Of a DNA stretch of 64,000 bases, positions 1 through 64,000 are shown one piece after another (the stretch's first letter is position 1; each line of letters begins with the position of its first letter). Source of the stretch: Lentihominibacter sp. (GTDB lineage: Bacteria; Bacillota; Clostridia; Peptostreptococcales; Anaerovoracaceae). Below the pieces are notes generated by a model. The model ran no database searches. It saw only the letters and a list, made by a program, of their open reading frames with translations, and was not told the origin of the DNA. Location: contig JBMNMR010000001.1 in the NCBI GenBank assembly GCA_050953465.1, positions 221,976 through 285,975 of the forward strand, in the 5' to 3' direction. A program made the position numbers and the translations under genes.

Positions 1-2952
1 CTTAACCTGCAGGATACCGTCACGAGGGGAGCCTATATGGCCGGACAGGAGAGCAATATCGGCAAGCAGTGTTGAGGCATCCGTGCTTATGAAGTTCTGA
101 TTGAACACAATCATAGCCTTCTTCGCACCGAGATACATTTCGGCGATTTCCGCAGCGTCTTCGCTTACCGTCACTCCTTCGAGAGATTTTGCAAATTCCT
201 TAAAACCTTCCAGATCGGCACCCTTGCCTGCATCGACAATAGCCTTTGCAACTTCCTTCAGGAAACTCAGGTCATCTGTGTAAACTTCCTTGACTGCTCC
301 GTGCAGGTGCTGAGGGAAGTCAGCAGGATTAATCAGAACCAGCCCGGCACCAGCTTCAACCGCCTGCTTCATCTTAATCTGAATAATAGGATTGTCAGGT
401 GTGTGATATCCCACCGCCAGAATGAAGTTTGTGCTGAGCAGTTCATCAATGGTATTAGGGGACGCATCGTGTCCTATAACACCCTTGAGACCGCTTGCTC
501 TGTTATTCATTGAAAAAATTCTGGCACCCATAGCTTCTGCCATGGTCTTTATGGCATAGACCTCTTCGTTTGTATATCTGTCTGAAACTGCAACGCCAAT
601 AGCATTTCTGTCATATCTGGCAGCCGCAGCCTGCATCTTTTTGGCAATCAAAGTCAGTGCTTCGTGATAGTCTGCTTCTCTGAATGAGTCACCTTCTTTA
701 ATGAGAGGGACATCCAGCTTGTCTTCAAGCATGGAGCAGTCAAATCCCCACTTGCCCTTGCCGCATGCCAGACCTGCATTTACAGTGCCTTCCTCGATCG
801 GATTGGCCTTAATCAGCATGTCACCGCAGGATTCAAGCCTCAGAGAACAGCCTATGGAACAGTAAGAACAGGTCGTATCGGTTTCCACTGTTGATAACGG
901 AACTTCCTTAACCATGGTTGTCTTTTCCTGCAGTGCTCCTGTAGGACAAACTGTTACGCACTGTCCGCAGGATACACAGCCGGAGCCTGCCAGAGGCTTT
1001 TCCAGATTAGGCATGACAACAGTATCGAAACCTCTCTGTACCAGACCGAGAGCACCTATTCCCATAACCTCATCACATACTCTTACGCACAGTCCGCACA
1101 GAATACACTTGTTGGGGTCTCTGTGGATAAACGGATGGTCATCCTCGAAATCAACATCGTTCTTGTCACCTGCAAATCTGGATGGTTCAACATCATACTG
1201 ATGAGCCAGATCAATGAGCTTACACTCAAAGTAGTCGTGACATCCGCATTCCAGACATCTGTGCGCCTCCTCTTCAGCCTCTTCTGCAGTATAGCCGTCA
1301 GGAATAATTTCGCTGAAGTTGTCTTTTCTTTCTTCCGGCGACAGCTGAGGCATCTCCGGTCTGCACATTCTTTCTCTGTCTTCAAAGGTTTTTTCTGTAA
1401 TGTCATCCCTTTCAACAAAGTATGGTTCTTCGTATCTGATAGTCTCTCCGTCCAGATATGCATCGATTATTTCGGAAACCTTCTTTGCATCTGCAATAGC
1501 TTCGACAGCAATTCCTATCTGGTCATTACCGCAGTCTCCGCCGGCAAAAACGCCCGGAATTGAGGTCATGAATGTTTCCTTGTCATAAGCGATAGCACCC
1601 TTTTTGGTCTTGCCGCAATCAAATATGCTCGCATCCACAGCCTGTCCGATAGCCAGAATCATGTTATCCAGAGGAATCGTCTCTGTCTTCCCTTCAATAG
1701 GAACAGGTCTCCTTCTTCCGGATTCATCGGGTTCACCCAGTTCCATACACTGGAGAATAACTTCCTTGATGTGTCCGTTTTCATCCTTGATTATTTCCAG
1801 AGGATTGGTCAGATTCTTAAAGATTACGCCTTCTTCTTCGCCTTCTTCAATTTCAACCAGGTCCGCCGGCATCTCATCCTTGGTTCTTCTGTAAATGTTG
1901 TAGACTTCCTTGGCACCAAGTCTTACCGCTGTTCTGCAGGCGTCCATAGCGGTATTTCCGCCGCCGACAATAGCAACCCTTTCGCCGAGTTCTATGTCTT
2001 CGTTTCTTACTACCTTTCTCAGAAAGTCGATACCGCCGATAATGCCGGCAGCATCTTCACCGGGGCATCCGACACCTGTTGAAATCCATGCGCCTATGCC
2101 GAGAAGTACTGCATCGAACTCCTCCTGAACGGTTTCAAACGGAATGTCAGCTCCGATTTTTGTATCACAGATTATTTCTACTCCCATCATTTCGATGGTG
2201 GAAATTTCGTCGTCCAGGACAGCCTTTGGCAGTCTGTATTCAGGAATTCCGTATCTGAGCATGCCTCCTGCTTTAGGCATGGATTCAAATACTGTAATCT
2301 CATGACCCATCTGTCTGAGGAAGTAAGCCGCGGACAGACCCATAGGGCCGCCGCCTATTATTGCTACTCTCTTACCTGTATCAGGCTCGCATTCAGGAAT
2401 GAATCTTTCAACATCACCAAGATCCTCGTCAGCCGCAAATCTCTTCAGCCACTGAATGGAAATCGGTTCATCAATGAGCTTTCTTCTGCATTCAACTTCA
2501 CATGGATGAGGACAAACTCTGCCCAGAGAAGCAGGAAGAGGAATTTTGTCCTTTACCAATTCCAATGCCGCTTCATATTCACCGTTGGCTATAAGACCCA
2601 CATAACCCTGGCAATCGGTATGAGCCGGGCATGCCAGTACACATGGAGGTCTGCAGTCACCTGTGTGGTTTGACAGCAGCAGTTCCAGGTTTGTCTTTCT
2701 GGACTCAATAACTCTTTCGGTATTTGTTCTTATCACCATGCCCGGTGCAACCTCTGTTGCACAAGCCTTCCAAAGTTTAGGATTCCCTTCAATCTCGCAC
2801 ACACAAATGCCGCAGGAACCGTATATTCTGGTTCTCTCATCATAGCAGAGAGTCGGGATGAAAATGTCATTTTCTCTTGCGACTTCCAGGATTGTCTGGC
2901 CGCGAACGGCTGTTACTTCTTTGTCGTTAATGTTTAATCTAAGTTTTTCCAT
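1..2952 (-). CDS. StnC/BfuA-like fusion oxidoreductase: N-terminal [2Fe-2S], GltD/NfnB-like FAD/NADPH domain, NuoG-like 4Fe-4S region and degenerate molybdopterin-oxidoreductase domain; truncated at the window edge
   Basis: Hand translation from ATG 2952 (SD AGGAGG) is open to position 1 (984 codons). Motifs: TLCY..GSCGICVC..KAC; HTGDCRPPCVLACP; RVCPHPCEVEC; IIGGGPMG; GGMLRYGIPEYRLP; VGGGNTAMDA; YRR (NADPH-type); RCLECGC..C; CILCGLCVRVC; CVSCGQCVTVCP; TCSYCSIGC..ACGKG. Missing from the track because its stop lies outside the window. Confidence 0.9.
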   Translation of the reverse strand, partial: MEKLRLNINDKEVTAVRGQTILEVARENDIFIPTLCYDERTRIYGSCGICVCEIEGNPKLWKACATEVAPGMVIRTNTERVIESRKTNLELLLSNHTGDCRPPCVLACPAHTDCQGYVGLIANGEYEAALELVKDKIPLPASLGRVCPHPCEVECRRKLIDEPISIQWLKRFAADEDLGDVERFIPECEPDTGKRVAIIGGGPMGLSAAYFLRQMGHEITVFESMPKAGGMLRYGIPEYRLPKAVLDDEISTIEMMGVEIICDTKIGADIPFETVQEEFDAVLLGIGAWISTGVGCPGEDAAGIIGGIDFLRKVVRNEDIELGERVAIVGGGNTAMDACRTAVRLGAKEVYNIYRRTKDEMPADLVEIEEGEEEGVIFKNLTNPLEIIKDENGHIKEVILQCMELGEPDESGRRRPVPIEGKTETIPLDNMILAIGQAVDASIFDCGKTKKGAIAYDKETFMTSIPGVFAGGDCGNDQIGIAVEAIADAKKVSEIIDAYLDGETIRYEEPYFVERDDITEKTFEDRERMCRPEMPQLSPEERKDNFSEIIPDGYTAEEAEEEAHRCLECGCHDYFECKLIDLAHQYDVEPSRFAGDKNDVDFEDDHPFIHRDPNKCILCGLCVRVCDEVMGIGALGLVQRGFDTVVMPNLEKPLAGSGCVSCGQCVTVCPTGALQEKTTMVKEVPLSTVETDTTCSYCSIGCSLRLESCGDMLIKANPIEEGTVNAGLACGKGKWGFDCSMLEDKLDVPLIKEGDSFREADYHEALTLIAKKMQAAAARYDRNAIGVAVSDRYTNEEVYAIKTMAEAMGARIFSMNNRASGLKGVIGHDASPNTIDELLSTNFILAVGYHTPDNPIIQIKMKQAVEAGAGLVLINPADFPQHLHGAVKEVYTDDLSFLKEVAKAIVDAGKGADLEGFKEFAKSLEGVTVSEDAAEIAEMYLGAKKAMIVFNQNFISTDASTLLADIALLSGHIGSPRDGILQVK

Positions 2953-2968
2953 TTTACTACCTCCTCTC

Positions 2969-4717
2969 CTATTCCTTGATGATCGCACCGAACTTGCAGG
3001 TATCTATGCACTTGCCGCATTTGATGCACTTTTCGTTGTCGATAACATGCAGTTCCTTAACATCTCCCGTTATGGCATCAACAGGGCATACTTTCTTGCA
3101 AAGTGTACATCCCTTACATGCATCTGTTATCTTGTAGTCAATCAGTGCCTTGCAGGAGCCTGCTGTACACTTCTTTTTATAAATATGGTCTTCATACTCG
3201 TTTCTGAAGTATCTGATGGTTGTCAGCACAGGGTTTGGAGCCGTCTGTCCGAGACCGCACATAGAACCGTCCTTGATTTTAATTGCCAGTTCTTCCAGCT
3301 TTTCAATATCGCCGTCTTCACCTTTTCCTTCGGTTATTCTCTCAAGAATCTCCAGCATTCTCTTTGTTCCGATTCTGCAATAGTTGCACTTACCGCAGGA
3401 TTCGTCACGTGTGAAGTTAAGGAAGTATCTGGCCATATCCACCATACAGGTATCTTCATCCATTACGATCATACCGCCGGAACCTACAATCGCTCCCGTC
3501 TTATTGATATCTTCGTAAGTAACCTTCGTGTCGACCAGGCTTGCCGGGATACATCCGCCGGAAGGTCCGCCCATCTGTACTGCCTTGAATTCTCTGTCGT
3601 TCTTAATACCGCCGCCTATATCGAAAATAACTTCGCCTATTGTCATACCCATAGGAACCTCAACCAGTCCGCCCTTTTTTATCTTTCCGGCCAGTGCGAA
3701 TACTTTGGTGCCCGGTGACTTCTCGGTTCCGAACTTTGCAAAAGCCTTGCCACCGTTGTATATAATCCAGGGCACGTTTGCAAAGGTTTCAACGTTGTTT
3801 ATATTTGTAGGCTTCTGCCAGTATCCCTTGGTTGCAGGGAAAGGAGGCTTAAGTCTAGGCATGCCTCTTTCTCCTTCCAGAGACGCTATAAGTCCGGTTT
3901 CTTCTCCGCACACAAATGCACCTGCCCCGGCCTTGATTCTTATGTCAAAATCAAAACCGCTTCCGAATATATTCTTTCCGAGAAATCCCTTATCCCTTGC
4001 CTGGTCCATGGCAATTTCCAGCCTCTTGATTGCCAGAGGATATTCGGCCCTGCAGTAAATAATGCCTTCACATGCGCCCATGGCATATCCGGCTATAATC
4101 ATGCCTTCCAGCAATGCGTGAGGGTCACCCTCCAGAATGGATCTGTCCATGAATGCACCCGGGTCACCTTCGTCAGCGTTACATACCAGATACTTCTCTG
4201 TTCCCGGAGCTTCCTTGGCTGCATTCCACTTGAACCATGTCGGGAAGCCTGCACCGCCCCTTCCTCTCAAACCTGAAATCTTTATTTCTTCAATAACCTC
4301 TTCAGGTTTCATTTCCTTTAATGCTTTTTCGATTGCTTTATAACCGTTGACTGCAACATAATCATCAATCTCTTCCGGATTGATGACTCCACAGTTTACC
4401 AGTACAATTCTCTCCTGCTTGTCCACAAACAGGCGATCCTCGTCAATGATGCACTGCTCTGTCCTGCAATTACCACATGCCAGATGGTCTTCAACAATCT
4501 TTTCCACCTTATCCGGCTGAACCTTGACATATCTGGTCAGTGCGCCGCAATCGTCATAGATATCAACGATAGGTTCCAGGTAGCAGGTTCCCACACATCC
4601 GGTTACGGAAACAGGAATGTCCAGACCTCTGGCTGCAATCTGCTTCTCGAATTCAGCTGCAGTCTTTCTGGCTCCGGTGGCAACACCACAGCTACCCTGT
4701 CCAATTACAACTTTCAT
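2969..4717 (-). CDS. nuoF: NuoF/HydB-like FMN/NADH subunit (StnB/BfuB-like) with N-terminal thioredoxin-like 2Fe-2S domain and C-terminal 2x[4Fe-4S]
   Basis: SGLRGRGGAGFPT, NADEGDPGAFMDR, YICGEET-like FVCGEETGL, GGPSGGCIP, ESCGKCNYCRIG..CGLG, C-terminal CKGCTLCKKVCP and CIKCGKCIDTC. Symbol is family-level; this is not complex I. Confidence 0.93.
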   Translation of the reverse strand: MKVVIGQGSCGVATGARKTAAEFEKQIAARGLDIPVSVTGCVGTCYLEPIVDIYDDCGALTRYVKVQPDKVEKIVEDHLACGNCRTEQCIIDEDRLFVDKQERIVLVNCGVINPEEIDDYVAVNGYKAIEKALKEMKPEEVIEEIKISGLRGRGGAGFPTWFKWNAAKEAPGTEKYLVCNADEGDPGAFMDRSILEGDPHALLEGMIIAGYAMGACEGIIYCRAEYPLAIKRLEIAMDQARDKGFLGKNIFGSGFDFDIRIKAGAGAFVCGEETGLIASLEGERGMPRLKPPFPATKGYWQKPTNINNVETFANVPWIIYNGGKAFAKFGTEKSPGTKVFALAGKIKKGGLVEVPMGMTIGEVIFDIGGGIKNDREFKAVQMGGPSGGCIPASLVDTKVTYEDINKTGAIVGSGGMIVMDEDTCMVDMARYFLNFTRDESCGKCNYCRIGTKRMLEILERITEGKGEDGDIEKLEELAIKIKDGSMCGLGQTAPNPVLTTIRYFRNEYEDHIYKKKCTAGSCKALIDYKITDACKGCTLCKKVCPVDAITGDVKELHVIDNEKCIKCGKCIDTCKFGAIIKE

Positions 4718-4729
4718 GCTGTTACCTCC

Positions 4730-5248
4730 TTATGCGTTTGCTCTTATCTCATCAAGAACCTGCTTAACAGAATCCTTGGTCAGATTACCATATGTTTCAT
4801 CACTATCCACACTTTTAACCATCATTACAGGTGCAAGCGAGCAGCAGCCAAGACATGCCACATTGTTCAGTGTAAACAGTCCATCCTTTGTTGTCTCGCC
4901 ATCCTGAATTTCCAGGTGTTCACAGATAGCTTCTTCGATAACGTCAGCTCCGTTTACATGGCATGCTGTACCTTTGCACAACATTACAAGATACTTGCCG
5001 ATTGGCTGGAGCCTGAACTGTGCATAGAAAGTTGCAACTCCATAAATTTTTGCCGGCTTGATACCCGTACACTCGGAAATGTAATTAATTGCGTCTACCG
5101 AAAGGTAGCCATAGATCTCCTGAGCCTTCTGCAGAATGGTAATCAGACTGCCGGGCACTTTAGCATACTGTTCCAAGGTTGGTGCCAGTTCAGTAAACTG
5201 AGCGGCTCTTCCCTCAGTACAACCGCAGCTACAAGCTTTTTCACTCAT
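4730..5248 (-). CDS. nuoE: NuoE/HydC-like [2Fe-2S] subunit (StnA/BfuC-like)
   Basis: CKGTACHVNG and VACLGCCSLAP motifs; GVATFY; SD AGGAGG. Symbol is family-level. Confidence 0.93.
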   Translation of the reverse strand: MSEKACSCGCTEGRAAQFTELAPTLEQYAKVPGSLITILQKAQEIYGYLSVDAINYISECTGIKPAKIYGVATFYAQFRLQPIGKYLVMLCKGTACHVNGADVIEEAICEHLEIQDGETTKDGLFTLNNVACLGCCSLAPVMMVKSVDSDETYGNLTKDSVKQVLDEIRANA

Positions 5249-5380
5249 GTTAATGATCCTCCTGTCTCTTATATTAGTTTCTAATACAACATAACGATTT
5301 TAGCATTCTATATTCGTGTATACAATATTCAGATTCAATGTTCTTTGTTCTTTTTTTAAACCAAAGTAAAACCTCACATC

Positions 5381-5409
5381 ATTGTACCAACTTTAATACA
5401 AAATGTCTA
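5381..5409 (-). promoter_or_regulatory. Putative sigmaA promoter of the stn-like operon
   Basis: Minus strand TAGACA-17 bp-TACAAT with extended TG. The palindrome ATGTATACAT (5409-5418) abuts the -35. Confidence 0.55.
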
Positions 5410-5467
5410 TGTATACATGAACTTTATCTGCAATCATAAAGTCGTTATAATATTGAAATTTCAATGA

Positions 5468-6367
5468 TTATCCTCTCTTCTCCCTGATAAGTTTCTTCAA
5501 ATCGGTTTCCATAATAAGAATGCCTGTAAGCATCAGGGCCATACCCACATATCCTCGTGGAAGAAGTCTTTCCCCCGCGAAGAAAAATGCCACAGTGGCT
5601 GCAAGCACCGGCTCCAGCGAAAAAATTATCCCCACATGAGTTGCCGATGTGTGCTGCTGAGCCACCGCCTGTATAATAAATGTAGCCCCTGTGCAAAACA
5701 CGGAAAGGAATATGGCATAAACCCAGCATACGGGAGTCTGCGGCAACGTTGGTGTCTCAAATACAATTGCCAGAATCAGCATAGATATTCCTGTAAAGCC
5801 CAGCTGAAATACTCCCAGCTGAAAAGCATTGACATCGTCCCTTTTGACTGCCGTTTCCGTTATGAGCAGATCTACCGCATAGATGAATCCGCAAAATAAG
5901 CACAACAGGTCGCCAATAGCGATTTTCATGTTTGCATCCAGACTCATAAGTGCGATTCCAATGATGCAAAGCACAGCAACAAATGCCAGCTTCTTTCCCG
6001 GCACCACCTTCTTGACGATGAATGCCAGAATGGGTGTAAAAACAACTGTTGTGGCACAGAAAAAACCTGCATTGGACTGGGTTGTATACTTTATTCCGTA
6101 TGTAACACTGAGATAAGTGAGTACCAGTGCTATTGATACAAGAAATGCAAATTTCAATGTCTGTCTGTTAACCGTCTTTATTCTGTTGAAAGCCAGCAAT
6201 ATGACCACCCCGAACGCTCCCAGAAATCTGAAGGCATTCAGCGATAAAGGATCCATTTCTTCCAGACAGGCATCCATCATAAAGTAAGACACTCCCCAGA
6301 ATGTGGTTACCATGAGAAGCATCATGTCCGCTCTGAACTGCTTGCTTTTTACTTCTTTTTTATTCAT
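5468..6367 (-). CDS. DMT/EamA family transporter
   Basis: 299 aa, about 10 TM segments in two EamA-like repeats; FWGVSY, SLEPVLA motifs. Confidence 0.9.
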   Translation of the reverse strand: MNKKEVKSKQFRADMMLLMVTTFWGVSYFMMDACLEEMDPLSLNAFRFLGAFGVVILLAFNRIKTVNRQTLKFAFLVSIALVLTYLSVTYGIKYTTQSNAGFFCATTVVFTPILAFIVKKVVPGKKLAFVAVLCIIGIALMSLDANMKIAIGDLLCLFCGFIYAVDLLITETAVKRDDVNAFQLGVFQLGFTGISMLILAIVFETPTLPQTPVCWVYAIFLSVFCTGATFIIQAVAQQHTSATHVGIIFSLEPVLAATVAFFFAGERLLPRGYVGMALMLTGILIMETDLKKLIREKRG

Positions 6368-6373
6368 AATCCT

Positions 6374-7474
6374 CTATATCTGTGCTATAAAATATTCCAG
6401 CGCAAGCGGCCCGGGCATAATGCCCGTTTTAATGTTTTCCTCAACATCGTATGCAGAAGACAGTATCCTTCCCAGATCCCTGCAGCTGAATCGGTTTCCT
6501 GCTTCAAGAGCTTTCCTTGTGCGAAATTCGTGAACCTTATCCGATCTCTTCAGAGCTGCCTGTATCTCCTTCAGACTCAAGCCGCTTTCCTTCATTTCGC
6601 GGGCTTCAAGCATAATCTCCAGCTGTCCGGTAATAATCCCAAGCAACTGAAACTCGCTGGTGCCGTTCACTAAAAGATTATGCAGGAGTCTGAAAGCTTC
6701 GTCTTTTCTGTTTCTCCCGACAGCATCAATCATGGCAAATACATTATTTTCAGGACTAACTGTAATCACCTGAATCACATCTTCAGACATGATTTCCGTG
6801 CCTTCTCCGCAGTGAGCAATAATCTTCTTCAGATCATTTTCCAGGTTGTACAGATCGTAATCAATGCCTTTGCTGCCGTAACCCGTTTCTCTGGCAATAA
6901 TTCCGGGAATACCCGGAGCGAAGGTTTTGCCGGCAGACCTGAATCTTTTCTCAATAAAGCTTCTTACCTGACCGCTATTCAGCGAATTGAAATCATAGAC
7001 AGCACCCACCTGCCCTATGGATTTACTCAGGGCACTCCTCATAATGTTCGCATGGTCTCTGTCATCATTCTGCCTTGCATATGTGATAAGGAGCAGAATT
7101 CCTTCACGGCCCTTGTTGAGATTTTGCTCTATATATTCCACGAGGGTTCGGACTTCAGACTCTTTCTTATCAAAAGCCTCCGGCATCCTGCCTTTATCAT
7201 CAAAAAAGTCCTGAAGCCAGACCACCTTTCTTTCCGACATGAGACTCACAGTTTCCAGCGCCTCTATTATTGCCTGAGCCGTTACGTTGTCTCTGTCCGG
7301 TTTAACCAGGTCAAGGCTGGCGGAGGCTTCACTGATAAATTTGCGGATGAGCACCTGTGAGTAAAAGTCCACCAGATACTCCTCTCTCCCCGCAAACAAA
7401 ACTACGCCGGGAATATTCCCGGCTTTTATATCGCTTTCTATTCGAATAAATGCATGTTTTTCAATGTGCCGCAT
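6374..7474 (-). CDS. holA: DNA polymerase III subunit delta
   Basis: GREEYLV N-terminus, LENDLKK, NNVFAMIDAV, C-terminal IKTG..ALEYFI; usual position near comEC. Confidence 0.88.
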   Translation of the reverse strand: MRHIEKHAFIRIESDIKAGNIPGVVLFAGREEYLVDFYSQVLIRKFISEASASLDLVKPDRDNVTAQAIIEALETVSLMSERKVVWLQDFFDDKGRMPEAFDKKESEVRTLVEYIEQNLNKGREGILLLITYARQNDDRDHANIMRSALSKSIGQVGAVYDFNSLNSGQVRSFIEKRFRSAGKTFAPGIPGIIARETGYGSKGIDYDLYNLENDLKKIIAHCGEGTEIMSEDVIQVITVSPENNVFAMIDAVGRNRKDEAFRLLHNLLVNGTSEFQLLGIITGQLEIMLEAREMKESGLSLKEIQAALKRSDKVHEFRTRKALEAGNRFSCRDLGRILSSAYDVEENIKTGIMPGPLALEYFIAQI

Positions 7475-7590
7475 GACCCCTCTAATCCGGAATCTTCACT
7501 ATCATAAACTTCTATAAGTATAGAATAATTATATTATTATATGGCAGTTTTTTCAAGGCGAAATGCTTTCATGAATATTGACTGTAATTA

Positions 7591-8214
7591 CTAAAGCAGC
7601 CCCGGCCATGCAAGCTGAATAAAGTTCAACACCAGTTTGAGGCCATAGAAGATAATAATACATCCGCAGATTATGTTGATGGCTCGAACGACCTTGTTGC
7701 TGATTTTTTCGGAAAGCAGACTCACTACAGACGACATGCCGAACCACCATATCAATGACGCGAAACAAACACCGGCGATGAACAGCATGCCTGCACTTCC
7801 CGGAAGAGAGGCACGGAATGCTCCAAGAAGCATTGTTCCGTCAATAAGCGCCTGCGGGTTAAACCAGGTTACTATCATAGCCTGCCAGATAATCTTAGGA
7901 ATTGAAAGATTGGTATCCGTATCCGTGTCAAGACTGCCACTTGAACGGATAAGACTTATGCCTATCCAGATTACGACCAGAGATCCGATACCCAGTATTA
8001 CAAGCTGCAGCCATGTAAGCGCACTTATAAGTACCCCGACAGCAAAGAAACAGGCAAATGCAAGTGTTATGTCATAAAAAGCCACGATACCGGCTGTTGC
8101 CAGTACCCGGCGCCGTCTCTGTGTCAGTGCTGTATTGATAACAAAAAGATTCTGCGTGCCAATGGGTGCCACATATGCAAAACCAAGAATCAGCCCCTGT
8201 ATTAAATACTGCAT
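7591..8214 (-). CDS. LysE/ArgO family amino-acid exporter
   Basis: GFAYVAPIGTQNLFVI and VTWFNPQALIDG motifs; hydrophobic, 207 aa. Confidence 0.88.
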   Translation of the reverse strand: MQYLIQGLILGFAYVAPIGTQNLFVINTALTQRRRRVLATAGIVAFYDITLAFACFFAVGVLISALTWLQLVILGIGSLVVIWIGISLIRSSGSLDTDTDTNLSIPKIIWQAMIVTWFNPQALIDGTMLLGAFRASLPGSAGMLFIAGVCFASLIWWFGMSSVVSLLSEKISNKVVRAINIICGCIIIFYGLKLVLNFIQLAWPGLL

Positions 8215-8235
8215 GCATCCTCCACCTTTCTTTTT

Positions 8236-10458
8236 TTATTGAGTGTAATTATAGTCCCGCTCACGGATGTTGTCTACTGCTGTACAATTTTTATTAACTT
8301 CTCCATCGGCAATCTCAATTCCTACAGCTCCATGAAGATCGTTGCGATATACAGGTATTTTACGCTCCGACAGCTTGTTCAAAACCTCCGGTGTCGGATG
8401 TCCGAAGCTGTTCTTTCCCACCTGTATTACAGCCATTCCCGGAGAGACACGGTCAAGGAATTCATCGGATGAACTATACCTGGAGCCGTGATGCCCCACT
8501 TTCAGAATATCGGATTGTATACCATTCCCGTATTTCTCACAAAGCACCTTCTCACCTTCCTCCCCCATATCACCGGTAGTCAGCAATGTCAGGCCTTCAT
8601 AATTTATGCGAAATACCAGAGACGATTCATTTTCATCTTCTTCCTCCTTCTGCATTGCGGTATATTCCGCCTCCGTCTTTCGTTCGGGCCAAAGTACATC
8701 TATTTGCACTTTTTGTCCCGGTTCAGCCCTGTCTCCCGCATGAAGATATACTATATCATCCCGGGTCAGACCGGTTTCTTCAATTATTTCATCCTCTTTC
8801 AGCCTGTTGCAATCATATACATAAATCTTTTTTATCATCCCCTCCTGAGCCAGTTCACATATGCCGCGATAGTGATCTGTATGCAGATGGGTCACAAATG
8901 CTCCGTCAATACTTTTCACACCGTTCTTCAGCAGATACGGGCGCAAAACCTTCTTCCCCACGTTGTAATTTTCGCTGCCTCCCCCATCTATCAGGTAATT
9001 TCTTTCTTTTGAAAAGATTTCGTCATCAACCCGTATGTGAATACAATCACCCTGCCCCACATCCACAAAGACGATCTCGCATCTGCTTAACCCATCGTCT
9101 GTGACAACATGAATGGCAAAGGATATGACCACAATAACAACAAAGGTTTTTGCAATGTATGCTGTCCTGTCTTTCAGACAGCTCCCGGCACGAATTATTC
9201 TCAGTCTGCCTTCTTCTGAAAATAAAGTTAAAAGACTGAGGTAATAGGCCGCCATAAGTAATATGCTCGGACTTGTAACAGAAAATGTGGTCAGACCCTG
9301 AATTTCCAGAATTTCATTGAGCATTTGAAGAGAATTACACAGCCCTTGGAGAATCCACGAGAGAGGCTCACATCCCAGCACCATACTTACCAGACCCAGC
9401 GGTACAATCAGCCCTGCCAGTGAAATGACCGGCACATTTATCAGTACAGCTATCAGTGACAGATAATTGAAATTGAAAAGTATGTACGGACAAAGTCCAA
9501 CCTGGATGGCCAGACCGGACAAAAACACCCCTTGATAAAATGAACGAAAGTAGGGTGTAATTAATGCCATTGTCAGTATGGCCAGAAAGCTCATCTGAAA
9601 CCCCGCATTGAAAAGCATAAAGGGATTAAAAGCCAGAATAACTGTCATCACCAGAAATGCTGCAGAGGGCATATCATATCTGCGCCCTGTCATTTTAGCG
9701 AATGTATGCAAGAACACCATAAGTACAGCCCTTACCACCGATGGGGAGAATGAAGCAAGAATAGCATAGCAGCCGAAAAAGACAGATAGAAATGCGAAAA
9801 ATACTTTGCCTCTGCGCCATGGCCAGAGTTTGAGGATAAATCCATAGATAATTCCGATGTGCAGCCCGCTTACTGCCAGAATGTGAGCCGTTCCGTTTTT
9901 CTGAAACGTTTCCAGCACTTCCTCATCCAGCATGCCTTTATCTCCAAACAGTATAGCTCTCATCATGGCTGCGGTTTCAGCTCCTGCTTCATCCTCCAGT
10001 CTATCGAGAAACCTTTCTCTCTTTATGTATAGAACTCCCGAAAGCGTCTTCTCTCCCCTGATAATATCAAGACTCGTCACCGTCATTGTGTACCTGATTC
10101 CAAGGGATTTGAGGTATAAGGCGTAATCAAAACACCCGGGATTACGTCTGCCCGGAGGACTTTGCAATATCCCGCTGACCTTAATTTCATTTCCCGGGAT
10201 TCCGTATTTACAGGCTGTCTCCACATTGGCATCGTAACATTTCAGCAGAATACGGGTATCTCCCGTCTCCAGAATAAGCTGAATACTCTCCTCACCGGTC
10301 GCATTCCTTTTTATGTCAGCATCCTTAACAGTGCCGGTAATTGTTCTGCTCTCCTCAACCGGAGGTTCCGTATCCTGCCCAATCCCCAGGCAGTAATATC
10401 CAATAAAAATAACCGCAGCAAAAACCACGGCAACATACATCATCGGTCTGCGCGGCAT
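8236..10458 (-). CDS. comEC: ComEC/Rec2 DNA internalization competence protein
   Basis: RNPGCFDY, HILAVSGLHIG, GFQMSF; C-terminal metallo-beta-lactamase domain (DVGQGD, THLHTDH, KVGHHGS, NSFGHP). Confidence 0.95.
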   Translation of the reverse strand: MPRRPMMYVAVVFAAVIFIGYYCLGIGQDTEPPVEESRTITGTVKDADIKRNATGEESIQLILETGDTRILLKCYDANVETACKYGIPGNEIKVSGILQSPPGRRNPGCFDYALYLKSLGIRYTMTVTSLDIIRGEKTLSGVLYIKRERFLDRLEDEAGAETAAMMRAILFGDKGMLDEEVLETFQKNGTAHILAVSGLHIGIIYGFILKLWPWRRGKVFFAFLSVFFGCYAILASFSPSVVRAVLMVFLHTFAKMTGRRYDMPSAAFLVMTVILAFNPFMLFNAGFQMSFLAILTMALITPYFRSFYQGVFLSGLAIQVGLCPYILFNFNYLSLIAVLINVPVISLAGLIVPLGLVSMVLGCEPLSWILQGLCNSLQMLNEILEIQGLTTFSVTSPSILLMAAYYLSLLTLFSEEGRLRIIRAGSCLKDRTAYIAKTFVVIVVISFAIHVVTDDGLSRCEIVFVDVGQGDCIHIRVDDEIFSKERNYLIDGGGSENYNVGKKVLRPYLLKNGVKSIDGAFVTHLHTDHYRGICELAQEGMIKKIYVYDCNRLKEDEIIEETGLTRDDIVYLHAGDRAEPGQKVQIDVLWPERKTEAEYTAMQKEEEDENESSLVFRINYEGLTLLTTGDMGEEGEKVLCEKYGNGIQSDILKVGHHGSRYSSSDEFLDRVSPGMAVIQVGKNSFGHPTPEVLNKLSERKIPVYRNDLHGAVGIEIADGEVNKNCTAVDNIRERDYNYTQ

Positions 10459-10515
10459 TCCCCGTTCTCCTTATTACCCTCCCCTGTTATTTAGTTTTCC
10501 TTTATTTGATTCCAT

Positions 10516-10544
10516 ATATTACCATTTTATTCGCTGCATGGCAA
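10516..10544 (-). promoter_or_regulatory. Putative sigmaA promoter of comEC
   Basis: Minus strand TTGCCA-17 bp-TAATAT with extended TG. Confidence 0.5.
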
Positions 10545-10567
10545 GAACAGGCTATGAAAACTTCCGA

Positions 10568-10805
10568 TTTCTGCACAAAATCCACTTTTCACTGTGTTTT
10601 TGCAGAAAAAACAATGTGCATAGCTAAATGAATATTCATGCATATCTCATAACCCGACTTAAACAAACTAATTTGCTGTCCGCGAATTAACTAACCAGAT
10701 AAGCTTGTGGTCGTCATGTTTTTCTATGGGTAAGATGAAGAAACGGATTTTTGTACTTAATATCTTTCTGTAAAAAAGCCCGGAAAAACATGATTTTTAC
10801 AGAAA
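10568..10805. repeat. Two related 41-bp inverted-repeat sites
   Basis: 10568-10608 TTTCTGCACAAA-N17-TTTTTGCAGAAA and 10765-10805 TTTCTGTAAAAA-N17-TTTTTACAGAAA. Confidence 0.6.
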
Positions 10806-10986
10806 CTGAAAATGACATATTCCATATGCTCATTGTGTTTAAATGTCCATGCGTAAAAAAATAACTAACGAGGTATAAAAATACAAAACCTTGGTATTCC
10901 CTGGCATTCATGGTCAGGATTGCAGTTGAATGGTATCGCTGAGTTAGAGTATAATCATCGTAAGAATATTACAGGAGAATGGGAAT

Positions 10987-11172
10987 ATGAATTACGGAAA
11001 GAAACTTAAATTCATTCTGATTGCAGGCGGCGGCATGTTTATTGCGATTACAGGAATATCCTTCAAAACGGGATATATTCCGGGACATTCAGATTTCAGT
11101 GCATATATCCTTCTTGTACTGGGAACTTTCTTTACTATTTTCGGTCTTATTCAACTCAGTAAATACAAATAG
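10987..11172 (+). CDS. Small two-TM membrane protein, unknown function (61 aa)
   Basis: SD AGGAG; promoter TTGAAT(10926)-18-TATAAT(10950); two hydrophobic segments; ends at a shared terminator. Confidence 0.7.
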   Translation: MNYGKKLKFILIAGGGMFIAITGISFKTGYIPGHSDFSAYILLVLGTFFTIFGLIQLSKYK

Positions 11173-11190
11173 TGTCTCAGCAATGCAAAA

Positions 11191-11226
11191 AAGGAGCTGC
11201 TACATTAATCAATGCGGCAGCTCCTT
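11191..11226. terminator. Intrinsic terminator after nfnB, probably bidirectional
   Basis: AAGGAGCTGC...GCAGCTCCTT stem with a U-tract on the minus strand. Confidence 0.85.
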
Positions 11227-11243
11227 CGCCTTATTCCAAACCC

Positions 11244-12653
11244 TTATTTCAGATACTCATCGATGGACTCAGCCGCAGTCTTACCTGCCCCCATGGCCAG
11301 TATTACCGTCGCTGCACCTGTTACCGCATCGCCGCCGGCAAAGATACCTTCGCGGTTTGTAGCAGCTCCGTCATCTGTACCGATTCCACCGTGATCGTTG
11401 GCTTCCAGATCTTCTGTTGTTTCCAGAATCAGTCTGTTCAGCCTTGTGCCGATTGACATAATCACACTGTCAACTTCCAGAACATAATTTGACCCTTCAA
11501 TCATCACCGGGCGTCTTCTTCCCGAAGAGTCAGGTTCTCCCAGTTCCATCTCAACACATTCCAGACCGGTTACACGACCGTCCTCGTCTCCTAGTATCCG
11601 TACAGGGTTTCTCAATAGCTGGAAATCTATTCCTTCCTCTATAGCATGATGAATTTCCTCGGCTCTCGCAGGGATTTCCCCCATTGAACGTCTGTACACT
11701 ATGTAAACCTTCTCGGCACCCATCCTCATGGCACATCTGGCAGCATCCATAGCAACGTTTCCGCCGCCCACAACTGCTATCTTTTTGCCTTCAGGAACAG
11801 GCGTATCGTACTCATCCAGATAGCCCTTCATCAGATTTATTCTGGTCAGATATTCGTTTGCCGAGCAAACGCCCAGAAGGTTTTCCCCGGGGATGTTCAT
11901 AAATGAAGGCAGACCTGCTCCCGTTCCTACGAATACTGCATCAAAACCTTCTTCCTCAAGAAGCTCATCAACGGTTTCCGCTCTTCCAATAACAGCGTTG
12001 TTGATAAATTTAACACCTTTCTCTTCCAGCTTGCCCACTTCTGCAGCAACGATATCCTTAGGAAGTCTGAATTCGGGAATTCCGTAGGCAAGTACACCGC
12101 CCAGTTTATGCAAAGACTCATATACGGTTACCGCGTAGCCTTTATTGGCCAGGTCGCCGGCACATGTGAGACCGGCAGGACCCGCTCCTACAACAGCAAC
12201 CTTCTTGCCCTTTCCTTCCACGGCTCTTTCCGCATCGGAGTATTCACAAATTTCCTCTGACTCCTCTTCGTGCTCTGCATGCCAGTCGGAAACGAATCTT
12301 TCAAGTCTGCCGATTGAAACCGGCTCACCCTTGACCCCCCTCACGCAAACACCTTCGCACTGATTTTCCTGAGGGCATACACGTCCGCAAATTCTCGGCA
12401 ATGAGTTTGTTCCGGCAATAATCTGGTACGCTTCTTCAAATTCACCTTCTGCCACCTTGGCAACAAACTCAGGAATCCTGACCATTACGGGACAACCACC
12501 GGTACAAGGCTTGGTTCTGCACTTAAGACATCTCATGGCCTCATTGATAGCCATTTCAGGTGTGTAGCCTTCAGCAACTTCTTCGAAGTTTCTTGCCCTT
12601 ACCTGAGGATCCTGCTCAGGCATAGGGTTTTTTACGGGTTTCAGATTAATCAT
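11244..12653 (-). CDS. nfnB: NfnB: large subunit of NADH-dependent reduced ferredoxin:NADP+ oxidoreductase (GltD-like)
   Basis: RCLKC..PC..GCP, CGRVCPQENQCE..C, GAGPAGL, YGIPEFRLPK, GGGNVAMD, YRR, GGDAVTGAATV; overlaps nfnA by 8 nt. Confidence 0.9.
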   Translation of the reverse strand: MINLKPVKNPMPEQDPQVRARNFEEVAEGYTPEMAINEAMRCLKCRTKPCTGGCPVMVRIPEFVAKVAEGEFEEAYQIIAGTNSLPRICGRVCPQENQCEGVCVRGVKGEPVSIGRLERFVSDWHAEHEEESEEICEYSDAERAVEGKGKKVAVVGAGPAGLTCAGDLANKGYAVTVYESLHKLGGVLAYGIPEFRLPKDIVAAEVGKLEEKGVKFINNAVIGRAETVDELLEEEGFDAVFVGTGAGLPSFMNIPGENLLGVCSANEYLTRINLMKGYLDEYDTPVPEGKKIAVVGGGNVAMDAARCAMRMGAEKVYIVYRRSMGEIPARAEEIHHAIEEGIDFQLLRNPVRILGDEDGRVTGLECVEMELGEPDSSGRRRPVMIEGSNYVLEVDSVIMSIGTRLNRLILETTEDLEANDHGGIGTDDGAATNREGIFAGGDAVTGAATVILAMGAGKTAAESIDEYLK

Positions 12654-13494
12654 GATATCTTACACCTCCTGTCAGTCTGCATACATGAGCTCTGTCCCGA
12701 GCCTCCTGTTCTTCATAATAGGCATTTCTTCTTACCATATCGTCCCAGTCAATCAGGGCACCGTCAAATTCAGGTCCGTCAACGCAGACAAATTTGTTTT
12801 CCCCGCCAACAACACATCTGCAGCAGCCGCACATTCCCGTACCATCAACCATATATGCGGTAAGAGAAGCTACGGATGGAATGCCGTAATCGGTTGCCAT
12901 CTGACATGTGAACTTCATCATCAAAGGCGGCCCAACCGCTACTATTTCATCATATTTGTTGCCGGCTTCAATAAGCTCTTTTAGTTTGTCTGTAGTAAAT
13001 CCCTTATAGCCATAGGAGCCATCGTCAGTTGTAATGTAAAGTCTGTCGGTGCCGGCTCTGAACTCGTCTTCAAGAATAACATGCTCTTTGCTCTTGTATC
13101 CGGCAATCATGTCAACCTCAACTCCTGCAGCATGCATTCCGCATGCCACCGGAAATGCCAGAGCATTACCTGTACCGCCGCCAACCACACAGACCTTTTT
13201 AAGCCCTTCCATTTCCGTAGGCTTTCCCAGAGGGCCAACAACATCCATAAGATAATCGCCTTCTTCCAGCTGATTCATAAGCATGGTTGTTCTGCCCACG
13301 GCTGCAAAAATCAAATCAATGGTTCCGGCCTCCGAATCATGTCCTGCCATAGTAAGAGGGATTCTTTCGCCGTATTCATCGGTTCTGAGAATAATAAACT
13401 GGCCCGGCTTAGCCTTTCTTGCCACCATAGGAGCGTCAATTACAAGCCAAGTCATGTTTTCATTAAGAACTCTTTTCTTCAAAACTTTATACAT
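12646..13494 (-). CDS. nfnA: NfnA: small FAD/[2Fe-2S] subunit (PyrK/SudB-like)
   Basis: KPGQFIILR..GERIPLT, GPLG, VGGGTG, DGTGMCGCCRC..CVDGPEF. Start set at ATG 13494 from SD spacing. Confidence 0.9.
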   Translation of the reverse strand: MYKVLKKRVLNENMTWLVIDAPMVARKAKPGQFIILRTDEYGERIPLTMAGHDSEAGTIDLIFAAVGRTTMLMNQLEEGDYLMDVVGPLGKPTEMEGLKKVCVVGGGTGNALAFPVACGMHAAGVEVDMIAGYKSKEHVILEDEFRAGTDRLYITTDDGSYGYKGFTTDKLKELIEAGNKYDEIVAVGPPLMMKFTCQMATDYGIPSVASLTAYMVDGTGMCGCCRCVVGGENKFVCVDGPEFDGALIDWDDMVRRNAYYEEQEARDRAHVCRLTGGVRYHD

Positions 13495-13511
13495 TGAATT
13501 CACTCCCTTCT

Positions 13512-16500
13512 TCAGTTATTCTCAAATTCTTTTAGCTGACTCTTAAGTTTTTTGTATCTCTTAACCGCATAGTCTTCTGCTTTCGCAAAGAGTTTCGCAG
13601 CTCTTTCAGGATTCTTAAGTTTCAGTGAGCTGTATCTTACTTCTCCCATAAGGAAATCTTCGTGTTTTTCAGTCGGAGGTGCACTGTCGAGAGACAGTGG
13701 ATTTTTCTTTTCGAGAACTGCCGCCGGGTTATATCTGAACAGGTTCCAGTACCCGGCTCTTACAGCATTCTTCATCTGCAGCATGGACTTATTCATTCCG
13801 GCATCAATACCGTGGTTGATACAAGGAGCATATGCGATGATAAGTGAAGGACCGTCATAGGCCTCAGCTTCCCTGATTGCCTTCAAGGTCTGTGCCGGAT
13901 TGGCACCCATAGCTACCTGGGCAACATATACATATCCATAAGCCATAGCAATCTGTGCCAGATTTTTCTTTGTTACTGCCTTACCTGCGGCTGCAAATTG
14001 TGCAACCGCACCGATAGGAGTTGCCTTTGAAGATTGTCCTCCGGTATTTGAATAAACCTCCGTGTCAAAGACCAGAACATTGATGTTTTCTCCGGAAGCC
14101 AGAACATGATCCAGTCCGCCGTAACCGATGTCATATGCCCAGCCGTCACCGCCAAAGAGCCACATTGACGGTTTCGCAAGCATGTCCCTGTTCTCCACAA
14201 CATACCTGGCATCTTCGTCCGCGCTTCCTTCACATGATGCAGCCAGAATGTCACCCATCTTTCCGGCGCATTCCGAATTATCCATATTGTCAAGCCATGC
14301 TTTTGCAGGCTCTGAGAATTCTGCCTTTTCGGCCAGTCTCTCAACAACATTCTTCATGTGAGCTCTTCTTGCCTTTACCGCTATCGCCATACCATAGCCG
14401 AATTGTGCATTATCTTCGAAAAGGGAATTGCCCCATGCCGGCCCCTTTCCTTCCGCATTAACAGTATACGGTGATGATGGTGCCGACAGACCCCATATTG
14501 ATGAACATCCCGTAGCATTTGCAATAAACATCCTGTCGCCATACAGCTGAGTAACCAGTTTAGCATATGGAGTTTCTCCACATCCAGGGCAAGCTCCCGA
14601 GAACTCCAGCAGCGGCTGAAGGAATTGTGACTTTTTAACATTTTCATCACTTCCCAGCCCGGTCTTTGTTCCAATCCTGTGGAACAGATGGTCAAAGTCA
14701 GCCTGAGAAGCATTCTGGTTGGCTTCAGCGTCTACCATTGTCAGCGCCTTCTGCCTTGCCGGACAAACCTCTGCGCAGGAACCGCAGCCTGTACAGTCAA
14801 GACCACTGATTCCAATTGCAAAGAATTTGCTCTCATCATCTCTGAACGGCACCGAAATACCTTCATATGCATGCGCTTCTTCGGCATCCAGCACAAACGG
14901 TCTTATTACAGCATGAGGACAAACATATGAACACCAGTTACACTGCATACACTTTTTGGAATCCCACTGCGGAATGTCAGTCGCAATTCCTCTCTTTTCG
15001 AATGCTGCTGTTCCTGACGGAACATGCCCATCTGCAAAATCCTTAAATACGGATACAGGAATATCGTCTCCGTACATTCCGTTTGTAGGCTTAAGAACAT
15101 TGTTGATATAATTCGTATGGTGCTGATCTCTTCCTATTGCAACAGTCTTTGTAATATCCCCTTCGGCATCAGCCCATGATGGTGGAACCTCAACCTTATG
15201 AACACTGCTCACACCGGCATCTATTGCGGCGAAGTTCATGTCGACAATTTTCTTACCTTTACTACCGTAAGTTTTTTCTATTGCTTCCTTCATATACCTG
15301 ACAGCATCTTCTATAGGAAGGATATTTGCCAGCTTAAAGAAAGCCGCCTGAAGAACAGAATTGGTTCTGTTTCCCAAACCCATTTCCTTTGCAATTGTTA
15401 CGGCATCACAGGTGTAGAACTGTACATCGTTCTGTGCTATATATTTTTTGACATTACCGGGCAGTTTGTCTTCAAGCTCATCATCACTCCACGGGCAGTT
15501 AAGAAGGAATGTTCCACCCCTCTTTATATCTTCTACCATGTAATATCTGTCAAGGTATGATGCCTTATGGCATGCTACAAAGTCAGCCTGTTTAACATAG
15601 TATGTGGATCTGATCGGCTCATCCCCAAATCTCAGATGAGAAATAGTAACTCCTCCTGATTTTTTTGAATCGTACTGGAAATATGCCTGAGCGTATTTTT
15701 CGGTATTGTCGCCGATAATCTTGACACTGTTCTTGTTGGCACCGACAGTACCGTCAGCACCCAGCCCCCAGAATTTGCAAGCCACAGTGCTTTCATGAGC
15801 AACGTCCGGGTTATGTGAACCCTCAATTGAAAGGCAGGTCACATCGTCTTCTATTGACAGAGTGAATTCAGGTTTTGGTTCTTCAGACCACAGATTTTCA
15901 AATACGGCTAGCACATCCCCCGGCTGTACGTCCTTGGAACCCAATCCGTATCTGCCTCTTGCGATGTAACTGCCGGCAAATTCAGTATTCCGAACAGCAG
16001 AGACAACATCCAGGTAAAGGGGTTCACCTATTGCACCCGGTTCCTTGGTTCTGTCAAGAACCGCCATCTTCTTTACTGTTGAAGGAATCTCAGACACAAA
16101 ATGCTTTGCTGAAAACGGTCTGTAAAGTCTTACGGAAATCAGACCAACCTTCTTGCCTTGAGCGTTAAGATAATCCACTATTTCTTCGGCGCAGTCACAG
16201 ACTGAACCCATAGCGATAACAATCTCCTCTGCATCAGGTGCTCCGTAATATTCATACGGCTTGTACGGTCTTTCCCGCTCCACTCTTTCGTTTACCCTGT
16301 TCATGCAATCGATTATTACGTCAATCTGTTCCTCATAGTTTTCGTTGCATGCTTCTCTGTGCTGGAAGAAAGTCTCAGGCTGCTCAGCTGAGCCAATACA
16401 ATGCCCATTGTTCGGGTTCAACGCATTAGCCTTGAATCTCTTAACCGCATCCATATCCAGCATATCTTTCAGTTCATCGTAGTCCCATGTGTAAATTTTC

Positions 16501-17039
16501 TGCTGTTCATGTGATGTTCTGAATCCGTCGAAGAAATGCAGTACAGGTACCTTCCCTTCGATTGCGGACAGGTGTGCCACAGCGGACAGATCCATAACCT
16601 CCTGCGGGCTTCTTGAAGCCAGCATTGCAAATCCCGTCTGCCTGCATGCCATAACATCCGAATGATCTCCGAAGATATTCAGAGCATGTGTCGATATTGT
16701 TCTTGCTGCAACATGGATAACCGTAGGTGTTTCTTCTGCTGCCAGCTTAAACATATTTGGTATCATCAGAAGCAGTCCCTGTGATGCGGTGAATGTTGTA
16801 GTAAGAGCACCCGCTGCAATGGAACCGTGTACAGCACCTGCCGCACCGCCTTCGGATTCCATCTCCACCACTTTTACTTCTTCCCCAAAGATATTCTTCC
16901 TGTTCACACTTGCCCATGCATCAACATTTTCAGCCATTACAGATGATGGTGTGATAGGATAGATCGCTGCAACTTCAGAGAACGCATATGCAACATGTGC
17001 AGCAGCTGTGTTGCCGTCCATTGTCTTTCTGGATCTCAT
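13512..17039 (-). CDS. nifJ: Pyruvate:ferredoxin (flavodoxin) oxidoreductase, divergent paralog 1
   Basis: MDGNTAAAH, YPITPS, GLGADGTVGAN, CMQCNWCSYVCPH, CTGCGSCAEVCP, GACPGCGETPY, GGDGWAYDIG, YSNTGGQ. Start ATG 17039 with SD AGGAG. Confidence 0.95.
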   Translation of the reverse strand: MRSRKTMDGNTAAAHVAYAFSEVAAIYPITPSSVMAENVDAWASVNRKNIFGEEVKVVEMESEGGAAGAVHGSIAAGALTTTFTASQGLLLMIPNMFKLAAEETPTVIHVAARTISTHALNIFGDHSDVMACRQTGFAMLASRSPQEVMDLSAVAHLSAIEGKVPVLHFFDGFRTSHEQQKIYTWDYDELKDMLDMDAVKRFKANALNPNNGHCIGSAEQPETFFQHREACNENYEEQIDVIIDCMNRVNERVERERPYKPYEYYGAPDAEEIVIAMGSVCDCAEEIVDYLNAQGKKVGLISVRLYRPFSAKHFVSEIPSTVKKMAVLDRTKEPGAIGEPLYLDVVSAVRNTEFAGSYIARGRYGLGSKDVQPGDVLAVFENLWSEEPKPEFTLSIEDDVTCLSIEGSHNPDVAHESTVACKFWGLGADGTVGANKNSVKIIGDNTEKYAQAYFQYDSKKSGGVTISHLRFGDEPIRSTYYVKQADFVACHKASYLDRYYMVEDIKRGGTFLLNCPWSDDELEDKLPGNVKKYIAQNDVQFYTCDAVTIAKEMGLGNRTNSVLQAAFFKLANILPIEDAVRYMKEAIEKTYGSKGKKIVDMNFAAIDAGVSSVHKVEVPPSWADAEGDITKTVAIGRDQHHTNYINNVLKPTNGMYGDDIPVSVFKDFADGHVPSGTAAFEKRGIATDIPQWDSKKCMQCNWCSYVCPHAVIRPFVLDAEEAHAYEGISVPFRDDESKFFAIGISGLDCTGCGSCAEVCPARQKALTMVDAEANQNASQADFDHLFHRIGTKTGLGSDENVKKSQFLQPLLEFSGACPGCGETPYAKLVTQLYGDRMFIANATGCSSIWGLSAPSSPYTVNAEGKGPAWGNSLFEDNAQFGYGMAIAVKARRAHMKNVVERLAEKAEFSEPAKAWLDNMDNSECAGKMGDILAASCEGSADEDARYVVENRDMLAKPSMWLFGGDGWAYDIGYGGLDHVLASGENINVLVFDTEVYSNTGGQSSKATPIGAVAQFAAAGKAVTKKNLAQIAMAYGYVYVAQVAMGANPAQTLKAIREAEAYDGPSLIIAYAPCINHGIDAGMNKSMLQMKNAVRAGYWNLFRYNPAAVLEKKNPLSLDSAPPTEKHEDFLMGEVRYSSLKLKNPERAAKLFAKAEDYAVKRYKKLKSQLKEFENN

Positions 17040-17043
17040 GTTT

Positions 17044-18342
17044 CTATCTCCTTTCATCTAACTTTATTGCTTCGCGCTGGAGGTAATTATATTCAGGAAC
17101 TTCTCTTTCCTTAATAAGACCTCTTGAGCAAACATACTGACAAACTCCGCAGTTGACACATTTATCATGATCTATATACGGATGCCCGTCAGTCATTTCA
17201 ATTGCACCATTCGGACAGTTATCGGCACAGTCCCCGCAATCAATGCATCCCATGCCACAGACTTCCATTCTTCTGTCGGGATCTGCCTGAGACTGGCAAG
17301 CAGCCTGCTTGACTCCGATATACGGTACCATTTCAATCTTGTTCTTCGGACACTCTCTGTAGCAGTCACCACATCCTACACACTTGTCCGGATCAACCTG
17401 AGCAAGTCCGTATTTATTCGTTATCGCGTCGTATCTGCATACCTTGGTACAATCCCCGAATCCCATGCATCCGTATTCGCATACATCCAGACTGTCCAGG
17501 TCTACCTTCATATCAACTATGGTTCTGCAATCCTCATACCCGGCCTTTTTCAGCTTGGTGTTTCCCATTGCACCACCGGTACATCTAACCAGTGCAACTT
17601 CCTCCTTGGCCTCGGTTAAATCGTGCATAGTATCAACGATAATCTTTTTCCGGCATTTGACTGTGCAGGTTATACAACCCTCACACTTGCTGTAATCAAT
17701 TCTGGCGTATCTGCCGTCCACCTTGTCGCCCATAACCATTTCTATGGCATCTTTCGGACAAGCCAGAGCACAGTCGCCACAGCCGATACATCCGTATCCG
17801 CAAACAGTCAGGGTTTCCTGCTCGTTATCCTTTGAGGAACAAGGTATAAAATTTGTTGCATCCGCAGGAACCATTTCTATAATTTCACGGACACATCCTG
17901 TCAGACAGGCCTCACATCCGGAGCATTTTTCCCTATCGATTACAACGTTACCGTCTTCCAGTGACATTGCCTCGAACTTACATCTGTCGATACAGGTTCC
18001 CAATCCGAGGCAGCCGTAACTACACTCTCCTTTGACAAAACCCTCTTCATCCGCTGCATCACAACTATCGCAGCCGGCCGCAATGAAGCGCTCTTTGCCT
18101 GCTGCATCCCCTGCACATTTGATGAAAGCAATTTGAGACTCCACCTCCACAGGTTCAACGCCCATAATCTCTGCTATTGCCGCTACTGCCTCAGTTTTTG
18201 CCGCGGGACAAAGCGTGATAGGCCCTCCTGCTGCTATTGCTTCTGCGCAAGCAGCACATGTCGGATGTCCGCACCCACCGAATCCGCCGCAATCAACGCC
18301 CGGCAGGAGCGTCAATATTCGCTTTGCTGATTCTATCGTCAT
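17044..18342 (-). CDS. RnfB-like polyferredoxin without a membrane anchor, internally duplicated
   Basis: N-terminal LLPGVDCGGFGGCGHPTC..C FeS domain, then two copies of the RnfB body with four Cys clusters each. No N-terminal TM helix. Confidence 0.82.
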   Translation of the reverse strand: MTIESAKRILTLLPGVDCGGFGGCGHPTCAACAEAIAAGGPITLCPAAKTEAVAAIAEIMGVEPVEVESQIAFIKCAGDAAGKERFIAAGCDSCDAADEEGFVKGECSYGCLGLGTCIDRCKFEAMSLEDGNVVIDREKCSGCEACLTGCVREIIEMVPADATNFIPCSSKDNEQETLTVCGYGCIGCGDCALACPKDAIEMVMGDKVDGRYARIDYSKCEGCITCTVKCRKKIIVDTMHDLTEAKEEVALVRCTGGAMGNTKLKKAGYEDCRTIVDMKVDLDSLDVCEYGCMGFGDCTKVCRYDAITNKYGLAQVDPDKCVGCGDCYRECPKNKIEMVPYIGVKQAACQSQADPDRRMEVCGMGCIDCGDCADNCPNGAIEMTDGHPYIDHDKCVNCGVCQYVCSRGLIKEREVPEYNYLQREAIKLDERR

Positions 18343-18404
18343 TTCTTACCTCCGTCTTTATATATCTTGATTTATATGTATTTTGTATACGCTGACACGT
18401 TTTT

Positions 18405-18432
18405 ATTCTATCACTTCCGTCTTTTCAGTCAA
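18405..18432 (-). promoter_or_regulatory. Putative promoter of the polyferredoxin-PFOR-nfnAB operon
   Basis: Minus strand TTGACT-16 bp-TAGAAT with extended TG. TTGTATACGC at 18383-18392 lies just downstream. Confidence 0.55.
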
Positions 18433-18448
18433 GTATCGGTTCCCTTTT

Positions 18449-20752
18449 TTACTCATCCATTAATCCCCCCTGAATGAGCTTATCAACCATATTGTTGCCT
18501 CCCATAAGCCATATCATATCCCCTTTTCTAAGTACAGTATCCGTATCCGGATTAACCACAGGAAGATCTCCCCGTTCTATCCCGATAACTGTCCCGGAGA
18601 AACGATTCCTGATATCGCTGTTTTTTATGGATTTGCGTATTAATTCAGAACCGCTTTCCAGCTTAATCGGTACACATACAAGCTGCTCTTTTTCCGGAAC
18701 GCCGTGAAATATCTGTCCATAGATATAGTCTTTCAGAATCATATCTTCAGTATCCGTATATTCTATATATTCGGCTTTCTCAAGAAAAATAGTACATCCA
18801 TCCACTTCGTCCCAGCTGCCCAGCATATGAAGCTTATCTCCGTATTTTACAACTTCGTCTGCTTCCGGCATATTTATAAACTTACCGTTCCTGATAATCC
18901 TTACTATGGTCACAAAGAATTCTCTTCTGCTGGTAAAATCGGAAATAGTCATTTCAAATTCCGGATCGACAATCTCAAACTCCACAATATACATGGATTC
19001 ATTAAGCCATCTGTAGTCATCCTTGTGACCTCTTTCTCTTTTCTGTTTATCAAGAATTCTTTCAGAAAAATTTGCTATGAATTTACTTTCCATTCCTATT
19101 GTAACCCCATTGAGCCAGCTGGATCTTATAATAAAATAAATCGGAATTGCTGAGACGAAAACCAGTATTATAAATGGTATATTGAATATTGTGCGCAAAA
19201 CCAATGCCATAAAGCAAGCTGCAATCAGTATTTTTATCGCCTTCACAGTCAGCAGAGGCAGGCGGTTAGCCCTGTGCTTGATCCAGAGTTTGACAAAAAG
19301 AGCGTTGTTTGTTCCGTGCATGAAATTCATGAAAGGTATCATCGCCGCAAGAATAATCGCTGCCGTAACAGCATTCCTGACATGCTCCGAGCTAATCAGA
19401 CCCGGCATTGCCGGAGCAAGGAACTTGAATCCCGTCCAGTATATTACAAAAAGCATTACGGAACAGATTAGCGTTCTCTGAGCCACCTTTTTTATATATT
19501 CATTCCAGTCAGCGTCTTTGGTATTTTTACTCTGTTGCTCAGAAGTGTTTTTCCTTAAAAATATTTTTGTTTTCGCCGGAAGTTTGCGTTCAAGCAGCAC
19601 ATATACTTTTTCCGCATTCTTTATGAACACCGGTGTCATGAAAGCAGTTATAACCGAAACACATACGATAATAGGATAGAGGAAATCGCTTATTACACCC
19701 AGACTCAGTCCCAGGGTTGCAATAATAAATGAAAATTCACCTATCTGAACCATACTGAATCCTCCGCGTACAGCCGTATGCAAGGTCTGCCCGGAAAGCA
19801 GTATTCCTATGGTTGCAAAGGTCAGCTGTCCAAAGATAACCACAACGGTAAGTATAAGGATAGGAACTATATATTCAATCAAAAGTGCCGGAACAATCTT
19901 CATACCCACGGATACAAAGAAGATGGCACCGAAAAGATCCTTGATAGGCTTTATCAGATTCTCAATTCTTACAACCTGTACCGTTCCTGCAACAACCGAA
20001 CCTGCCAGAAATGCTCCAAGTGCAGAAGAAAAACCTATGTAGTTGGCGATTATAACCATCCCCAGGCAGAAGCCCATCATGATGATGACGATTATCTCAT
20101 CGTTCATCAGAGGCGCAACCTTTTTCAGAAAGCTCGGCACCAGGTAAATGCTGATAATAAGCCATATTACCAGATACATCAGCATAATGCTGATTTTTCC
20201 CGCCATTTCCAGGCCTGACCCGCCCTGACCAACGGAAAGTGTTGAAAGAACAACCATCATAAAAATGCCCGCTATATCTTCGAGGATAAGCGCGCTGAGA
20301 ATAAGCTGTGTAAATTTTTCTTTTTTCAGATTGTATTCTTCGTAACTTTTAAGAATTATCATGGTAGACGACATTGAAATCATGCCGCCCAGGAAGATGC
20401 AATCCATCTTTCCCCATCCCATAAGGTCCCCGACACCGGCTCCTATGATAATCATAGCTGCCATAACTGTTACAGCAACAGTAAAAGCACTGCCGCCAAC
20501 TGTGGCAATCTTTTTGAAGCTGAATTCAAGCCCCAGACCGAACATGAGAAAGATTACACCCATTTCAGCCCAAACTGTAATATCCGCCTGATCTACAATA
20601 GTCGGCATATATTCAAAGTTGGGACTTATCAGAAAGCCGGCTACAATATACCCGAGAACAACCGGTTGCTTAAGCTTCTTAAAAATCAGAGTAACAATGC
20701 CGGCTACAATCAGAAGGAGTGCCAGGTCAGTAATGAGGCTGTCGAGATTCAC
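18449..20752 (-). CDS. CPA2 family cation:proton antiporter with C-terminal TrkA-C (RCK_C) domains
   Basis: QPVVLGYIVAG, GLGLEFS, SMSSTMII, LEDIAG, LGAFLAG, FFVSVG, QIGEFSFII; soluble C-terminal tail with IGIERG..NPD. GTG start with SD GGAG. Confidence 0.9.
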   Translation of the reverse strand: MNLDSLITDLALLLIVAGIVTLIFKKLKQPVVLGYIVAGFLISPNFEYMPTIVDQADITVWAEMGVIFLMFGLGLEFSFKKIATVGGSAFTVAVTVMAAMIIIGAGVGDLMGWGKMDCIFLGGMISMSSTMIILKSYEEYNLKKEKFTQLILSALILEDIAGIFMMVVLSTLSVGQGGSGLEMAGKISIMLMYLVIWLIISIYLVPSFLKKVAPLMNDEIIVIIMMGFCLGMVIIANYIGFSSALGAFLAGSVVAGTVQVVRIENLIKPIKDLFGAIFFVSVGMKIVPALLIEYIVPILILTVVVIFGQLTFATIGILLSGQTLHTAVRGGFSMVQIGEFSFIIATLGLSLGVISDFLYPIIVCVSVITAFMTPVFIKNAEKVYVLLERKLPAKTKIFLRKNTSEQQSKNTKDADWNEYIKKVAQRTLICSVMLFVIYWTGFKFLAPAMPGLISSEHVRNAVTAAIILAAMIPFMNFMHGTNNALFVKLWIKHRANRLPLLTVKAIKILIAACFMALVLRTIFNIPFIILVFVSAIPIYFIIRSSWLNGVTIGMESKFIANFSERILDKQKRERGHKDDYRWLNESMYIVEFEIVDPEFEMTISDFTSRREFFVTIVRIIRNGKFINMPEADEVVKYGDKLHMLGSWDEVDGCTIFLEKAEYIEYTDTEDMILKDYIYGQIFHGVPEKEQLVCVPIKLESGSELIRKSIKNSDIRNRFSGTVIGIERGDLPVVNPDTDTVLRKGDMIWLMGGNNMVDKLIQGGLMDE

Positions 20753-20789
20753 AATATTCTCCCTTCATTTGTGTAATCTGTACAGTTGA

Positions 20790-21959
20790 TTATATCACAT
20801 TATATACCTGTTCAGTACTGTTTTCTCCCATTAATTCTGCAGCCAGGCTTTTGATATCCGCTCCGAAATGTTTCTCAAGCAAAATCTCTTTTTTGCCGTT
20901 TTCCGTTATGCCGTATTCCATGCTTCTCACGATCATAGACCTTTCCAGCCACGTCTCTTCACCGCATTCATCAATCTTGCCTGCCGATGGCTCTTTTCCC
21001 GGTTTTACATCATTGAGAATCTTAAGGGCTCTGTCTATTACCTTCTCGCCTGCACAGCACAGCACATGTTTGAGATATTGTTCTTCCCGACCTGTAACTT
21101 GCCTGCTCCGGGTTACGAAACAAATCCGGTCGGCCATCTTCAGTGCACCGATTCCTGCATCTGTGAGACATCCTGAAATATCCATTATTATAGTATCGTA
21201 TCTGCTGCTGTCCATAAGAGACACAATGAACCTTTGTATTTCTGTTTCGGTCAGTTCTCTCAAAGGATTCTTCCCGTTGGAAGGGGGAAAAGTTTCTATT
21301 TCGTGAACGTCCTTCACTACATAGCTGTCCAGAAACGGAATTTCCATGCCGTCACTCACGGAACTTTTTTCTTCATTGAGGAGTCTGTACAGGTACTCTC
21401 CCGTACTTTTATGTCCCGGCAAATAATCAAAGAACACACTTGAAGACTCCACATCCTCCATGCTGAAATACAGAACCTTCTTTCCCTTAAAGCGCAGCAT
21501 TTCCTGTGCCAGAGCCATTGCCAGTGTAGTGCATCCGGCACCTCCCTCCCAGGAAGCAAATCCGTAAAGCTGAACATTTTTCTTTTTGACATAAACTGCC
21601 TTCCTGCCCGTGAGAAAGGAATATATTTCAAAAACAGAGGACATCAGGTTTTGTGCGGAGGTGTACTTGTAAAGGCTGAATTTTTTCTCCCCGTAATCGC
21701 TTCTGACCGATGATACTTTGTCTGTAAGATACACGATATTTCCTCCATAGGCACCTTTAACCTCATCACCGGCCCACAGAACAATATCAAAGCAATCGTA
21801 ATATACACCCCGCCCCTTGTATAGTGACCATTCACCGATGAACTCTCTGCTGTCAAAGACCCTGATGGCTACGTCTCCACATGCAGCGAGCAAAGACATG
21901 CTCAGTGCCTTTCCGTAATCCCTGTCTGAAGATACCACTGCGATCGTAATTTTATCCAT
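20790..21959 (-). CDS. MinD/ParA-like ATPase with N-terminal receiver-like domain (CpaE/TadZ-like)
   Basis: SWEGGAGCTTLAMALA deviant Walker A, VLYFSME, YDTIIMD. Confidence 0.6.
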   Translation of the reverse strand: MDKITIAVVSSDRDYGKALSMSLLAACGDVAIRVFDSREFIGEWSLYKGRGVYYDCFDIVLWAGDEVKGAYGGNIVYLTDKVSSVRSDYGEKKFSLYKYTSAQNLMSSVFEIYSFLTGRKAVYVKKKNVQLYGFASWEGGAGCTTLAMALAQEMLRFKGKKVLYFSMEDVESSSVFFDYLPGHKSTGEYLYRLLNEEKSSVSDGMEIPFLDSYVVKDVHEIETFPPSNGKNPLRELTETEIQRFIVSLMDSSRYDTIIMDISGCLTDAGIGALKMADRICFVTRSRQVTGREEQYLKHVLCCAGEKVIDRALKILNDVKPGKEPSAGKIDECGEETWLERSMIVRSMEYGITENGKKEILLEKHFGADIKSLAAELMGENSTEQVYNVI

Positions 21960-22020
21960 GGCAAATACCCCTTTTACCTTTATTTGCCATTATTATATGT
22001 TATTTGTAAAAAAATGTCAA

Positions 22021-23118
22021 TTAGAAGCTATAGGGCGGTCTGTTAATTCCCTTCTCGGTAACTATCGCAGTGATGAGACTGTTATCCGTCACATCGAAGG
22101 CCGGATTATAGCACTTAATACCTTCAGGTGCCACAGGTTCGGCAAAATACAGCTGACTGATTTCATCCGGATCCCGTTCTTCAATTGGTATATCAGCACC
22201 CGTTGCACATTTGGAATCTATCGTAGATGATGGCCCCAGAACAAAGAACGGAATCCCGTAATGCTTTGCGAGGATTGCTATTCCGGAGGTTCCGATTTTG
22301 TTGGCAACATCACCATTGGCGGCAACCCTGTCACAGCCCACAAGCACAGCTTGCACAAGGCCTTTGTTCATAACAATTGATGCCATGTTATCGCATATCA
22401 GGGTCACATCCACCCCTGCCTTTTGTAACTCATAGGCAGTGAGGCGTGCTCCCTGAAGCAAAGGTCTGGTTTCATCAGCAAATACATGAAATTTCATGCC
22501 TTTTTCTGTTCCAAGGAAAATCGGTCCCAGCGCGGTTCCGTATTCTGAAGTTGCCAGCGGACCTGCATTGCAGTGAGTAAGAATTCCATCACCGTCTTTT
22601 AAAAGCGTAAGCGCATGTTCGGCAATAGCCTTGCACATGGCTTTATCTTCTTCGTGTATAGCCTCAGCCTCACGAAGCACAGCTTCCGCCAGTCTGGCTG
22701 CTCCTGCGTTAACATTCGGTCTGCCGGGCTGCTCGTTTCGTGCCCTGTACATTTCAATCCTTGCTGCCTGTATTACTCTGTCGACAGCCCATGCCAGATT
22801 GATTGCCGTTGGCCTGGATGATTTCAGATAATCCCCTTTTTCCTTCATTTCCTGTATAAAAACATCATCGGAAGTCCAATTGGCTCCGCAACAGCTCCTT
22901 ATGGGCTTATATGCCAATTGTGTATTCGCCACCACTGCCATGGCATATCCTGCAAATATTCCTATAGCCGGAGCGCCTCTTACTCTCAGCTTCTCTATAG
23001 CTTCATACATTTCCTCCGGAGTTTTCAGCTCAATATACTTTTCTTCGTTTGGCAGCAGCGTCTGGTCAATTATGATGATCCCATTGCCCGCTTCGTTTAA
23101 TTTGATATTCTCATTCAT
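22021..23118 (-). CDS. mtnA: S-methyl-5-thioribose-1-phosphate isomerase
   Basis: [64 protein letters not shown]. Start ATG 23118. Confidence 0.93.
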
Positions 23119-23149
23119 TTCTTTTATCACCTCTGCAAATAAAAGAAGC

Positions 23150-23183
23150 CTGCCGCACCTGACTTATCGTTTAGGTGCGGCAG
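23150..23183 (-). terminator. Intrinsic terminator between the M28 peptidase gene and mtnA
   Basis: 11-bp perfect stem CTGCCGCACCT/AGGTGCGGCAG, 12-nt loop, followed on the minus strand by gcTTCTTTTATTT. Confidence 0.75.
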
Positions 23184-23205
23184 CCCCTTTACATAACCTT
23201 TTGCG

Positions 23206-25416
23206 TTACTTGAATAATTTGACGAGGAGACCTAAATCGCTTATTTCCTGAGCAGCATATTCAGATATGTCTGCCAGGCATTTTTTATAAGCTTCTTCGT
23301 ATGTTTTCTTTGCCCCTTCGTAATCAAAATCCGAATCTTCCGCATCTACGGCATTGAACAGATCATAAGTTGTCTTTCCTACATCAACGATAGGAATCTG
23401 CTTCTTATATCCCCATATGCCCTTGGCTTTTGTAAGAGTATTCGGGTCGTACATATATGTGGAATTACGTGCATTTTCATAGCTGAAGTTGTAGTAGTTG
23501 TATTCATGAACTGCATTAAGATTATAAATGTAATCGCATGCTCCGTCGCCGTCATCGCCCCAGTAATTCTCCGCTTCAAGCCCTTCGATTGTTCCTTTAA
23601 GAATATTTGCATTGTCGGCAATACCGAAGTGTCCGTAATAGACTCTGAAGTCATCATTCTTCATGAATCTGTCCTGAATCTCCTGGAATATTGCCAGCGA
23701 CGTTTTATTAAGAGCCTTTCCTTCTTCTCTGAGTGTCTCTGCGGTTTCCTTATCCTCTGCTGCTACAGCCTCCTCATATGCAGCATTGCAGTCTGCAATT
23801 TTCTTGTTGTGAGCCTTTGCAGCTTCATTAAACTCCTTAATTGCCGCATAGTATGCATCGATATCAACACCGGCTTCTTTTGCCAGTTTCTCATCGAATC
23901 CTTTCTTCAGGTCTTTTCCTGCCTGAGAAAGGTCAAGTTCCAGAGCCGGCATTGTATCAATATACATCGCCAGCGCTCCGTTCCAGTTGATGTTAGTCTG
24001 GTATACTTCAGCATCATAGGTGTCCTTATTATCCTCGGAAGTATGGTATCTCTGACTGATAAACGCGGCGTCTTCAAAGTAGTTTACAAAGTAAGGAACA
24101 CCATGCCATCTGTAGGAGATGCCGTCTTCCATAGTTGTCGAATCTGACGATTCTCTCGTCATTGCAGATTTACCTTTTGTAACAACAAGACCGGTTTCGT
24201 TAATCAGCTTTTCCGACAATGTTCTGAATTCAGGCACATTGCATATCCCTGTAGCTCCGGAGTCCGGTGTGAATGCCGGCAGCTCACAGTTTAGCATCGC
24301 TATAGTCTTTCCGCTCCAATCAGGATTGGCTTCTATAAGTCCCCATGCTCCTACCGTCCAGTCAAACATAGTTCCTGTAAGACCCCACTCTTCAGCTCCG
24401 TGACAGATGAAGAGAATATCATTTTCAGGCTGATAACCGGATTCCAGCATACTCTTGGCTACTCCGAACACCAGACCTACCGCTGCACAGTCATCCTGGA
24501 ATCCATACCAATACTTATCGTAGTGTGCAGACACAATAATCTGCTGATCGCTGCTCTTCCCCGGAATCTTGCCGACAACATTGTAAGTAGTGCCCGGCTT
24601 CATAACCGCATCAAGCATGAGAGTGCACTGGTTTTTCCCTGCTTTGATTGCCGCTTTGATATCTTTGGCCTGGTTAAAGCTTATTGCCGCTGTAGGGATA
24701 AGGTCCGCACAACATACATCCTGAACATTTATAGTGTCCTTGTTGAGTTCTCCATAGCCGCTGTTTGCGTAGGATACCAGTGCGGCAGCACCATGCTGAT
24801 AAGCTTCATCAATGTACACGTCAATCCATGCCTCATTGGCCTGGTCGACCTGAGCAAGAACAATCTTGCCCTTAACGTCCTTGCCTTCATAATCAGCTTC
24901 GAAACCTGTTCCCACATCGACAATCTCTGCGCTCAGCCCGTCAGGTCCCGTACCGTTAAGCTGATATGATGCCGGCTGCAGCTTGATGTTTGTTCCTTCT
25001 ATTGTAAGTGACGAGTCATCAAACTGGAACGAATCACAAGGTGTCCCTACCTTCTGAACATCCTGCAGTCCTATTGCCTCCATTTCTTCAGCCAGAAAAT
25101 CGGCACAGGCATGCTCTTCTCTGGAGCCCGCAAGCCTCCATCCCAAGTGTCCCGAAAGATCCTCATTATATGCCAGCTTATAGGAAAGCTTGTAGGCATA
25201 TTCCAGGTTGTCGCCAACAGCTTCATAGTATGAAGCCACATCATCCGCAATTGACAGTTCTGAATTTACTTCGGCATTTGTGTAGAATTCAGACGCCTTG
25301 TCCGCCTTGTCCTCTCCGTCACCTCCCGATTCCTTTCCACATCCTGCCATTGTCCACATGGACAGCGACAGAATCAGAACAGGTATCAGAAGTTTGATTA
25401 TCCTTGTTCTTATCAT
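23206..25416 (-). CDS. M28 family Zn-aminopeptidase lipoprotein with PA domain
   Basis: Signal peptide with lipobox MAGC; SAHYDK, QDD, GAEEWG, YHTSED metal-binding motifs; PA-domain VKGKIVL. Confidence 0.85.
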   Translation of the reverse strand: MIRTRIIKLLIPVLILSLSMWTMAGCGKESGGDGEDKADKASEFYTNAEVNSELSIADDVASYYEAVGDNLEYAYKLSYKLAYNEDLSGHLGWRLAGSREEHACADFLAEEMEAIGLQDVQKVGTPCDSFQFDDSSLTIEGTNIKLQPASYQLNGTGPDGLSAEIVDVGTGFEADYEGKDVKGKIVLAQVDQANEAWIDVYIDEAYQHGAAALVSYANSGYGELNKDTINVQDVCCADLIPTAAISFNQAKDIKAAIKAGKNQCTLMLDAVMKPGTTYNVVGKIPGKSSDQQIIVSAHYDKYWYGFQDDCAAVGLVFGVAKSMLESGYQPENDILFICHGAEEWGLTGTMFDWTVGAWGLIEANPDWSGKTIAMLNCELPAFTPDSGATGICNVPEFRTLSEKLINETGLVVTKGKSAMTRESSDSTTMEDGISYRWHGVPYFVNYFEDAAFISQRYHTSEDNKDTYDAEVYQTNINWNGALAMYIDTMPALELDLSQAGKDLKKGFDEKLAKEAGVDIDAYYAAIKEFNEAAKAHNKKIADCNAAYEEAVAAEDKETAETLREEGKALNKTSLAIFQEIQDRFMKNDDFRVYYGHFGIADNANILKGTIEGLEAENYWGDDGDGACDYIYNLNAVHEYNYYNFSYENARNSTYMYDPNTLTKAKGIWGYKKQIPIVDVGKTTYDLFNAVDAEDSDFDYEGAKKTYEEAYKKCLADISEYAAQEISDLGLLVKLFK

Positions 25417-25461
25417 ACTTCACCTTCTTTCTGAATAATTGCGAAATTGTTACTTTAATCA

Positions 25462-25490
25462 ATTATACGACTGTCACGGCACAAATTCAA
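25462..25490 (-). promoter_or_regulatory. Putative sigmaA promoter of the M28 peptidase gene
   Basis: Minus strand TTGAAT-17 bp-TATAAT. Confidence 0.65.
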
Positions 25491-25506
25491 TATATTCAGA
25501 AAAATC

Positions 25507-26859
25507 TCAAATAGGCACTTCTTTCATCCTGAAAGTACCTATCACAATAATTACTGCAACCAGAATAATAAAGTAGAAGCAAGCCATCCCGTGGGAAAAT
25601 ATGGCGGCAATTACCATGAATATGCTTCCGCATATTGCCAGTACAGGCATTAAGTATCTTTTGAATCCGCTCAGATCATTTTCCCTTTTCATAAATACCA
25701 GAAAGATAGGAATATACATGGCATAGATTGTAATAATCGGCAGTTCGGATGTATCAAAAGAAAAAGGACCAAACCAGCTTTCCGTCAGATTAGCTCCGTA
25801 AAAGTACAGCAGCCACCATCCTGCCAGAAGCAAGCCTATAATGCTTGCGTTTGTAGGCATATTTGTAACCTTGTCAACCTGGCTGAGCATCCTGGGATTG
25901 TATCCCTGCCCTCTGATTGCCAGCGAATAGAATCCTCTTACATTTGCCATCGTCAGACCGTTAAGCACACCATAGCAGGATACAACGATCAGTACAAATA
26001 CACCTGTACCCCCTATTTGTGAAAATACTGTTGTAAACGCAATCTTGGCTGCGGCTTCTCCGCCTGCCATCATAGTTTCGTTATCAACAGCCCCGGCCAG
26101 ACCCAGATAATAAGTTACATAAATAAATACAATTATGAGAGTTCCCCAGAAGAGAGCTTTTGGCAGATTCCTCTTGGAATCCTTTATTTCTGAATTGATT
26201 GAAGTCGCTATTATCCAGCCTTCATATGCGAAGGATGTAGCACATACAGCCGTAAACAATGCTCCTGAAACAGGACCGGCATCTACTGCAACATAATTGA
26301 AGTTTTCAAAGGTCATGCCGGTTTTCAGTCCGAAGATTGTTCCCACAACTGCCATGAGCAGCAACGGGATAAACTTGATTACGGTGCAGACAACCTGAAC
26401 CTTTCCCGCAATAATCGGGCTCAGTGCATTTGATACGTATGCTACAATAAGCAGGAATCCTGCCAGCACCATACACTGTGCACCTGTGATATCCCATCCG
26501 ATCAGAATGCTGAAGTATCTGGCTGTGATCCATGCAAGAACCGAGACAAGTGTCGGGTAGTAAATAGTTGCCATAAACCATCCGACTATATATCCGTACT
26601 TCTTGCCAAGCATCTGCTCAGCATAGTCAACTATACCGTTGCACTTTTCATATCTGGATGCCATTACAGCAAATACATATGCGCAGGATACCATGATAAC
26701 ACCGCCGATTATCCAGGCCAGAATACCTAAAGAAGTCCTTCCGTCTGTACAGACAAGGATCTTTTCGGCCTTAAAGAACACGCCGGATCCTACTACGATA
26801 CCGACTACCACGCTGATGGCTGTAAAAAGTCCATATCTCTTTTCAAGTTGATTTTGCAT
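25507..26859 (-). CDS. APC family amino acid permease (LAT/SteT-like)
   Basis: GIVVGSGVFFK, FAYEGW, EIKDSKRNLPKAL; about 12 TM segments. Confidence 0.92.
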   Translation of the reverse strand: MQNQLEKRYGLFTAISVVVGIVVGSGVFFKAEKILVCTDGRTSLGILAWIIGGVIMVSCAYVFAVMASRYEKCNGIVDYAEQMLGKKYGYIVGWFMATIYYPTLVSVLAWITARYFSILIGWDITGAQCMVLAGFLLIVAYVSNALSPIIAGKVQVVCTVIKFIPLLLMAVVGTIFGLKTGMTFENFNYVAVDAGPVSGALFTAVCATSFAYEGWIIATSINSEIKDSKRNLPKALFWGTLIIVFIYVTYYLGLAGAVDNETMMAGGEAAAKIAFTTVFSQIGGTGVFVLIVVSCYGVLNGLTMANVRGFYSLAIRGQGYNPRMLSQVDKVTNMPTNASIIGLLLAGWWLLYFYGANLTESWFGPFSFDTSELPIITIYAMYIPIFLVFMKRENDLSGFKRYLMPVLAICGSIFMVIAAIFSHGMACFYFIILVAVIIVIGTFRMKEVPI

Positions 26860-26876
26860 AATAATAACTCTCCTTT

Positions 26877-27353
26877 TTATACTATGAGCACTACACCATA
26901 GGTGATCAAGAACACTATGATTCCGGCTGCAGTAACGCCGAGAAATATTACAAAAAATGCCTTCTTAACCGGAAATTTAAACAATGCGGCAACCAGTGAG
27001 CCGGTCCACGCACCCGTACCCGGCAGCGGAATGGCCACCAGAATAAAAAGTCCCAGAGACTTGTACTTGTTAATCGTATTTTCATGTTTGGCGGCCCTTG
27101 CCTCCATCTTCTCCACAGTGCGTCTGAACTTCTCAAATCTGCGCATCCACTCAAATATCTTTTCAATAAAGAAAACAATAAACGGCACGGGAACCATATT
27201 CCCCAGTATGCTCACAACCAGAGAGACAATAGGATCCAGTCCCAGAGCCACTCCAAACGGGAGAGCGCCTCTCAGTTCGATGACAGGCACCATCGCAATA
27301 AAAAATGTTGCCGCCATTTGTCCTATATATGTCGATGTAAGCCAGGTAATCAT
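26877..27353 (-). CDS. Small multi-drug export family membrane protein (COG2426), probably leaderless
   Basis: PVIELRGALP, GNMVPVP, LVAIPLPGTGAWTG motifs. Start ATG 27353 is 6 nt after a TATACT box, with no SD. Confidence 0.85.
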   Translation of the reverse strand: MITWLTSTYIGQMAATFFIAMVPVIELRGALPFGVALGLDPIVSLVVSILGNMVPVPFIVFFIEKIFEWMRRFEKFRRTVEKMEARAAKHENTINKYKSLGLFILVAIPLPGTGAWTGSLVAALFKFPVKKAFFVIFLGVTAAGIIVFLITYGVVLIV

Positions 27354-27395
27354 GCAGACAGTATAGCAGAACAGCCTGGTTAATGGCAAGTATTA

Positions 27396-27419
27396 AAAAG
27401 AGCACCGAAGTGCTCTTTT
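27396..27419 (-). terminator. Intrinsic terminator after ppdK
   Basis: Minus strand AAAAGAGCAC-UUCG-GTGCTCTTTTT (cUUCGg tetraloop plus U-tract). Confidence 0.9.
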
Positions 27420-27449
27420 CAGACTGTAGACAAACCCGCATCTCAGAAC

Positions 27450-30071
27450 TTATTTAGCGCGTATAAACGCCTGTGCTGCAGACAGTCTGGCTATAGGAAC
27501 TCTGAACGGTGAACAGGATATGTACTGTAATCCAACTCTGTGACAGAAATCAATTGACTTAGGATCTCCGCCGTGCTCTCCACAGATGCCCAGATGTATG
27601 TTCGGCCTTGTTTTTTTGCCCAGCTCCACTGCCATGTCAACCAGTTTCCCTATACCCGTCTGATCCAGCGACTCGAACGGATCTTCCTCTAAAATACCTT
27701 TATCCCTGTATTCCTTTATGATATCGCCGGTATCGTCTCTTGAGAAACCGAAACCCATCTGAGTAAGGTCGTTGGTACCAAATGAGAAGAATTCAGCTTC
27801 TTCCGCAATTTCATCAGCCAGCAGAGCTGCCCGTGGGATTTCAATCATAGTACCAACCAGGTAAGGAAACTCAACCCCTTCACGTTCGAATACCTTGTTG
27901 ATTGTATCAATAACTATCTTTCTAACATAGCCCAGTTCTTCCTTTATTCCCGTAAGAGGAATCATAATTTCAGGAACAATATCATAACCCTTTTCTCTCC
28001 GAACCTCCAGAGCTGCCGTGATAATAGCCTCAGCCTGCATCTCGGCGATTTCAGGATGAGTAACCGCCAGTCTGCATCCTCTGTGCCCCAGCATAGGATT
28101 GAACTCATGGAGTTCTTCAGCCTTCTTGGCAACCTTCTCATAAGGTTTACCTGTAAAGTCTGCCAGTTCCCTGAGTTCTGCCTCGGTATGCGGAATAAAC
28201 TCGTGCAGAGGCGGGTCAAGGAGTCTTATGGTTACAGGCCTCTCCTGCATAACCTCAAAGATTCCCTTAAAGTCACCCTTCTGGAACGGAAGCAGAAAGT
28301 TAAGTGCTTCCACTCTCTCTTCAACTGTATCAGCCAGAATCATACGGCGGATAGCAGGTATTCTCTTCTCCTCAAAGAACATGTGCTCTGTTCTGCAAAG
28401 GCCGATACCCTCTGCCCCGAACTCAACTGCCTGTGCAGCATCCCTTGGATTATCCGCATTTGTCCTTACCTTAAGCGTTCTGATTTCATCAGCCCAGCTC
28501 ATAATAGTGCCGAAATCCCCGGAAAGTTCAGGAGGTACAGTCTTTACTCTGCCTTCCAGTACATCTCCGGTTGTTCCGTTAAGTGATATGTAATCGCCTT
28601 CGACGAATGTCTTTTCGCCTACAATCAGCTTCCTGCCTGCTTCATCAACCTTTATTTCCGAACAGCCGGAAACGCAGCACTTACCCATGCCTCTGGCAAC
28701 TACTGCCGCATGAGAGGTCATGCCTCCTCTGGCTGTCAGGATGCCTTCTGCCGCAACCATACCTGCCAGGTCTTCAGGTGAAGTTTCAAGTCTGGTAAGG
28801 ATAACCTTTTTACCCTCGGCAACAGCTGCCTCTGCATCTGAAGCATGGAAGTAAATCTGTCCGCATGCGGCACCCGGTGAAGCCGCCAGACCCTTTGCAA
28901 GTTTAACGGCCTTTTTCAGTTCCGCTTCATCAAACATAGGATGCAGCAGCTGATTTATCATATCAGGCTCTATTCTCATAACGGCGGTTTCTTTATCAAT
29001 AAGACCCTCCTCCTGCATGTCAACAGCAATCTTTACTGCAGATGCAGCCGTTCTCTTGCCGTTTCTGGTCTGAAGCATGAAGAGCTTGCTTCGCTCAACG
29101 GTAAACTCCATATCCTGCATATCGGCATAGTGATTTTCCAGCACCTCCGAAATTCTCATGAAGTCCTTATATACTGCAGGAAATGCCTGCGCCATTTCTG
29201 AGATAGGCTGAGGTGTTCTTATTCCCGCAACAACGTCTTCACCCTGAGCATTAACAAGGAATTCACCAAAGATCTCCTTTTCTCCGTTAACCGGCGATCT
29301 GGTAAACGCAACACCCGTTCCGGAGGTGTCACCCATGTTTCCGAATACCATAGACTGAACGTTTACCGCGGTTCCGATATGATCCGGAATCTCGTTAATT
29401 TGTCTGTATAGAATGGCTCTGTCGGTGTTCCATGATCTGAATACCGCCTTAATCGCTTCCATCAGCTGTTCCTTTGGTTCCTGAGGAAAGTCGCTTCCGA
29501 TTTCTTTCTTATACAGAGCTTTGTAGCCGGATATAATCTCCTTCAGATCCTCTGTTTCCAGATCTACATCGAACTCTACGCCCTTCTTTTTCTTCTGTCC
29601 ATCAAAGACCGCGTCAAATTCGGATTTTGAAATACCCATAACAACATCGCCGAACATCTGGATAAACCTTCTGTAGCTGTCATATGCAAAACGAGGATTT
29701 TCTGTCAGTGCAGCCAGTCCCTCAACAGTATCGTCATTGAGCCCCAGGTTCAGGATCGTATCCATCATACCCGGCATGGATACTTTCGCACCGGAGCGAA
29801 CTGATACCAGCAGCGGATTGGCAGCATCGCCGAACTTCTTGCCGGTAACGCTCTCCAGATCAGCCATTTTATTATAGATATCGTCAATAATGCCCTGATC
29901 TATCGTTTGACCTTCATCATAATATTTTGTACATGCTTCAGTAGTAACTGTAAATCCAAAAGGTACAGGAAGACCAATCTTTGTCATTTCGGCAAGATTC
30001 GCACCTTTACCTCCCAGCAGGTCTTTCATATCCTTGGAGCCTTCGCTAAAGGAATAAACAAACTTTTTCAT
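27450..30071 (-). CDS. ppdK: Pyruvate, phosphate dikinase
   Basis: LGGKGANLAEM, SVRSGA..SMPGMMDT, GGMTSHAAVVARG (catalytic His), GICGEHGGDP. Confidence 0.98.
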   Translation of the reverse strand: MKKFVYSFSEGSKDMKDLLGGKGANLAEMTKIGLPVPFGFTVTTEACTKYYDEGQTIDQGIIDDIYNKMADLESVTGKKFGDAANPLLVSVRSGAKVSMPGMMDTILNLGLNDDTVEGLAALTENPRFAYDSYRRFIQMFGDVVMGISKSEFDAVFDGQKKKKGVEFDVDLETEDLKEIISGYKALYKKEIGSDFPQEPKEQLMEAIKAVFRSWNTDRAILYRQINEIPDHIGTAVNVQSMVFGNMGDTSGTGVAFTRSPVNGEKEIFGEFLVNAQGEDVVAGIRTPQPISEMAQAFPAVYKDFMRISEVLENHYADMQDMEFTVERSKLFMLQTRNGKRTAASAVKIAVDMQEEGLIDKETAVMRIEPDMINQLLHPMFDEAELKKAVKLAKGLAASPGAACGQIYFHASDAEAAVAEGKKVILTRLETSPEDLAGMVAAEGILTARGGMTSHAAVVARGMGKCCVSGCSEIKVDEAGRKLIVGEKTFVEGDYISLNGTTGDVLEGRVKTVPPELSGDFGTIMSWADEIRTLKVRTNADNPRDAAQAVEFGAEGIGLCRTEHMFFEEKRIPAIRRMILADTVEERVEALNFLLPFQKGDFKGIFEVMQERPVTIRLLDPPLHEFIPHTEAELRELADFTGKPYEKVAKKAEELHEFNPMLGHRGCRLAVTHPEIAEMQAEAIITAALEVRREKGYDIVPEIMIPLTGIKEELGYVRKIVIDTINKVFEREGVEFPYLVGTMIEIPRAALLADEIAEEAEFFSFGTNDLTQMGFGFSRDDTGDIIKEYRDKGILEEDPFESLDQTGIGKLVDMAVELGKKTRPNIHLGICGEHGGDPKSIDFCHRVGLQYISCSPFRVPIARLSAAQAFIRAK

Positions 30072-30101
30072 TCTTCTACAATCCTCCTTATCCTTGTTAA
30101 G

Positions 30102-31502
30102 TTAAAACTCTAATTTTTCCTCAATGTATGCTCTTACATCCGCTATCGGGATTCTGATTTGATCCATGGTATCACGATCACGAACAGTTACAGAACCATC
30201 CTCAACAGTATCAAAATCCACACAGATACTGAACGGTGTTCCTATTTCGTCTTGCCTTCTGTATCTTTTGCCGATTGACCCTGATTCGTCATAATCAACA
30301 TTGAAGTGCTTTTTCAGTTCCTCGTATACCGGTTCGGCAATTTCTCCCAGTTTCTTGCTGAGCGGTAATACGGCTGCCTTGAACGGAGCCAGTGCCGGAT
30401 GGAGTCTCAGCACTTTTCTGATATCTTCGTTACCCCTGGCATCAGTCAGCACTTCTTCATCGTAAGCATCAACCATAAATGCCAGAAGCATTCTTTCAAC
30501 GCCTACAGACGGCTCGATGCAATAAGGTACGAACCTCTCATTGGTTTCAGGATCGAGATAGCTCATATCCTGCCCGGAGTGATTCTGGTGTGCCATCAGA
30601 TCGAAGTCCGTTCTCGATGCGATGCCCCATAATTCACCCCATCCAAATGGGAAAAGATACTCTATATCGGTAGTTGCGTTACTGTAATGCGAAAGTTCTT
30701 CAGGGTTATGATCACGGAGCCTTATGTTTTCTGCCTTTATTCCCAATGCTTTCAGGAAATCGGCACAATAGCATCTCCAATAGTCAAACCATTCAAGCTC
30801 GGTTCCCGGCTTACAGAAGAATTCAAGTTCCATCTGTTCAAACTCCCTGGTTCTGAATATGAAGTTCCCCGGAGTAATCTCATTTCTGAAAGATTTGCCA
30901 ACCTGTGCGATACCAAAAGGAATCTTCTTCCTGGTTGTTCTCTGCACGTTCCTGAAGTTTACGAATATGCCCTGTGCGGTTTCCGGTCTGAGGTAGATTT
31001 CCGACTTGGAATCCTCCGTAACACCCTGAAAAGTTCTGAACATCAGGTTAAACTGTCTGATACCGGTAAAATCTGTTTTCCCGCAGTCCGGACAGGTCAT
31101 TCCCTTCCCGGTAATATATTCTTCAAGTTTTTCGTTTGACCATCCGTCAACCTGAACATCCTCAATTCCATTTTCTTTCATGTATCCTTCAACGAGCTGG
31201 TCTGCACGGAATCTGGATTTGCATGCCTTACAGTCTATGAGAGGATCTGCAAATCCCCCGACATGTCCCGATGCAACCCATGTTTCCGGGTTCATCAAAA
31301 TGGCTGCATCCAGACCCACATTGTACTTTGATTCTCTGACGAATTTCTTTCGCCAGGCTTCCTTAACATTGTTTTTCAGCTCAACACCCAGAGGACCGTA
31401 ATCCCATGTGTTTGCCAGACCTCCGTAAATTTCGGATCCGGGGAAAATGATTCCTCTGTTTTTGGCGAGAGCCATGATTTTCTCCATTGTAACTTCTGTC
31501 AT
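30102..31502 (-). CDS. glyQS: Glycine--tRNA ligase (homodimeric, GlyQS type)
   Basis: [54 protein letters not shown]. Confidence 0.97.
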
Positions 31503-31522
31503 TTTCGCTTTTAAATCCTATG

Positions 31523-32311
31523 CTATTTATTATTATCTTTTTCTATTTCAACCTCAACTTCAACTTCAGGCTCTTCTGCCTCAACTTCGCTCATGTCAAA
31601 GTCTTCGGTTTCTACCTTAACCTTTTCCTCAACCTTTTCTTTCACTTCATCGAAAGTGTCCCTGGCTTTATCTGCAATATCGCTGTCCTTTGCTCTCTCA
31701 AATGCTTCCTTTGCCTTCTCAACAGCCTTTTCCACGAACTCACTTTCTTCAACCTTATCCTTACCTTTCTCGAAGTACTCCTTACCCTTGTCAACCGCCT
31801 TGTCGATGAAGTCGGAGTCCTTGGCTTTTTCATAATACTCCTTGCCCTTTTCCTTGGCCTTGTCAGCGATCTCACTTCCCTTCTCGGCCATGTTCTTGGC
31901 AGTATCCGTAACGGCATCACTAATATCAATTATGGTTCCATCTGTCTTTACAACCTCGATTACGCACTTGAATCCGAAAGCGGCAACCACTGCAACAATT
32001 GAAGCCAGCGGTGCGATGCAAAGGCCCACAATACCTGCATTTACAGGCACATTAAGAATAATATCATCATCCTTCTTAACCTGTATCCTTGCTACATTGC
32101 CCTTCTTGACGAGGTTTTTCAGACTGGCAAAAAGTGCTTCTCCCTTTTCACCGAATCCTCTGCCCTTTTCCCCTGCATTTACTGTTTCCTCAATTGCAAT
32201 AATTGCATCAACAACGCTTCCGTCAGCATCTTCCAGAGCCTTTTTGGCTTCTGCATAAGTTACTCCGGTTCTGTCTTTGACCAGTTCGATTTTCTCCAAA
32301 GTAATTTCCAT
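31523..32311 (-). CDS. DUF4342 protein with N-terminal UBA-like (EF-Ts N-terminus-like) domain and C-terminal amphipathic repeats
   Basis: RTGVTYAEAKKALEDADGSVVDAI; VKKGNVARIQVKK..ILNVPVNAG; usual position between recO and glyQS. Confidence 0.8.
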   Translation of the reverse strand: MEITLEKIELVKDRTGVTYAEAKKALEDADGSVVDAIIAIEETVNAGEKGRGFGEKGEALFASLKNLVKKGNVARIQVKKDDDIILNVPVNAGIVGLCIAPLASIVAVVAAFGFKCVIEVVKTDGTIIDISDAVTDTAKNMAEKGSEIADKAKEKGKEYYEKAKDSDFIDKAVDKGKEYFEKGKDKVEESEFVEKAVEKAKEAFERAKDSDIADKARDTFDEVKEKVEEKVKVETEDFDMSEVEAEEPEVEVEVEIEKDNNK

Positions 32312-32344
32312 ATTGTTACCTCCTTAAACTGAGCCAGCCCATAA

Positions 32345-33133
32345 TTAAATCATCTTTTCACTCTTTATATCAGAGACATCCAGATAGTAGGCCGCATACT
32401 CTCTGAGTATCTGCTGCAGCAGCTTTCCGGTGCTCTCACTAAGTGCAACATTTTTAAGTTTTTTCAGCGGGTTGGCTGAAAAGTATTTTAACACACCAAT
32501 TATACCAAATTCACTTTGGTAAATCAACGAATTGCCTGTCGTTTTTTCTTCGTCAGACTGCAGGATTTTCACGGCGCACCGGTCACATACTATACCGCCG
32601 TTCTCTATGCTGAAAAAGCTTCTGCCGCAGCCTTCCGCGGCATCTTCATCGTCCATTGCCCTGCCGCAGACCGTGCACCTTTCAAGCACCGGCATGACAC
32701 CGAGACTTTTCATCAGCTTGGTCTGATATGCTAACACCAGAGTTCCTATCCCTCTGTCACGATCCTCAAGAAGATTAAGAAAATCAACCAGAAGCGTAAA
32801 AACTCCCGGAGCCGGAACATTTTCCCCCAATACCTTTTCAGTAAATTCCAGGACATAGGCTCCGTTCATATATTTATCCACATCTTCACCTATACGGTAA
32901 TATGCCTTAACCACATCCGCACCGTTAATATTATAGCTGTCACGATTCCTGAACAGTTCATAATGCCCGAAAGTAAAAGGTCTGAGTGCCAAAGAGCTTC
33001 TGCTCCTGCCTTTTTCACCTATACTTGTTCCCGCACTTATCTTACCGTACTTTTTTGTGAACAGAAGAATCATGCGCCTGCCATATGAAGTTTTTACCTG
33101 TCTTAAAACTATCCCTTCCGTATCCGTAAGCAT
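32345..33133 (-). CDS. recO: DNA repair protein RecO
   Basis: TEGIVLR, FTKKYGKI, Zn motif CTVCG..GGIVCDRC. Confidence 0.93.
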   Translation of the reverse strand: MLTDTEGIVLRQVKTSYGRRMILLFTKKYGKISAGTSIGEKGRSRSSLALRPFTFGHYELFRNRDSYNINGADVVKAYYRIGEDVDKYMNGAYVLEFTEKVLGENVPAPGVFTLLVDFLNLLEDRDRGIGTLVLAYQTKLMKSLGVMPVLERCTVCGRAMDDEDAAEGCGRSFFSIENGGIVCDRCAVKILQSDEEKTTGNSLIYQSEFGIIGVLKYFSANPLKKLKNVALSESTGKLLQQILREYAAYYLDVSDIKSEKMI

Positions 33134-33161
33134 TATGACGTCTCCCCGCGGACAAGCCGCA

Positions 33162-34058
33162 TCAATCCTTATACCCTAAACTGCCCAGGACAATGTCGCT
33201 GTCGCGCCAGTTTTCTCTCACCTTAACCCAGGTTTCAAGAAATACCTTTGTCCCCAGCAGCGCTTCAATTTCTTCTCTGGCACTCTTGCCGATTCCCTTA
33301 AGCTTTCGCCCACCCTTGCCTATTATCATGCCTTTATGGGTTTTTCGCTCACAATAAATTACGGCACTGATACGCGTCAGCCTGTCTTCTTCCACATAGG
33401 ATTCAATCTCCACTGCAACTCCGTGGGGAACCTCGTCCTGAAGATAAAGCAAAACCTTTTCCCTTATTATTTCACTCACTATGAATCTGGCCGGATGTTC
33501 GGTAACCATGTCATCAGGGAAGTACATGGGACCATCCTCCATAAATCCGGCGGCTTTTTCAATAACTTTATCCACATTGATTCCGTCAATTGCCACCGTT
33601 CCTATTATTTCCTCAAATATATCTAACTCATCATACTCCTTATAGATTTCGGCAAATTCATCCGGACCGATATTGTCCATCTTATTTATAACCAGGATTT
33701 TCGGTGTTTGGATTTCCTTGAGCATTTCAACGATATAACGATCTCCCGGACCTTTGCTCAAACCATCGTCAACTATGAAAATAATCGCGTCAACTTCATT
33801 AAAAGTCCCTATGGCAGCCTCTGTCATATACCTGCCAAGTTTATTTTTGGGCTTGTGGATGCCCGGTGTGTCGATGAATATTATCTGCAGACCGTCGTTC
33901 CCGTAATTATAATCTGTATGTATACCGCGTATAACATTTCTGGTTGTCTGCGGTTTTTCTGTGGTTATTGCGATTTTTTCGCCCAGTATTGCATTTAGCA
34001 GTGTCGACTTGCCTACATTGGGCCGCCCCACTATTCCTACAAAGCCTGATTTCATCAC
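33162..34058 (-). CDS. era: GTPase Era
   Basis: GRPNVGKSTL, PQTTR, DTPG, NKMD, KH-domain IIGKGG. Confidence 0.97.
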   Translation of the reverse strand: MMKSGFVGIVGRPNVGKSTLLNAILGEKIAITTEKPQTTRNVIRGIHTDYNYGNDGLQIIFIDTPGIHKPKNKLGRYMTEAAIGTFNEVDAIIFIVDDGLSKGPGDRYIVEMLKEIQTPKILVINKMDNIGPDEFAEIYKEYDELDIFEEIIGTVAIDGINVDKVIEKAAGFMEDGPMYFPDDMVTEHPARFIVSEIIREKVLLYLQDEVPHGVAVEIESYVEEDRLTRISAVIYCERKTHKGMIIGKGGRKLKGIGKSAREEIEALLGTKVFLETWVKVRENWRDSDIVLGSLGYKD

Positions 34059-34486
34059 TGCCTCCCGATCCCCAGTTCTGCCATTACTTCCTCTTCACGC
34101 TGCCGCATTTCCCGTTTGTCCTCCGCACTTATATGATCGTAACCAATAAGGTGAAGCACACTGTGAGTGAAGAGATACACGACTTCCCGCTCCTCGGAGT
34201 GTCCGAGTTCCGCAGCCTGTTCCCTTACCCTGTCCATACATATAACCACATCTCCCAAGATTAACTCCTCCTCAAAAACGTCATTATCATCATACATGGG
34301 AAATGAAAGCACATCAGTCACACTGTCCATACCACGGTAATAACGATTCAGCTCCCTGATTTCCTCTGCAGAAACAAAAGAAAGGCTGATTTCCGCATCT
34401 CGTCCCACGCATGCGGAAGCTGCCTTTTCTAGAATATTCATCAGCTTGTCATTTATCACCGCTTCGTCATTCACACTTATGTTCAT
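34055..34486 (-). CDS. ybeY: rRNA maturation endoribonuclease YbeY
   Basis: TDVLSFP, LGDVVIC, HSVLHLIGYDH. Confidence 0.95.
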   Translation of the reverse strand: MNISVNDEAVINDKLMNILEKAASACVGRDAEISLSFVSAEEIRELNRYYRGMDSVTDVLSFPMYDDNDVFEEELILGDVVICMDRVREQAAELGHSEEREVVYLFTHSVLHLIGYDHISAEDKREMRQREEEVMAELGIGRQ

Positions 34487-34491
34487 TTCCT

Positions 34492-35508
34492 CTAATCCTC
34501 ATCCTGCGGCGGATGTGCCCTGTAATATTTGTCATATGCAGCTATAACCTTTTTAACCAGCCGGTGTCTGACAACATCCACATCCTTAAGATAACAGAAG
34601 CCTATATCGCCCACTTCCGAAAGAATCTTCCTCGCCTCCACAAGCCCCGATTTCTTTCCCATTGGCAGGTCTATCTGGGTGATGTCGCCCGTAACAACAA
34701 CCTTGGATCCAAAACCCATTCTGGTCAGGAACATCTTCATCTGCTCGGGCGTTGTGTTCTGTGCCTCATCGAGAATAATAAAAGAATTATCCAGTGTTCT
34801 CCCTCTCATGTAAGCCAGAGGGACAACCTCGATTATTTCCTTCTCCTTGAGTCTGGCAGCACTCTCTCTGCCCAGCACATCGTAAAGAGCATCATAAAGA
34901 GGCCTCAGATAAGGGTCCACCTTTTCCTGAAGATCGCCGGGCAGGAAACCCAGTCTCTCTCCGGCCTCAACTGCCGGCCTTGCCAGAATAATCTTCTGTA
35001 CATCCTTGTTCTTCAGGGCATTTACCGCCAGTGCCACAGCGATATATGTCTTGCCCGTTCCTGCGGGGCCTATGCCAAAAACGATATCTTTTCTTCTTAT
35101 CATATCCACATATCCCTGCTGACCTATAGTCTTTGCCTTAAGAGGTTTTCCCTCATGGGTGAAGCAGATTATATCCTTATTGAAATTATTCGTGTCGGTC
35201 TCTTTCCTGTAGGAAACGCCCTGACCATTAAGATCTGCAATGTATCCGATTTTCTGTTCGTCCAGCTCCTCTCCTTTGCTCAGTACATCAACCATTTCCT
35301 CAATAATTTCTTCGGCTTTTTCAGCATTTTCTCCTTTAAGAACAAGTTCGTTCCCACGCTGAATAATATCCACACCAAGTTTACCCTCTATGAATTTAAG
35401 GTTTCTGTCCAATCCGCCAAAAAGTTCGCTCCTGTCTATTCCCTCATCAATCTCCATTCGACGCATTTTTACCATTCTGTCTATACCGGTATCATTGTTT
35501 CTTTTCAT
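34492..35508 (-). CDS. phoH: PhoH family ATPase
   Basis: GPAGTGKTY, RPAVEAGERLGFLPGD, LAYMRGRTL, DEAQN. Confidence 0.95.
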   Translation of the reverse strand: MKRNNDTGIDRMVKMRRMEIDEGIDRSELFGGLDRNLKFIEGKLGVDIIQRGNELVLKGENAEKAEEIIEEMVDVLSKGEELDEQKIGYIADLNGQGVSYRKETDTNNFNKDIICFTHEGKPLKAKTIGQQGYVDMIRRKDIVFGIGPAGTGKTYIAVALAVNALKNKDVQKIILARPAVEAGERLGFLPGDLQEKVDPYLRPLYDALYDVLGRESAARLKEKEIIEVVPLAYMRGRTLDNSFIILDEAQNTTPEQMKMFLTRMGFGSKVVVTGDITQIDLPMGKKSGLVEARKILSEVGDIGFCYLKDVDVVRHRLVKKVIAAYDKYYRAHPPQDED

Positions 35509-35552
35509 GTTCTTATTATATTTATTCCTCCGCTATATTTCAATAAAACGTT

Positions 35553-37154
35553 TCAGCGCGAATTTGTTCCGACTTTTCTCCGGATTACCGCCTCTGCTGC
35601 CCTGATTCCATCCACTGCCGCCGACATTATGCCTCCTGCATAACCCGGACCTTCTCCGGCGGGAATAACACCGGGCAATGCTTCCAGACTCCCATCCCGT
35701 TCCATTATCACCGGCGATGAACTTCTGCTTTCTACACCGGTTATCACTGTTTTGTCAGAATCAAATCCTTTCAATTTTCTTCCGAACACCGGCATAGCCT
35801 CGAGAATCCCGTCACTTACGAAATCGGGCAGGCTTTTACGTGCCGGATTGTCCGGGTCGCGTTTAAACTCACCGTAGGTGGTTCGAACCATTCCTCCGGA
35901 AGTTCGGTTTTCCCATGCCAGTCGTTCGTATTTCCTCTGGAACAGAAATCCGGCAAGAGGATAATCCGCATCATACCCTTCGGAAAGAGCAGCATATACA
36001 AGGTCTTCGCACCTGACATCAACAAGCAGCGCGCTGTTTGCGGCTTTTCCGTCACGAGCACTGTAACTCATTCCATTTGTTACCGATGTTCCCGCTTCAG
36101 TGGATGCATTCACAACCTGTCCCCCGGGACACATGCAGAAAGTGTACACACCACGCCCATTATTACATCTATGGTTGAACTTGTATTCGGCAGGACCGAT
36201 GATATCTGCCAGTGCAGCATCCATATACTGTGCGCAGTTAATAGCGGTCTGCGGATGTTCTACCCGAATACCTATCGAGAATGGTTTCTGCCTTATTGCA
36301 AAACCTTCTTTATGCAGCATCTCAAAGGTGTCGGAGGCACTGTGTCCTATAGCCAGAATCAGGCTGTCCGTCTCTATCCTTTCGCCGCCTGTCAGCACAG
36401 CAGAAAGCCTGTCATCTTTAAACTCCAATCCGTCAAGTCTGGTTCCGAACCTGACTTCCCCTCCCAGGGATTCTATGTGTGTTCGCAGATTCTTCACCAC
36501 ATTGCGCAGCCTGTCTGTGCCTACATGGGGCTTCTGTTTATACAAAATTTCTCTGTCTGCACCTGCCGCAACGAATTCATTCAATACCTTGCTTGTACGC
36601 ACATCCTTTATTCCCGTTGTCAGTTTACCATCGGAAAAAGTGCCCGCTCCGCCTTCGCCGAATTGCACATTGGATTCAGGATTCGGTGCCTCACAGTCAG
36701 GTCCCTCTTTTTCTGCAGATTTCCAGAAGCGTTCCACATCAGCCACACGTTCATCCATAGCCTTGCCTCTTTCCATAACAATAGGCATTAAACCCGCCTC
36801 CGCAAGGATAAGGGCTGCAAAAATACCACAAGGGCCAAAACCGGCAATGACCGGTCTAAACCCCTTATAATCCACTGCTCCGGCAAGTGAAACATACTCC
36901 CTTCTTCCTCCTTTGGCGAAAGGCAGTTTCTCATCGCAATCAAAATCCACTGTGTAAACCAGCTTGACTTCAGGCTTCCTTCGTGCATCAATTGATTCAC
37001 GGATTATCTCCAGATTCCTGACATTAAACGAGCTCTTTCTTCCGGGAATCTTATCTGCCACACGTTTCTCCACCTGAGCCCGAAGCTTTTTCAGGCGCAG
37101 CTCGTCTGTCAGCTTCTCAGGATTAAGTTTTATCTGTTCTATCCTGTATCTCAA
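35553..37154 (-). CDS. FAD-dependent oxidoreductase (COG2509-type)
   Basis: GFGPCG, QFGEGGAGTFSDGKL, YTFCMCPGG, GEGPGYAGGIMSAAVDG. TTG start, overlapping the upstream gene. Confidence 0.88.
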   Translation of the reverse strand: MRYRIEQIKLNPEKLTDELRLKKLRAQVEKRVADKIPGRKSSFNVRNLEIIRESIDARRKPEVKLVYTVDFDCDEKLPFAKGGRREYVSLAGAVDYKGFRPVIAGFGPCGIFAALILAEAGLMPIVMERGKAMDERVADVERFWKSAEKEGPDCEAPNPESNVQFGEGGAGTFSDGKLTTGIKDVRTSKVLNEFVAAGADREILYKQKPHVGTDRLRNVVKNLRTHIESLGGEVRFGTRLDGLEFKDDRLSAVLTGGERIETDSLILAIGHSASDTFEMLHKEGFAIRQKPFSIGIRVEHPQTAINCAQYMDAALADIIGPAEYKFNHRCNNGRGVYTFCMCPGGQVVNASTEAGTSVTNGMSYSARDGKAANSALLVDVRCEDLVYAALSEGYDADYPLAGFLFQRKYERLAWENRTSGGMVRTTYGEFKRDPDNPARKSLPDFVSDGILEAMPVFGRKLKGFDSDKTVITGVESRSSSPVIMERDGSLEALPGVIPAGEGPGYAGGIMSAAVDGIRAAEAVIRRKVGTNSR

Positions 37155-38259
37155 ATAATATCGCTTCCTTATTGATGGCCGCAGCTGCTTTCAGCCCGGT
37201 CTCCCATGCGTTCTGCAGATTGAATCCCCCACAGGGTCCCTGAATATCAAGCAGTTCACCTGTAACATAAAGGCCGGGTATCAGCCTGGATTCCATTGTA
37301 TCACAATCAATCTCTTCAAGCGAAACACCCCCCGCAGTGCACTGCGCATATCTCCATCCCTTGATTCCGGTAACAGAGAGCCTTATATCCTTCATGGTTT
37401 CCGGCCCGCCTGTTTCGTCTATTTCAGCTGCCAGACTGTCTGTCACAATTCCGAAGGCACTGCTTCTTTTAACCAATTCGCCAATCTCGAAATCCGGTGC
37501 CAGATCCATTGATATTGTGTAGTTTGACAGAGCTTCTTTCACATCTATACCCTCTTCCGTCTTCATGTGAGGAGTCAGATTAAATACACAAACTCCCGAA
37601 ATACCGTATGAGGTAAACTGAACCTCCCCTGTTTCCGAGACCTCTTTTCCTCCGGATATTACGGGCCTGACCTTATATAAAAGCGATACTCTTGCTTTTG
37701 AACGAATCCCGCTGAGTCTGTCAAAATCAAGACCTTCACATTCAATCCCCGCCAGAATGGGATACAATCTGCTTACACTGTGCCCCAGCTTCCCGACAAG
37801 AGCGTAACCGTCTCCCGTAGTTCCCATATGCGGTGCGGCCTTGCCGCCGACAGCAAGAATTACCTTTTTTGCTGTTATTGAGTCTTTGCCGTCACTTATT
37901 TCAAACATTTCACCGCTCTTTAATGAGATTACCTTAAAACCGCATTTCACATTTACATTTTTCCCCAGTGCTCGGGTTAAAGCCAGTACAACATCGGATG
38001 CACGATTTGAGTAAGGGAAATATCGCCCCTCCTCATCACAATAGGTTTCGATACCCAGAGATGTGAAAAAATCCAAAGACGCATTCTTATGTTCACAGGC
38101 TGCGTTGGTAATGTTGCAACGTCCGCCGCCGGTGACAGAGATTTTGCGTCCGAGGATTTCATTTTTTTCCACCAGACATATATTAAGGGTTTTGCTTAAT
38201 GAGGCCGCGGCAGCCAGCCCGGCTGCACCTCCTCCTATAATGCAAACATCATAATCCAT
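37123..38259 (-). CDS. HI0933/BaiN family flavoprotein
   Basis: IGGGAAG, GRKISVTGGGRCNITN, TGDGY, GEVQFT.YGISG, TAGGV, GGFNLQNAW. Confidence 0.9.
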   Translation of the reverse strand: MDYDVCIIGGGAAGLAAAASLSKTLNICLVEKNEILGRKISVTGGGRCNITNAACEHKNASLDFFTSLGIETYCDEEGRYFPYSNRASDVVLALTRALGKNVNVKCGFKVISLKSGEMFEISDGKDSITAKKVILAVGGKAAPHMGTTGDGYALVGKLGHSVSRLYPILAGIECEGLDFDRLSGIRSKARVSLLYKVRPVISGGKEVSETGEVQFTSYGISGVCVFNLTPHMKTEEGIDVKEALSNYTISMDLAPDFEIGELVKRSSAFGIVTDSLAAEIDETGGPETMKDIRLSVTGIKGWRYAQCTAGGVSLEEIDCDTMESRLIPGLYVTGELLDIQGPCGGFNLQNAWETGLKAAAAINKEAILFEIQDRTDKT

Positions 38260-38878
38260 TGTTCACACTTTCCTGTACATTCACGCTTTCTCCTTCGCTG
38301 TCGGCAATGAGTACCGCTTTTCTCTTTCTCTTATATATCTTCACATATGCTTTCTTCTCATGCGGCATATTGATTCCCAGTTCCAGTGAATTTATGCCCT
38401 GAATCATCATGAAAATTCCTACAAGAATTATGATAGATACGAAAGAGAACAGCGGATTGACAAATCCTAAAAATCCGATTAAAGTAGTTAAGACTCCCGT
38501 GAAAAGTGCCGATTTAAAATTGGTCCTTTTTTTCTCTCTGTCAATTCTTGAAGCTGCCTCAAGTCTCAGCAATCCCGACACCATAACCCACATTCCCAGA
38601 ACCATCGGCACTGCCATATCCACAGTCAGCTGGTTGAAAAGAATCAGAATGCCCAAAAGCAGGGTCAGTAAAGCATCGATAAAAATCCATCCATTGTTAT
38701 CTACTCTGTTATGAACACCTCTTCCAATCAAATAGGAAAGTATATGGATAATCCCCCAGATTACCATCACCGTTCCCACCACAAATGCCATGGTCATGAA
38801 TGTCTGCCCCGGGTTAATGAAACAGAATGCCCCGGTAGCTATAAAAAGAATTCCGCTTGCTATGGTTAACGCTCTCAT
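38249..38878 (-). CDS. HdeD/DUF308 family membrane protein
   Basis: About 6 TM segments in the DUF308 pattern (GAFCFINPG..GWIFIDALL). Start ATG 38878 preferred; 38890 is possible. Confidence 0.8.
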   Translation of the reverse strand: MRALTIASGILFIATGAFCFINPGQTFMTMAFVVGTVMVIWGIIHILSYLIGRGVHNRVDNNGWIFIDALLTLLLGILILFNQLTVDMAVPMVLGMWVMVSGLLRLEAASRIDREKKRTNFKSALFTGVLTTLIGFLGFVNPLFSFVSIIILVGIFMMIQGINSLELGINMPHEKKAYVKIYKRKRKAVLIADSEGESVNVQESVNNGL

Positions 38879-38883
38879 ATTAC

Positions 38884-39030
38884 TCACCATATATCATCAT
38901 AAGCTTCCGAACTGTATCCGTGCTTATTTCCTTTTCGTATTATTGTTTTCTCAGTGAGTTTGAAAAAAATCGCAAAAACTCCCGTGATAACAATCACCAC
39001 TCTTAAAAAACAGTTTATCTTCTTAATCAT
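38884..39030 (-). CDS. Unannotated 48-aa single-TM small protein
   Basis: MIKKINCFLRVVIVITGVFAIFFKLTEKTIIRKGNKHGYSSEAYDDIW*. SD AAAGGA; extended -10 TGGTATAAT (TATAAT at 39080-39085); stop is 5 nt before the hdeD-like ATG. Confidence 0.65.
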   Translation of the reverse strand: MIKKINCFLRVVIVITGVFAIFFKLTEKTIIRKGNKHGYSSEAYDDIW

Positions 39031-39103
39031 TTCAATCCTTTCAGGTTAATTATCCAGTATCTCTGCAAATAACTTGTGTATTATACCACATAATATCTGC
39101 CGT

Positions 39104-40324
39104 TTACAGTCCCATATCGTTTTTGATTGTGCTGGCGAACTTTATGGCATCGTTTCCGAATCTGTCCCTGATGTCATCAATTGCCCTTTCAGCCTTTTCG
39201 CTGACATCGGTTCTCACATTCTCTGAAGCGAAAAGAGATAGTTGCTCCGCCTGGTTTTCATCGCAGAGATTTATACCCGTTACCGTAAGCATCCTGATAG
39301 GGTTTCTGTTCTGCCACGACTTACCGATTATTTCCATGGCTGCTTCGGCAATTCTGTCTGTCAGGTTGGTCGGATTGTCCAGCTGTATCTGTCTGGAGAT
39401 TGTTTTAAGTCCTGGATCTTTGATGTCCACCTTAACTCCAAAGGCTTTAACCCTGTTCTTCCTCAAACGTGATGCCACCTCATCGCTGAGTCCTGTCACT
39501 GCAGTTCTGATTTCCTTCATGCCTGAAATATTGCGGCTGAAGGTTGTCCCGTGTCCTACGGATTTCATTCTTTCCAGCTGATCAAATCTGAGTACCGGAG
39601 TGATATCCAGACCGTTGGCGTAATCATGGATTTCTCCGCCGTGTTTACCCAGAAGCTCCATAACCATGAAACGATCGGATACCGCCAATTCTCCAATTGT
39701 TTTTATTCCGCAAGTACGAAGCTTTTGTGCAGTGACTTCTCCCACAAAAAAGAGCTCTCCTATGTCCATCGGCCATAGTATATTTCTGAAATTATCTCTC
39801 GTTATCTCCGTCGTGGCGTCGGGCTTTTTGTATTCGCTCCCCATCTTTGCGAATATCTTGTTGAAAGATACTCCTACAGATATTGTAAGACTATATGTTT
39901 CCTTTACTTTTTTCCGTATGGCATTCGCAATTTCCACACCCGTTCCGAAAAGCCTCCTGCTGCCTGTCACATCCAGCCATGATTCATCGATGCTGAATGG
40001 CTCCACCTGATCTGTAAACTCCTGATAGAGTCCGTTTATCAGCCTGCTGTAATGTCTGTATTTTTCGTGATGAGGAGGAACTGTTACCAGATCCGGGCAC
40101 TTCTTTCTTGCCTGCCACAGTGTTTCCGCTGTCACTATTCCATGAGCCTTAGCGATTTCGTTTTTGGCTAAAATAATACCGTGACGGCTCCGCGGATTGC
40201 CACAGACTGCCATAGGCTTATCTCGTAATTCGGGATAGTCCAACAGTTCAATGGATGCAAAGAATCCATTCATATCACAGTGTAAAATCACTCTGTCTTT
40301 CATGTTTACAGCTGATTGCAGCAT
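39104..40324 (-). CDS. dinB: DNA polymerase IV
   Basis: ILHCDMNGFFAS, SIDESWLD, SVGVSFNKIFAKMGS..KPD. Start may be 40303. Confidence 0.95.
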   Translation of the reverse strand: MLQSAVNMKDRVILHCDMNGFFASIELLDYPELRDKPMAVCGNPRSRHGIILAKNEIAKAHGIVTAETLWQARKKCPDLVTVPPHHEKYRHYSRLINGLYQEFTDQVEPFSIDESWLDVTGSRRLFGTGVEIANAIRKKVKETYSLTISVGVSFNKIFAKMGSEYKKPDATTEITRDNFRNILWPMDIGELFFVGEVTAQKLRTCGIKTIGELAVSDRFMVMELLGKHGGEIHDYANGLDITPVLRFDQLERMKSVGHGTTFSRNISGMKEIRTAVTGLSDEVASRLRKNRVKAFGVKVDIKDPGLKTISRQIQLDNPTNLTDRIAEAAMEIIGKSWQNRNPIRMLTVTGINLCDENQAEQLSLFASENVRTDVSEKAERAIDDIRDRFGNDAIKFASTIKNDMGL

Positions 40325-40326
40325 TT

Positions 40327-41205
40327 TTACAGCAAATCTTTTATAGCCTCATATACCCTAATAGCAACATCAGGGTTGTTCATGGTATAGATGTGAATCC
40401 CTTCCGCCCCATTTTTTATCAGATCGCGGCACTGCCCTACGGCATAATCAATACCTGCTTCATAAAGTCCCACAGAATCATGCTCGTAATCGGCAATCAT
40501 TCTGGTAAATTTTTGTGGCAGGCTGGCTCCGGACAGCTGAACTGTCTTTTCAATCTGGCTTGATTTAACTATTGGCATAATACCTGCCGATATGGGGATG
40601 CTTACGCCGCTTCTTCTGGCCTTGACAATAAAATTGTAGAACTGTTCGTTGTCAAAGAACAGCTGGGTTATGAGCACCTTGACTCCCGCTCCTATCTTGT
40701 ATTTCAGGTTCTGTATATCATCATCCAGACATCTGCTCTCATAATGCCCCTCCGGATAGCATGCCCCCAGAATTTCCAGATTATCATTGCATTTTCTCTG
40801 TATTTCAATGGCAAGCTCATTGGCGTGAGCAAATTCTCTCTTGATGTCATCTCCCGGAACAATATCCCCTCGAAGAGCCATAACATTTCTTATATCCGCA
40901 TCTGCGAAGCGCTCTATCATAACCTTCACATCCTCCTTTGTGGAGTTAATGCAGGTCAGGTGTGCAACTGTTTCTATTCCGAAACGCATTTTTATGTTAG
41001 AAGCTATATCACAGGTGGAATTGTCTGCAATATTGCCGCCGGCTCCATAAGTGACACTTATGAAATCCGGGTTTGTAATCTTCAGCTTTTCAACTGCATT
41101 GTAAATGGAATTGATATTGGACTTTCTCTTGGGAGGAAACACCTCCAGCGAGAAAACCGGCTTTCCCAGCTTCCTTTTATGTTCAAATAATTCAGGTATT
41201 TTCAT
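40327..41205 (-). CDS. metF: Methylenetetrahydrofolate reductase
   Basis: SLEVFPPK, FISVTYGAGG, AHLTC, ALRGD, YPEGH, ITQLFFD, HIYTMN. Confidence 0.95.
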   Translation of the reverse strand: MKIPELFEHKRKLGKPVFSLEVFPPKRKSNINSIYNAVEKLKITNPDFISVTYGAGGNIADNSTCDIASNIKMRFGIETVAHLTCINSTKEDVKVMIERFADADIRNVMALRGDIVPGDDIKREFAHANELAIEIQRKCNDNLEILGACYPEGHYESRCLDDDIQNLKYKIGAGVKVLITQLFFDNEQFYNFIVKARRSGVSIPISAGIMPIVKSSQIEKTVQLSGASLPQKFTRMIADYEHDSVGLYEAGIDYAVGQCRDLIKNGAEGIHIYTMNNPDVAIRVYEAIKDLL

Positions 41206-41234
41206 TGATGCTCCCTCCTGATGAAAAATAAATC

Positions 41235-42014
41235 TTACTTGTATTTATTAATCCTTATACGTATTCTGTCCTTTCGGCTGGCCCCGCCGATTTCGGCAAG
41301 AACCGCCTTGCCTTTTCCCCGCATTGCTATTTTATCACATTCTTTTATTTCCATATCCACTTTCAGAGATTCCATGCTGTTGACGGATACTATTCCTCTC
41401 CTTATTGCTTCGGCAGCCTTTGCTCTTGAAAGGCCGAAAGCAGAAGCGACAACATTATCCAGGCGCAATGATGCGACCGTATCATGTCTCTCCTCGATAT
41501 TCACATTCCCCGCATCCAGCTCCGAAATCGGCAGTATTTCCGCATCAAGGTTCGTACTGCCCGCCTTATGGTAATTCGTGTAAATATAATCGGCAATATC
41601 TGCCAGTACTACTATATCCGCTCCGTCTTCACTCACCAGTATATCCCCTATGACATCACGTGTTATTCCAAGAGCCAGAACAGATCCCAAGTAATCCCTG
41701 TGGGTAAGTTTCCTTCCCCCTTTTGGGGTCCTTACCCTGATAACGCTCAATAGTTCCTCTAAATGCTGCTCTTCGCTCTCCGGCTCAGCGTGCATATAGT
41801 CCGGCAGACACACCGCCACACATCTTTCCGCATCATCATAGCCCCCGTATAATTTCAGTTTCACACCGGCGGGCAACACCTTACCGCTCCGGCAAAAATC
41901 AGCTGCTATTCTTTTCTGATGCATGTCCATAAATCCGGTGCTGGTTATCATGTATTTGTCAGAGCATTGTTCAATTTTGTCCTCAAGCTGTGCTATGAGC
42001 ATCTTCATTTTCAT
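41235..42014 (-). CDS. ylmH: YlmH/Sll1252 family S4-domain RNA-binding protein, probably leaderless
   Basis: TGFMD, YGGYDDAER, HRDYLGSVLALG, SLRLDNV..RGKGK. Confidence 0.88.
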   Translation of the reverse strand: MKMKMLIAQLEDKIEQCSDKYMITSTGFMDMHQKRIAADFCRSGKVLPAGVKLKLYGGYDDAERCVAVCLPDYMHAEPESEEQHLEELLSVIRVRTPKGGRKLTHRDYLGSVLALGITRDVIGDILVSEDGADIVVLADIADYIYTNYHKAGSTNLDAEILPISELDAGNVNIEERHDTVASLRLDNVVASAFGLSRAKAAEAIRRGIVSVNSMESLKVDMEIKECDKIAMRGKGKAVLAEIGGASRKDRIRIRINKYK

Positions 42015-42055
42015 GCTACAATTATATCATAATTTCGATAGCAGGGAGGCCAACC

Positions 42056-42778
42056 ATGAAAGCTTTTAACAAATACTTTGACCACACTCTTTTAAAGCCT
42101 GACGCAACTGACATTCAGATACTGAAGCTGGCAACCGAGGCAGTCACATACGACCTGGCTGCTGTCTGTGTCAACGGCTGTCACGTGCGTTCTGTCAGGC
42201 AATTTTTAAACACTTTCGATTCCGATGTGAAAGTTGCAGCAGTTGTGGGATTCCCTCTGGGAGCCATGTCAACCTGTGCCAAGGCTGCGGAAACCCGTAT
42301 CGCTATAGGGGACGGTGCCGATGAAATAGATATGGTCATCAATATCGGTGCGGTCAAAGACCGGAATATGGACTACGTTAAAGACGAGATTGCTTCCCTT
42401 GCCGAAATATGCCATGGAACTCTCTCCCTTTCAGGTGAACCTGTAGTCCTTAAAGTTATAATAGAAACCTGCCTCCTGACCGATGATGAAATTGTGGACG
42501 TGACAAAAATAATAATGGCTGCCGGTGCGGATTTCGTCAAGACTTCAACCGGCTTCGCTGAAGACGGAGCTACAGTGCATGGAGTCTCTGTAATTAAAGC
42601 TGCCATAGATGACCATGCTGCTGCAACAGGCATTGCCCCTGTCGGGATAAAGGCTTCCGGCGGAATCAGAACTCTGGAAGATGCCCGTGCCATGATTGAA
42701 TCCGGAGCAGACAGGCTGGGATGCAGTTCGTCCATAAACATTCTTTCCGAGTTGGACGAGGAGCATCAAAAAGCGTGA
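42056..42778 (+). CDS. deoC: Deoxyribose-phosphate aldolase
   Basis: DHTLLKP, VGFPLG, GADEIDMVINIG, KVIIET, FVKTSTGF, KASGGIR. Confidence 0.96.
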   Translation: MKAFNKYFDHTLLKPDATDIQILKLATEAVTYDLAAVCVNGCHVRSVRQFLNTFDSDVKVAAVVGFPLGAMSTCAKAAETRIAIGDGADEIDMVINIGAVKDRNMDYVKDEIASLAEICHGTLSLSGEPVVLKVIIETCLLTDDEIVDVTKIIMAAGADFVKTSTGFAEDGATVHGVSVIKAAIDDHAAATGIAPVGIKASGGIRTLEDARAMIESGADRLGCSSSINILSELDEEHQKA

Positions 42779-42798
42779 TTGCCCCACAATATTGCATT

Positions 42799-43779
42799 CT
42801 AACAAATTCTCGGCAATCCTTCCCCGTAAAGAACGTCGAACTTTCTGGTGGCTCCCAGTCTGGTTCTTATATAAGCACCTTCCCCGGACACTGCCTTCCC
42901 GATTACTGCAGCATTAGCTCCGTTGACAGTGCCACGCACAGCCTCCAGGGCTTTATCCGCCTGGTCGGCAGGAACCACGGCAATCATCTTGCCCTCATTG
43001 CCCATATAGAGCGGATCCAGTCCGAGTATCTCGGCAAATCCCCTGACTTCGGGACTAACGGGAATCAATTCTTCTTCAAGTTCTATTCTGCAGGCGGAAC
43101 TGTCTGCAATTTCGTTTATCACCGTTCCCAGTCCGCCTCTGGTAATATCCCGCATGGTTCTTACATCTATCCCCGCCGCAAAAAGGGCTTCAACTATATC
43201 GTTAAGCACAGCACAGTCACTTTCAATACTGTTTTCTATTTCCATTCTGTGGCTGAGAATACAGGCATGATGATCTCCCAGATTCCCGGAGCATATTATC
43301 ACGTCACCTTCCCTGCAATTTGAGCTGCTCACATCACGTCCCCCGGGTATTTCTCCGATTCCCGTGGTATTGATTAACATACCCCCATTACCTTCAACAA
43401 CTTTAGTATCCCCTGCGACTATAACAACCCCCGCTTCTCTTGCCTGTCTGGCCATGGATTCCACCACTCTGTCAAGGAGTTCAATTTCAAGTCCCTCCTC
43501 CAGTATAAATCCGCAGGTCAGATACCTGGGCACGCCTCCCATCATTAAAAGGTCGTTTACCGTTCCGCAAACACATAGTTTTCCTATGTCTCCGCCTTTG
43601 AATTCCAGCGGCATTACGACAAATGAATCCGTACTGCATGCTATTTTGCCGGATATATCCAGCACTGCCGCATCCTCCATTTTATCCAGAATCCGGTTTT
43701 TAAAATGTTTTCCGAATATATCTCCCATAAGCTGAGCGGAACTCTTGCCGCCGCTACCGTGGGCCATGGTAATTTTCAT
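42799..43779 (-). CDS. hypE: Hydrogenase maturation carbamoyl dehydratase HypE
   Basis: HGSGG, STDSFVV, GTVNDL, GDTKVV, RDITRGG, C-terminal LPRIC. Confidence 0.97.
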   Translation of the reverse strand: MKITMAHGSGGKSSAQLMGDIFGKHFKNRILDKMEDAAVLDISGKIACSTDSFVVMPLEFKGGDIGKLCVCGTVNDLLMMGGVPRYLTCGFILEEGLEIELLDRVVESMARQAREAGVVIVAGDTKVVEGNGGMLINTTGIGEIPGGRDVSSSNCREGDVIICSGNLGDHHACILSHRMEIENSIESDCAVLNDIVEALFAAGIDVRTMRDITRGGLGTVINEIADSSACRIELEEELIPVSPEVRGFAEILGLDPLYMGNEGKMIAVVPADQADKALEAVRGTVNGANAAVIGKAVSGEGAYIRTRLGATRKFDVLYGEGLPRIC

Positions 43780-43809
43780 TAATTATTCCTCCAATGCCTT
43801 TTCCGTATA

Positions 43810-44850
43810 TTATTTGTTACGATACCAGATACCACAGGACCCCTCTGAGGAAACCATACACGGTCCGAAAGGGTTTACAGGGGTGCATTTTGTGGCGAAC
43901 ATCGGACACTGATCCGGGTTAATTTTACCGGTGATTACTGCTCCGCAGCAGCATTCCTTCGGCAACTCCATATCTTCAAAGAGTTCCCGGCTGCCTCCGT
44001 CAAAAGCAGCATACTTCCCACGCAAATACAGTCCCGAATCCTCTATTATTCCAAGTCCCCGCCACATGGCGGGTCCGGTTTCATACACTTCTTCAATTGC
44101 AGCCAGGGCTTTAGCATTTCCCGCATCGCGGACGGCATTACTGTACATGTTCTCTGTTCTGCCCATGCCACTTTCCGTCTGCCGCACAATTCTGTATATC
44201 GCTGCAAGGATATGTTCAGCTTCAAAGCCTGCAACAACGAAAGGTCTGTGATATTGAGCCGCCAGCTCATCGTAGACATTGCTTCCGGTAATTACACTCA
44301 CATGCCCCGGGCATATAAATCCATCAATATCTTCCTGATTGTCACAAATCCATTTCAATGCAGGTATCGCTGTCTTAAGTGATGTAATCAGTTTTATGTT
44401 GCCAAGACCTCTTCGCTCTGCCTCCTGAATCATAAGTGCGTAGGCGGGAGCTGTGGTTTCAAAACCTACCGCAGCCACAACGTATGTAATCTCAGGATTG
44501 GCCCCGGCCTTTTCTATAGCCTCAAACGGGGAATACATCAGCCTGATATCAGAGCCGGCCGCCTTGTTCTCCGATAAGCTTCCGCCCTTACCCGGCACCT
44601 TCATCATGTCTCCAAAGGTGAGAAGCACCGTATTAGGAGCCTTTGCATACTCAACACACTTATCTATGAAAGCGGTAGGTGTTACGCAGACAGGACACCC
44701 CGGTCCCGAAATCAGTCTGATTTTCGGCGATATCAAATCGCGTATTCCGTTCCTGAAAATTGCGGCAGTGTGAGTACCGCAGACTTCCATGAGTTTAAGC
44801 TCTCTTCCATTGTAGTTTTTCAGATAATCGATTACTTCTCTGATTTCCAT
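43810..44850 (-). CDS. hypD: Hydrogenase maturation protein HypD
   Basis: MEVCGTHT, GPGCPVC, GFETT, PGHVS, C-terminal 4Fe-4S motif ..CMVSSEGSC. True start ATG 44850. Confidence 0.96.
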   Translation of the reverse strand: MEIREVIDYLKNYNGRELKLMEVCGTHTAAIFRNGIRDLISPKIRLISGPGCPVCVTPTAFIDKCVEYAKAPNTVLLTFGDMMKVPGKGGSLSENKAAGSDIRLMYSPFEAIEKAGANPEITYVVAAVGFETTAPAYALMIQEAERRGLGNIKLITSLKTAIPALKWICDNQEDIDGFICPGHVSVITGSNVYDELAAQYHRPFVVAGFEAEHILAAIYRIVRQTESGMGRTENMYSNAVRDAGNAKALAAIEEVYETGPAMWRGLGIIEDSGLYLRGKYAAFDGGSRELFEDMELPKECCCGAVITGKINPDQCPMFATKCTPVNPFGPCMVSSEGSCGIWYRNK

Positions 44851-44869
44851 GCAAAACCTTCCGGTGCAT

Positions 44870-45085
44870 TTACACCAAACCCTCCAGATCGGCAAAAAGA
44901 TCAATGATCTCCTGTGCCTTATCCTTCTCCATAACTTCAATGGCGCAGCCCGCATGAACAAGGACATACTGACCTACCTCGGGCTCGATAAGACCCACAT
45001 TTACTTTAACGCTATTGCCGTTGAAATCCACTTTAGCAGTGGTTCCGTCTATCTCCGTTACTCTTCCCGGTATTGCTACACACAT
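44870..45085 (-). CDS. hypC: Hydrogenase maturation chaperone HypC
   Basis: MCVAIPG, YVLVHAGCAI. Confidence 0.96.
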   Translation of the reverse strand: MCVAIPGRVTEIDGTTAKVDFNGNSVKVNVGLIEPEVGQYVLVHAGCAIEVMEKDKAQEIIDLFADLEGLV

Positions 45086-45088
45086 ATG

Positions 45089-45574
45089 CTATTCCTCCCC
45101 TGAAATCCTGCAGATATCAACCCATCCCTTTGCGTCTGAATACTTTTCCAGCTCATCACATGTCAGCTCTATAGCGCTGTTATCGCTGCCGCATGCGGGA
45201 AATACCGTTTCAAATCTCCTCATAGATTCATCACAGTATACATCCACATCATCTCTCTCAATGGCGAAGGCACAAACTCCGCCAACAGCATGTCCCGTAT
45301 ATTCGATAACCTCTTCGGGCTTAAGCATCTTTGCCTTAAAACCAAAGGTGTCCTTGAATTTCCTGTTATCGATTCGTCCGTCACCGGCCATCTGCACCAG
45401 TATGGCACCGGCACCTTCCGGCTTCAGGAATGACATGGTTTTGCATATTCTGGCGCCCTCGACTCCCACGGCCTCCGCCGCCAGGTCTACCGTTGCACTG
45501 GACACATCAAACTCCATCACTTTATCTTCCATACCAAATCGACTGAAATATTCTTTTACTTTATCAATTGCCAT
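45089..45574 (-). CDS. YbaK/EbsC family aminoacyl-tRNA deacylase-like protein
   Basis: SSATVDLAA, ICKTMSF, TGHAVGGVCAF, VFPACGS. Start ATG 45574 with SD GGAGG. Confidence 0.88.
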   Translation of the reverse strand: MAIDKVKEYFSRFGMEDKVMEFDVSSATVDLAAEAVGVEGARICKTMSFLKPEGAGAILVQMAGDGRIDNRKFKDTFGFKAKMLKPEEVIEYTGHAVGGVCAFAIERDDVDVYCDESMRRFETVFPACGSDNSAIELTCDELEKYSDAKGWVDICRISGEE

Positions 45575-45604
45575 GACACATCCTCCGTTTTTTACACGAG
45601 ATTC

Positions 45605-45633
45605 ATTATACAACAAAAGCGGAGCTTATGCAA
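45605..45633 (-). promoter_or_regulatory. Putative promoter of ybaK-hypCDE, embedded in the upstream terminator
   Basis: Minus strand TTGCAT-17 bp-TATAAT; the -35 is the loop of the terminator hairpin. Confidence 0.6.
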
Positions 45634-45643
45634 AAGCTCCGCT
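45618..45643 (-). terminator. Intrinsic terminator after the ABC permease gene
   Basis: AGCGGAGCTT-6 nt-AAGCTCCGCT followed by TTTT. Confidence 0.8.
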
Positions 45644-45660
45644 CTCAAATTTTGTTGCAA

Positions 45661-46479
45661 TTACTGTAAATTCAGCTTCTTTGTCATTATTCTCTCGCTT
45701 ACGATATGGAATATAACCAACTGTATTACTGTCACAAGAATCATTACGCCCATAACTGCATTAGCCAGTCCTGTTTCTCCAAGGACACGCACTGCGTCCT
45801 CAAACAAGGATTCTATGTGGGCAGTATCGACAAAACTGACAACAATTGAAAAAATCACGCCCAAAACAATGTTAATTCCTATATACGCTCCAACTGCCAG
45901 CAATATTCTGTGTCTGTTCACCAGCTGACCTATGCAGAGGGATGCGTATACCTGATATATGGACTTGAGCACCCCGAATATCCCCAGAATTATGAACTCA
46001 AATCCTATTAATATTAATATGGGCTCTGCTTCCAGCTCTTTGAATATCTCGGATAATACAGCAAAGGCTTCCCGGCTGTCATTTATGCAGATTATTGTGA
46101 CCACCGATAATACTGCAACAATACCTCCTGCGATAACCACTATAGCTGCCACAATTCCCTTGGCAGTAATCAGCTGCCAGGTCTTGAGTGGCAGTGTATG
46201 CATAAGATACCCCTCTTCACCCAGCAAACCCTTGTAAAAACGAACAACAACTATTATTATTGTTGCAACTATCATTGCAACAAACAGAGCAAAATATATT
46301 ATCAAAGGAATCGCTTCGAGAAGATTCTTTATCACCTGGTTACCTTCCCCTGCAAAAAGATTCTGAGTAACCTTGTTTGTAATGCCCATAAGCAGGCCGG
46401 CAGCCAGCAATCCTGCCCAGAGTATGCCTATAAAGCCAATACTTGAGCGAAATTCATACTTAATCAATTTGATTGTCAT
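45661..46479 (-). CDS. ABC-2 type transporter permease (YtrA-regulated exporter type)
   Basis: KLIKYEFR start, RFYKGLLGEEGYLMHTLP, about 6 TM segments. Confidence 0.8.
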   Translation of the reverse strand: MTIKLIKYEFRSSIGFIGILWAGLLAAGLLMGITNKVTQNLFAGEGNQVIKNLLEAIPLIIYFALFVAMIVATIIIVVVRFYKGLLGEEGYLMHTLPLKTWQLITAKGIVAAIVVIAGGIVAVLSVVTIICINDSREAFAVLSEIFKELEAEPILILIGFEFIILGIFGVLKSIYQVYASLCIGQLVNRHRILLAVGAYIGINIVLGVIFSIVVSFVDTAHIESLFEDAVRVLGETGLANAVMGVMILVTVIQLVIFHIVSERIMTKKLNLQ

Positions 46480-46480
46480 A

Positions 46481-47287
46481 TTATTCCCCTTTCTCCCTGC
46501 CATCTTTTGCAGCAACAATTACCTCGCGCGGATCTCTGTACACCCATTTTTCCTCCTTCAAACCCTGTGCTGCCGTTACCGGTACCATCCGGAATATTTC
46601 TCTGAACAGCTCGTCAATGGACTTCCCTTCCTTCTCCTTTACGGCATCAACTGTTTCATGTCTCACTACTCTGCCATCCTTCAGGAAGATAACCTCATCC
46701 AGAATCCTTTCGATTTCCGAAATCAGATGAGTTGATATTATAACCGTCCCCTCTTCATTGTAGTTGTTGATTATTGTTGAGAGAATGAAATCTCTTGCCG
46801 CAGGGTCAACACCGGCAATAGGCTCATCCAGCAGATAGAGTTCCGCTCTTCTGGACATAACCAGAATAAGCTGTACCTTCTCGCGAGTACCCTTTGACAT
46901 GGACTTAATCCTGTCTTCGGCTCCTATACCAAGCGATGCACACATGGCCTCAGCCTTGGCACGATCGAAATCTTCATAGAATTCCCCGAATAATCCCAGA
47001 AGATCCTTAACCTTCATCCAGTCGGCGAAATAAGGTTTGTCAGGCAGATAGCTTATGATTGACTTGGTGTAAGGTCCGGGTTTCTCTCCGTCAACCATAA
47101 CATCTCCCAGAGTAGGAACCAGCAACCCGTTGATTATCTTGATCAGTGTGGTTTTACCGCTGGCATTGGGCCCTAAAAGACCTATTATCTTGCCGCGACC
47201 GATTTTTAAGTCAACGCAATCCAGAGCCTTAACTCCGCTGAAATTTTTGGTCAGGTTGGTGCATTCCAGCAAAATCTCCTTCTTCAT
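46481..47287 (-). CDS. ABC transporter ATP-binding protein
   Basis: GPNASGKTT, MSKG signature, LLDEPIAGVD, STH. Confidence 0.93.
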   Translation of the reverse strand: MKKEILLECTNLTKNFSGVKALDCVDLKIGRGKIIGLLGPNASGKTTLIKIINGLLVPTLGDVMVDGEKPGPYTKSIISYLPDKPYFADWMKVKDLLGLFGEFYEDFDRAKAEAMCASLGIGAEDRIKSMSKGTREKVQLILVMSRRAELYLLDEPIAGVDPAARDFILSTIINNYNEEGTVIISTHLISEIERILDEVIFLKDGRVVRHETVDAVKEKEGKSIDELFREIFRMVPVTAAQGLKEEKWVYRDPREVIVAAKDGREKGE

Positions 47288-47290
47288 CTA

Positions 47291-47653
47291 TTATTCCTCC
47301 CCTTTTTCTTCAATCATCTTCACTATGTCTGACGGTCCATATCCTATGGACTTCATTTCTGCAATAAATCGTTCCACATTCTCTCTCGCCAATGATTCCT
47401 TCATTTGTGCCACTAACCTTTCATCCGTAGTTACGGTTCTTCCCGATGTTCTGTTTGTGATAACAAGCCCCTCATTTTCCAGTTCGCTCAGTGCCCTCTG
47501 CATCGTGTTTCTATTAACCCCTGCATCTGCCGCCAAGTCCCTGACTGTAGGAAAACTTCCGCCCATAGGATACTCACCCGCAACTACGGATTTAACAAGC
47601 TGTTCTTTCAGCTGAGGCCAGATGGGTCGGGAATCATCCAGTTTCCATGCCAT
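47291..47653 (-). CDS. GntR family (YtrA subfamily) transcriptional regulator
   Basis: RPIWPQL, PTVRDLA..GVNRNTMQRA; short C-terminus; first gene of the ABC operon. Confidence 0.92.
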   Translation of the reverse strand: MAWKLDDSRPIWPQLKEQLVKSVVAGEYPMGGSFPTVRDLAADAGVNRNTMQRALSELENEGLVITNRTSGRTVTTDERLVAQMKESLARENVERFIAEMKSIGYGPSDIVKMIEEKGEE

Positions 47654-47670
47654 ATTCACATCCCCTTTCG

Positions 47671-47725
47671 TATTATTGTCTTAAGTGCTTAAGACAATAA
47701 TAGAGCATGACTCGACCATTGTCAA
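47671..47725 (-). promoter_or_regulatory. GntR-ABC promoter with overlapping palindromic operator
   Basis: TTGACA(47720-25)-17-TATTAT(47697-702). A perfect 15-bp inverted repeat TATTATTGTCTTAAG-tg-CTTAAGACAATAATA (47671-47702) covers the -10 and +1. Confidence 0.8.
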
Positions 47726-47850
47726 CCCTTTTTAAGATAGTAATTTAAATTAATCTGTTCATGCAAATCATAATATGGTAGAATGAAATTGGTTATAAGA
47801 TTAGTTTGTAACAGTTCTATACTTTTGTCCTGTTTGAAAGGGGGATTATT

Positions 47851-48036
47851 ATGTCAAAGAAAGATAAAATTGAAGAAAATGTATTCAAAGAACTTATCAA
47901 GGATCTTATTGGCAAAGCGGCAAGTCTGGAAGAGTGTGAACTCATTGAGGATAAGTACAGGAAGTATTTCATGGGAGATGAAATTCTGGATATAATCTAC
48001 GAGGCTAAGAAGGCAAAGGGATTTATCAGAGAATAG
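47851..48036 (+). CDS. Small helical protein, unknown function (61 aa)
   Basis: SD AAGGGGG; upstream TGGTAGAAT; followed by a terminator. Confidence 0.7.
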   Translation: MSKKDKIEENVFKELIKDLIGKAASLEECELIEDKYRKYFMGDEILDIIYEAKKAKGFIRE

Positions 48037-48066
48037 CTGCACATACGGAGACGATTTATACCATTT

Positions 48067-48095
48067 AAATTGCCGGGGACATTCCCCGGCAATTT
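48067..48095. terminator. Bidirectional intrinsic terminator
   Basis: Perfect 13-bp stem AAATTGCCGGGGA-cat-TCCCCGGCAATTT between convergent genes. Confidence 0.9.
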
Positions 48096-48107
48096 TTAAT
48101 GTCTGAT

Positions 48108-48224
48108 TTATTCCTGTTCCTGTTTTTCTTTTCTCGCCTTCATCATGATGTGTAGGGATACGCCGCAGCCGCCCCATAATCCGATGCAGGCAATGCACAT
48201 CATTATTATTGCACTTGCACTCAT
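48108..48224 (-). CDS. MetS-family small subunit of an NSS amino-acid transporter (38 aa)
   Basis: MSASAIIMMCIACIGLWGGCGVSLHIMMKARKEKQEQE*; SD AGGAGG; the M.S.AI.MM..LWGG pattern directly after an NSS gene. Confidence 0.8.
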   Translation of the reverse strand: MSASAIIMMCIACIGLWGGCGVSLHIMMKARKEKQEQE

Positions 48225-48239
48225 TTTATTTTCCTCCTT

Positions 48240-49733
48240 TTACTCATCGTATCCCGGGGCACCTTCAGGTTTCTCGTAGTAGCCCTTCTTACCCTTCATT
48301 GCAGTAAATACTATTGTTCCGATTACCAAGAATGCGATGAATATCAGTCCTATCCACTGAGGATATCCTTCGTATCCGGATGTGAAGTAGGAGATAAGGT
48401 TTGAAACAACGGTGTAGCCCAGAACGATTACCGTTACTGCCTTAAGACACCATGTCCACCACCTGCCGATGCTGAAGTTGGAAAACTCATTTGCCGCCTG
48501 CCTCAATTTTTCAGGCTTGAAGAACCAGCCTATCAGAACAACTTCGATAACGCCGCAGAAAACGACTCCGATATTGTTGGCGATATAGTCGGCCAGATCC
48601 AGGAAGTACAGCCCCGCTCCTGTAATAAACAGGAATGAAATAATGAATGCAGGAACCAGCACAACTGTAACCGCCTTCTTGTGTGACAGCTCCCACTTAT
48701 CCTGAATACCCGTTATTACAGCCTGCATAATTGAAATCAGCGATGTCAGACCGGCGGTAAACAGGGAAATGAAGAACAGCACGCCGAACAGTGAGTTCAA
48801 AGCAGGCAGCGAGCTTACAGCTATAGGGAAAACCACGAAGGCCAGACCCACACCTGCCGCAGCAACGTCTTCAACACCGACACCCTGAACATAAGCCATG
48901 TAGCCGAGGAACGAGAATATACCGATTCCGGCGAAAATCTCAAATCCATGGTTGGTGGTTGCCGTCAGAAAAGCGGTATTAACAACATCCGTTTCCTTTG
49001 GCAGATAGCTTGAGTATGAAATCATAATAGCAAAGGCTATGGATAAACTGAAGAATACCTGTCCGTATGCAGCTACCCATACATCGGTATTCAGGATGGC
49101 ACTCCAGTCCGGAGTGAACAGGTATGCCAGGCCGTCAATGGCACCGGGCAATGTAATTCCTCTTATCACAATAACGATTACACAAAACATCAGAACCGGC
49201 AAGGATATTCTGCATGCAAGGTCGATTCCCTTGTTGATTCCCCGGTACATAATAAATCCTACGATAACCCATACCAGCAGGAACGGTATTATCAGATTTG
49301 TTTTAAGACCTCCCACGGCAATAATGGAATCGGTAATCCCCAGAACATTGCCGAAGAAGAACCCGCTTGTATCCTCTCCCCATTGGGTTCCGAAAGAATA
49401 GAAGATATAGCAGATTACCCAGACTATGATTGCCAAATAATAAACACTGATCAGAAAGGCGACCATAACCTGAGCCCAGCCCAGCCACTCAAACTTGCGG
49501 TTGATTCTCGCGAAGGTTCCCGGTGAACCGGACTTGTAGGTTTTACCTAACGTGTACTCCAGAATAAGAATAGGAATACCCGCTGTTATAATAGCGAATA
49601 AGTATGGGAAAATAAACGCACCTCCGCCGTTCGTTGCTGCGATATACGGAAATCTCCACAGATTGCCCAATCCGACAGCTGAACCGATAGCTGCGAGAAT
49701 GAATCCCAGTTTTGTGTTCCATTGAGTTCTCAT
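48240..49733 (-). CDS. Sodium-dependent NSS/SNF family transporter (MetP-like)
   Basis: GSAVGLGNLWRFPY, NGGGAF, AYGQVFFSLS, GVGLAFVVFP. Confidence 0.93.
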   Translation of the reverse strand: MRTQWNTKLGFILAAIGSAVGLGNLWRFPYIAATNGGGAFIFPYLFAIITAGIPILILEYTLGKTYKSGSPGTFARINRKFEWLGWAQVMVAFLISVYYLAIIVWVICYIFYSFGTQWGEDTSGFFFGNVLGITDSIIAVGGLKTNLIIPFLLVWVIVGFIMYRGINKGIDLACRISLPVLMFCVIVIVIRGITLPGAIDGLAYLFTPDWSAILNTDVWVAAYGQVFFSLSIAFAIMISYSSYLPKETDVVNTAFLTATTNHGFEIFAGIGIFSFLGYMAYVQGVGVEDVAAAGVGLAFVVFPIAVSSLPALNSLFGVLFFISLFTAGLTSLISIMQAVITGIQDKWELSHKKAVTVVLVPAFIISFLFITGAGLYFLDLADYIANNIGVVFCGVIEVVLIGWFFKPEKLRQAANEFSNFSIGRWWTWCLKAVTVIVLGYTVVSNLISYFTSGYEGYPQWIGLIFIAFLVIGTIVFTAMKGKKGYYEKPEGAPGYDE

Positions 49734-49795
49734 TTAATCACTCTCCTAAAAAAATTCAAAAAATATATAATTACTTGTCTTTTACAGACTCTTTA

Positions 49796-49824
49796 ATTAT
49801 AAATTCTGCCCCTGTCAATGTCAA
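49796..49824 (-). promoter_or_regulatory. Consensus sigmaA promoter of the NSS transporter operon
   Basis: TTGACA-17 bp-TATAAT, perfect consensus; a second TTGACA sits in tandem. Confidence 0.8.
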
Positions 49825-49932
49825 TAAATTTCCCGTAACTGTTGTGGTGTAAACACAAAAAATTCCCACATTTTTTATGAATATACAAAAAGAATTATAT
49901 AAACTCCTTTGAGTTTCAAAATTCGCTTTTTG

Positions 49933-49961
49933 TTGTACTGAATAAAATTTTCCGTTATAAT
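49933..49961 (+). promoter_or_regulatory. Promoter of hypABF (leaderless geometry)
   Basis: TTGTAC-17 bp-TATAAT, then 6 nt and the hypA ATG. Confidence 0.7.
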
Positions 49962-49967
49962 ATATGC

Positions 49968-50309
49968 ATGCATGAACTGCCAATAACGCAAAATATAATA
50001 AAGATTGCAGAAAAGCACTGTCGCGAAGAAGGCGGCAGCAAAGTCCTCGCAGTACATCTGGTAATCGGCGATTACTCCGGCTATGTCGGTGATTCCGTCC
50101 AGATGTATTTTGATGTAATCAGCGAAGGAACACTTTGCGAGGGGGCCAGTTGCAAAATTACACACGTAGAACCCAGACTCCGCTGCAATAAATGCGGTGA
50201 ACTGTTTAAAAAACAACTTCTGACCTTCGACTGCCCTTACTGTGACGGACAGGGACAACCAACGGAGATCGGAAAGGAGTTCTACGTGGATTTTATAGAA
50301 ATAGAATAA
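49968..50309 (+). CDS. hypA: Hydrogenase nickel insertion protein HypA
   Basis: MHE N-terminus; CNKC and CPYC Zn motifs. Confidence 0.96.
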   Translation: MHELPITQNIIKIAEKHCREEGGSKVLAVHLVIGDYSGYVGDSVQMYFDVISEGTLCEGASCKITHVEPRLRCNKCGELFKKQLLTFDCPYCDGQGQPTEIGKEFYVDFIEIE

Positions 50310-50325
50310 GCAGGAGGAGGGAAAA

Positions 50326-51030
50326 ATGCACGACATAAGAAAAATATCGATTGAGGAAGGAATCCTGGATGCAAATGATTCTATTGCCGAGCATGTACGG
50401 GAACATATGACAGACCATGGTATTCTTGTGGTAAATGAAATGGGGGCTCCGGGAGTGGGCAAAACCACAGTACTTAAGAATATTTTTAAACACATGACCA
50501 TGAGACCCTATGTCATTGAAGGTGATATTGAATCAGATCTGGATACAGTTGACCTGCAGGCTCTGGGGATTGATACATATCAGATAAATACCCATGGTGC
50601 ATGTCATCTGGATGCACCTATGATTGAACATGCCGTGGCTCACATAACTTTTGATGAACCGGGTATAATGTTTATTGAAAATATCGGTAACCTTGTATGC
50701 CCTGCGGAATTTACAATAGGGGAACATCTTCTTGTACTGGTTTCCGCCGTTACCGAAGGCAGCGATAAGCCTTACAAGTACCCTCTTGCCTTTGAGAAGG
50801 CGGATGCCATCATACTGAACAAGGTGGATCTGATTCCTTACCTGGATTTCGACGAAGACTTCTATATGAAAGGGATTCGTGCCCTGAACAAGGAAGTCCC
50901 CGTTTTTAAGGTTTCCGGAAAGACGGGCGAGGGATTTGCGGAAGTTGCCGCATGGCTGGAATCAAAAGCGAAGACTCTGGAAGCACATGAACACCATCAT
51001 CACAAACATGAACACCATCATCACGACTAA
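50326..51030 (+). CDS. hypB: Hydrogenase nickel incorporation GTPase HypB with C-terminal His-rich tail
   Basis: GAPGVGKT, IEGD, CHLDA, ENIGNLVCPA, EGSDKPYKYP, NKVD; tail HEHHHHKHEHHHHD. Confidence 0.96.
   Translation: MHDIRKISIEEGILDANDSIAEHVREHMTDHGILVVNEMGAPGVGKTTVLKNIFKHMTMRPYVIEGDIESDLDTVDLQALGIDTYQINTHGACHLDAPMIEHAVAHITFDEPGIMFIENIGNLVCPAEFTIGEHLLVLVSAVTEGSDKPYKYPLAFEKADAIILNKVDLIPYLDFDEDFYMKGIRALNKEVPVFKVSGKTGEGFAEVAAWLESKAKTLEAHEHHHHKHEHHHHD
50986..51027 (+). repeat. 21-bp tandem duplication in the hypB/hypF overlap
   Basis: CATGAACACCATCATCACAAA followed by CATGAACACCATCATCACGAC. Confidence 0.9.
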
Positions 51031-53305
51031 AATTAAATTATGGGGCATTGTCCAGGGGGTCGGTTTCCGGCCCTTTGTTGCTAAAGTAGCAAATCGAATG
51101 GGCATACGCGGCCAGGTTATGAATGTCGGCGGTTTGGTTGAAATTACCATAACCGGCACTCCCGGACAGATTGACGCTTTCGTTGATGCTCTTGCAGCCG
51201 AAAAACCCGATCCTTCTGAAATCGTGCATATAAGTTGCACTCTTTCAGAGTACCGTGACTTTGATGGTTTTGAAATAATCCGAAGCCACGAAGGCGATGA
51301 TGAGGCAGCTATGATTCCCACCGATCTGGCTATTTGTCCGCACTGTCTCACGGAGCTCTACAGCGTCAATGACAGGCGCCGGCAGCATCCGTTTATCAGC
51401 TGTATGATCTGTGGTCCGCGTTACTCAATAATAGATAAGATTCCCTACGATCGGGATAATACAACCATGATCGATTTTCCTATGTGCGGCTTTTGTGAGT
51501 CTGAATATACCGATCTTGACAACCGGCGACATCACGCACAGACCATATCCTGCCACGACTGCGGTCCGATACTTCTATGGAAAAATTTTCACTATTCATC
51601 GAATAGTTCATCTAACCTCTCCGATTCACAAATACTTGATGAGGCTGCCGCGATCCTGTCGGGCGGCGGTATAATCGCATTTAAAAGCGTGGGAGGATAC
51701 AATCTGGTGGCATCCCCTCACAGCGAGCCTGCTGTTGCAGGACTCAGGCAGATTAAAAACCGCAAATCCAAACCTTTTGCGGTTATGTTTCGTTCAATAG
51801 AGGAAATAGATCAATACTGTCACATAAACGCAGTGGAAGCAAAGCTTCTGGAATCATCTGCCCGGCCTATAATTCTTCTGGAACACAAACTTGATAAAAC
51901 AGAGCAGGTTGGCTGCCTGAGCTGTGATGAGCTGAAAAGCAGCCGCTTTATCGGCTCATTTCTGCCAAGCTTCGCAGCACAGTACATGCTGCTTGACAGA
52001 ATCAGTCCGCTGATTTTTACCAGTGCCAACCTGTCCGACATGCCGATGATAAAGGATGATGAGGAAATGTTCCGTTTTGCCCGTTCAGGCTTAATTGACG
52101 GAATTCTATACAACGAACGCCGCATAAATGTCCGCATTGACGATTCTGTAACACGCGTAATCGATGGGCAGCCTCAAATGATACGGCGCTCAAAGGGTTA
52201 TGCACCGGTCCCTCTGTATGTTGAAACCGGTTCGGATTCCGGTAAATTCATGATTCTTGCCACCGGTGGTCAGCTTAAAAATTCCTTTGCACTTACCAAA
52301 GGTCCTTTTGTCTACATGAGTCAGTATTTCGGTGATATGGATACTGTTGAGAACCAAACAGTATTCAGTGAAAATGTGGACAGAATGTCAGGTCTTTTCA
52401 GAATACAACCGGATGCTGTTGTTTGTGACATGCACCCGTTATACTTTACTACAGAATACGCAAAGGATTTTGCATCATTAAAACACCGTACTGCCCCACT
52501 CCCTGTTCTTGCAGTACAGCATCATCACGCACATATCGCATCGGTAATGGCTGAAAACAACCTCGATGGTCCTATAATCGGCGTGAGCTTCGATGGCACA
52601 GGCTACGGAACCGACGGTCATATATGGGGCGGCGAGTTTCTTCTATGTGAATGCGGAGAAATGGAGCGTATCGCTCATCTTAATTATATTGACATGATTG
52701 GGGGGGATTCCTCTGTCAAGGACGGAGTGCGTTCCGCCCTGAGTTATATTGCCGCTTATGGTAATATCGGTTCCGAAGCAGAAAAACCGGAAAGCATCGT
52801 TCCGGATATAGCTGATATAATAGAGTACGGCCGTAAAAGGCTGCTTTCAAAGCCCAACTCAAAACTTATTCTGAAAGCTATCAGCAGCAGAATAAATACC
52901 GTAAAGAGCTCAAGTATGGGGCGTCTCTTTGATGCCGTATCATCACTTCTCGGAATTTGCGATTATAACCATTATGAAGGACAGTGTGCCATTATGCTTG
53001 AAGATGCTGCTGCTTTCGCAAAAAAACACCCGGGCAAAGATCCGGCATCAGATCTGGCCCTGGCGTTTCACGAGCGTATTATTGATATGATTATTACTCA
53101 GTGCACCGCTATTCGCTTCTCCCGCGGTACAAATAAGGTCGCCCTGAGCGGCGGAACCTTCCAGAACAAAATCCTGATGGAAGGTGTTCTCGAAAGACTC
53201 CGCGCAGAGGGTTTCGAACCCTATTACAACATTTCTGTCAGTCCCAACGATGGAGGAATTGCCCTGGGACAGGCTTTCGTGGCGATGCACAAACTGAAAC
53301 CATAA
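51008..53305 (+). CDS. hypF: Carbamoyltransferase HypF
   Basis: GIVQGVGFRPF acylphosphatase domain, paired Zn fingers (CPHC..CMICGPRY; CGFC..SCHDCGP), RRSKGYAP, HHHAH, DGTGYG, NDGGIALGQ. Start 51008 or 50987. Confidence 0.96.
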   Translation: MNTIITTKIKLWGIVQGVGFRPFVAKVANRMGIRGQVMNVGGLVEITITGTPGQIDAFVDALAAEKPDPSEIVHISCTLSEYRDFDGFEIIRSHEGDDEAAMIPTDLAICPHCLTELYSVNDRRRQHPFISCMICGPRYSIIDKIPYDRDNTTMIDFPMCGFCESEYTDLDNRRHHAQTISCHDCGPILLWKNFHYSSNSSSNLSDSQILDEAAAILSGGGIIAFKSVGGYNLVASPHSEPAVAGLRQIKNRKSKPFAVMFRSIEEIDQYCHINAVEAKLLESSARPIILLEHKLDKTEQVGCLSCDELKSSRFIGSFLPSFAAQYMLLDRISPLIFTSANLSDMPMIKDDEEMFRFARSGLIDGILYNERRINVRIDDSVTRVIDGQPQMIRRSKGYAPVPLYVETGSDSGKFMILATGGQLKNSFALTKGPFVYMSQYFGDMDTVENQTVFSENVDRMSGLFRIQPDAVVCDMHPLYFTTEYAKDFASLKHRTAPLPVLAVQHHHAHIASVMAENNLDGPIIGVSFDGTGYGTDGHIWGGEFLLCECGEMERIAHLNYIDMIGGDSSVKDGVRSALSYIAAYGNIGSEAEKPESIVPDIADIIEYGRKRLLSKPNSKLILKAISSRINTVKSSSMGRLFDAVSSLLGICDYNHYEGQCAIMLEDAAAFAKKHPGKDPASDLALAFHERIIDMIITQCTAIRFSRGTNKVALSGGTFQNKILMEGVLERLRAEGFEPYYNISVSPNDGGIALGQAFVAMHKLKP

Positions 53306-53310
53306 CATTC

Positions 53311-56300
53311 TTACAGTATTCCTATGCCCTCCTGAGAAGCAAGCTTGCTGTACTTCTCGTATTTTTCCACAGCATCCGCCTCTGTCATTTCAAAGAGCTT
53401 GTCCGCTACTGCCGGGAATTCCTTGGCAAGAGCCGAATATCTGATCTGACTCATAATAAAATCACGGAATGAAGCAGTAGGTTCACCTGAGTCAAGAACG
53501 AACGGATTCTTTCCTTCCTTCTTAAGATCCGGATTATAGCGATACAGGTGCCAATAACCTGCTTCCACGGCATCCTTGATATTTTCCTGGGTTTTACCCA
53601 TACCCTTCTTAAGCCCATGGTTTATGCATGGTGAATAGGCAATAATTATCGAAGGGCCATCATAAGCTTCAGCTTCCAGCATAGCTTTCATAAGCTGATT
53701 CTTGTCAGCTCCCATACCAACCTGAGCCACATATACATAGCCATAGGACATTGCCATAAGGCCAAGATCCTTTTTCTTTACTCTTTTTCCGGACGCAGCA
53801 AATTTGGCTATTGCGGCAGCCGGAGTTGCCTTGGATGCCTGACCTCCCGTATTTGAATAAACTTCCGTATCAAATACGAGTATATTGATGTTCTCTCCCG
53901 ATGCCAGTACATGATCCAGGCCTCCGTAACCGATGTCATATGCCCATCCGTCACCGCCAAGAGCCCAGACGGACTTCTTTACAAGATAATCCTTCGCCTC
54001 AACTATACGCTCACAAAGGGAATTTACCACATCATCAGTGGAACCGATTCCGGCAATAGCTCCCAACACCTTTTCACTCTTGGCCCTTGTTTCCCTGCGA
54101 TCATCTTTGTATTCAAGCCACTCAACTATTGCTTCCTTAAGACGTTCATCCACATCCAGTTCCATGAGAGCTCTCATGTTTCTTTCTATTTTCTCTCTCA
54201 TCTGCTTAACGGCCAGAAGCATTCCATAACCGTATTCGGCATTGTCTTCAAAGAGAGAATTTGCCCATGCCGGGCCACGACCGTTCTCATCCTTGCAGTA
54301 AGGCATGCTTGGTGCGGATGCTCCCCAGATAGATGAACAGCCGGTTGCATTGGCAATAATCATTCTATCGCCGAACAGCTGTGTCGCCAGCTTGATATAC
54401 GGAGTTTCACCGCATCCTGCACAGGCACCGCTGAATTCAATGTAAGGTTTTGCGAACTGACTGCCCTTAACGGTTTCTCCGTTAAACAGATGCTCTCTGC
54501 GTGGCAGCTTAATACCGTATTCCCAGTTTTCGCATTCATGAACCACATCGGCATACGGCTTCATGACAAGTGCTTTTTCCTTGGCAGGGCAAACATCTTC
54601 ACAGTTTCCGCATCCCATACAGTCCAATGCTGAGAGCTGCATACGGTAATGCAGACCTACAAGACCCTTACCCATAGCCGTAAGCGTATCAAAACTATCC
54701 GGTGCCGCCGCTTTTTCCTCATCGGAAATCAGCATAGGACGAATAGCTGCATGAGGACAAACAAAAGCACACTGGTTGCACTGCAGACAGCTGTCCTTCT
54801 TCCATTCAGGCAGGTATACTGCTACTCCGCGCTTCTCATAAGCGGATGTTCCCGGTGGGAATGTACCGTCAGCCATGTCTTCAAAAACACTTACCGGCAG
54901 ATCATCGCCCTCTTTGCTGTTCATCGGCTGCATAATTTCACTGATGAATTCAGGCAGCTCCTCGAACTTCTCGCGCGGATTCTCACAATCAACCCATTCC
55001 GGCGGAATCTCAATTTTCCTGATGTTACGGATACCCTCATCAACTGCTCTGAAGTTCATGTCCACTATATCCTGACCTTTTCGCTTATAGCTCTTTTCGA
55101 TTCCTTCTTTCAGATATGCTATAGCCTTGTCTATAGGTATTACACCGGTCAGCTGGAAAAATGCAGCCTGCATAATCATGTTTATTCTGCCGCCCAGCCC
55201 TATATCACCGGCAATTTTCCAGCCGTTAATTACATAGAAATTAATCTCCTTCTTAGCCAGATCTCTCTTCATCTTGGCCGGAAGCACTTCCGCAATTTCC
55301 TCGTCAGTCCACAGACAATTGAGAAGGAAAGTTCCTCCCTTGTTTAATTCCTTAAGCATATCATATTGTCTGATATATGCCTGGTTGTGACATGCCACAA
55401 AATCCGCTCTGTTAATCAGATATGTGGACTGAATAGGCTGTTTCCCGAATCTGAGATGGGACACAGTTAATCCACCCGACTTCTTTGAGTCATATTCAAA
55501 ATAGCCCTGAGCATACAGGTCTGTCTTGTCTCCTATGATTTTTATGGCTGTTTTGTTGGCACCTACCGTTCCGTCAGAACCCAGTCCCCAGAATTTACAC
55601 TTGATTGTGCCCTTCGGTTCTCTGGCAATCCCCTCGGTAAAAGGCAGAGAATGTCCGGTTACATCATCCTCGATACCAACTGTGAAGTTGTTTTTAGGTC
55701 TCTTATGATAGAGGTTGTCATAGATGGAAAGGATCATGCCCGGGGTTGTATCCTTGGATCCGAGACCGTATCTTCCTCCGTATATTTCAGGAGCATTACG
55801 CATTCCGTAAAGAGCCGTCTTAACATCCTGATAGAGCGGCTCTCCCAGAGCTCCGGGCTCCTTGGTTCTGTCCAGCACAGCAATTCTCTCTACTGATTTA
55901 GGCAGGACATCCAAAAAATGCTTTTTTGAGAACGGTCGATATAATCTTACCTTAATAAGACCAACGCGATGTCCGTCCTCCAGCATATTGTTCATGGTTT
56001 CTTCTATGGTTTCACAGACAGAACCCATGGCTACTATAACGTTCTCGGCATCAGGTGCCCCTACATAATCAAAGAGCTTATATTTTCTTCCGGTAAGCTC
56101 GCTGATCTGTTTCATGTAATCCTCAACTATTTCCGGAATCGCATCATAATATTTGTTTGCCGCTTCCTTGCCCTGGAAGAATACGTCAGGATTCTGTGCC
56201 GTTCCCCTTATTACCGGATGTTCCGGATTTAATGCTCTCGCCCTGAATTCATCAATTGCTTTCCAGTCGACAAGCTTCCTGAAGTCATCGTGATTAAACA

Positions 56301-56856
56301 CATCTATTTTCTGAACTTCGTGTGATGTTCTGAATCCGTCAAAGAAATGCAGGAATGGCACCCTTCCCTTTATTGCAGAAAGATGTGCTATTCCGCCCAG
56401 ATCCATTACCTCCTGAACGGAGTTGGAGCAAAGCATGGCAAATCCTGTCTGTCTGCAGGCCATTACATCAGAATGGTCTCCAAAAATGCTTAAAGCGTGA
56501 CCGCTGATACTTCTTGCTGCCACATGGAAAACACCGGGCAGCAATTCTCCGGAAATCTTATACATGTTCGGAATCATAAGCAAAAGCCCTTGAGACGAAG
56601 TATATGTAGTTGACAGTGCTCCTGCAGCAAGTGAACCGTGTACAGAACCGGCTGCCCCCTGTTCAGACTGCATTTCAGCAACCTTTACGGGCTGACCGAA
56701 TATATTCTTTCTTCCGTAAGCAGACCATTCATCAACTGTCTCAGACATGGCGGATGAAGGTGTGATAGGATAGATTGCCGCCACATCCGTAAAAGCATAA
56801 GATACGTGTGCCGCAGCAGTATTTCCATCCATAGTTAACATTCTTGTTTTTCTCAT
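53311..56856 (-). CDS. nifJ: Pyruvate:ferredoxin (flavodoxin) oxidoreductase, canonical paralog 2
   Basis: MDGNTAAAH, YPITPS, EMQSE, RGTAQNPD, CLQCNQCAFVCPH, CMGCGNCEDVCP, GACAGCGETPY, GGDGWAYDIG. Start ATG 56856. Confidence 0.97.
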   Translation of the reverse strand: MRKTRMLTMDGNTAAAHVSYAFTDVAAIYPITPSSAMSETVDEWSAYGRKNIFGQPVKVAEMQSEQGAAGSVHGSLAAGALSTTYTSSQGLLLMIPNMYKISGELLPGVFHVAARSISGHALSIFGDHSDVMACRQTGFAMLCSNSVQEVMDLGGIAHLSAIKGRVPFLHFFDGFRTSHEVQKIDVFNHDDFRKLVDWKAIDEFRARALNPEHPVIRGTAQNPDVFFQGKEAANKYYDAIPEIVEDYMKQISELTGRKYKLFDYVGAPDAENVIVAMGSVCETIEETMNNMLEDGHRVGLIKVRLYRPFSKKHFLDVLPKSVERIAVLDRTKEPGALGEPLYQDVKTALYGMRNAPEIYGGRYGLGSKDTTPGMILSIYDNLYHKRPKNNFTVGIEDDVTGHSLPFTEGIAREPKGTIKCKFWGLGSDGTVGANKTAIKIIGDKTDLYAQGYFEYDSKKSGGLTVSHLRFGKQPIQSTYLINRADFVACHNQAYIRQYDMLKELNKGGTFLLNCLWTDEEIAEVLPAKMKRDLAKKEINFYVINGWKIAGDIGLGGRINMIMQAAFFQLTGVIPIDKAIAYLKEGIEKSYKRKGQDIVDMNFRAVDEGIRNIRKIEIPPEWVDCENPREKFEELPEFISEIMQPMNSKEGDDLPVSVFEDMADGTFPPGTSAYEKRGVAVYLPEWKKDSCLQCNQCAFVCPHAAIRPMLISDEEKAAAPDSFDTLTAMGKGLVGLHYRMQLSALDCMGCGNCEDVCPAKEKALVMKPYADVVHECENWEYGIKLPRREHLFNGETVKGSQFAKPYIEFSGACAGCGETPYIKLATQLFGDRMIIANATGCSSIWGASAPSMPYCKDENGRGPAWANSLFEDNAEYGYGMLLAVKQMREKIERNMRALMELDVDERLKEAIVEWLEYKDDRRETRAKSEKVLGAIAGIGSTDDVVNSLCERIVEAKDYLVKKSVWALGGDGWAYDIGYGGLDHVLASGENINILVFDTEVYSNTGGQASKATPAAAIAKFAASGKRVKKKDLGLMAMSYGYVYVAQVGMGADKNQLMKAMLEAEAYDGPSIIIAYSPCINHGLKKGMGKTQENIKDAVEAGYWHLYRYNPDLKKEGKNPFVLDSGEPTASFRDFIMSQIRYSALAKEFPAVADKLFEMTEADAVEKYEKYSKLASQEGIGIL

Positions 56857-56906
56857 AATATCCCCCTTTTTAGGCGATGTCTTGTGCATAAATTAGTACA
56901 TTTTCT

Positions 56907-56935
56907 ACTTTACTAAATTGCAGAATCAATGTCAA
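56907..56935 (-). promoter_or_regulatory. Putative promoter of PFOR paralog 2
   Basis: TTGACA-17 bp-TAAAGT; TGTATACA at 56949-56956 lies upstream. Confidence 0.6.
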
Positions 56936-56954
56936 TTGCACAATTATGTGTATA

Positions 56955-56995
56955 CAAGATACTTTCAAGATACATCAAGATACTTTTGATACTTT
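56955..56995. repeat. Four direct repeats of about 10-11 bp (CAAGATAC-type)
   Basis: CAAGATACTT t CAAGATACAT CAAGATACTT TTGATACTTT, between divergent promoters. Confidence 0.75.
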
Positions 56996-57105
56996 ATCTT
57001 AACAAAGTTTATTGATAACTTTGCTTTCTTGTTGATATAATATATTTGTAAACTTTTATTTTTCCAAAGGGATAACGATTTACAGACATATGGAGATTTG
57101 AGAAC

Positions 57106-58389
57106 TTGAGAAGCAAAAAATGGGGTAAAGAAAAAGAATTTATTACCGAAACACTTTCACAGGTTGAGGCTGAGAATATAATAGAGGATTCCGATGATTA
57201 TGCCAATGGCAAATCTCCATTCTCCCGAAAAACGCAGTTTGCCGAGGGTCTGGAAGATATGGTAGCCCTTCAGAAGAAAATCGGTACAAGCCACCGAAGT
57301 CTCCGGGATACTCTTGGAAACAGCGGCAATGCCGAAGATTTTGAACCTCGTCCCCTGACACCGGAGGATGTCGAATACCATGATATTATGGAACAGTTCA
57401 CATCCACACCGACCAAGCCCAAATACTGGTATGAGGAGTCCGGTGACTATTGGTCATGCAGTTGCGGAACCATGAACAGCGGTGAAAAATGTAACAATTG
57501 CGGATTGGAACGGGAGATTCTGCGCTCTCTTTTCTTCCTTCACCGTCCCGGTGACGAACCCGGAAGCTATGAAGGCATGCCCGTTAAATACGAGGAAGTG
57601 TATATTCCCAAGGGCAGACTGACGTCCAGACAAAAGATGATTATATCTATTGTCACTCTTGTGGTCATTATGATTGCCGTAGGCATTTTTTCCTACTTCT
57701 TTTTGATTCAACCGGCCATGGAACGTGAAAAGCAAAACACTTTGGATAATGTCTCCGGGCAGGTTCAATCCTTCCTCGCCCAGTTTAAAACAGATAAAGA
57801 TAATTTTCTTTTTAACAGTTATGTTGCCGGCGGAGACACCAGCCTTAAAAATAAAAGTTATGACAATGCCATAATGTTCTACACGATGGCAAAAGAACTC
57901 AACGATACTGATGCAATTAAAGGGAAAATAGCCGATGCCAAATTCGCCTATATATCAGCTAATCTGCAGAAAGGCGGAAATAAATTTGAAGCCTACCTTG
58001 CCGAACTCAAGGAAGCTGCATACCCGGGGATAAACGAAATCTACTATTCTTATTACAAATGGAATTTTAATATAGTCTGCAACCTTTCTCCGGATAACTA
58101 CAGTGATGATATAAGTGCAGCCAGCAGATCCGATACTGTGTATTTCCATGTTACGGCAGGAGGCGGTCCACCCAATGAAACAATAGACGTTTACTACGAG
58201 GCTCTCTGGCCTAATGGCGGCAAGGAAATAAATATGCTTGGAACCGACTGGAAGGCCGGATCCCGGGAATCTGCCCGGTTCTCCTACTCCGTTCCCATTA
58301 TGGGAAAAGAAGGTAAGCTGGTATTCAAAATCTACAATATGGCCACTAAAGAGCTGCTTGGTACAGACAGCGTGAAATTCAAAAAATAA
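57106..58389 (+). CDS. Single-pass membrane protein: acidic N-terminus, Cys4 zinc ribbon, TM helix, helical TPR-like segment and beta-rich C-terminal domain
   Basis: TTG start with SD GGAG; promoter TTGATA(57012)-18-TATAAT(57036); WSCSCGTMNSGEKCNNCG; TM IISIVTLVVIMIAVGIFSYFFLI. Confidence 0.75.
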   Translation: MRSKKWGKEKEFITETLSQVEAENIIEDSDDYANGKSPFSRKTQFAEGLEDMVALQKKIGTSHRSLRDTLGNSGNAEDFEPRPLTPEDVEYHDIMEQFTSTPTKPKYWYEESGDYWSCSCGTMNSGEKCNNCGLEREILRSLFFLHRPGDEPGSYEGMPVKYEEVYIPKGRLTSRQKMIISIVTLVVIMIAVGIFSYFFLIQPAMEREKQNTLDNVSGQVQSFLAQFKTDKDNFLFNSYVAGGDTSLKNKSYDNAIMFYTMAKELNDTDAIKGKIADAKFAYISANLQKGGNKFEAYLAELKEAAYPGINEIYYSYYKWNFNIVCNLSPDNYSDDISAASRSDTVYFHVTAGGGPPNETIDVYYEALWPNGGKEINMLGTDWKAGSRESARFSYSVPIMGKEGKLVFKIYNMATKELLGTDSVKFKK

Positions 58390-58397
58390 TCACCAAA

Positions 58398-58429
58398 AAA
58401 GGCCCTGATCGTTAAACGGTCGGGCCTTT
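58398..58429. terminator. Bidirectional terminator between the zinc-ribbon gene and tuf
   Basis: AAAGGCCCTGATCGT...ACGGTCGGGCCTTT stem-loop. Confidence 0.85.
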
Positions 58430-58446
58430 CTGCTTGTTTGTCTGGC

Positions 58447-59640
58447 TTATTCAAGTATTTCACTTACAACACCGGAACCTACTGTTCTGCCACCTTCTCT
58501 GATCGCGAATCTCAGTCCTGCTTCGATAGCAATCGGTGTGATAAGCTCAATTGTCATCGTGATATTGTCTCCCGGCATGCACATTTCCGTTCCTTCAGGA
58601 AGGGTTAAATCACCTGTTACGTCTGTCGTTCTGAAATAGAACTGCGGTCTGTATCCGTTGAAGAACGGCGTATGTCTGCCTCCTTCTTCCTTCTTCAGTA
58701 CGTACACCTCGCCCTTGAACTTCGTGTGAGGCTTTATTGTGCCCGGATGCGCCAGAACCTGTCCTCTTTCGATGTCGGTTCTCTGTACGCCTCTGAGCAG
58801 TGCTCCGATGTTGTCCCCTGTCTGTGCCTGGTCCAGAAGCTTTCTGAACATTTCAACGCCGGTTACAACCACCTTTCTCTTCTCCTCGGTCAGTCCTACG
58901 ATTTCTACTTCTTCGCCTACCTTGAGAGTTCCTCTTTCAACTCTTCCTGTTGCTACCGTTCCTCTTCCTGTAATGGAGAATACGTCCTCTACAGGCATCA
59001 GGAATGGCTTTTCTGTATCTCTGACAGGTTCAGGAATGTATTCGTCTACTGCTTCCATCAGCTCAACAATCTTGTCTGCCCATTCGCCATCCGGATTTTC
59101 CAGTGCCATGAGTGCCGATCCTCTGATAACCGGAGTATCGTCTCCCGGGAAGTCATACTCATCGAGAAGTTCTCTCACTTCCATCTCCACCAGATCCAGG
59201 AGTTCTTCGTCATCTACCATGTCGCACTTGTTAAGGAATACGATGATGTAAGGTACACCTACCTGTCTTGAAAGCAGGATGTGTTCTCTTGTCTGCGGCA
59301 TAGGACCGTCTGTTGCCGCACATACCAGAATAGCTCCGTCCATCTGTGCCGCTCCTGTTATCATGTTCTTAACATAGTCGGCGTGTCCCGGACAGTCAAC
59401 GTGAGCATAATGCCTGTTTGGTGTTTCGTATTCAACGTGGGAAGTTGAAATGGTGATTCCTCTTTCCTTTTCTTCAGGAGCCTTGTCGATTTTATCGAAG
59501 GCTACTCCTTCGCCCAGGCCGTATTTTTTCTGAAGAGTGATAGTAATTGCTGCTGTAAGAGTTGTCTTACCATGGTCTACGTGACCGATTGTGCCAATGT
59601 TAATGTGTGGCTTATTTCTTTCAAATTTTGATTTTGCCAT
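58447..59640 (-). CDS. tuf: Elongation factor Tu
   Basis: [30 protein letters not shown]. Confidence 0.99.
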
Positions 59641-59656
59641 TGTTGTTCTCCTTAAA

Positions 59657-61723
59657 TTATTTGTTTATCTTATCAATTAAATTATCCGGTAACTTCTCAA
59701 AGTGGTCAAACTGCATAACATATACGCCTCTGCCCTGCGTCTTTGAACGCAGGTCTGTAGCATATCCGAACATTTCGGAAAGAGGAACATATCCTCTTAT
59801 TACCACCGCACCACTGCTCATATCAGAGCCTTCAATTCTGCCTCTTCTGGCATTGATGTCGCCGATTACATCTCCCATGTATTCATCGGGAACGGTAACC
59901 TCAACCTTGAAGATTGGTTCCAGCAATACAGGATCAGCCTTTCTGGCAGCTTCTCTGAATGCCATAGAAGCTGCGATTTTAAATGCCATTTCAGATGAGT
60001 CCACTTCATGATATGAACCATCATACAGCTCGACTCCCGCATCCATGACCTGATATCCCGCAATAGGTCCGGTCTCCATCGCTTCTATGATACCTTCCTC
60101 AATCTTGGAGATGTACTCCTTAGGAATGGCACCGCCTATAATTGAGTTTTTAAACTCGAATCCTTCACCCGGATCTCTCGGATAAAGTCTGATTTTAACG
60201 TGTCCGTACTGACCTTTACCACCTGTCTGCTTAGCATATTTGTAATCAACATCTGCAGTTCCGGTAATAGTTTCCTTGTATGACACCTGTGGTTTACCTA
60301 CATTCGCTTCAACCTTAAATTCACGAAGCAGTCTGTCCACGATAATCTCCAAGTGAAGCTCGCCCATGCCGGCGATAATTGTCTGTCCGGTTTCTTCATT
60401 TGTGTAAGTCTTGAATGTAGGGTCTTCCTCTGCCAGCTTGGCAAGAGCCATACCCATCTTTTCCTGTCCGGCCTTTGTTTTAGGCTCAATGGCAATTTCA
60501 ATTACCGGATCAGGGAAGTCCATTGACTCCAATATGATAGCTCTCTTTTCATCACAGAGAGTATCTCCCGTAGTAGTATTTTTAAGTCCTACTGCTGCTG
60601 CAATATCTCCGGAGAATACGGTTTCAATATCCTCGCGTTTGTTGGCATGCATCTGAAGAATTCTTCCGATTCTTTCTTTCTTTTCCTTGACAGAGTTATA
60701 TACATAAGAACCCGAATCAAGTTTACCGGAATACACTCTGAAGAATGCCAGCTTGCCTACAAACGGATCAGCCATAATCTTGAATGCCAGAGCTGAAAAT
60801 GGGCCATTATCATCTGCATGTCGTTCTTCTTCCTGTCCCGTTTTCGCTGATATCCCCGTGATAGGCGGGATATCCTTCGGAGAAGGCATGAATGCAACGA
60901 CTGCATCAAGCATCAACTGTACACCTTTGTTTTTGTATGCGCTTCCACATGTAACGGGAATCATCTGTCCGGCAATTGTAGCCGTTCTTATTGCTTTTCT
61001 GATTTCGTCGTTGGTGATTTCCTCTCCATCAAGGAACTTCATCATCAGGTCTTCATCAAGCTCAGATACCGCTTCAACCAGTTTCTCTCTCCACGCTTCT
61101 GCTTCAGAACGGATTTCATCCGGGATATCTGTACCTTCGTACTCTCTCCCCAGATCATCCTTGTATATATCGGCCTCCATCTCAATGAGGTCAACTATTC
61201 CCACAAAAGTGTCTTCTTTTCCGACCGGAATCTGAATAGGCACGGCATTTGCTTTCAATCTGTCCTTAACCATTTCGACAACTCTGTAGAAGTCTGCACC
61301 TGTGATATCCATCTTATTGATAAAAATCATTCTTGGTACACCGTACTTCTCAGCCTGTCTCCATACAGTTTCCGACTGAGGTTCAACTCCGCCCTTGGCG
61401 CAAAGAACCGTTACCGCTCCGTCAAGAACACGCAGTGATCTCTCTACCTCCACGGTAAAATCCACGTGCCCCGGTGTGTCGATGATGTTGATTCTGGTGT
61501 CTTTCCATTGGGCTGTAGTAGCAGCAGAGGTTATTGTAATACCACGTTCCTGTTCCTGTTCCATCCAGTCCATAACCGCTCCGCCTTCATGAGTTTCCCC
61601 AAGCTTGTGCGTTCTGCCTGTGTAGAACAGAACTCTCTCCGTTGTAGTAGTCTTACCGGCATCTATGTGAGCCATGATTCCGATATTCCTAGTCTTTTCC
61701 AGAGAAAATTTCCTGTTGGACAT
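59657..61723 (-). CDS. fusA: Elongation factor G
   Basis: [26 protein letters not shown]; str operon position. Confidence 0.99.
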
Positions 61724-61765
61724 GTGGTTCTCCTTTCTGCTTCTTTCGCTTTTTGCGGCCCGCCA

Positions 61766-62236
61766 CTAGAATCTGTAGTGTGCGAAAGCCTTGTTGGCTT
61801 CTGCCATCTTGTGTGTATCTTCTTTCTTCTTTACCGATGCTCCTGCATTTTCAGCAGCATCAAGAATTTCTTTTGCCAGTCTTTCAGACATGGTCTTTTC
61901 GCCCCTTGCTCTCGTATACTTGGTGAGCCATCTGAGGCCTAAGGTCTGGCGTCTTTCAGGTCTGACTTCCATTGGAACCTGATAGTTGGCACCACCAACT
62001 CGTCTGGCCTTAACTTCAAGAACCGGCATAATGTTGTTCATAGCTTTTTCAAATACTTCCAGTGCATTTTCGCCGCTTATTTCCTGCACTCTGTCAAATG
62101 CGTCATAGACGATTTTCTGGGCTGTCCCTTTCTTGCCGTCTAACATGATGCTGTTGATCAGCTTGGCAACAACTACGCTGCCGTATACAGGATCCGGAAG
62201 TACTTCACGCTTAGGTATATTTCCTTTTCTTGACAC
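61766..62236 (-). CDS. rpsG: 30S ribosomal protein S7
   Basis: GTG start; [26 protein letters not shown]. Confidence 0.99.
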
Positions 62237-62408
62237 TTCACTTTCCTCCTTAATAAATAATTCGGTACTCGTCGACAGATTTTGAAATTTCTTCGGGCAA
62301 CACTTACATGGGTTACCCTACATCCAGAATATGCCTCCGTGAGCGCTACTTTTATATTACAGATAAAAGTTTACGCTACATTAGTACAATAACTTCTTCT
62401 TTCCGAGC

Positions 62409-62825
62409 TTATTTAACCTTAGGTCTCTTAGCACCGTACTTGGATCTGGCCTGCTTTCTGTCCGCAACACCTGCCGTGTCAAGAGTTCCTCTGACGATGT
62501 GATATCTGACACCCGGAAGATCCTTTACTCTTCCGCCTCTGATCAGTACAACGCTGTGTTCCTGAAGGTTATGTCCGATTCCAGGGATGTATGCTGTCAC
62601 TTCAATCCCGTTTGTTAGACGAACTCTGGCAACTTTTCTAAGCGCTGAGTTAGGCTTCTTAGGGGTAACTGTCTTTACTGATGTACAAACGCCCCTCTTC
62701 TGAGGTGAGTTTACATCAGTAGCAACTCTTCTTATTGAGTTCATTCCCTTGTTCAGTGCCGGTGAATTTGACTTTTTCTCGCTGCTCGTTCTTCCCTGAT
62801 GTACTAACTGGTTAATTGTAGGCAT
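62409..62825 (-). CDS. rpsL: 30S ribosomal protein S12
   Basis: [29 protein letters not shown]. Confidence 0.99.
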
Positions 62826-62894
62826 CCTTTATCTCCTTTCTTCAAAATTTTTTACGGCCTGAAACCACGCGTGACGGGTTTACAGCCATCGATT

Positions 62895-62924
62895 ATAATA
62901 CCACGCTAAGCTTTGGAATGTCAA
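62895..62924 (-). promoter_or_regulatory. Putative str operon promoter
   Basis: TTGACA-18 bp-TATTAT with extended TG. Confidence 0.65.
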
Positions 62925-62945
62925 TATTTTATCGCAAAAACTAAA

Positions 62946-62970
62946 AGCGAAGGCTTCCATAACCTTCGCT
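62946..62970 (-). terminator. Intrinsic terminator after rpoC
   Basis: AGCGAAGG-9 nt-CCTTCGCT followed by TTTAGTTTTTT on the minus strand. Confidence 0.8.
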
Positions 62971-62986
62971 CTTTTTATCAGTGGAT

Positions 62987-64000
62987 TTACTCTTCAGTCC
63001 CTACCTCATTTACAAAAGAATCTTCAACAGCATAGGCCTCAACGGATTCCATATTGTCTGTTGTTGCCATTTCAGGCACAACCCCCTCCATTTCGTCGTT
63101 GGTCTCCGATTCTTCTTCAAGCTCCATTTCCAGTCGCATCTCTCTGTACGCTTCGATCAGTGCGGTATTTACGCCGTAATCCAGCTGTATGTTCCTGTAC
63201 TTTCTCATACCTGTTCCGGCAGGAATCAGCTTACCGATGATAACATTTTCCTTCAGGCCTTCCAGAGTATCTGTCTTGCCCTTGATAGCGGCATCAGTGA
63301 GAACTCTTGTTGTTTCCTGGAAGGATGCTGCCGAAAGGAATGAACTGGTTGCCAGAGAAGCTTTGGTAATACCCAGAAGCAGCCTTTCCGCTTCTGCAGG
63401 CTCTTTGCCTTGTGCCTCTGCCGCCAGGTTGGCCTCTTCAACCTCAAACTTGCCATACTGGCCTCCCGGCAGAAGTTCCGTATCTCCCGGATTGTTAACC
63501 TTCATCTTCGAAAGCATCTGGCCGACAATAACCTCGATATGCTTATCATTTATGTCTACACCCTGGTTTTTGTACACTCGCTGAACTTCCTTGAGGAGAT
63601 ATTGATATACACCTTCAACACCCTTCAGTCTCAAAAGATCCTTAGGATCCAAAGGCCCTGATGTAATGTTGTCACCTGCTTCAACATAATCGCCTACAGA
63701 GACACAAATCCTGGCTCCGTAAGGAATATCGTAAATTATTTCCTCCTCACCGCGAACGATGATTTCGGTTTTATTGTTTGCGGTAGGCTCTATAGATACA
63801 ACAGTACCATCCATTTCGCATACCTGTGCAAGTCCCTTAGGCTTTCTCGCTTCAAACAGCTCCTCAACCCTTGGAAGACCCTGCGTTATATCCGCACCGG
63901 CAACACCGCCTGTGTGGAATGTTCTCATTGTCAGCTGCGTACCCGGCTCACCGATTGACTGTGCCGCCTGTATACCGACAGATTCTCCGATATTAACCGA
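62987..64000 (-). CDS. rpoC: RNA polymerase beta' subunit, C-terminal part (gene begins beyond the right edge)
   Basis: [60 protein letters not shown]. Confidence 0.99.

Follow-up and report, generated by a model that had tools for sequence, protein, structure and literature searches.

Layout of the locus

The window (the whole 64,000-nt stretch of DNA that was analysed) carries on its minus strand a run of four genes, checked on the sequence, that encode a polyferredoxin, a PFOR, NfnA and NfnB. The open reading frames, all on the minus strand, extend over 18342..17044 (polyferredoxin), 17057..13512 (PFOR), 13503..12646 (nfnA) and 12653..11244 (nfnB). Because the family models begin at residue 11 of the PFOR frame and at residue 4 of the nfnA frame, these two genes likely start at the ATG codons at 17039 and 13494, respectively. 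The features are as follows:

18405..18432, minus strand: promoter-like site TTGACT-16-TAGAAT with extended TG; 10/12 consensus matches (consensus match only)
17044..18342, minus strand: polyferredoxin gene; 432 aa, soluble, acidic (pI 4.7), 46 Cys, RnfB-derived
18145..18321, minus strand: FdI domain, residues ~8-66; PF04060 'FeS' match at residues 13-46; one predicted [4Fe-4S] cluster
17608..18144, minus strand: RnfB body 1 (FdII+III), ~67-245 in the protein; five [4Fe-4S] clusters predicted, 20 Cys invariant
17107..17607, minus strand: RnfB body 2, ~246-412 in the protein; five [4Fe-4S] clusters predicted, 20 Cys invariant
17047..17106, minus strand: conserved C-terminal tail VPEYNYLQREA...; V415, P416, E417, Q422 and A425 invariant
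13512..17039, minus strand: PFOR, single-chain (nifJ-type), 1175 aa; TIGR02176, 1714 bits (cut-off 911)
12646..13494, minus strand: nfnA, 282 aa, subunit with FAD/NAD(H) and [2Fe-2S]; NF004862, 378 bits
11244..12653, minus strand: nfnB, 469 aa, subunit with bifurcating FAD, two [4Fe-4S] and the NADP(H) site; matches T. maritima NfnB (4YLF_B) at E = 1e-169
~11187..11227, minus strand: intrinsic terminator; 11-bp GC-rich stem and inner stem, then UUUUUU

With the revised starts, the junctions are those given by the first-pass annotation: a 4-nt gap between the polyferredoxin and PFOR genes, a 17-nt gap between PFOR and nfnA and an 8-nt overlap of nfnA with nfnB. The Shine-Dalgarno sequence of PFOR (GAAAGGAG) lies, as also described there, inside the final codons of the polyferredoxin gene. 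The promoter-like site is located within the 106-nt spacer downstream of the preceding CPA2 antiporter gene. The terminator hairpin (-24.6 kcal/mol, z = -3.92; 0 of 200 shuffles were as stable) was missed by a consensus scan because its stem is interrupted, and it is probably bidirectional and common to a convergent 61-aa ORF at 10987..11172. The sequence thus bears out the tight packing and the single promoter and terminator claimed earlier, with the promoter as a consensus match. One promoter-like site, one terminator and translational coupling suggest that the four genes may well form a single transcription unit.

Judged by sequence, PFOR, NfnA and NfnB are bona fide members of their families. 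PFOR scored 1440 bits against the Moorella enzyme (6CIN) and is 54% identical to a second PFOR within the window. NfnA matched the small subunit of P. furiosus NfnI (5JCA_S, E = 6e-83) and T. maritima 4YLF_A (E = 4e-72), and NfnB shows two NfnB-type features (PMC12221290), an extended N-terminus and the 'IPAR' motif with its Arg.

The polyferredoxin and its relation to Rnf

The N-terminal RnfB FeS domain and the two tandem RnfB bodies noted at first pass were recovered, the former as the PF04060 match and the latter as an internal duplication (169 aligned aa, 34% identical, E = 7e-31). FdI, with Cys ligands at positions 18, 24, 29, 32 and 45, aligns to the solved RnfB chain from residue 39 on, and residues 8-239 of the polyferredoxin align to residues 39-264 of 7ZC6_B. 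Among 16 orthologues, 45 of the 46 Cys are invariant, and these include every cluster ligand. RnfB of C. tetanomorphum holds one cluster in FdI and five in FdII+III (PMC9588780); by homology, one FdI and two FdII+III bodies lead to a prediction of 11 [4Fe-4S] clusters. All eight Cys motifs listed previously are present, but their count understates this cofactor load. The conserved C-terminal tail is a candidate docking helix. An AlphaFold model of the protein was mediocre (pLDDT 69.5, pTM 0.48).

No membrane anchor was found in the polyferredoxin by hydropathy (maximum Kyte-Doolittle 19-residue window of 1.30 vs 2.75 in a relative's RnfB), and neither the RnfB models nor the RnfB chains of solved structures align to it before their residue 37-43, past the RnfB membrane helix. 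Both observations agree with the missing anchor that had been proposed. The pI of 4.7, compared to 7.3 in the relative's RnfB, suggests a likeness to the donor (ferredoxin) rather than to a ferredoxin receptor.

No rnf genes were found within the window, as reported earlier for rnfCDGEA, and this extends to the whole 2.07-Mb genome (96.9% complete), in which RnfD, RnfG, RnfE and RnfA were not found; the host is a gut/digester anaerobe without an Rnf complex. RnfD is present in 14 of the 17 module-bearing genera and absent from three, and relatives with the operon usually also possess a full rnfCDGEAB including their own anchored RnfB. The separate anchored RnfB that the first-pass annotation had suggested looking for was indeed found in relatives: one of them (G024) combines the module with a complete rnfCDGEAB encoding a 290-aa anchored RnfB. 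In another relative (G022, 99% complete, two module copies), RnfD was not found. The missing RnfD/G/E/A genes and the relatives' own anchored RnfB indicate that the polyferredoxin is not an Rnf subunit and, in the host genome, not an Rnf adaptor.

The polyferredoxin is therefore extremely unlikely to be the RnfB subunit of the cell or, as had been offered as an alternative, an adaptor docking PFOR and Nfn onto Rnf. RnfB is its closest family and most module-bearing genera do have Rnf, but the polyferredoxin lacks the membrane helix, scores below the cut-off of the RnfB model (238.5 vs 252) and occurs with rnf operons that carry an anchored RnfB of their own. FdI, the mobile domain that passes electrons to RnfA/E in Rnf (PMC9588780, PMC11889175), is moreover absent from orthologues in 6 of 17 genera. 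A role as the genome's sole RnfB working as the normal Rnf subunit is ruled out by the lack of RnfD/G/E/A, and any Rnf-related role is refuted for the host genome unless a full rnf operon is hidden in the missing ~3% of the assembly.

Conservation of the module and its candidate role

Relatives of the polyferredoxin are encoded in 262 species genomes. Of the 80 loci retained, 77 have the PFOR start immediately downstream, and the other three lie on contigs that end within 138 nt. The synteny search proposed at first pass revealed a conserved arrangement: the full four-gene order is present in 44 of the 46 loci with enough sequence, the other two being polyferredoxin-PFOR-NfnB-like, and the module order is likewise kept in nine additional loci from eight genera, including orthologues without FdI. 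An NfnB or NfnB-like gene is retained in all 46 + 9 informative loci, even upon loss of NfnA or FdI. NfnA is missing from three variants (L076, L080 and L101), in two of which Cys stands in place of the 'PAR' motif Arg. Of 66 loci, only 41 have the CPA2 gene adjoining the module upstream, and no recurring downstream neighbour was found among the module loci compared; flanking synteny decays over the range where the module order persists. Finally, one genus (G006) possesses a module-type PFOR-nfnAB operon without the polyferredoxin, which is thus dispensable in at least one lineage.

Three natural fusions, diverged from one another, join the tandem polyferredoxin to NfnB. Two of them (P0121 and P0122) present a pair of RnfB bodies (at 45% identity with the tail included), a segment resembling the C-terminus of PFOR and then NfnB (50-55% identity). 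The PFOR-like segment is degenerate and has lost the TPP motif, and P0121 keeps the polyferredoxin tail immediately ahead of it; the intervening PFOR remnant is described from these two fusions, whose middle segment was compared. The third (P0128) carries N-terminal RnfB-type Fer4 repeats (43% identity to body 1) and a C-terminal NfnB.

The conserved order, the fusions, the acidic charge and the separate RnfB of relatives are comparative evidence that fits a conduit from PFOR to Nfn. Our preferred explanation, to which we give about even credence, is that the polyferredoxin serves as an electron conduit between PFOR and NfnB that replaces diffusible ferredoxin in a pyruvate/NADP(H) module. A cytoplasmic paralogue of RnfB would have lost its membrane helix and duplicated its five-cluster FdII+III body, yielding a chain of ~11 [4Fe-4S] clusters with an acidic, ferredoxin-like surface. 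This chain may link the two [4Fe-4S] clusters of NfnB to the distal one in domain V of PFOR, whether it stays bound as a wire or acts as a carrier specific to the operon. When the module runs oxidatively, PFOR would convert pyruvate and CoA into acetyl-CoA and CO2, two low-potential electrons would pass through the polyferredoxin into NfnB and, with NADH oxidised at NfnA, two NADP+ would be reduced (confurcation). We expect electrons to be able to flow the other way as well, allowing NADPH-driven pyruvate synthesis. We infer the electron transfer between PFOR, polyferredoxin and NfnAB, their physical association and the in vivo direction from genes and sequences. Operon linkage alone would also be expected for enzymes merely sharing a metabolite-like carrier.

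The wire proposed at first pass is thus partly supported by the comparative evidence, but "dedicated" is too strong. The host could in principle do without a private wire, since an ordinary 55-aa 2[4Fe-4S] ferredoxin is encoded elsewhere in its genome. The module nfnAB is the only nfnAB of the host genome and the module PFOR is the sole single-chain (nifJ-type) PFOR in 7 of 16 related genomes, which implies that both enzymes must also serve general metabolism. PFOR and NfnAB probably also talk to the free ferredoxin pool. The polyferredoxin-less operon of G006 likewise weakens "dedicated".

Alternatively, the polyferredoxin could be the lineage's preferred high-capacity PFOR acceptor, feeding several consumers: Nfn, the Stn-like complex, [FeFe] hydrogenases and, where present, Rnf. 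Its place in the operon would then serve co-expression only and would not mean that it is reserved for Nfn. We consider this unlikely, although it accounts for an acidic, ferredoxin-like protein consistently encoded directly upstream of a PFOR that is often the only one, and in the host genome a Stn-like operon and HydABC-like clusters have their own need for ferredoxin. MvhB similarly has branching paths to other partners (PMC13580544). However, an NfnB or NfnB-like gene is never lost in the 46 + 9 informative loci, the fusions link the polyferredoxin covalently to NfnB and not to other consumers, and a normal small ferredoxin is available for general traffic.

It is also conceivable, but quite improbable, that the main job is the reverse: NfnAB would bifurcate 2 NADPH into NADH and low-potential electrons, and the polyferredoxin would feed PFOR as an anabolic pyruvate synthase, making pyruvate from acetyl-CoA and CO2, in amino-acid fermenters. 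The host genome has three PFOR paralogues, of which the stand-alone copy (53311..56889) outscores the module PFOR on the PFOR model (1928 vs 1714 bits), making a division of labour possible, and the host lacks an Rnf to make reduced ferredoxin. Methanogens offer precedents in the anabolic Methanococcus POR, whose gene cluster includes the polyferredoxin PorE (PMC13768988), and in polyferredoxin-wired complexes from bifurcation to CO2 fixation (PMC13580544). Yet a specialist for anabolism alone is hard to reconcile with the 7 of 16 genomes in which the module PFOR has no nifJ-type paralogue, and most carriers do have Rnf, while direction is not readable from sequence: the motifs inspected by eye are common to the module PFOR and the second PFOR of the window.

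If the conduit between PFOR and NfnB is real, pyruvate oxidation would be hard-wired to NADPH formation, or the reverse, a coupling undescribed in bacteria. We found no published description of the polyferredoxin-PFOR-NfnAB arrangement in the literature, and the first-pass annotation was not aware of one either.

Comparison with known systems

By sequence and fold, the polyferredoxin matches best RnfB, the subunit through which ferredoxin electrons enter Rnf (C. tetanomorphum 7ZC6_B, E = 2.6e-37; A. woodii 9ERI_B, E = 2.1e-34). Both share FdI (PF04060) and the five-cluster FdII+III body, with Cys ligands aligning one to one. In contrast to RnfB, the polyferredoxin has no N-terminal membrane helix, its body is doubled and it is acidic rather than neutral or basic; it is not encoded with rnfCDGEA, occurs in Rnf-less genomes and can dispense with FdI in some orthologues.

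Pad family names appeared among the family-model matches of the module proteins. Combined with a GltD/NfnB-like flavoprotein, an OFOR constitutes a 2-oxoacid:NAD(P)+ oxidoreductase, as in phenylglyoxylate:NAD+ oxidoreductase PadEFGHI and the NADP+-dependent KorABC-type 2-oxoglutarate oxidoreductase (Azoarcus/Thauera), and the eukaryotic pyruvate:NADP+ oxidoreductase is a PFOR fused to a P450-reductase-like domain. Like the proposed module, these systems pass low-potential electrons from a thiamine-diphosphate 2-oxoacid oxidoreductase to a pyridine nucleotide inside one enzyme system, but they use a small ferredoxin-like subunit or direct fusion instead. We know of no bifurcating NfnA partner and no RnfB-derived 11-cluster chain in any of them.

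The module nfnAB is ordinary in sequence, gene order and overlap when compared to T. maritima (4YLF) and P. furiosus NfnI (5JCA), and the three NfnA-less loci resemble the situation of NfnB alone or of the stand-alone NfnB-like Fnor (PMC12221290). Characterised Nfn and Fnor enzymes, however, use free ferredoxin, and for none of them is a co-encoded polyferredoxin and PFOR reported; PFOR is named, uncommented, as one of the neighbours of nfn in the legend to one review figure (PMC6405883). The gene of the PorE polyferredoxin likewise lies within a pyruvate oxidoreductase cluster, in Methanococcus maripaludis and Methanothermobacter, and PorE sometimes co-purifies (PMC13768988). Unlike the present protein, it accompanies a four-subunit archaeal POR in a cluster without Nfn; it has no RnfB-type domains, is unrelated to known extra subunits and its role is unsettled (PMC13768988).

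A precedent for the proposed conduit is found in methanogens, where the polyferredoxins MvhB and FmdF wire the bifurcating Hdr to the CO2-fixing Fmd without free ferredoxin (PMC13580544). In the Mvh/Fdh-Hdr-Fmd supercomplexes (PDB 9SW6, 7BKB, 5T5I), they form long [4Fe-4S] chains (12 clusters in MvhB), are co-encoded with the enzymes that they serve and are elongated through domain duplication, as is the polyferredoxin. They differ in being archaeal, in matching the polyferredoxin weakly, with plain 2x[4Fe-4S] ferredoxin modules instead of RnfB FdI/FdII+III, and in having Hdr and Fmd rather than Nfn and PFOR as partners, in a complex that is demonstrated there and inferred here from genes. By analogy, the MvhB/FmdF wires are the closest functional analogue of the polyferredoxin.

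Operon layout and encoded proteins

The module consists of four closely spaced genes on the minus strand:

18342..17044, minus strand, polyferredoxin gene (432 aa)
17057..13512, minus strand, PFOR open reading frame (likely start 17039)
13503..12646, minus strand, nfnA open reading frame (likely start 13494)
12653..11244, minus strand, nfnB

The alignment to family model TIGR02176 begins at residue 11 of the PFOR frame and that to NF004862 at residue 4 of the nfnA frame, and we therefore consider 17039 and 13494 to be the likely starts of these genes. They yield a 4-nt gap, a 17-nt gap and an 8-nt overlap at the successive junctions, which reproduces the layout described in the first-pass annotation. 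The Shine-Dalgarno sequence of PFOR (GAAAGGAG) lies, as had been proposed, within the final codons of the polyferredoxin gene. The suggested single promoter and single terminator agree with a promoter-like site (TTGACT-16-TG-TAGAAT) in the 106-nt spacer 5' of the module and with a hairpin (-24.6 kcal/mol, z = -3.9) followed by U6 downstream of nfnB. An Rfam scan of positions 10400-18600 identified no RNA family, riboswitch or leader in or around the module. A 61-aa hydrophobic open reading frame (MNYGKKLKFILIAGGG...; 10987-11172, plus strand) is convergent to nfnB and apparently has the terminator in common with it; the rest of the 785-nt gap before comEC (spacer 10459-11243) presented no Rfam match and no convincing open reading frame.

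The first product, labeled '4Fe-4S binding protein' in the database, presented the RnfB/CFeSP domain 'FeS' (PF04060) at residues 13-46 (26.6 bits against a Pfam cut-off of 23), followed by many Fer4 matches. Its top NCBIfam models were those of RnfB, although the scores remained below cut-off (NF005503, 238.5 vs 252 bits; TIGR01944, 63.1 vs 68.7) and the alignments started only at model position 37. Likewise, the closest solved chain was RnfB of C. tetanomorphum (7ZC6_B, E = 2.6e-37, query 8-239 to chain 39-264), followed by RnfB of A. woodii (9ERI_B, E = 2.1e-34). An AlphaFold2 model of moderate quality (pLDDT 69.5, pTM 0.48), used for fold search alone, matched the same two chains first and then the FwdF polyferredoxin. 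According to Vitt et al. (PMC9588780), the membrane helix of C. tetanomorphum RnfB (residues 1-29) precedes a mobile FdI domain, which binds a single [4Fe-4S], and an FdII+III region, which binds five. The RnfB models and solved chains match our protein only from their residues 37-43 on, and no hydrophobic segment was detected in it (maximal 19-residue hydropathy of 1.30 vs 2.75 in the RnfB of a relative), so that the description of an anchorless RnfB-like protein stands.

The polyferredoxin is composed of one FdI domain and two FdII+III bodies, which are 34% identical to one another over 169 residues (E = 7e-31). Across 16 orthologues (54-79% identical to the window protein), 45 of its 46 Cys are invariant, including those of FdI and 20 in each body, which leads us to predict 11 [4Fe-4S] clusters. 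The duplication seen in the first-pass annotation is thus retained, whereas the eight Cys motifs counted there fall short of the predicted cluster load. The protein is acidic (pI 4.67) where the relative's RnfB is neutral (pI 7.26) and that of A. woodii bears a ferredoxin 'fishing hook' of basic charge (PMC11889175), and its charge therefore resembles that of a ferredoxin rather than that of a ferredoxin receptor. A second, 265-aa polyferredoxin with six CxxCxxCxxxC motifs is encoded about 10 kb past the window end (G000:C1:296398-297195, minus strand; locus L002) and shares 32-36% identity with parts of the module polyferredoxin.

The PFOR of the module is of the nifJ type (TIGR02176, 1714 bits against a cut-off of 911, residues 11-1172), with a complete set of domains (POR_N, PFOR_II, POR, EKR, Fer4 and TPP_enzyme_C) and 1440 bits to the Moorella enzyme 6CIN_A. 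The third and fourth products matched the models NF004862 (NfnA, 378 bits) and TIGR01316 (NfnB, 564 bits). Among crystallized enzymes, NfnB aligned with 4YLF_B of T. maritima (E = 1e-169) and 5JCA_L of P. furiosus (E = 4e-147), and NfnA with 5JCA_S of P. furiosus (E = 6e-83) and 4YLF_A of T. maritima (E = 4e-72). NfnB is told from stand-alone Fnor by its long N-terminus, an overlapping upstream nfnA and an Arg near the bifurcating FAD (PMC12221290). In the module, nfnA lies directly 5' of the nfnB that it overlaps, and NfnB has the long N-terminus and Arg330 in 'IPAR', which is equated with P. furiosus Arg333 by alignment position only. Judged by sequence similarity, gene order and overlap, the pair is an ordinary NfnAB, for which bifurcating/confurcating activity is predicted.

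About 6 kb from nfnAB, a Stn/Bfu-like operon (1-5248, minus strand) encodes another, unrelated NAD(P)H/ferredoxin enzyme. One of its genes is NuoF-like (2969-4717), and another encodes a large fusion (1-2988) in which HoxU-like, GltD/NfnB-like and NuoG/Fdh-like domains are joined; the frame of the fusion exits the window and totals 1179 aa in the genome. A 1184-aa frame at the window start, considered as a second PFOR, was rejected: it is this GltD/NuoG-like fusion.

Conservation of the module and its relation to Rnf

A relative of the polyferredoxin is encoded in 262 species-representative genomes, the nearest belonging to a Candidatus Copromorpha MAG (97% identity) and the named carriers including Lentihominibacter, Emergencia, Aminicella, Aminipila and Anaerofustis. 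PFOR begins directly after the polyferredoxin in 77 of the 80 best loci, and the contigs of the other three stop within 138 nt. Where at least 6.5 kb of downstream sequence was available, 44 of 46 loci presented the order polyferredoxin-PFOR-nfnA-nfnB, as did eight of nine loci added from the family sample, which represent eight genera; the synteny search thus found the four-gene order to be conserved. The three remaining loci lack nfnA and place an NfnB-like gene directly after PFOR:

L076, 13454-14845, NfnB-like gene
L080, 9747-11129, NfnB-like gene
L101 (family sample), 3023-4405, NfnB-like gene

The conserved 'MPAR' motif carries Cys instead of Arg in L076 and L080. NfnB alone can act as a simple ferredoxin:NADP+ reductase (PMC12221290), and this substitution suggests that a bifurcating Nfn was turned into such a plain reductase. 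In six genera the polyferredoxin is devoid of FdI (373-396 aa) while the operon is otherwise unchanged.

The flanking synteny fades much faster than the order of the module, and no downstream gene recurs. A CPA2-family cation:proton antiporter gene (18449-20752, minus strand) is located directly upstream on the same strand. It was discarded as a module part, since it adjoins the module in only 41 of the 66 loci with enough upstream sequence, mainly in close relatives, and it looks like local synteny. The 389-aa protein encoded next to it (20790-21959, minus strand) has no NCBIfam match and is conserved ahead of the CPA2 gene in 29 related loci. The polyferredoxin family itself is narrow. Among 399 Clostridia genomes sampled across the class, it was found only in our genome and one member of the same family, and the tandem architecture occurs in just a few clusters among 1.84 billion representative proteins; below ~170 bits, the matches in that search were ordinary anchored RnfBs.

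Our genome assembly (2.07 Mb, two contigs, 96.9% complete) contains no match to the RnfD/E family (PF03116). Using RnfC/D/G/E/A/B of a relative as tblastn queries, RnfD, RnfG, RnfE and RnfA were not found in it, and the RnfB query matched just the polyferredoxin and other Fer4 proteins. A separate anchored rnfB, sought following the first-pass annotation, was likewise not found in this genome and is present in the relative G024, which possesses the module plus a complete rnfCDGEAB encoding a 290-aa RnfB with a membrane helix and a single body. Taken together, the lack of Rnf in our genome and the anchored RnfB in the relative's Rnf operon argue that the polyferredoxin is a paralogue of RnfB and not the Rnf subunit. 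The possibility that the gene is the genome's only rnfB and works as the normal subunit is contradicted by the missing RnfD/G/E/A and by the missing membrane helix. With no RnfD/G/E/A found, the proposed adaptor docking PFOR and NfnAB onto Rnf is abandoned for our genome, where such a role cannot exist.

An Rnf-related role of the polyferredoxin is, overall, extremely improbable. Across 81 genera of the family, RnfD was found in 52 and the polyferredoxin in 17, with RnfD present in 14 of these 17. The three genera with the polyferredoxin and no RnfD are represented by our genome, G022 (99% complete) and G080 (73% complete), and G022 carries two full four-gene modules on different contigs (L095 and L096). 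In Rnf, electrons reach the RnfA/E cluster from an FdI-type domain termed B8 (Kumar et al., PMC11889175).

Natural fusions and a putative electron conduit

Searching with the polyferredoxin region as query and allowing long targets, we identified the fusion proteins P0121 and P0122, and an exhaustive search added P0128:

P0121, 1138 aa, locus L103, 9001-12417
P0122, 1126 aa, locus L105, 8001-11381
P0128, 1025 aa

The first two are strongly diverged from one another. Both start with the two RnfB bodies and the VPEY...Q tail (45% identity), continue with a stretch 27-28% identical to PFOR residues ~693-1119 in which the GDG...N TPP motif is lost, and end with a complete NfnB (50-55% identity). 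P0128 joins N-terminal RnfB-type Fer4 repeats (43% identity to body 1) to a C-terminal NfnB. The gene context shared by P0121 and P0122 is devoid of PFOR and includes a 609-615-aa FAD_binding_2/Succ_DH_flav_C flavoprotein, a 73-aa ferredoxin, MFS/TauE transporters and lactonases. We read these two proteins as probable derivatives of the operon that keep polyferredoxin and NfnB as one electron-input unit, and they may provide an NADPH-fed electron supply to the flavoenzyme. Indirectly, these fusions point to parts that work in physical proximity. A further candidate, P0126 (an ADI domain with the polyferredoxin C-terminus), was set aside as a probable chimeric gene call.

The analysis establishes the module anatomy, homology, ligand conservation, Rnf absence, co-inheritance and fusions, whereas electron transfer between PFOR, the polyferredoxin and NfnB, complex formation and direction are inferred. 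The best-supported reading, to which we give about an even chance, is that the polyferredoxin would connect PFOR with NfnB as a dedicated conduit. Through it, the module would catalyze pyruvate + CoA + NADH + 2 NADP+ -> acetyl-CoA + CO2 + NAD+ + 2 NADPH. The chain would be reversible, and it seems rather improbable that it runs mainly towards pyruvate synthesis.

Several observations speak against a strictly private wire. Our genome contains HydABC-like clusters and the gene of a typical 2[4Fe-4S] ferredoxin (55 aa), along with two additional nifJ-type PFORs:

53311-56889 of the window, minus strand, second PFOR, stand-alone, 54% identical to the module PFOR
G000:C2:62391-66071, third PFOR, ~50% identical to the module PFOR

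The second one scores 1928 bits to TIGR02176 (1714 for the module PFOR) and shares with the module PFOR YPITPSS, HVAAR, FGDH, GDGWAYD and YSNTGGQ, motifs that in PFOR are taken to surround the TPP and the substrate. The nfnAB of the module is the sole one of the genome. The idea that the module generally comes with a dedicated, additional PFOR paralogue was rejected, since its PFOR is the sole nifJ-type one in 7 of 16 related genomes. Finally, of eight genera with nfnAB and no polyferredoxin that we inspected, seven presented nfnAB alone and one (G006) a module-type PFOR-nfnA-nfnB operon (L106, 5194-11129; 66-70% identical) with a gene for a 175-aa Cys-rich protein in place of the polyferredoxin upstream. 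These findings leave some room for the polyferredoxin being a general hub ferredoxin, to which its acidic charge would be suited; next to the conserved gene order and the fusions, we consider this unlikely.

Significance and comparison with known wires

In the searchable literature, we found no description of a polyferredoxin-PFOR-nfnAB module, and no bacterial equivalent of a polyferredoxin wire with PFOR or Nfn. A 2026 review of PFOR mentions archaeal PorE as the one polyferredoxin (PMC13768988), and a 2019 review of Nfn lists PFOR among the nfn neighbors in a figure legend without comment (PMC6405883). If the dedicated conduit is real, it would constitute a bacterial pyruvate-to-NADPH (or NADPH-to-pyruvate) route skirting the ferredoxin pool, in which the input subunit of Rnf was reused as a soluble wire. 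It would also be a small set of four genes with which NADPH supply or pyruvate synthesis could be engineered in anaerobes. If the polyferredoxin is merely a specialized ferredoxin, the gain would be a modest one in annotating '4Fe-4S binding protein' entries. Since there are carriers in culture (Aminipila, Anaerofustis stercorihominis, Lentihominibacter faecis and Aminicella lysinilytica), the module can be tested directly.

The closest functional precedent for the proposed conduit is found in methanogens. Recent structures of their enzymes show that, as fixed wires, polyferredoxins can take the place of free ferredoxin between a bifurcating and a CO2-fixing enzyme: MvhB/FmdF link the bifurcating Hdr to Fmd, which fixes CO2, and free ferredoxin is not involved. 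MvhB was enlarged by duplication and was long regarded as a soluble carrier (PMC13580544). PFOR, the 11-cluster polyferredoxin and NfnAB could form a stable cytoplasmic supercomplex, which would be the bacterial equivalent of the Hdr-polyferredoxin-Fmd machines. In it, pyruvate oxidation/synthesis would be coupled directly to flavin-based confurcation/bifurcation with NADH and NADPH, and diffusible ferredoxin would take no part. The PFOR dimer would be connected to Nfn through the duplicated body, and PFOR domain VI would be the docking site of the conserved C-terminal tail. We regard this assembly as tentative and somewhat doubtful. Similarly to the MvhB/FmdF wires, the polyferredoxin presents tandem [4Fe-4S] units with conserved ligands and is co-encoded with its partner enzymes. 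However, it matches them at the generic Fer4 level only (MvhB, E = 1.2e-14 over sub-stretches; FwdF, TM-score 0.13), which places it outside the MvhB/FmdF family, and the likeness that we propose is functional. Like RnfB, it carries FdI and FdII+III; unlike RnfB, it has no helix, contains the body twice and is encoded apart from rnfCDGEA.
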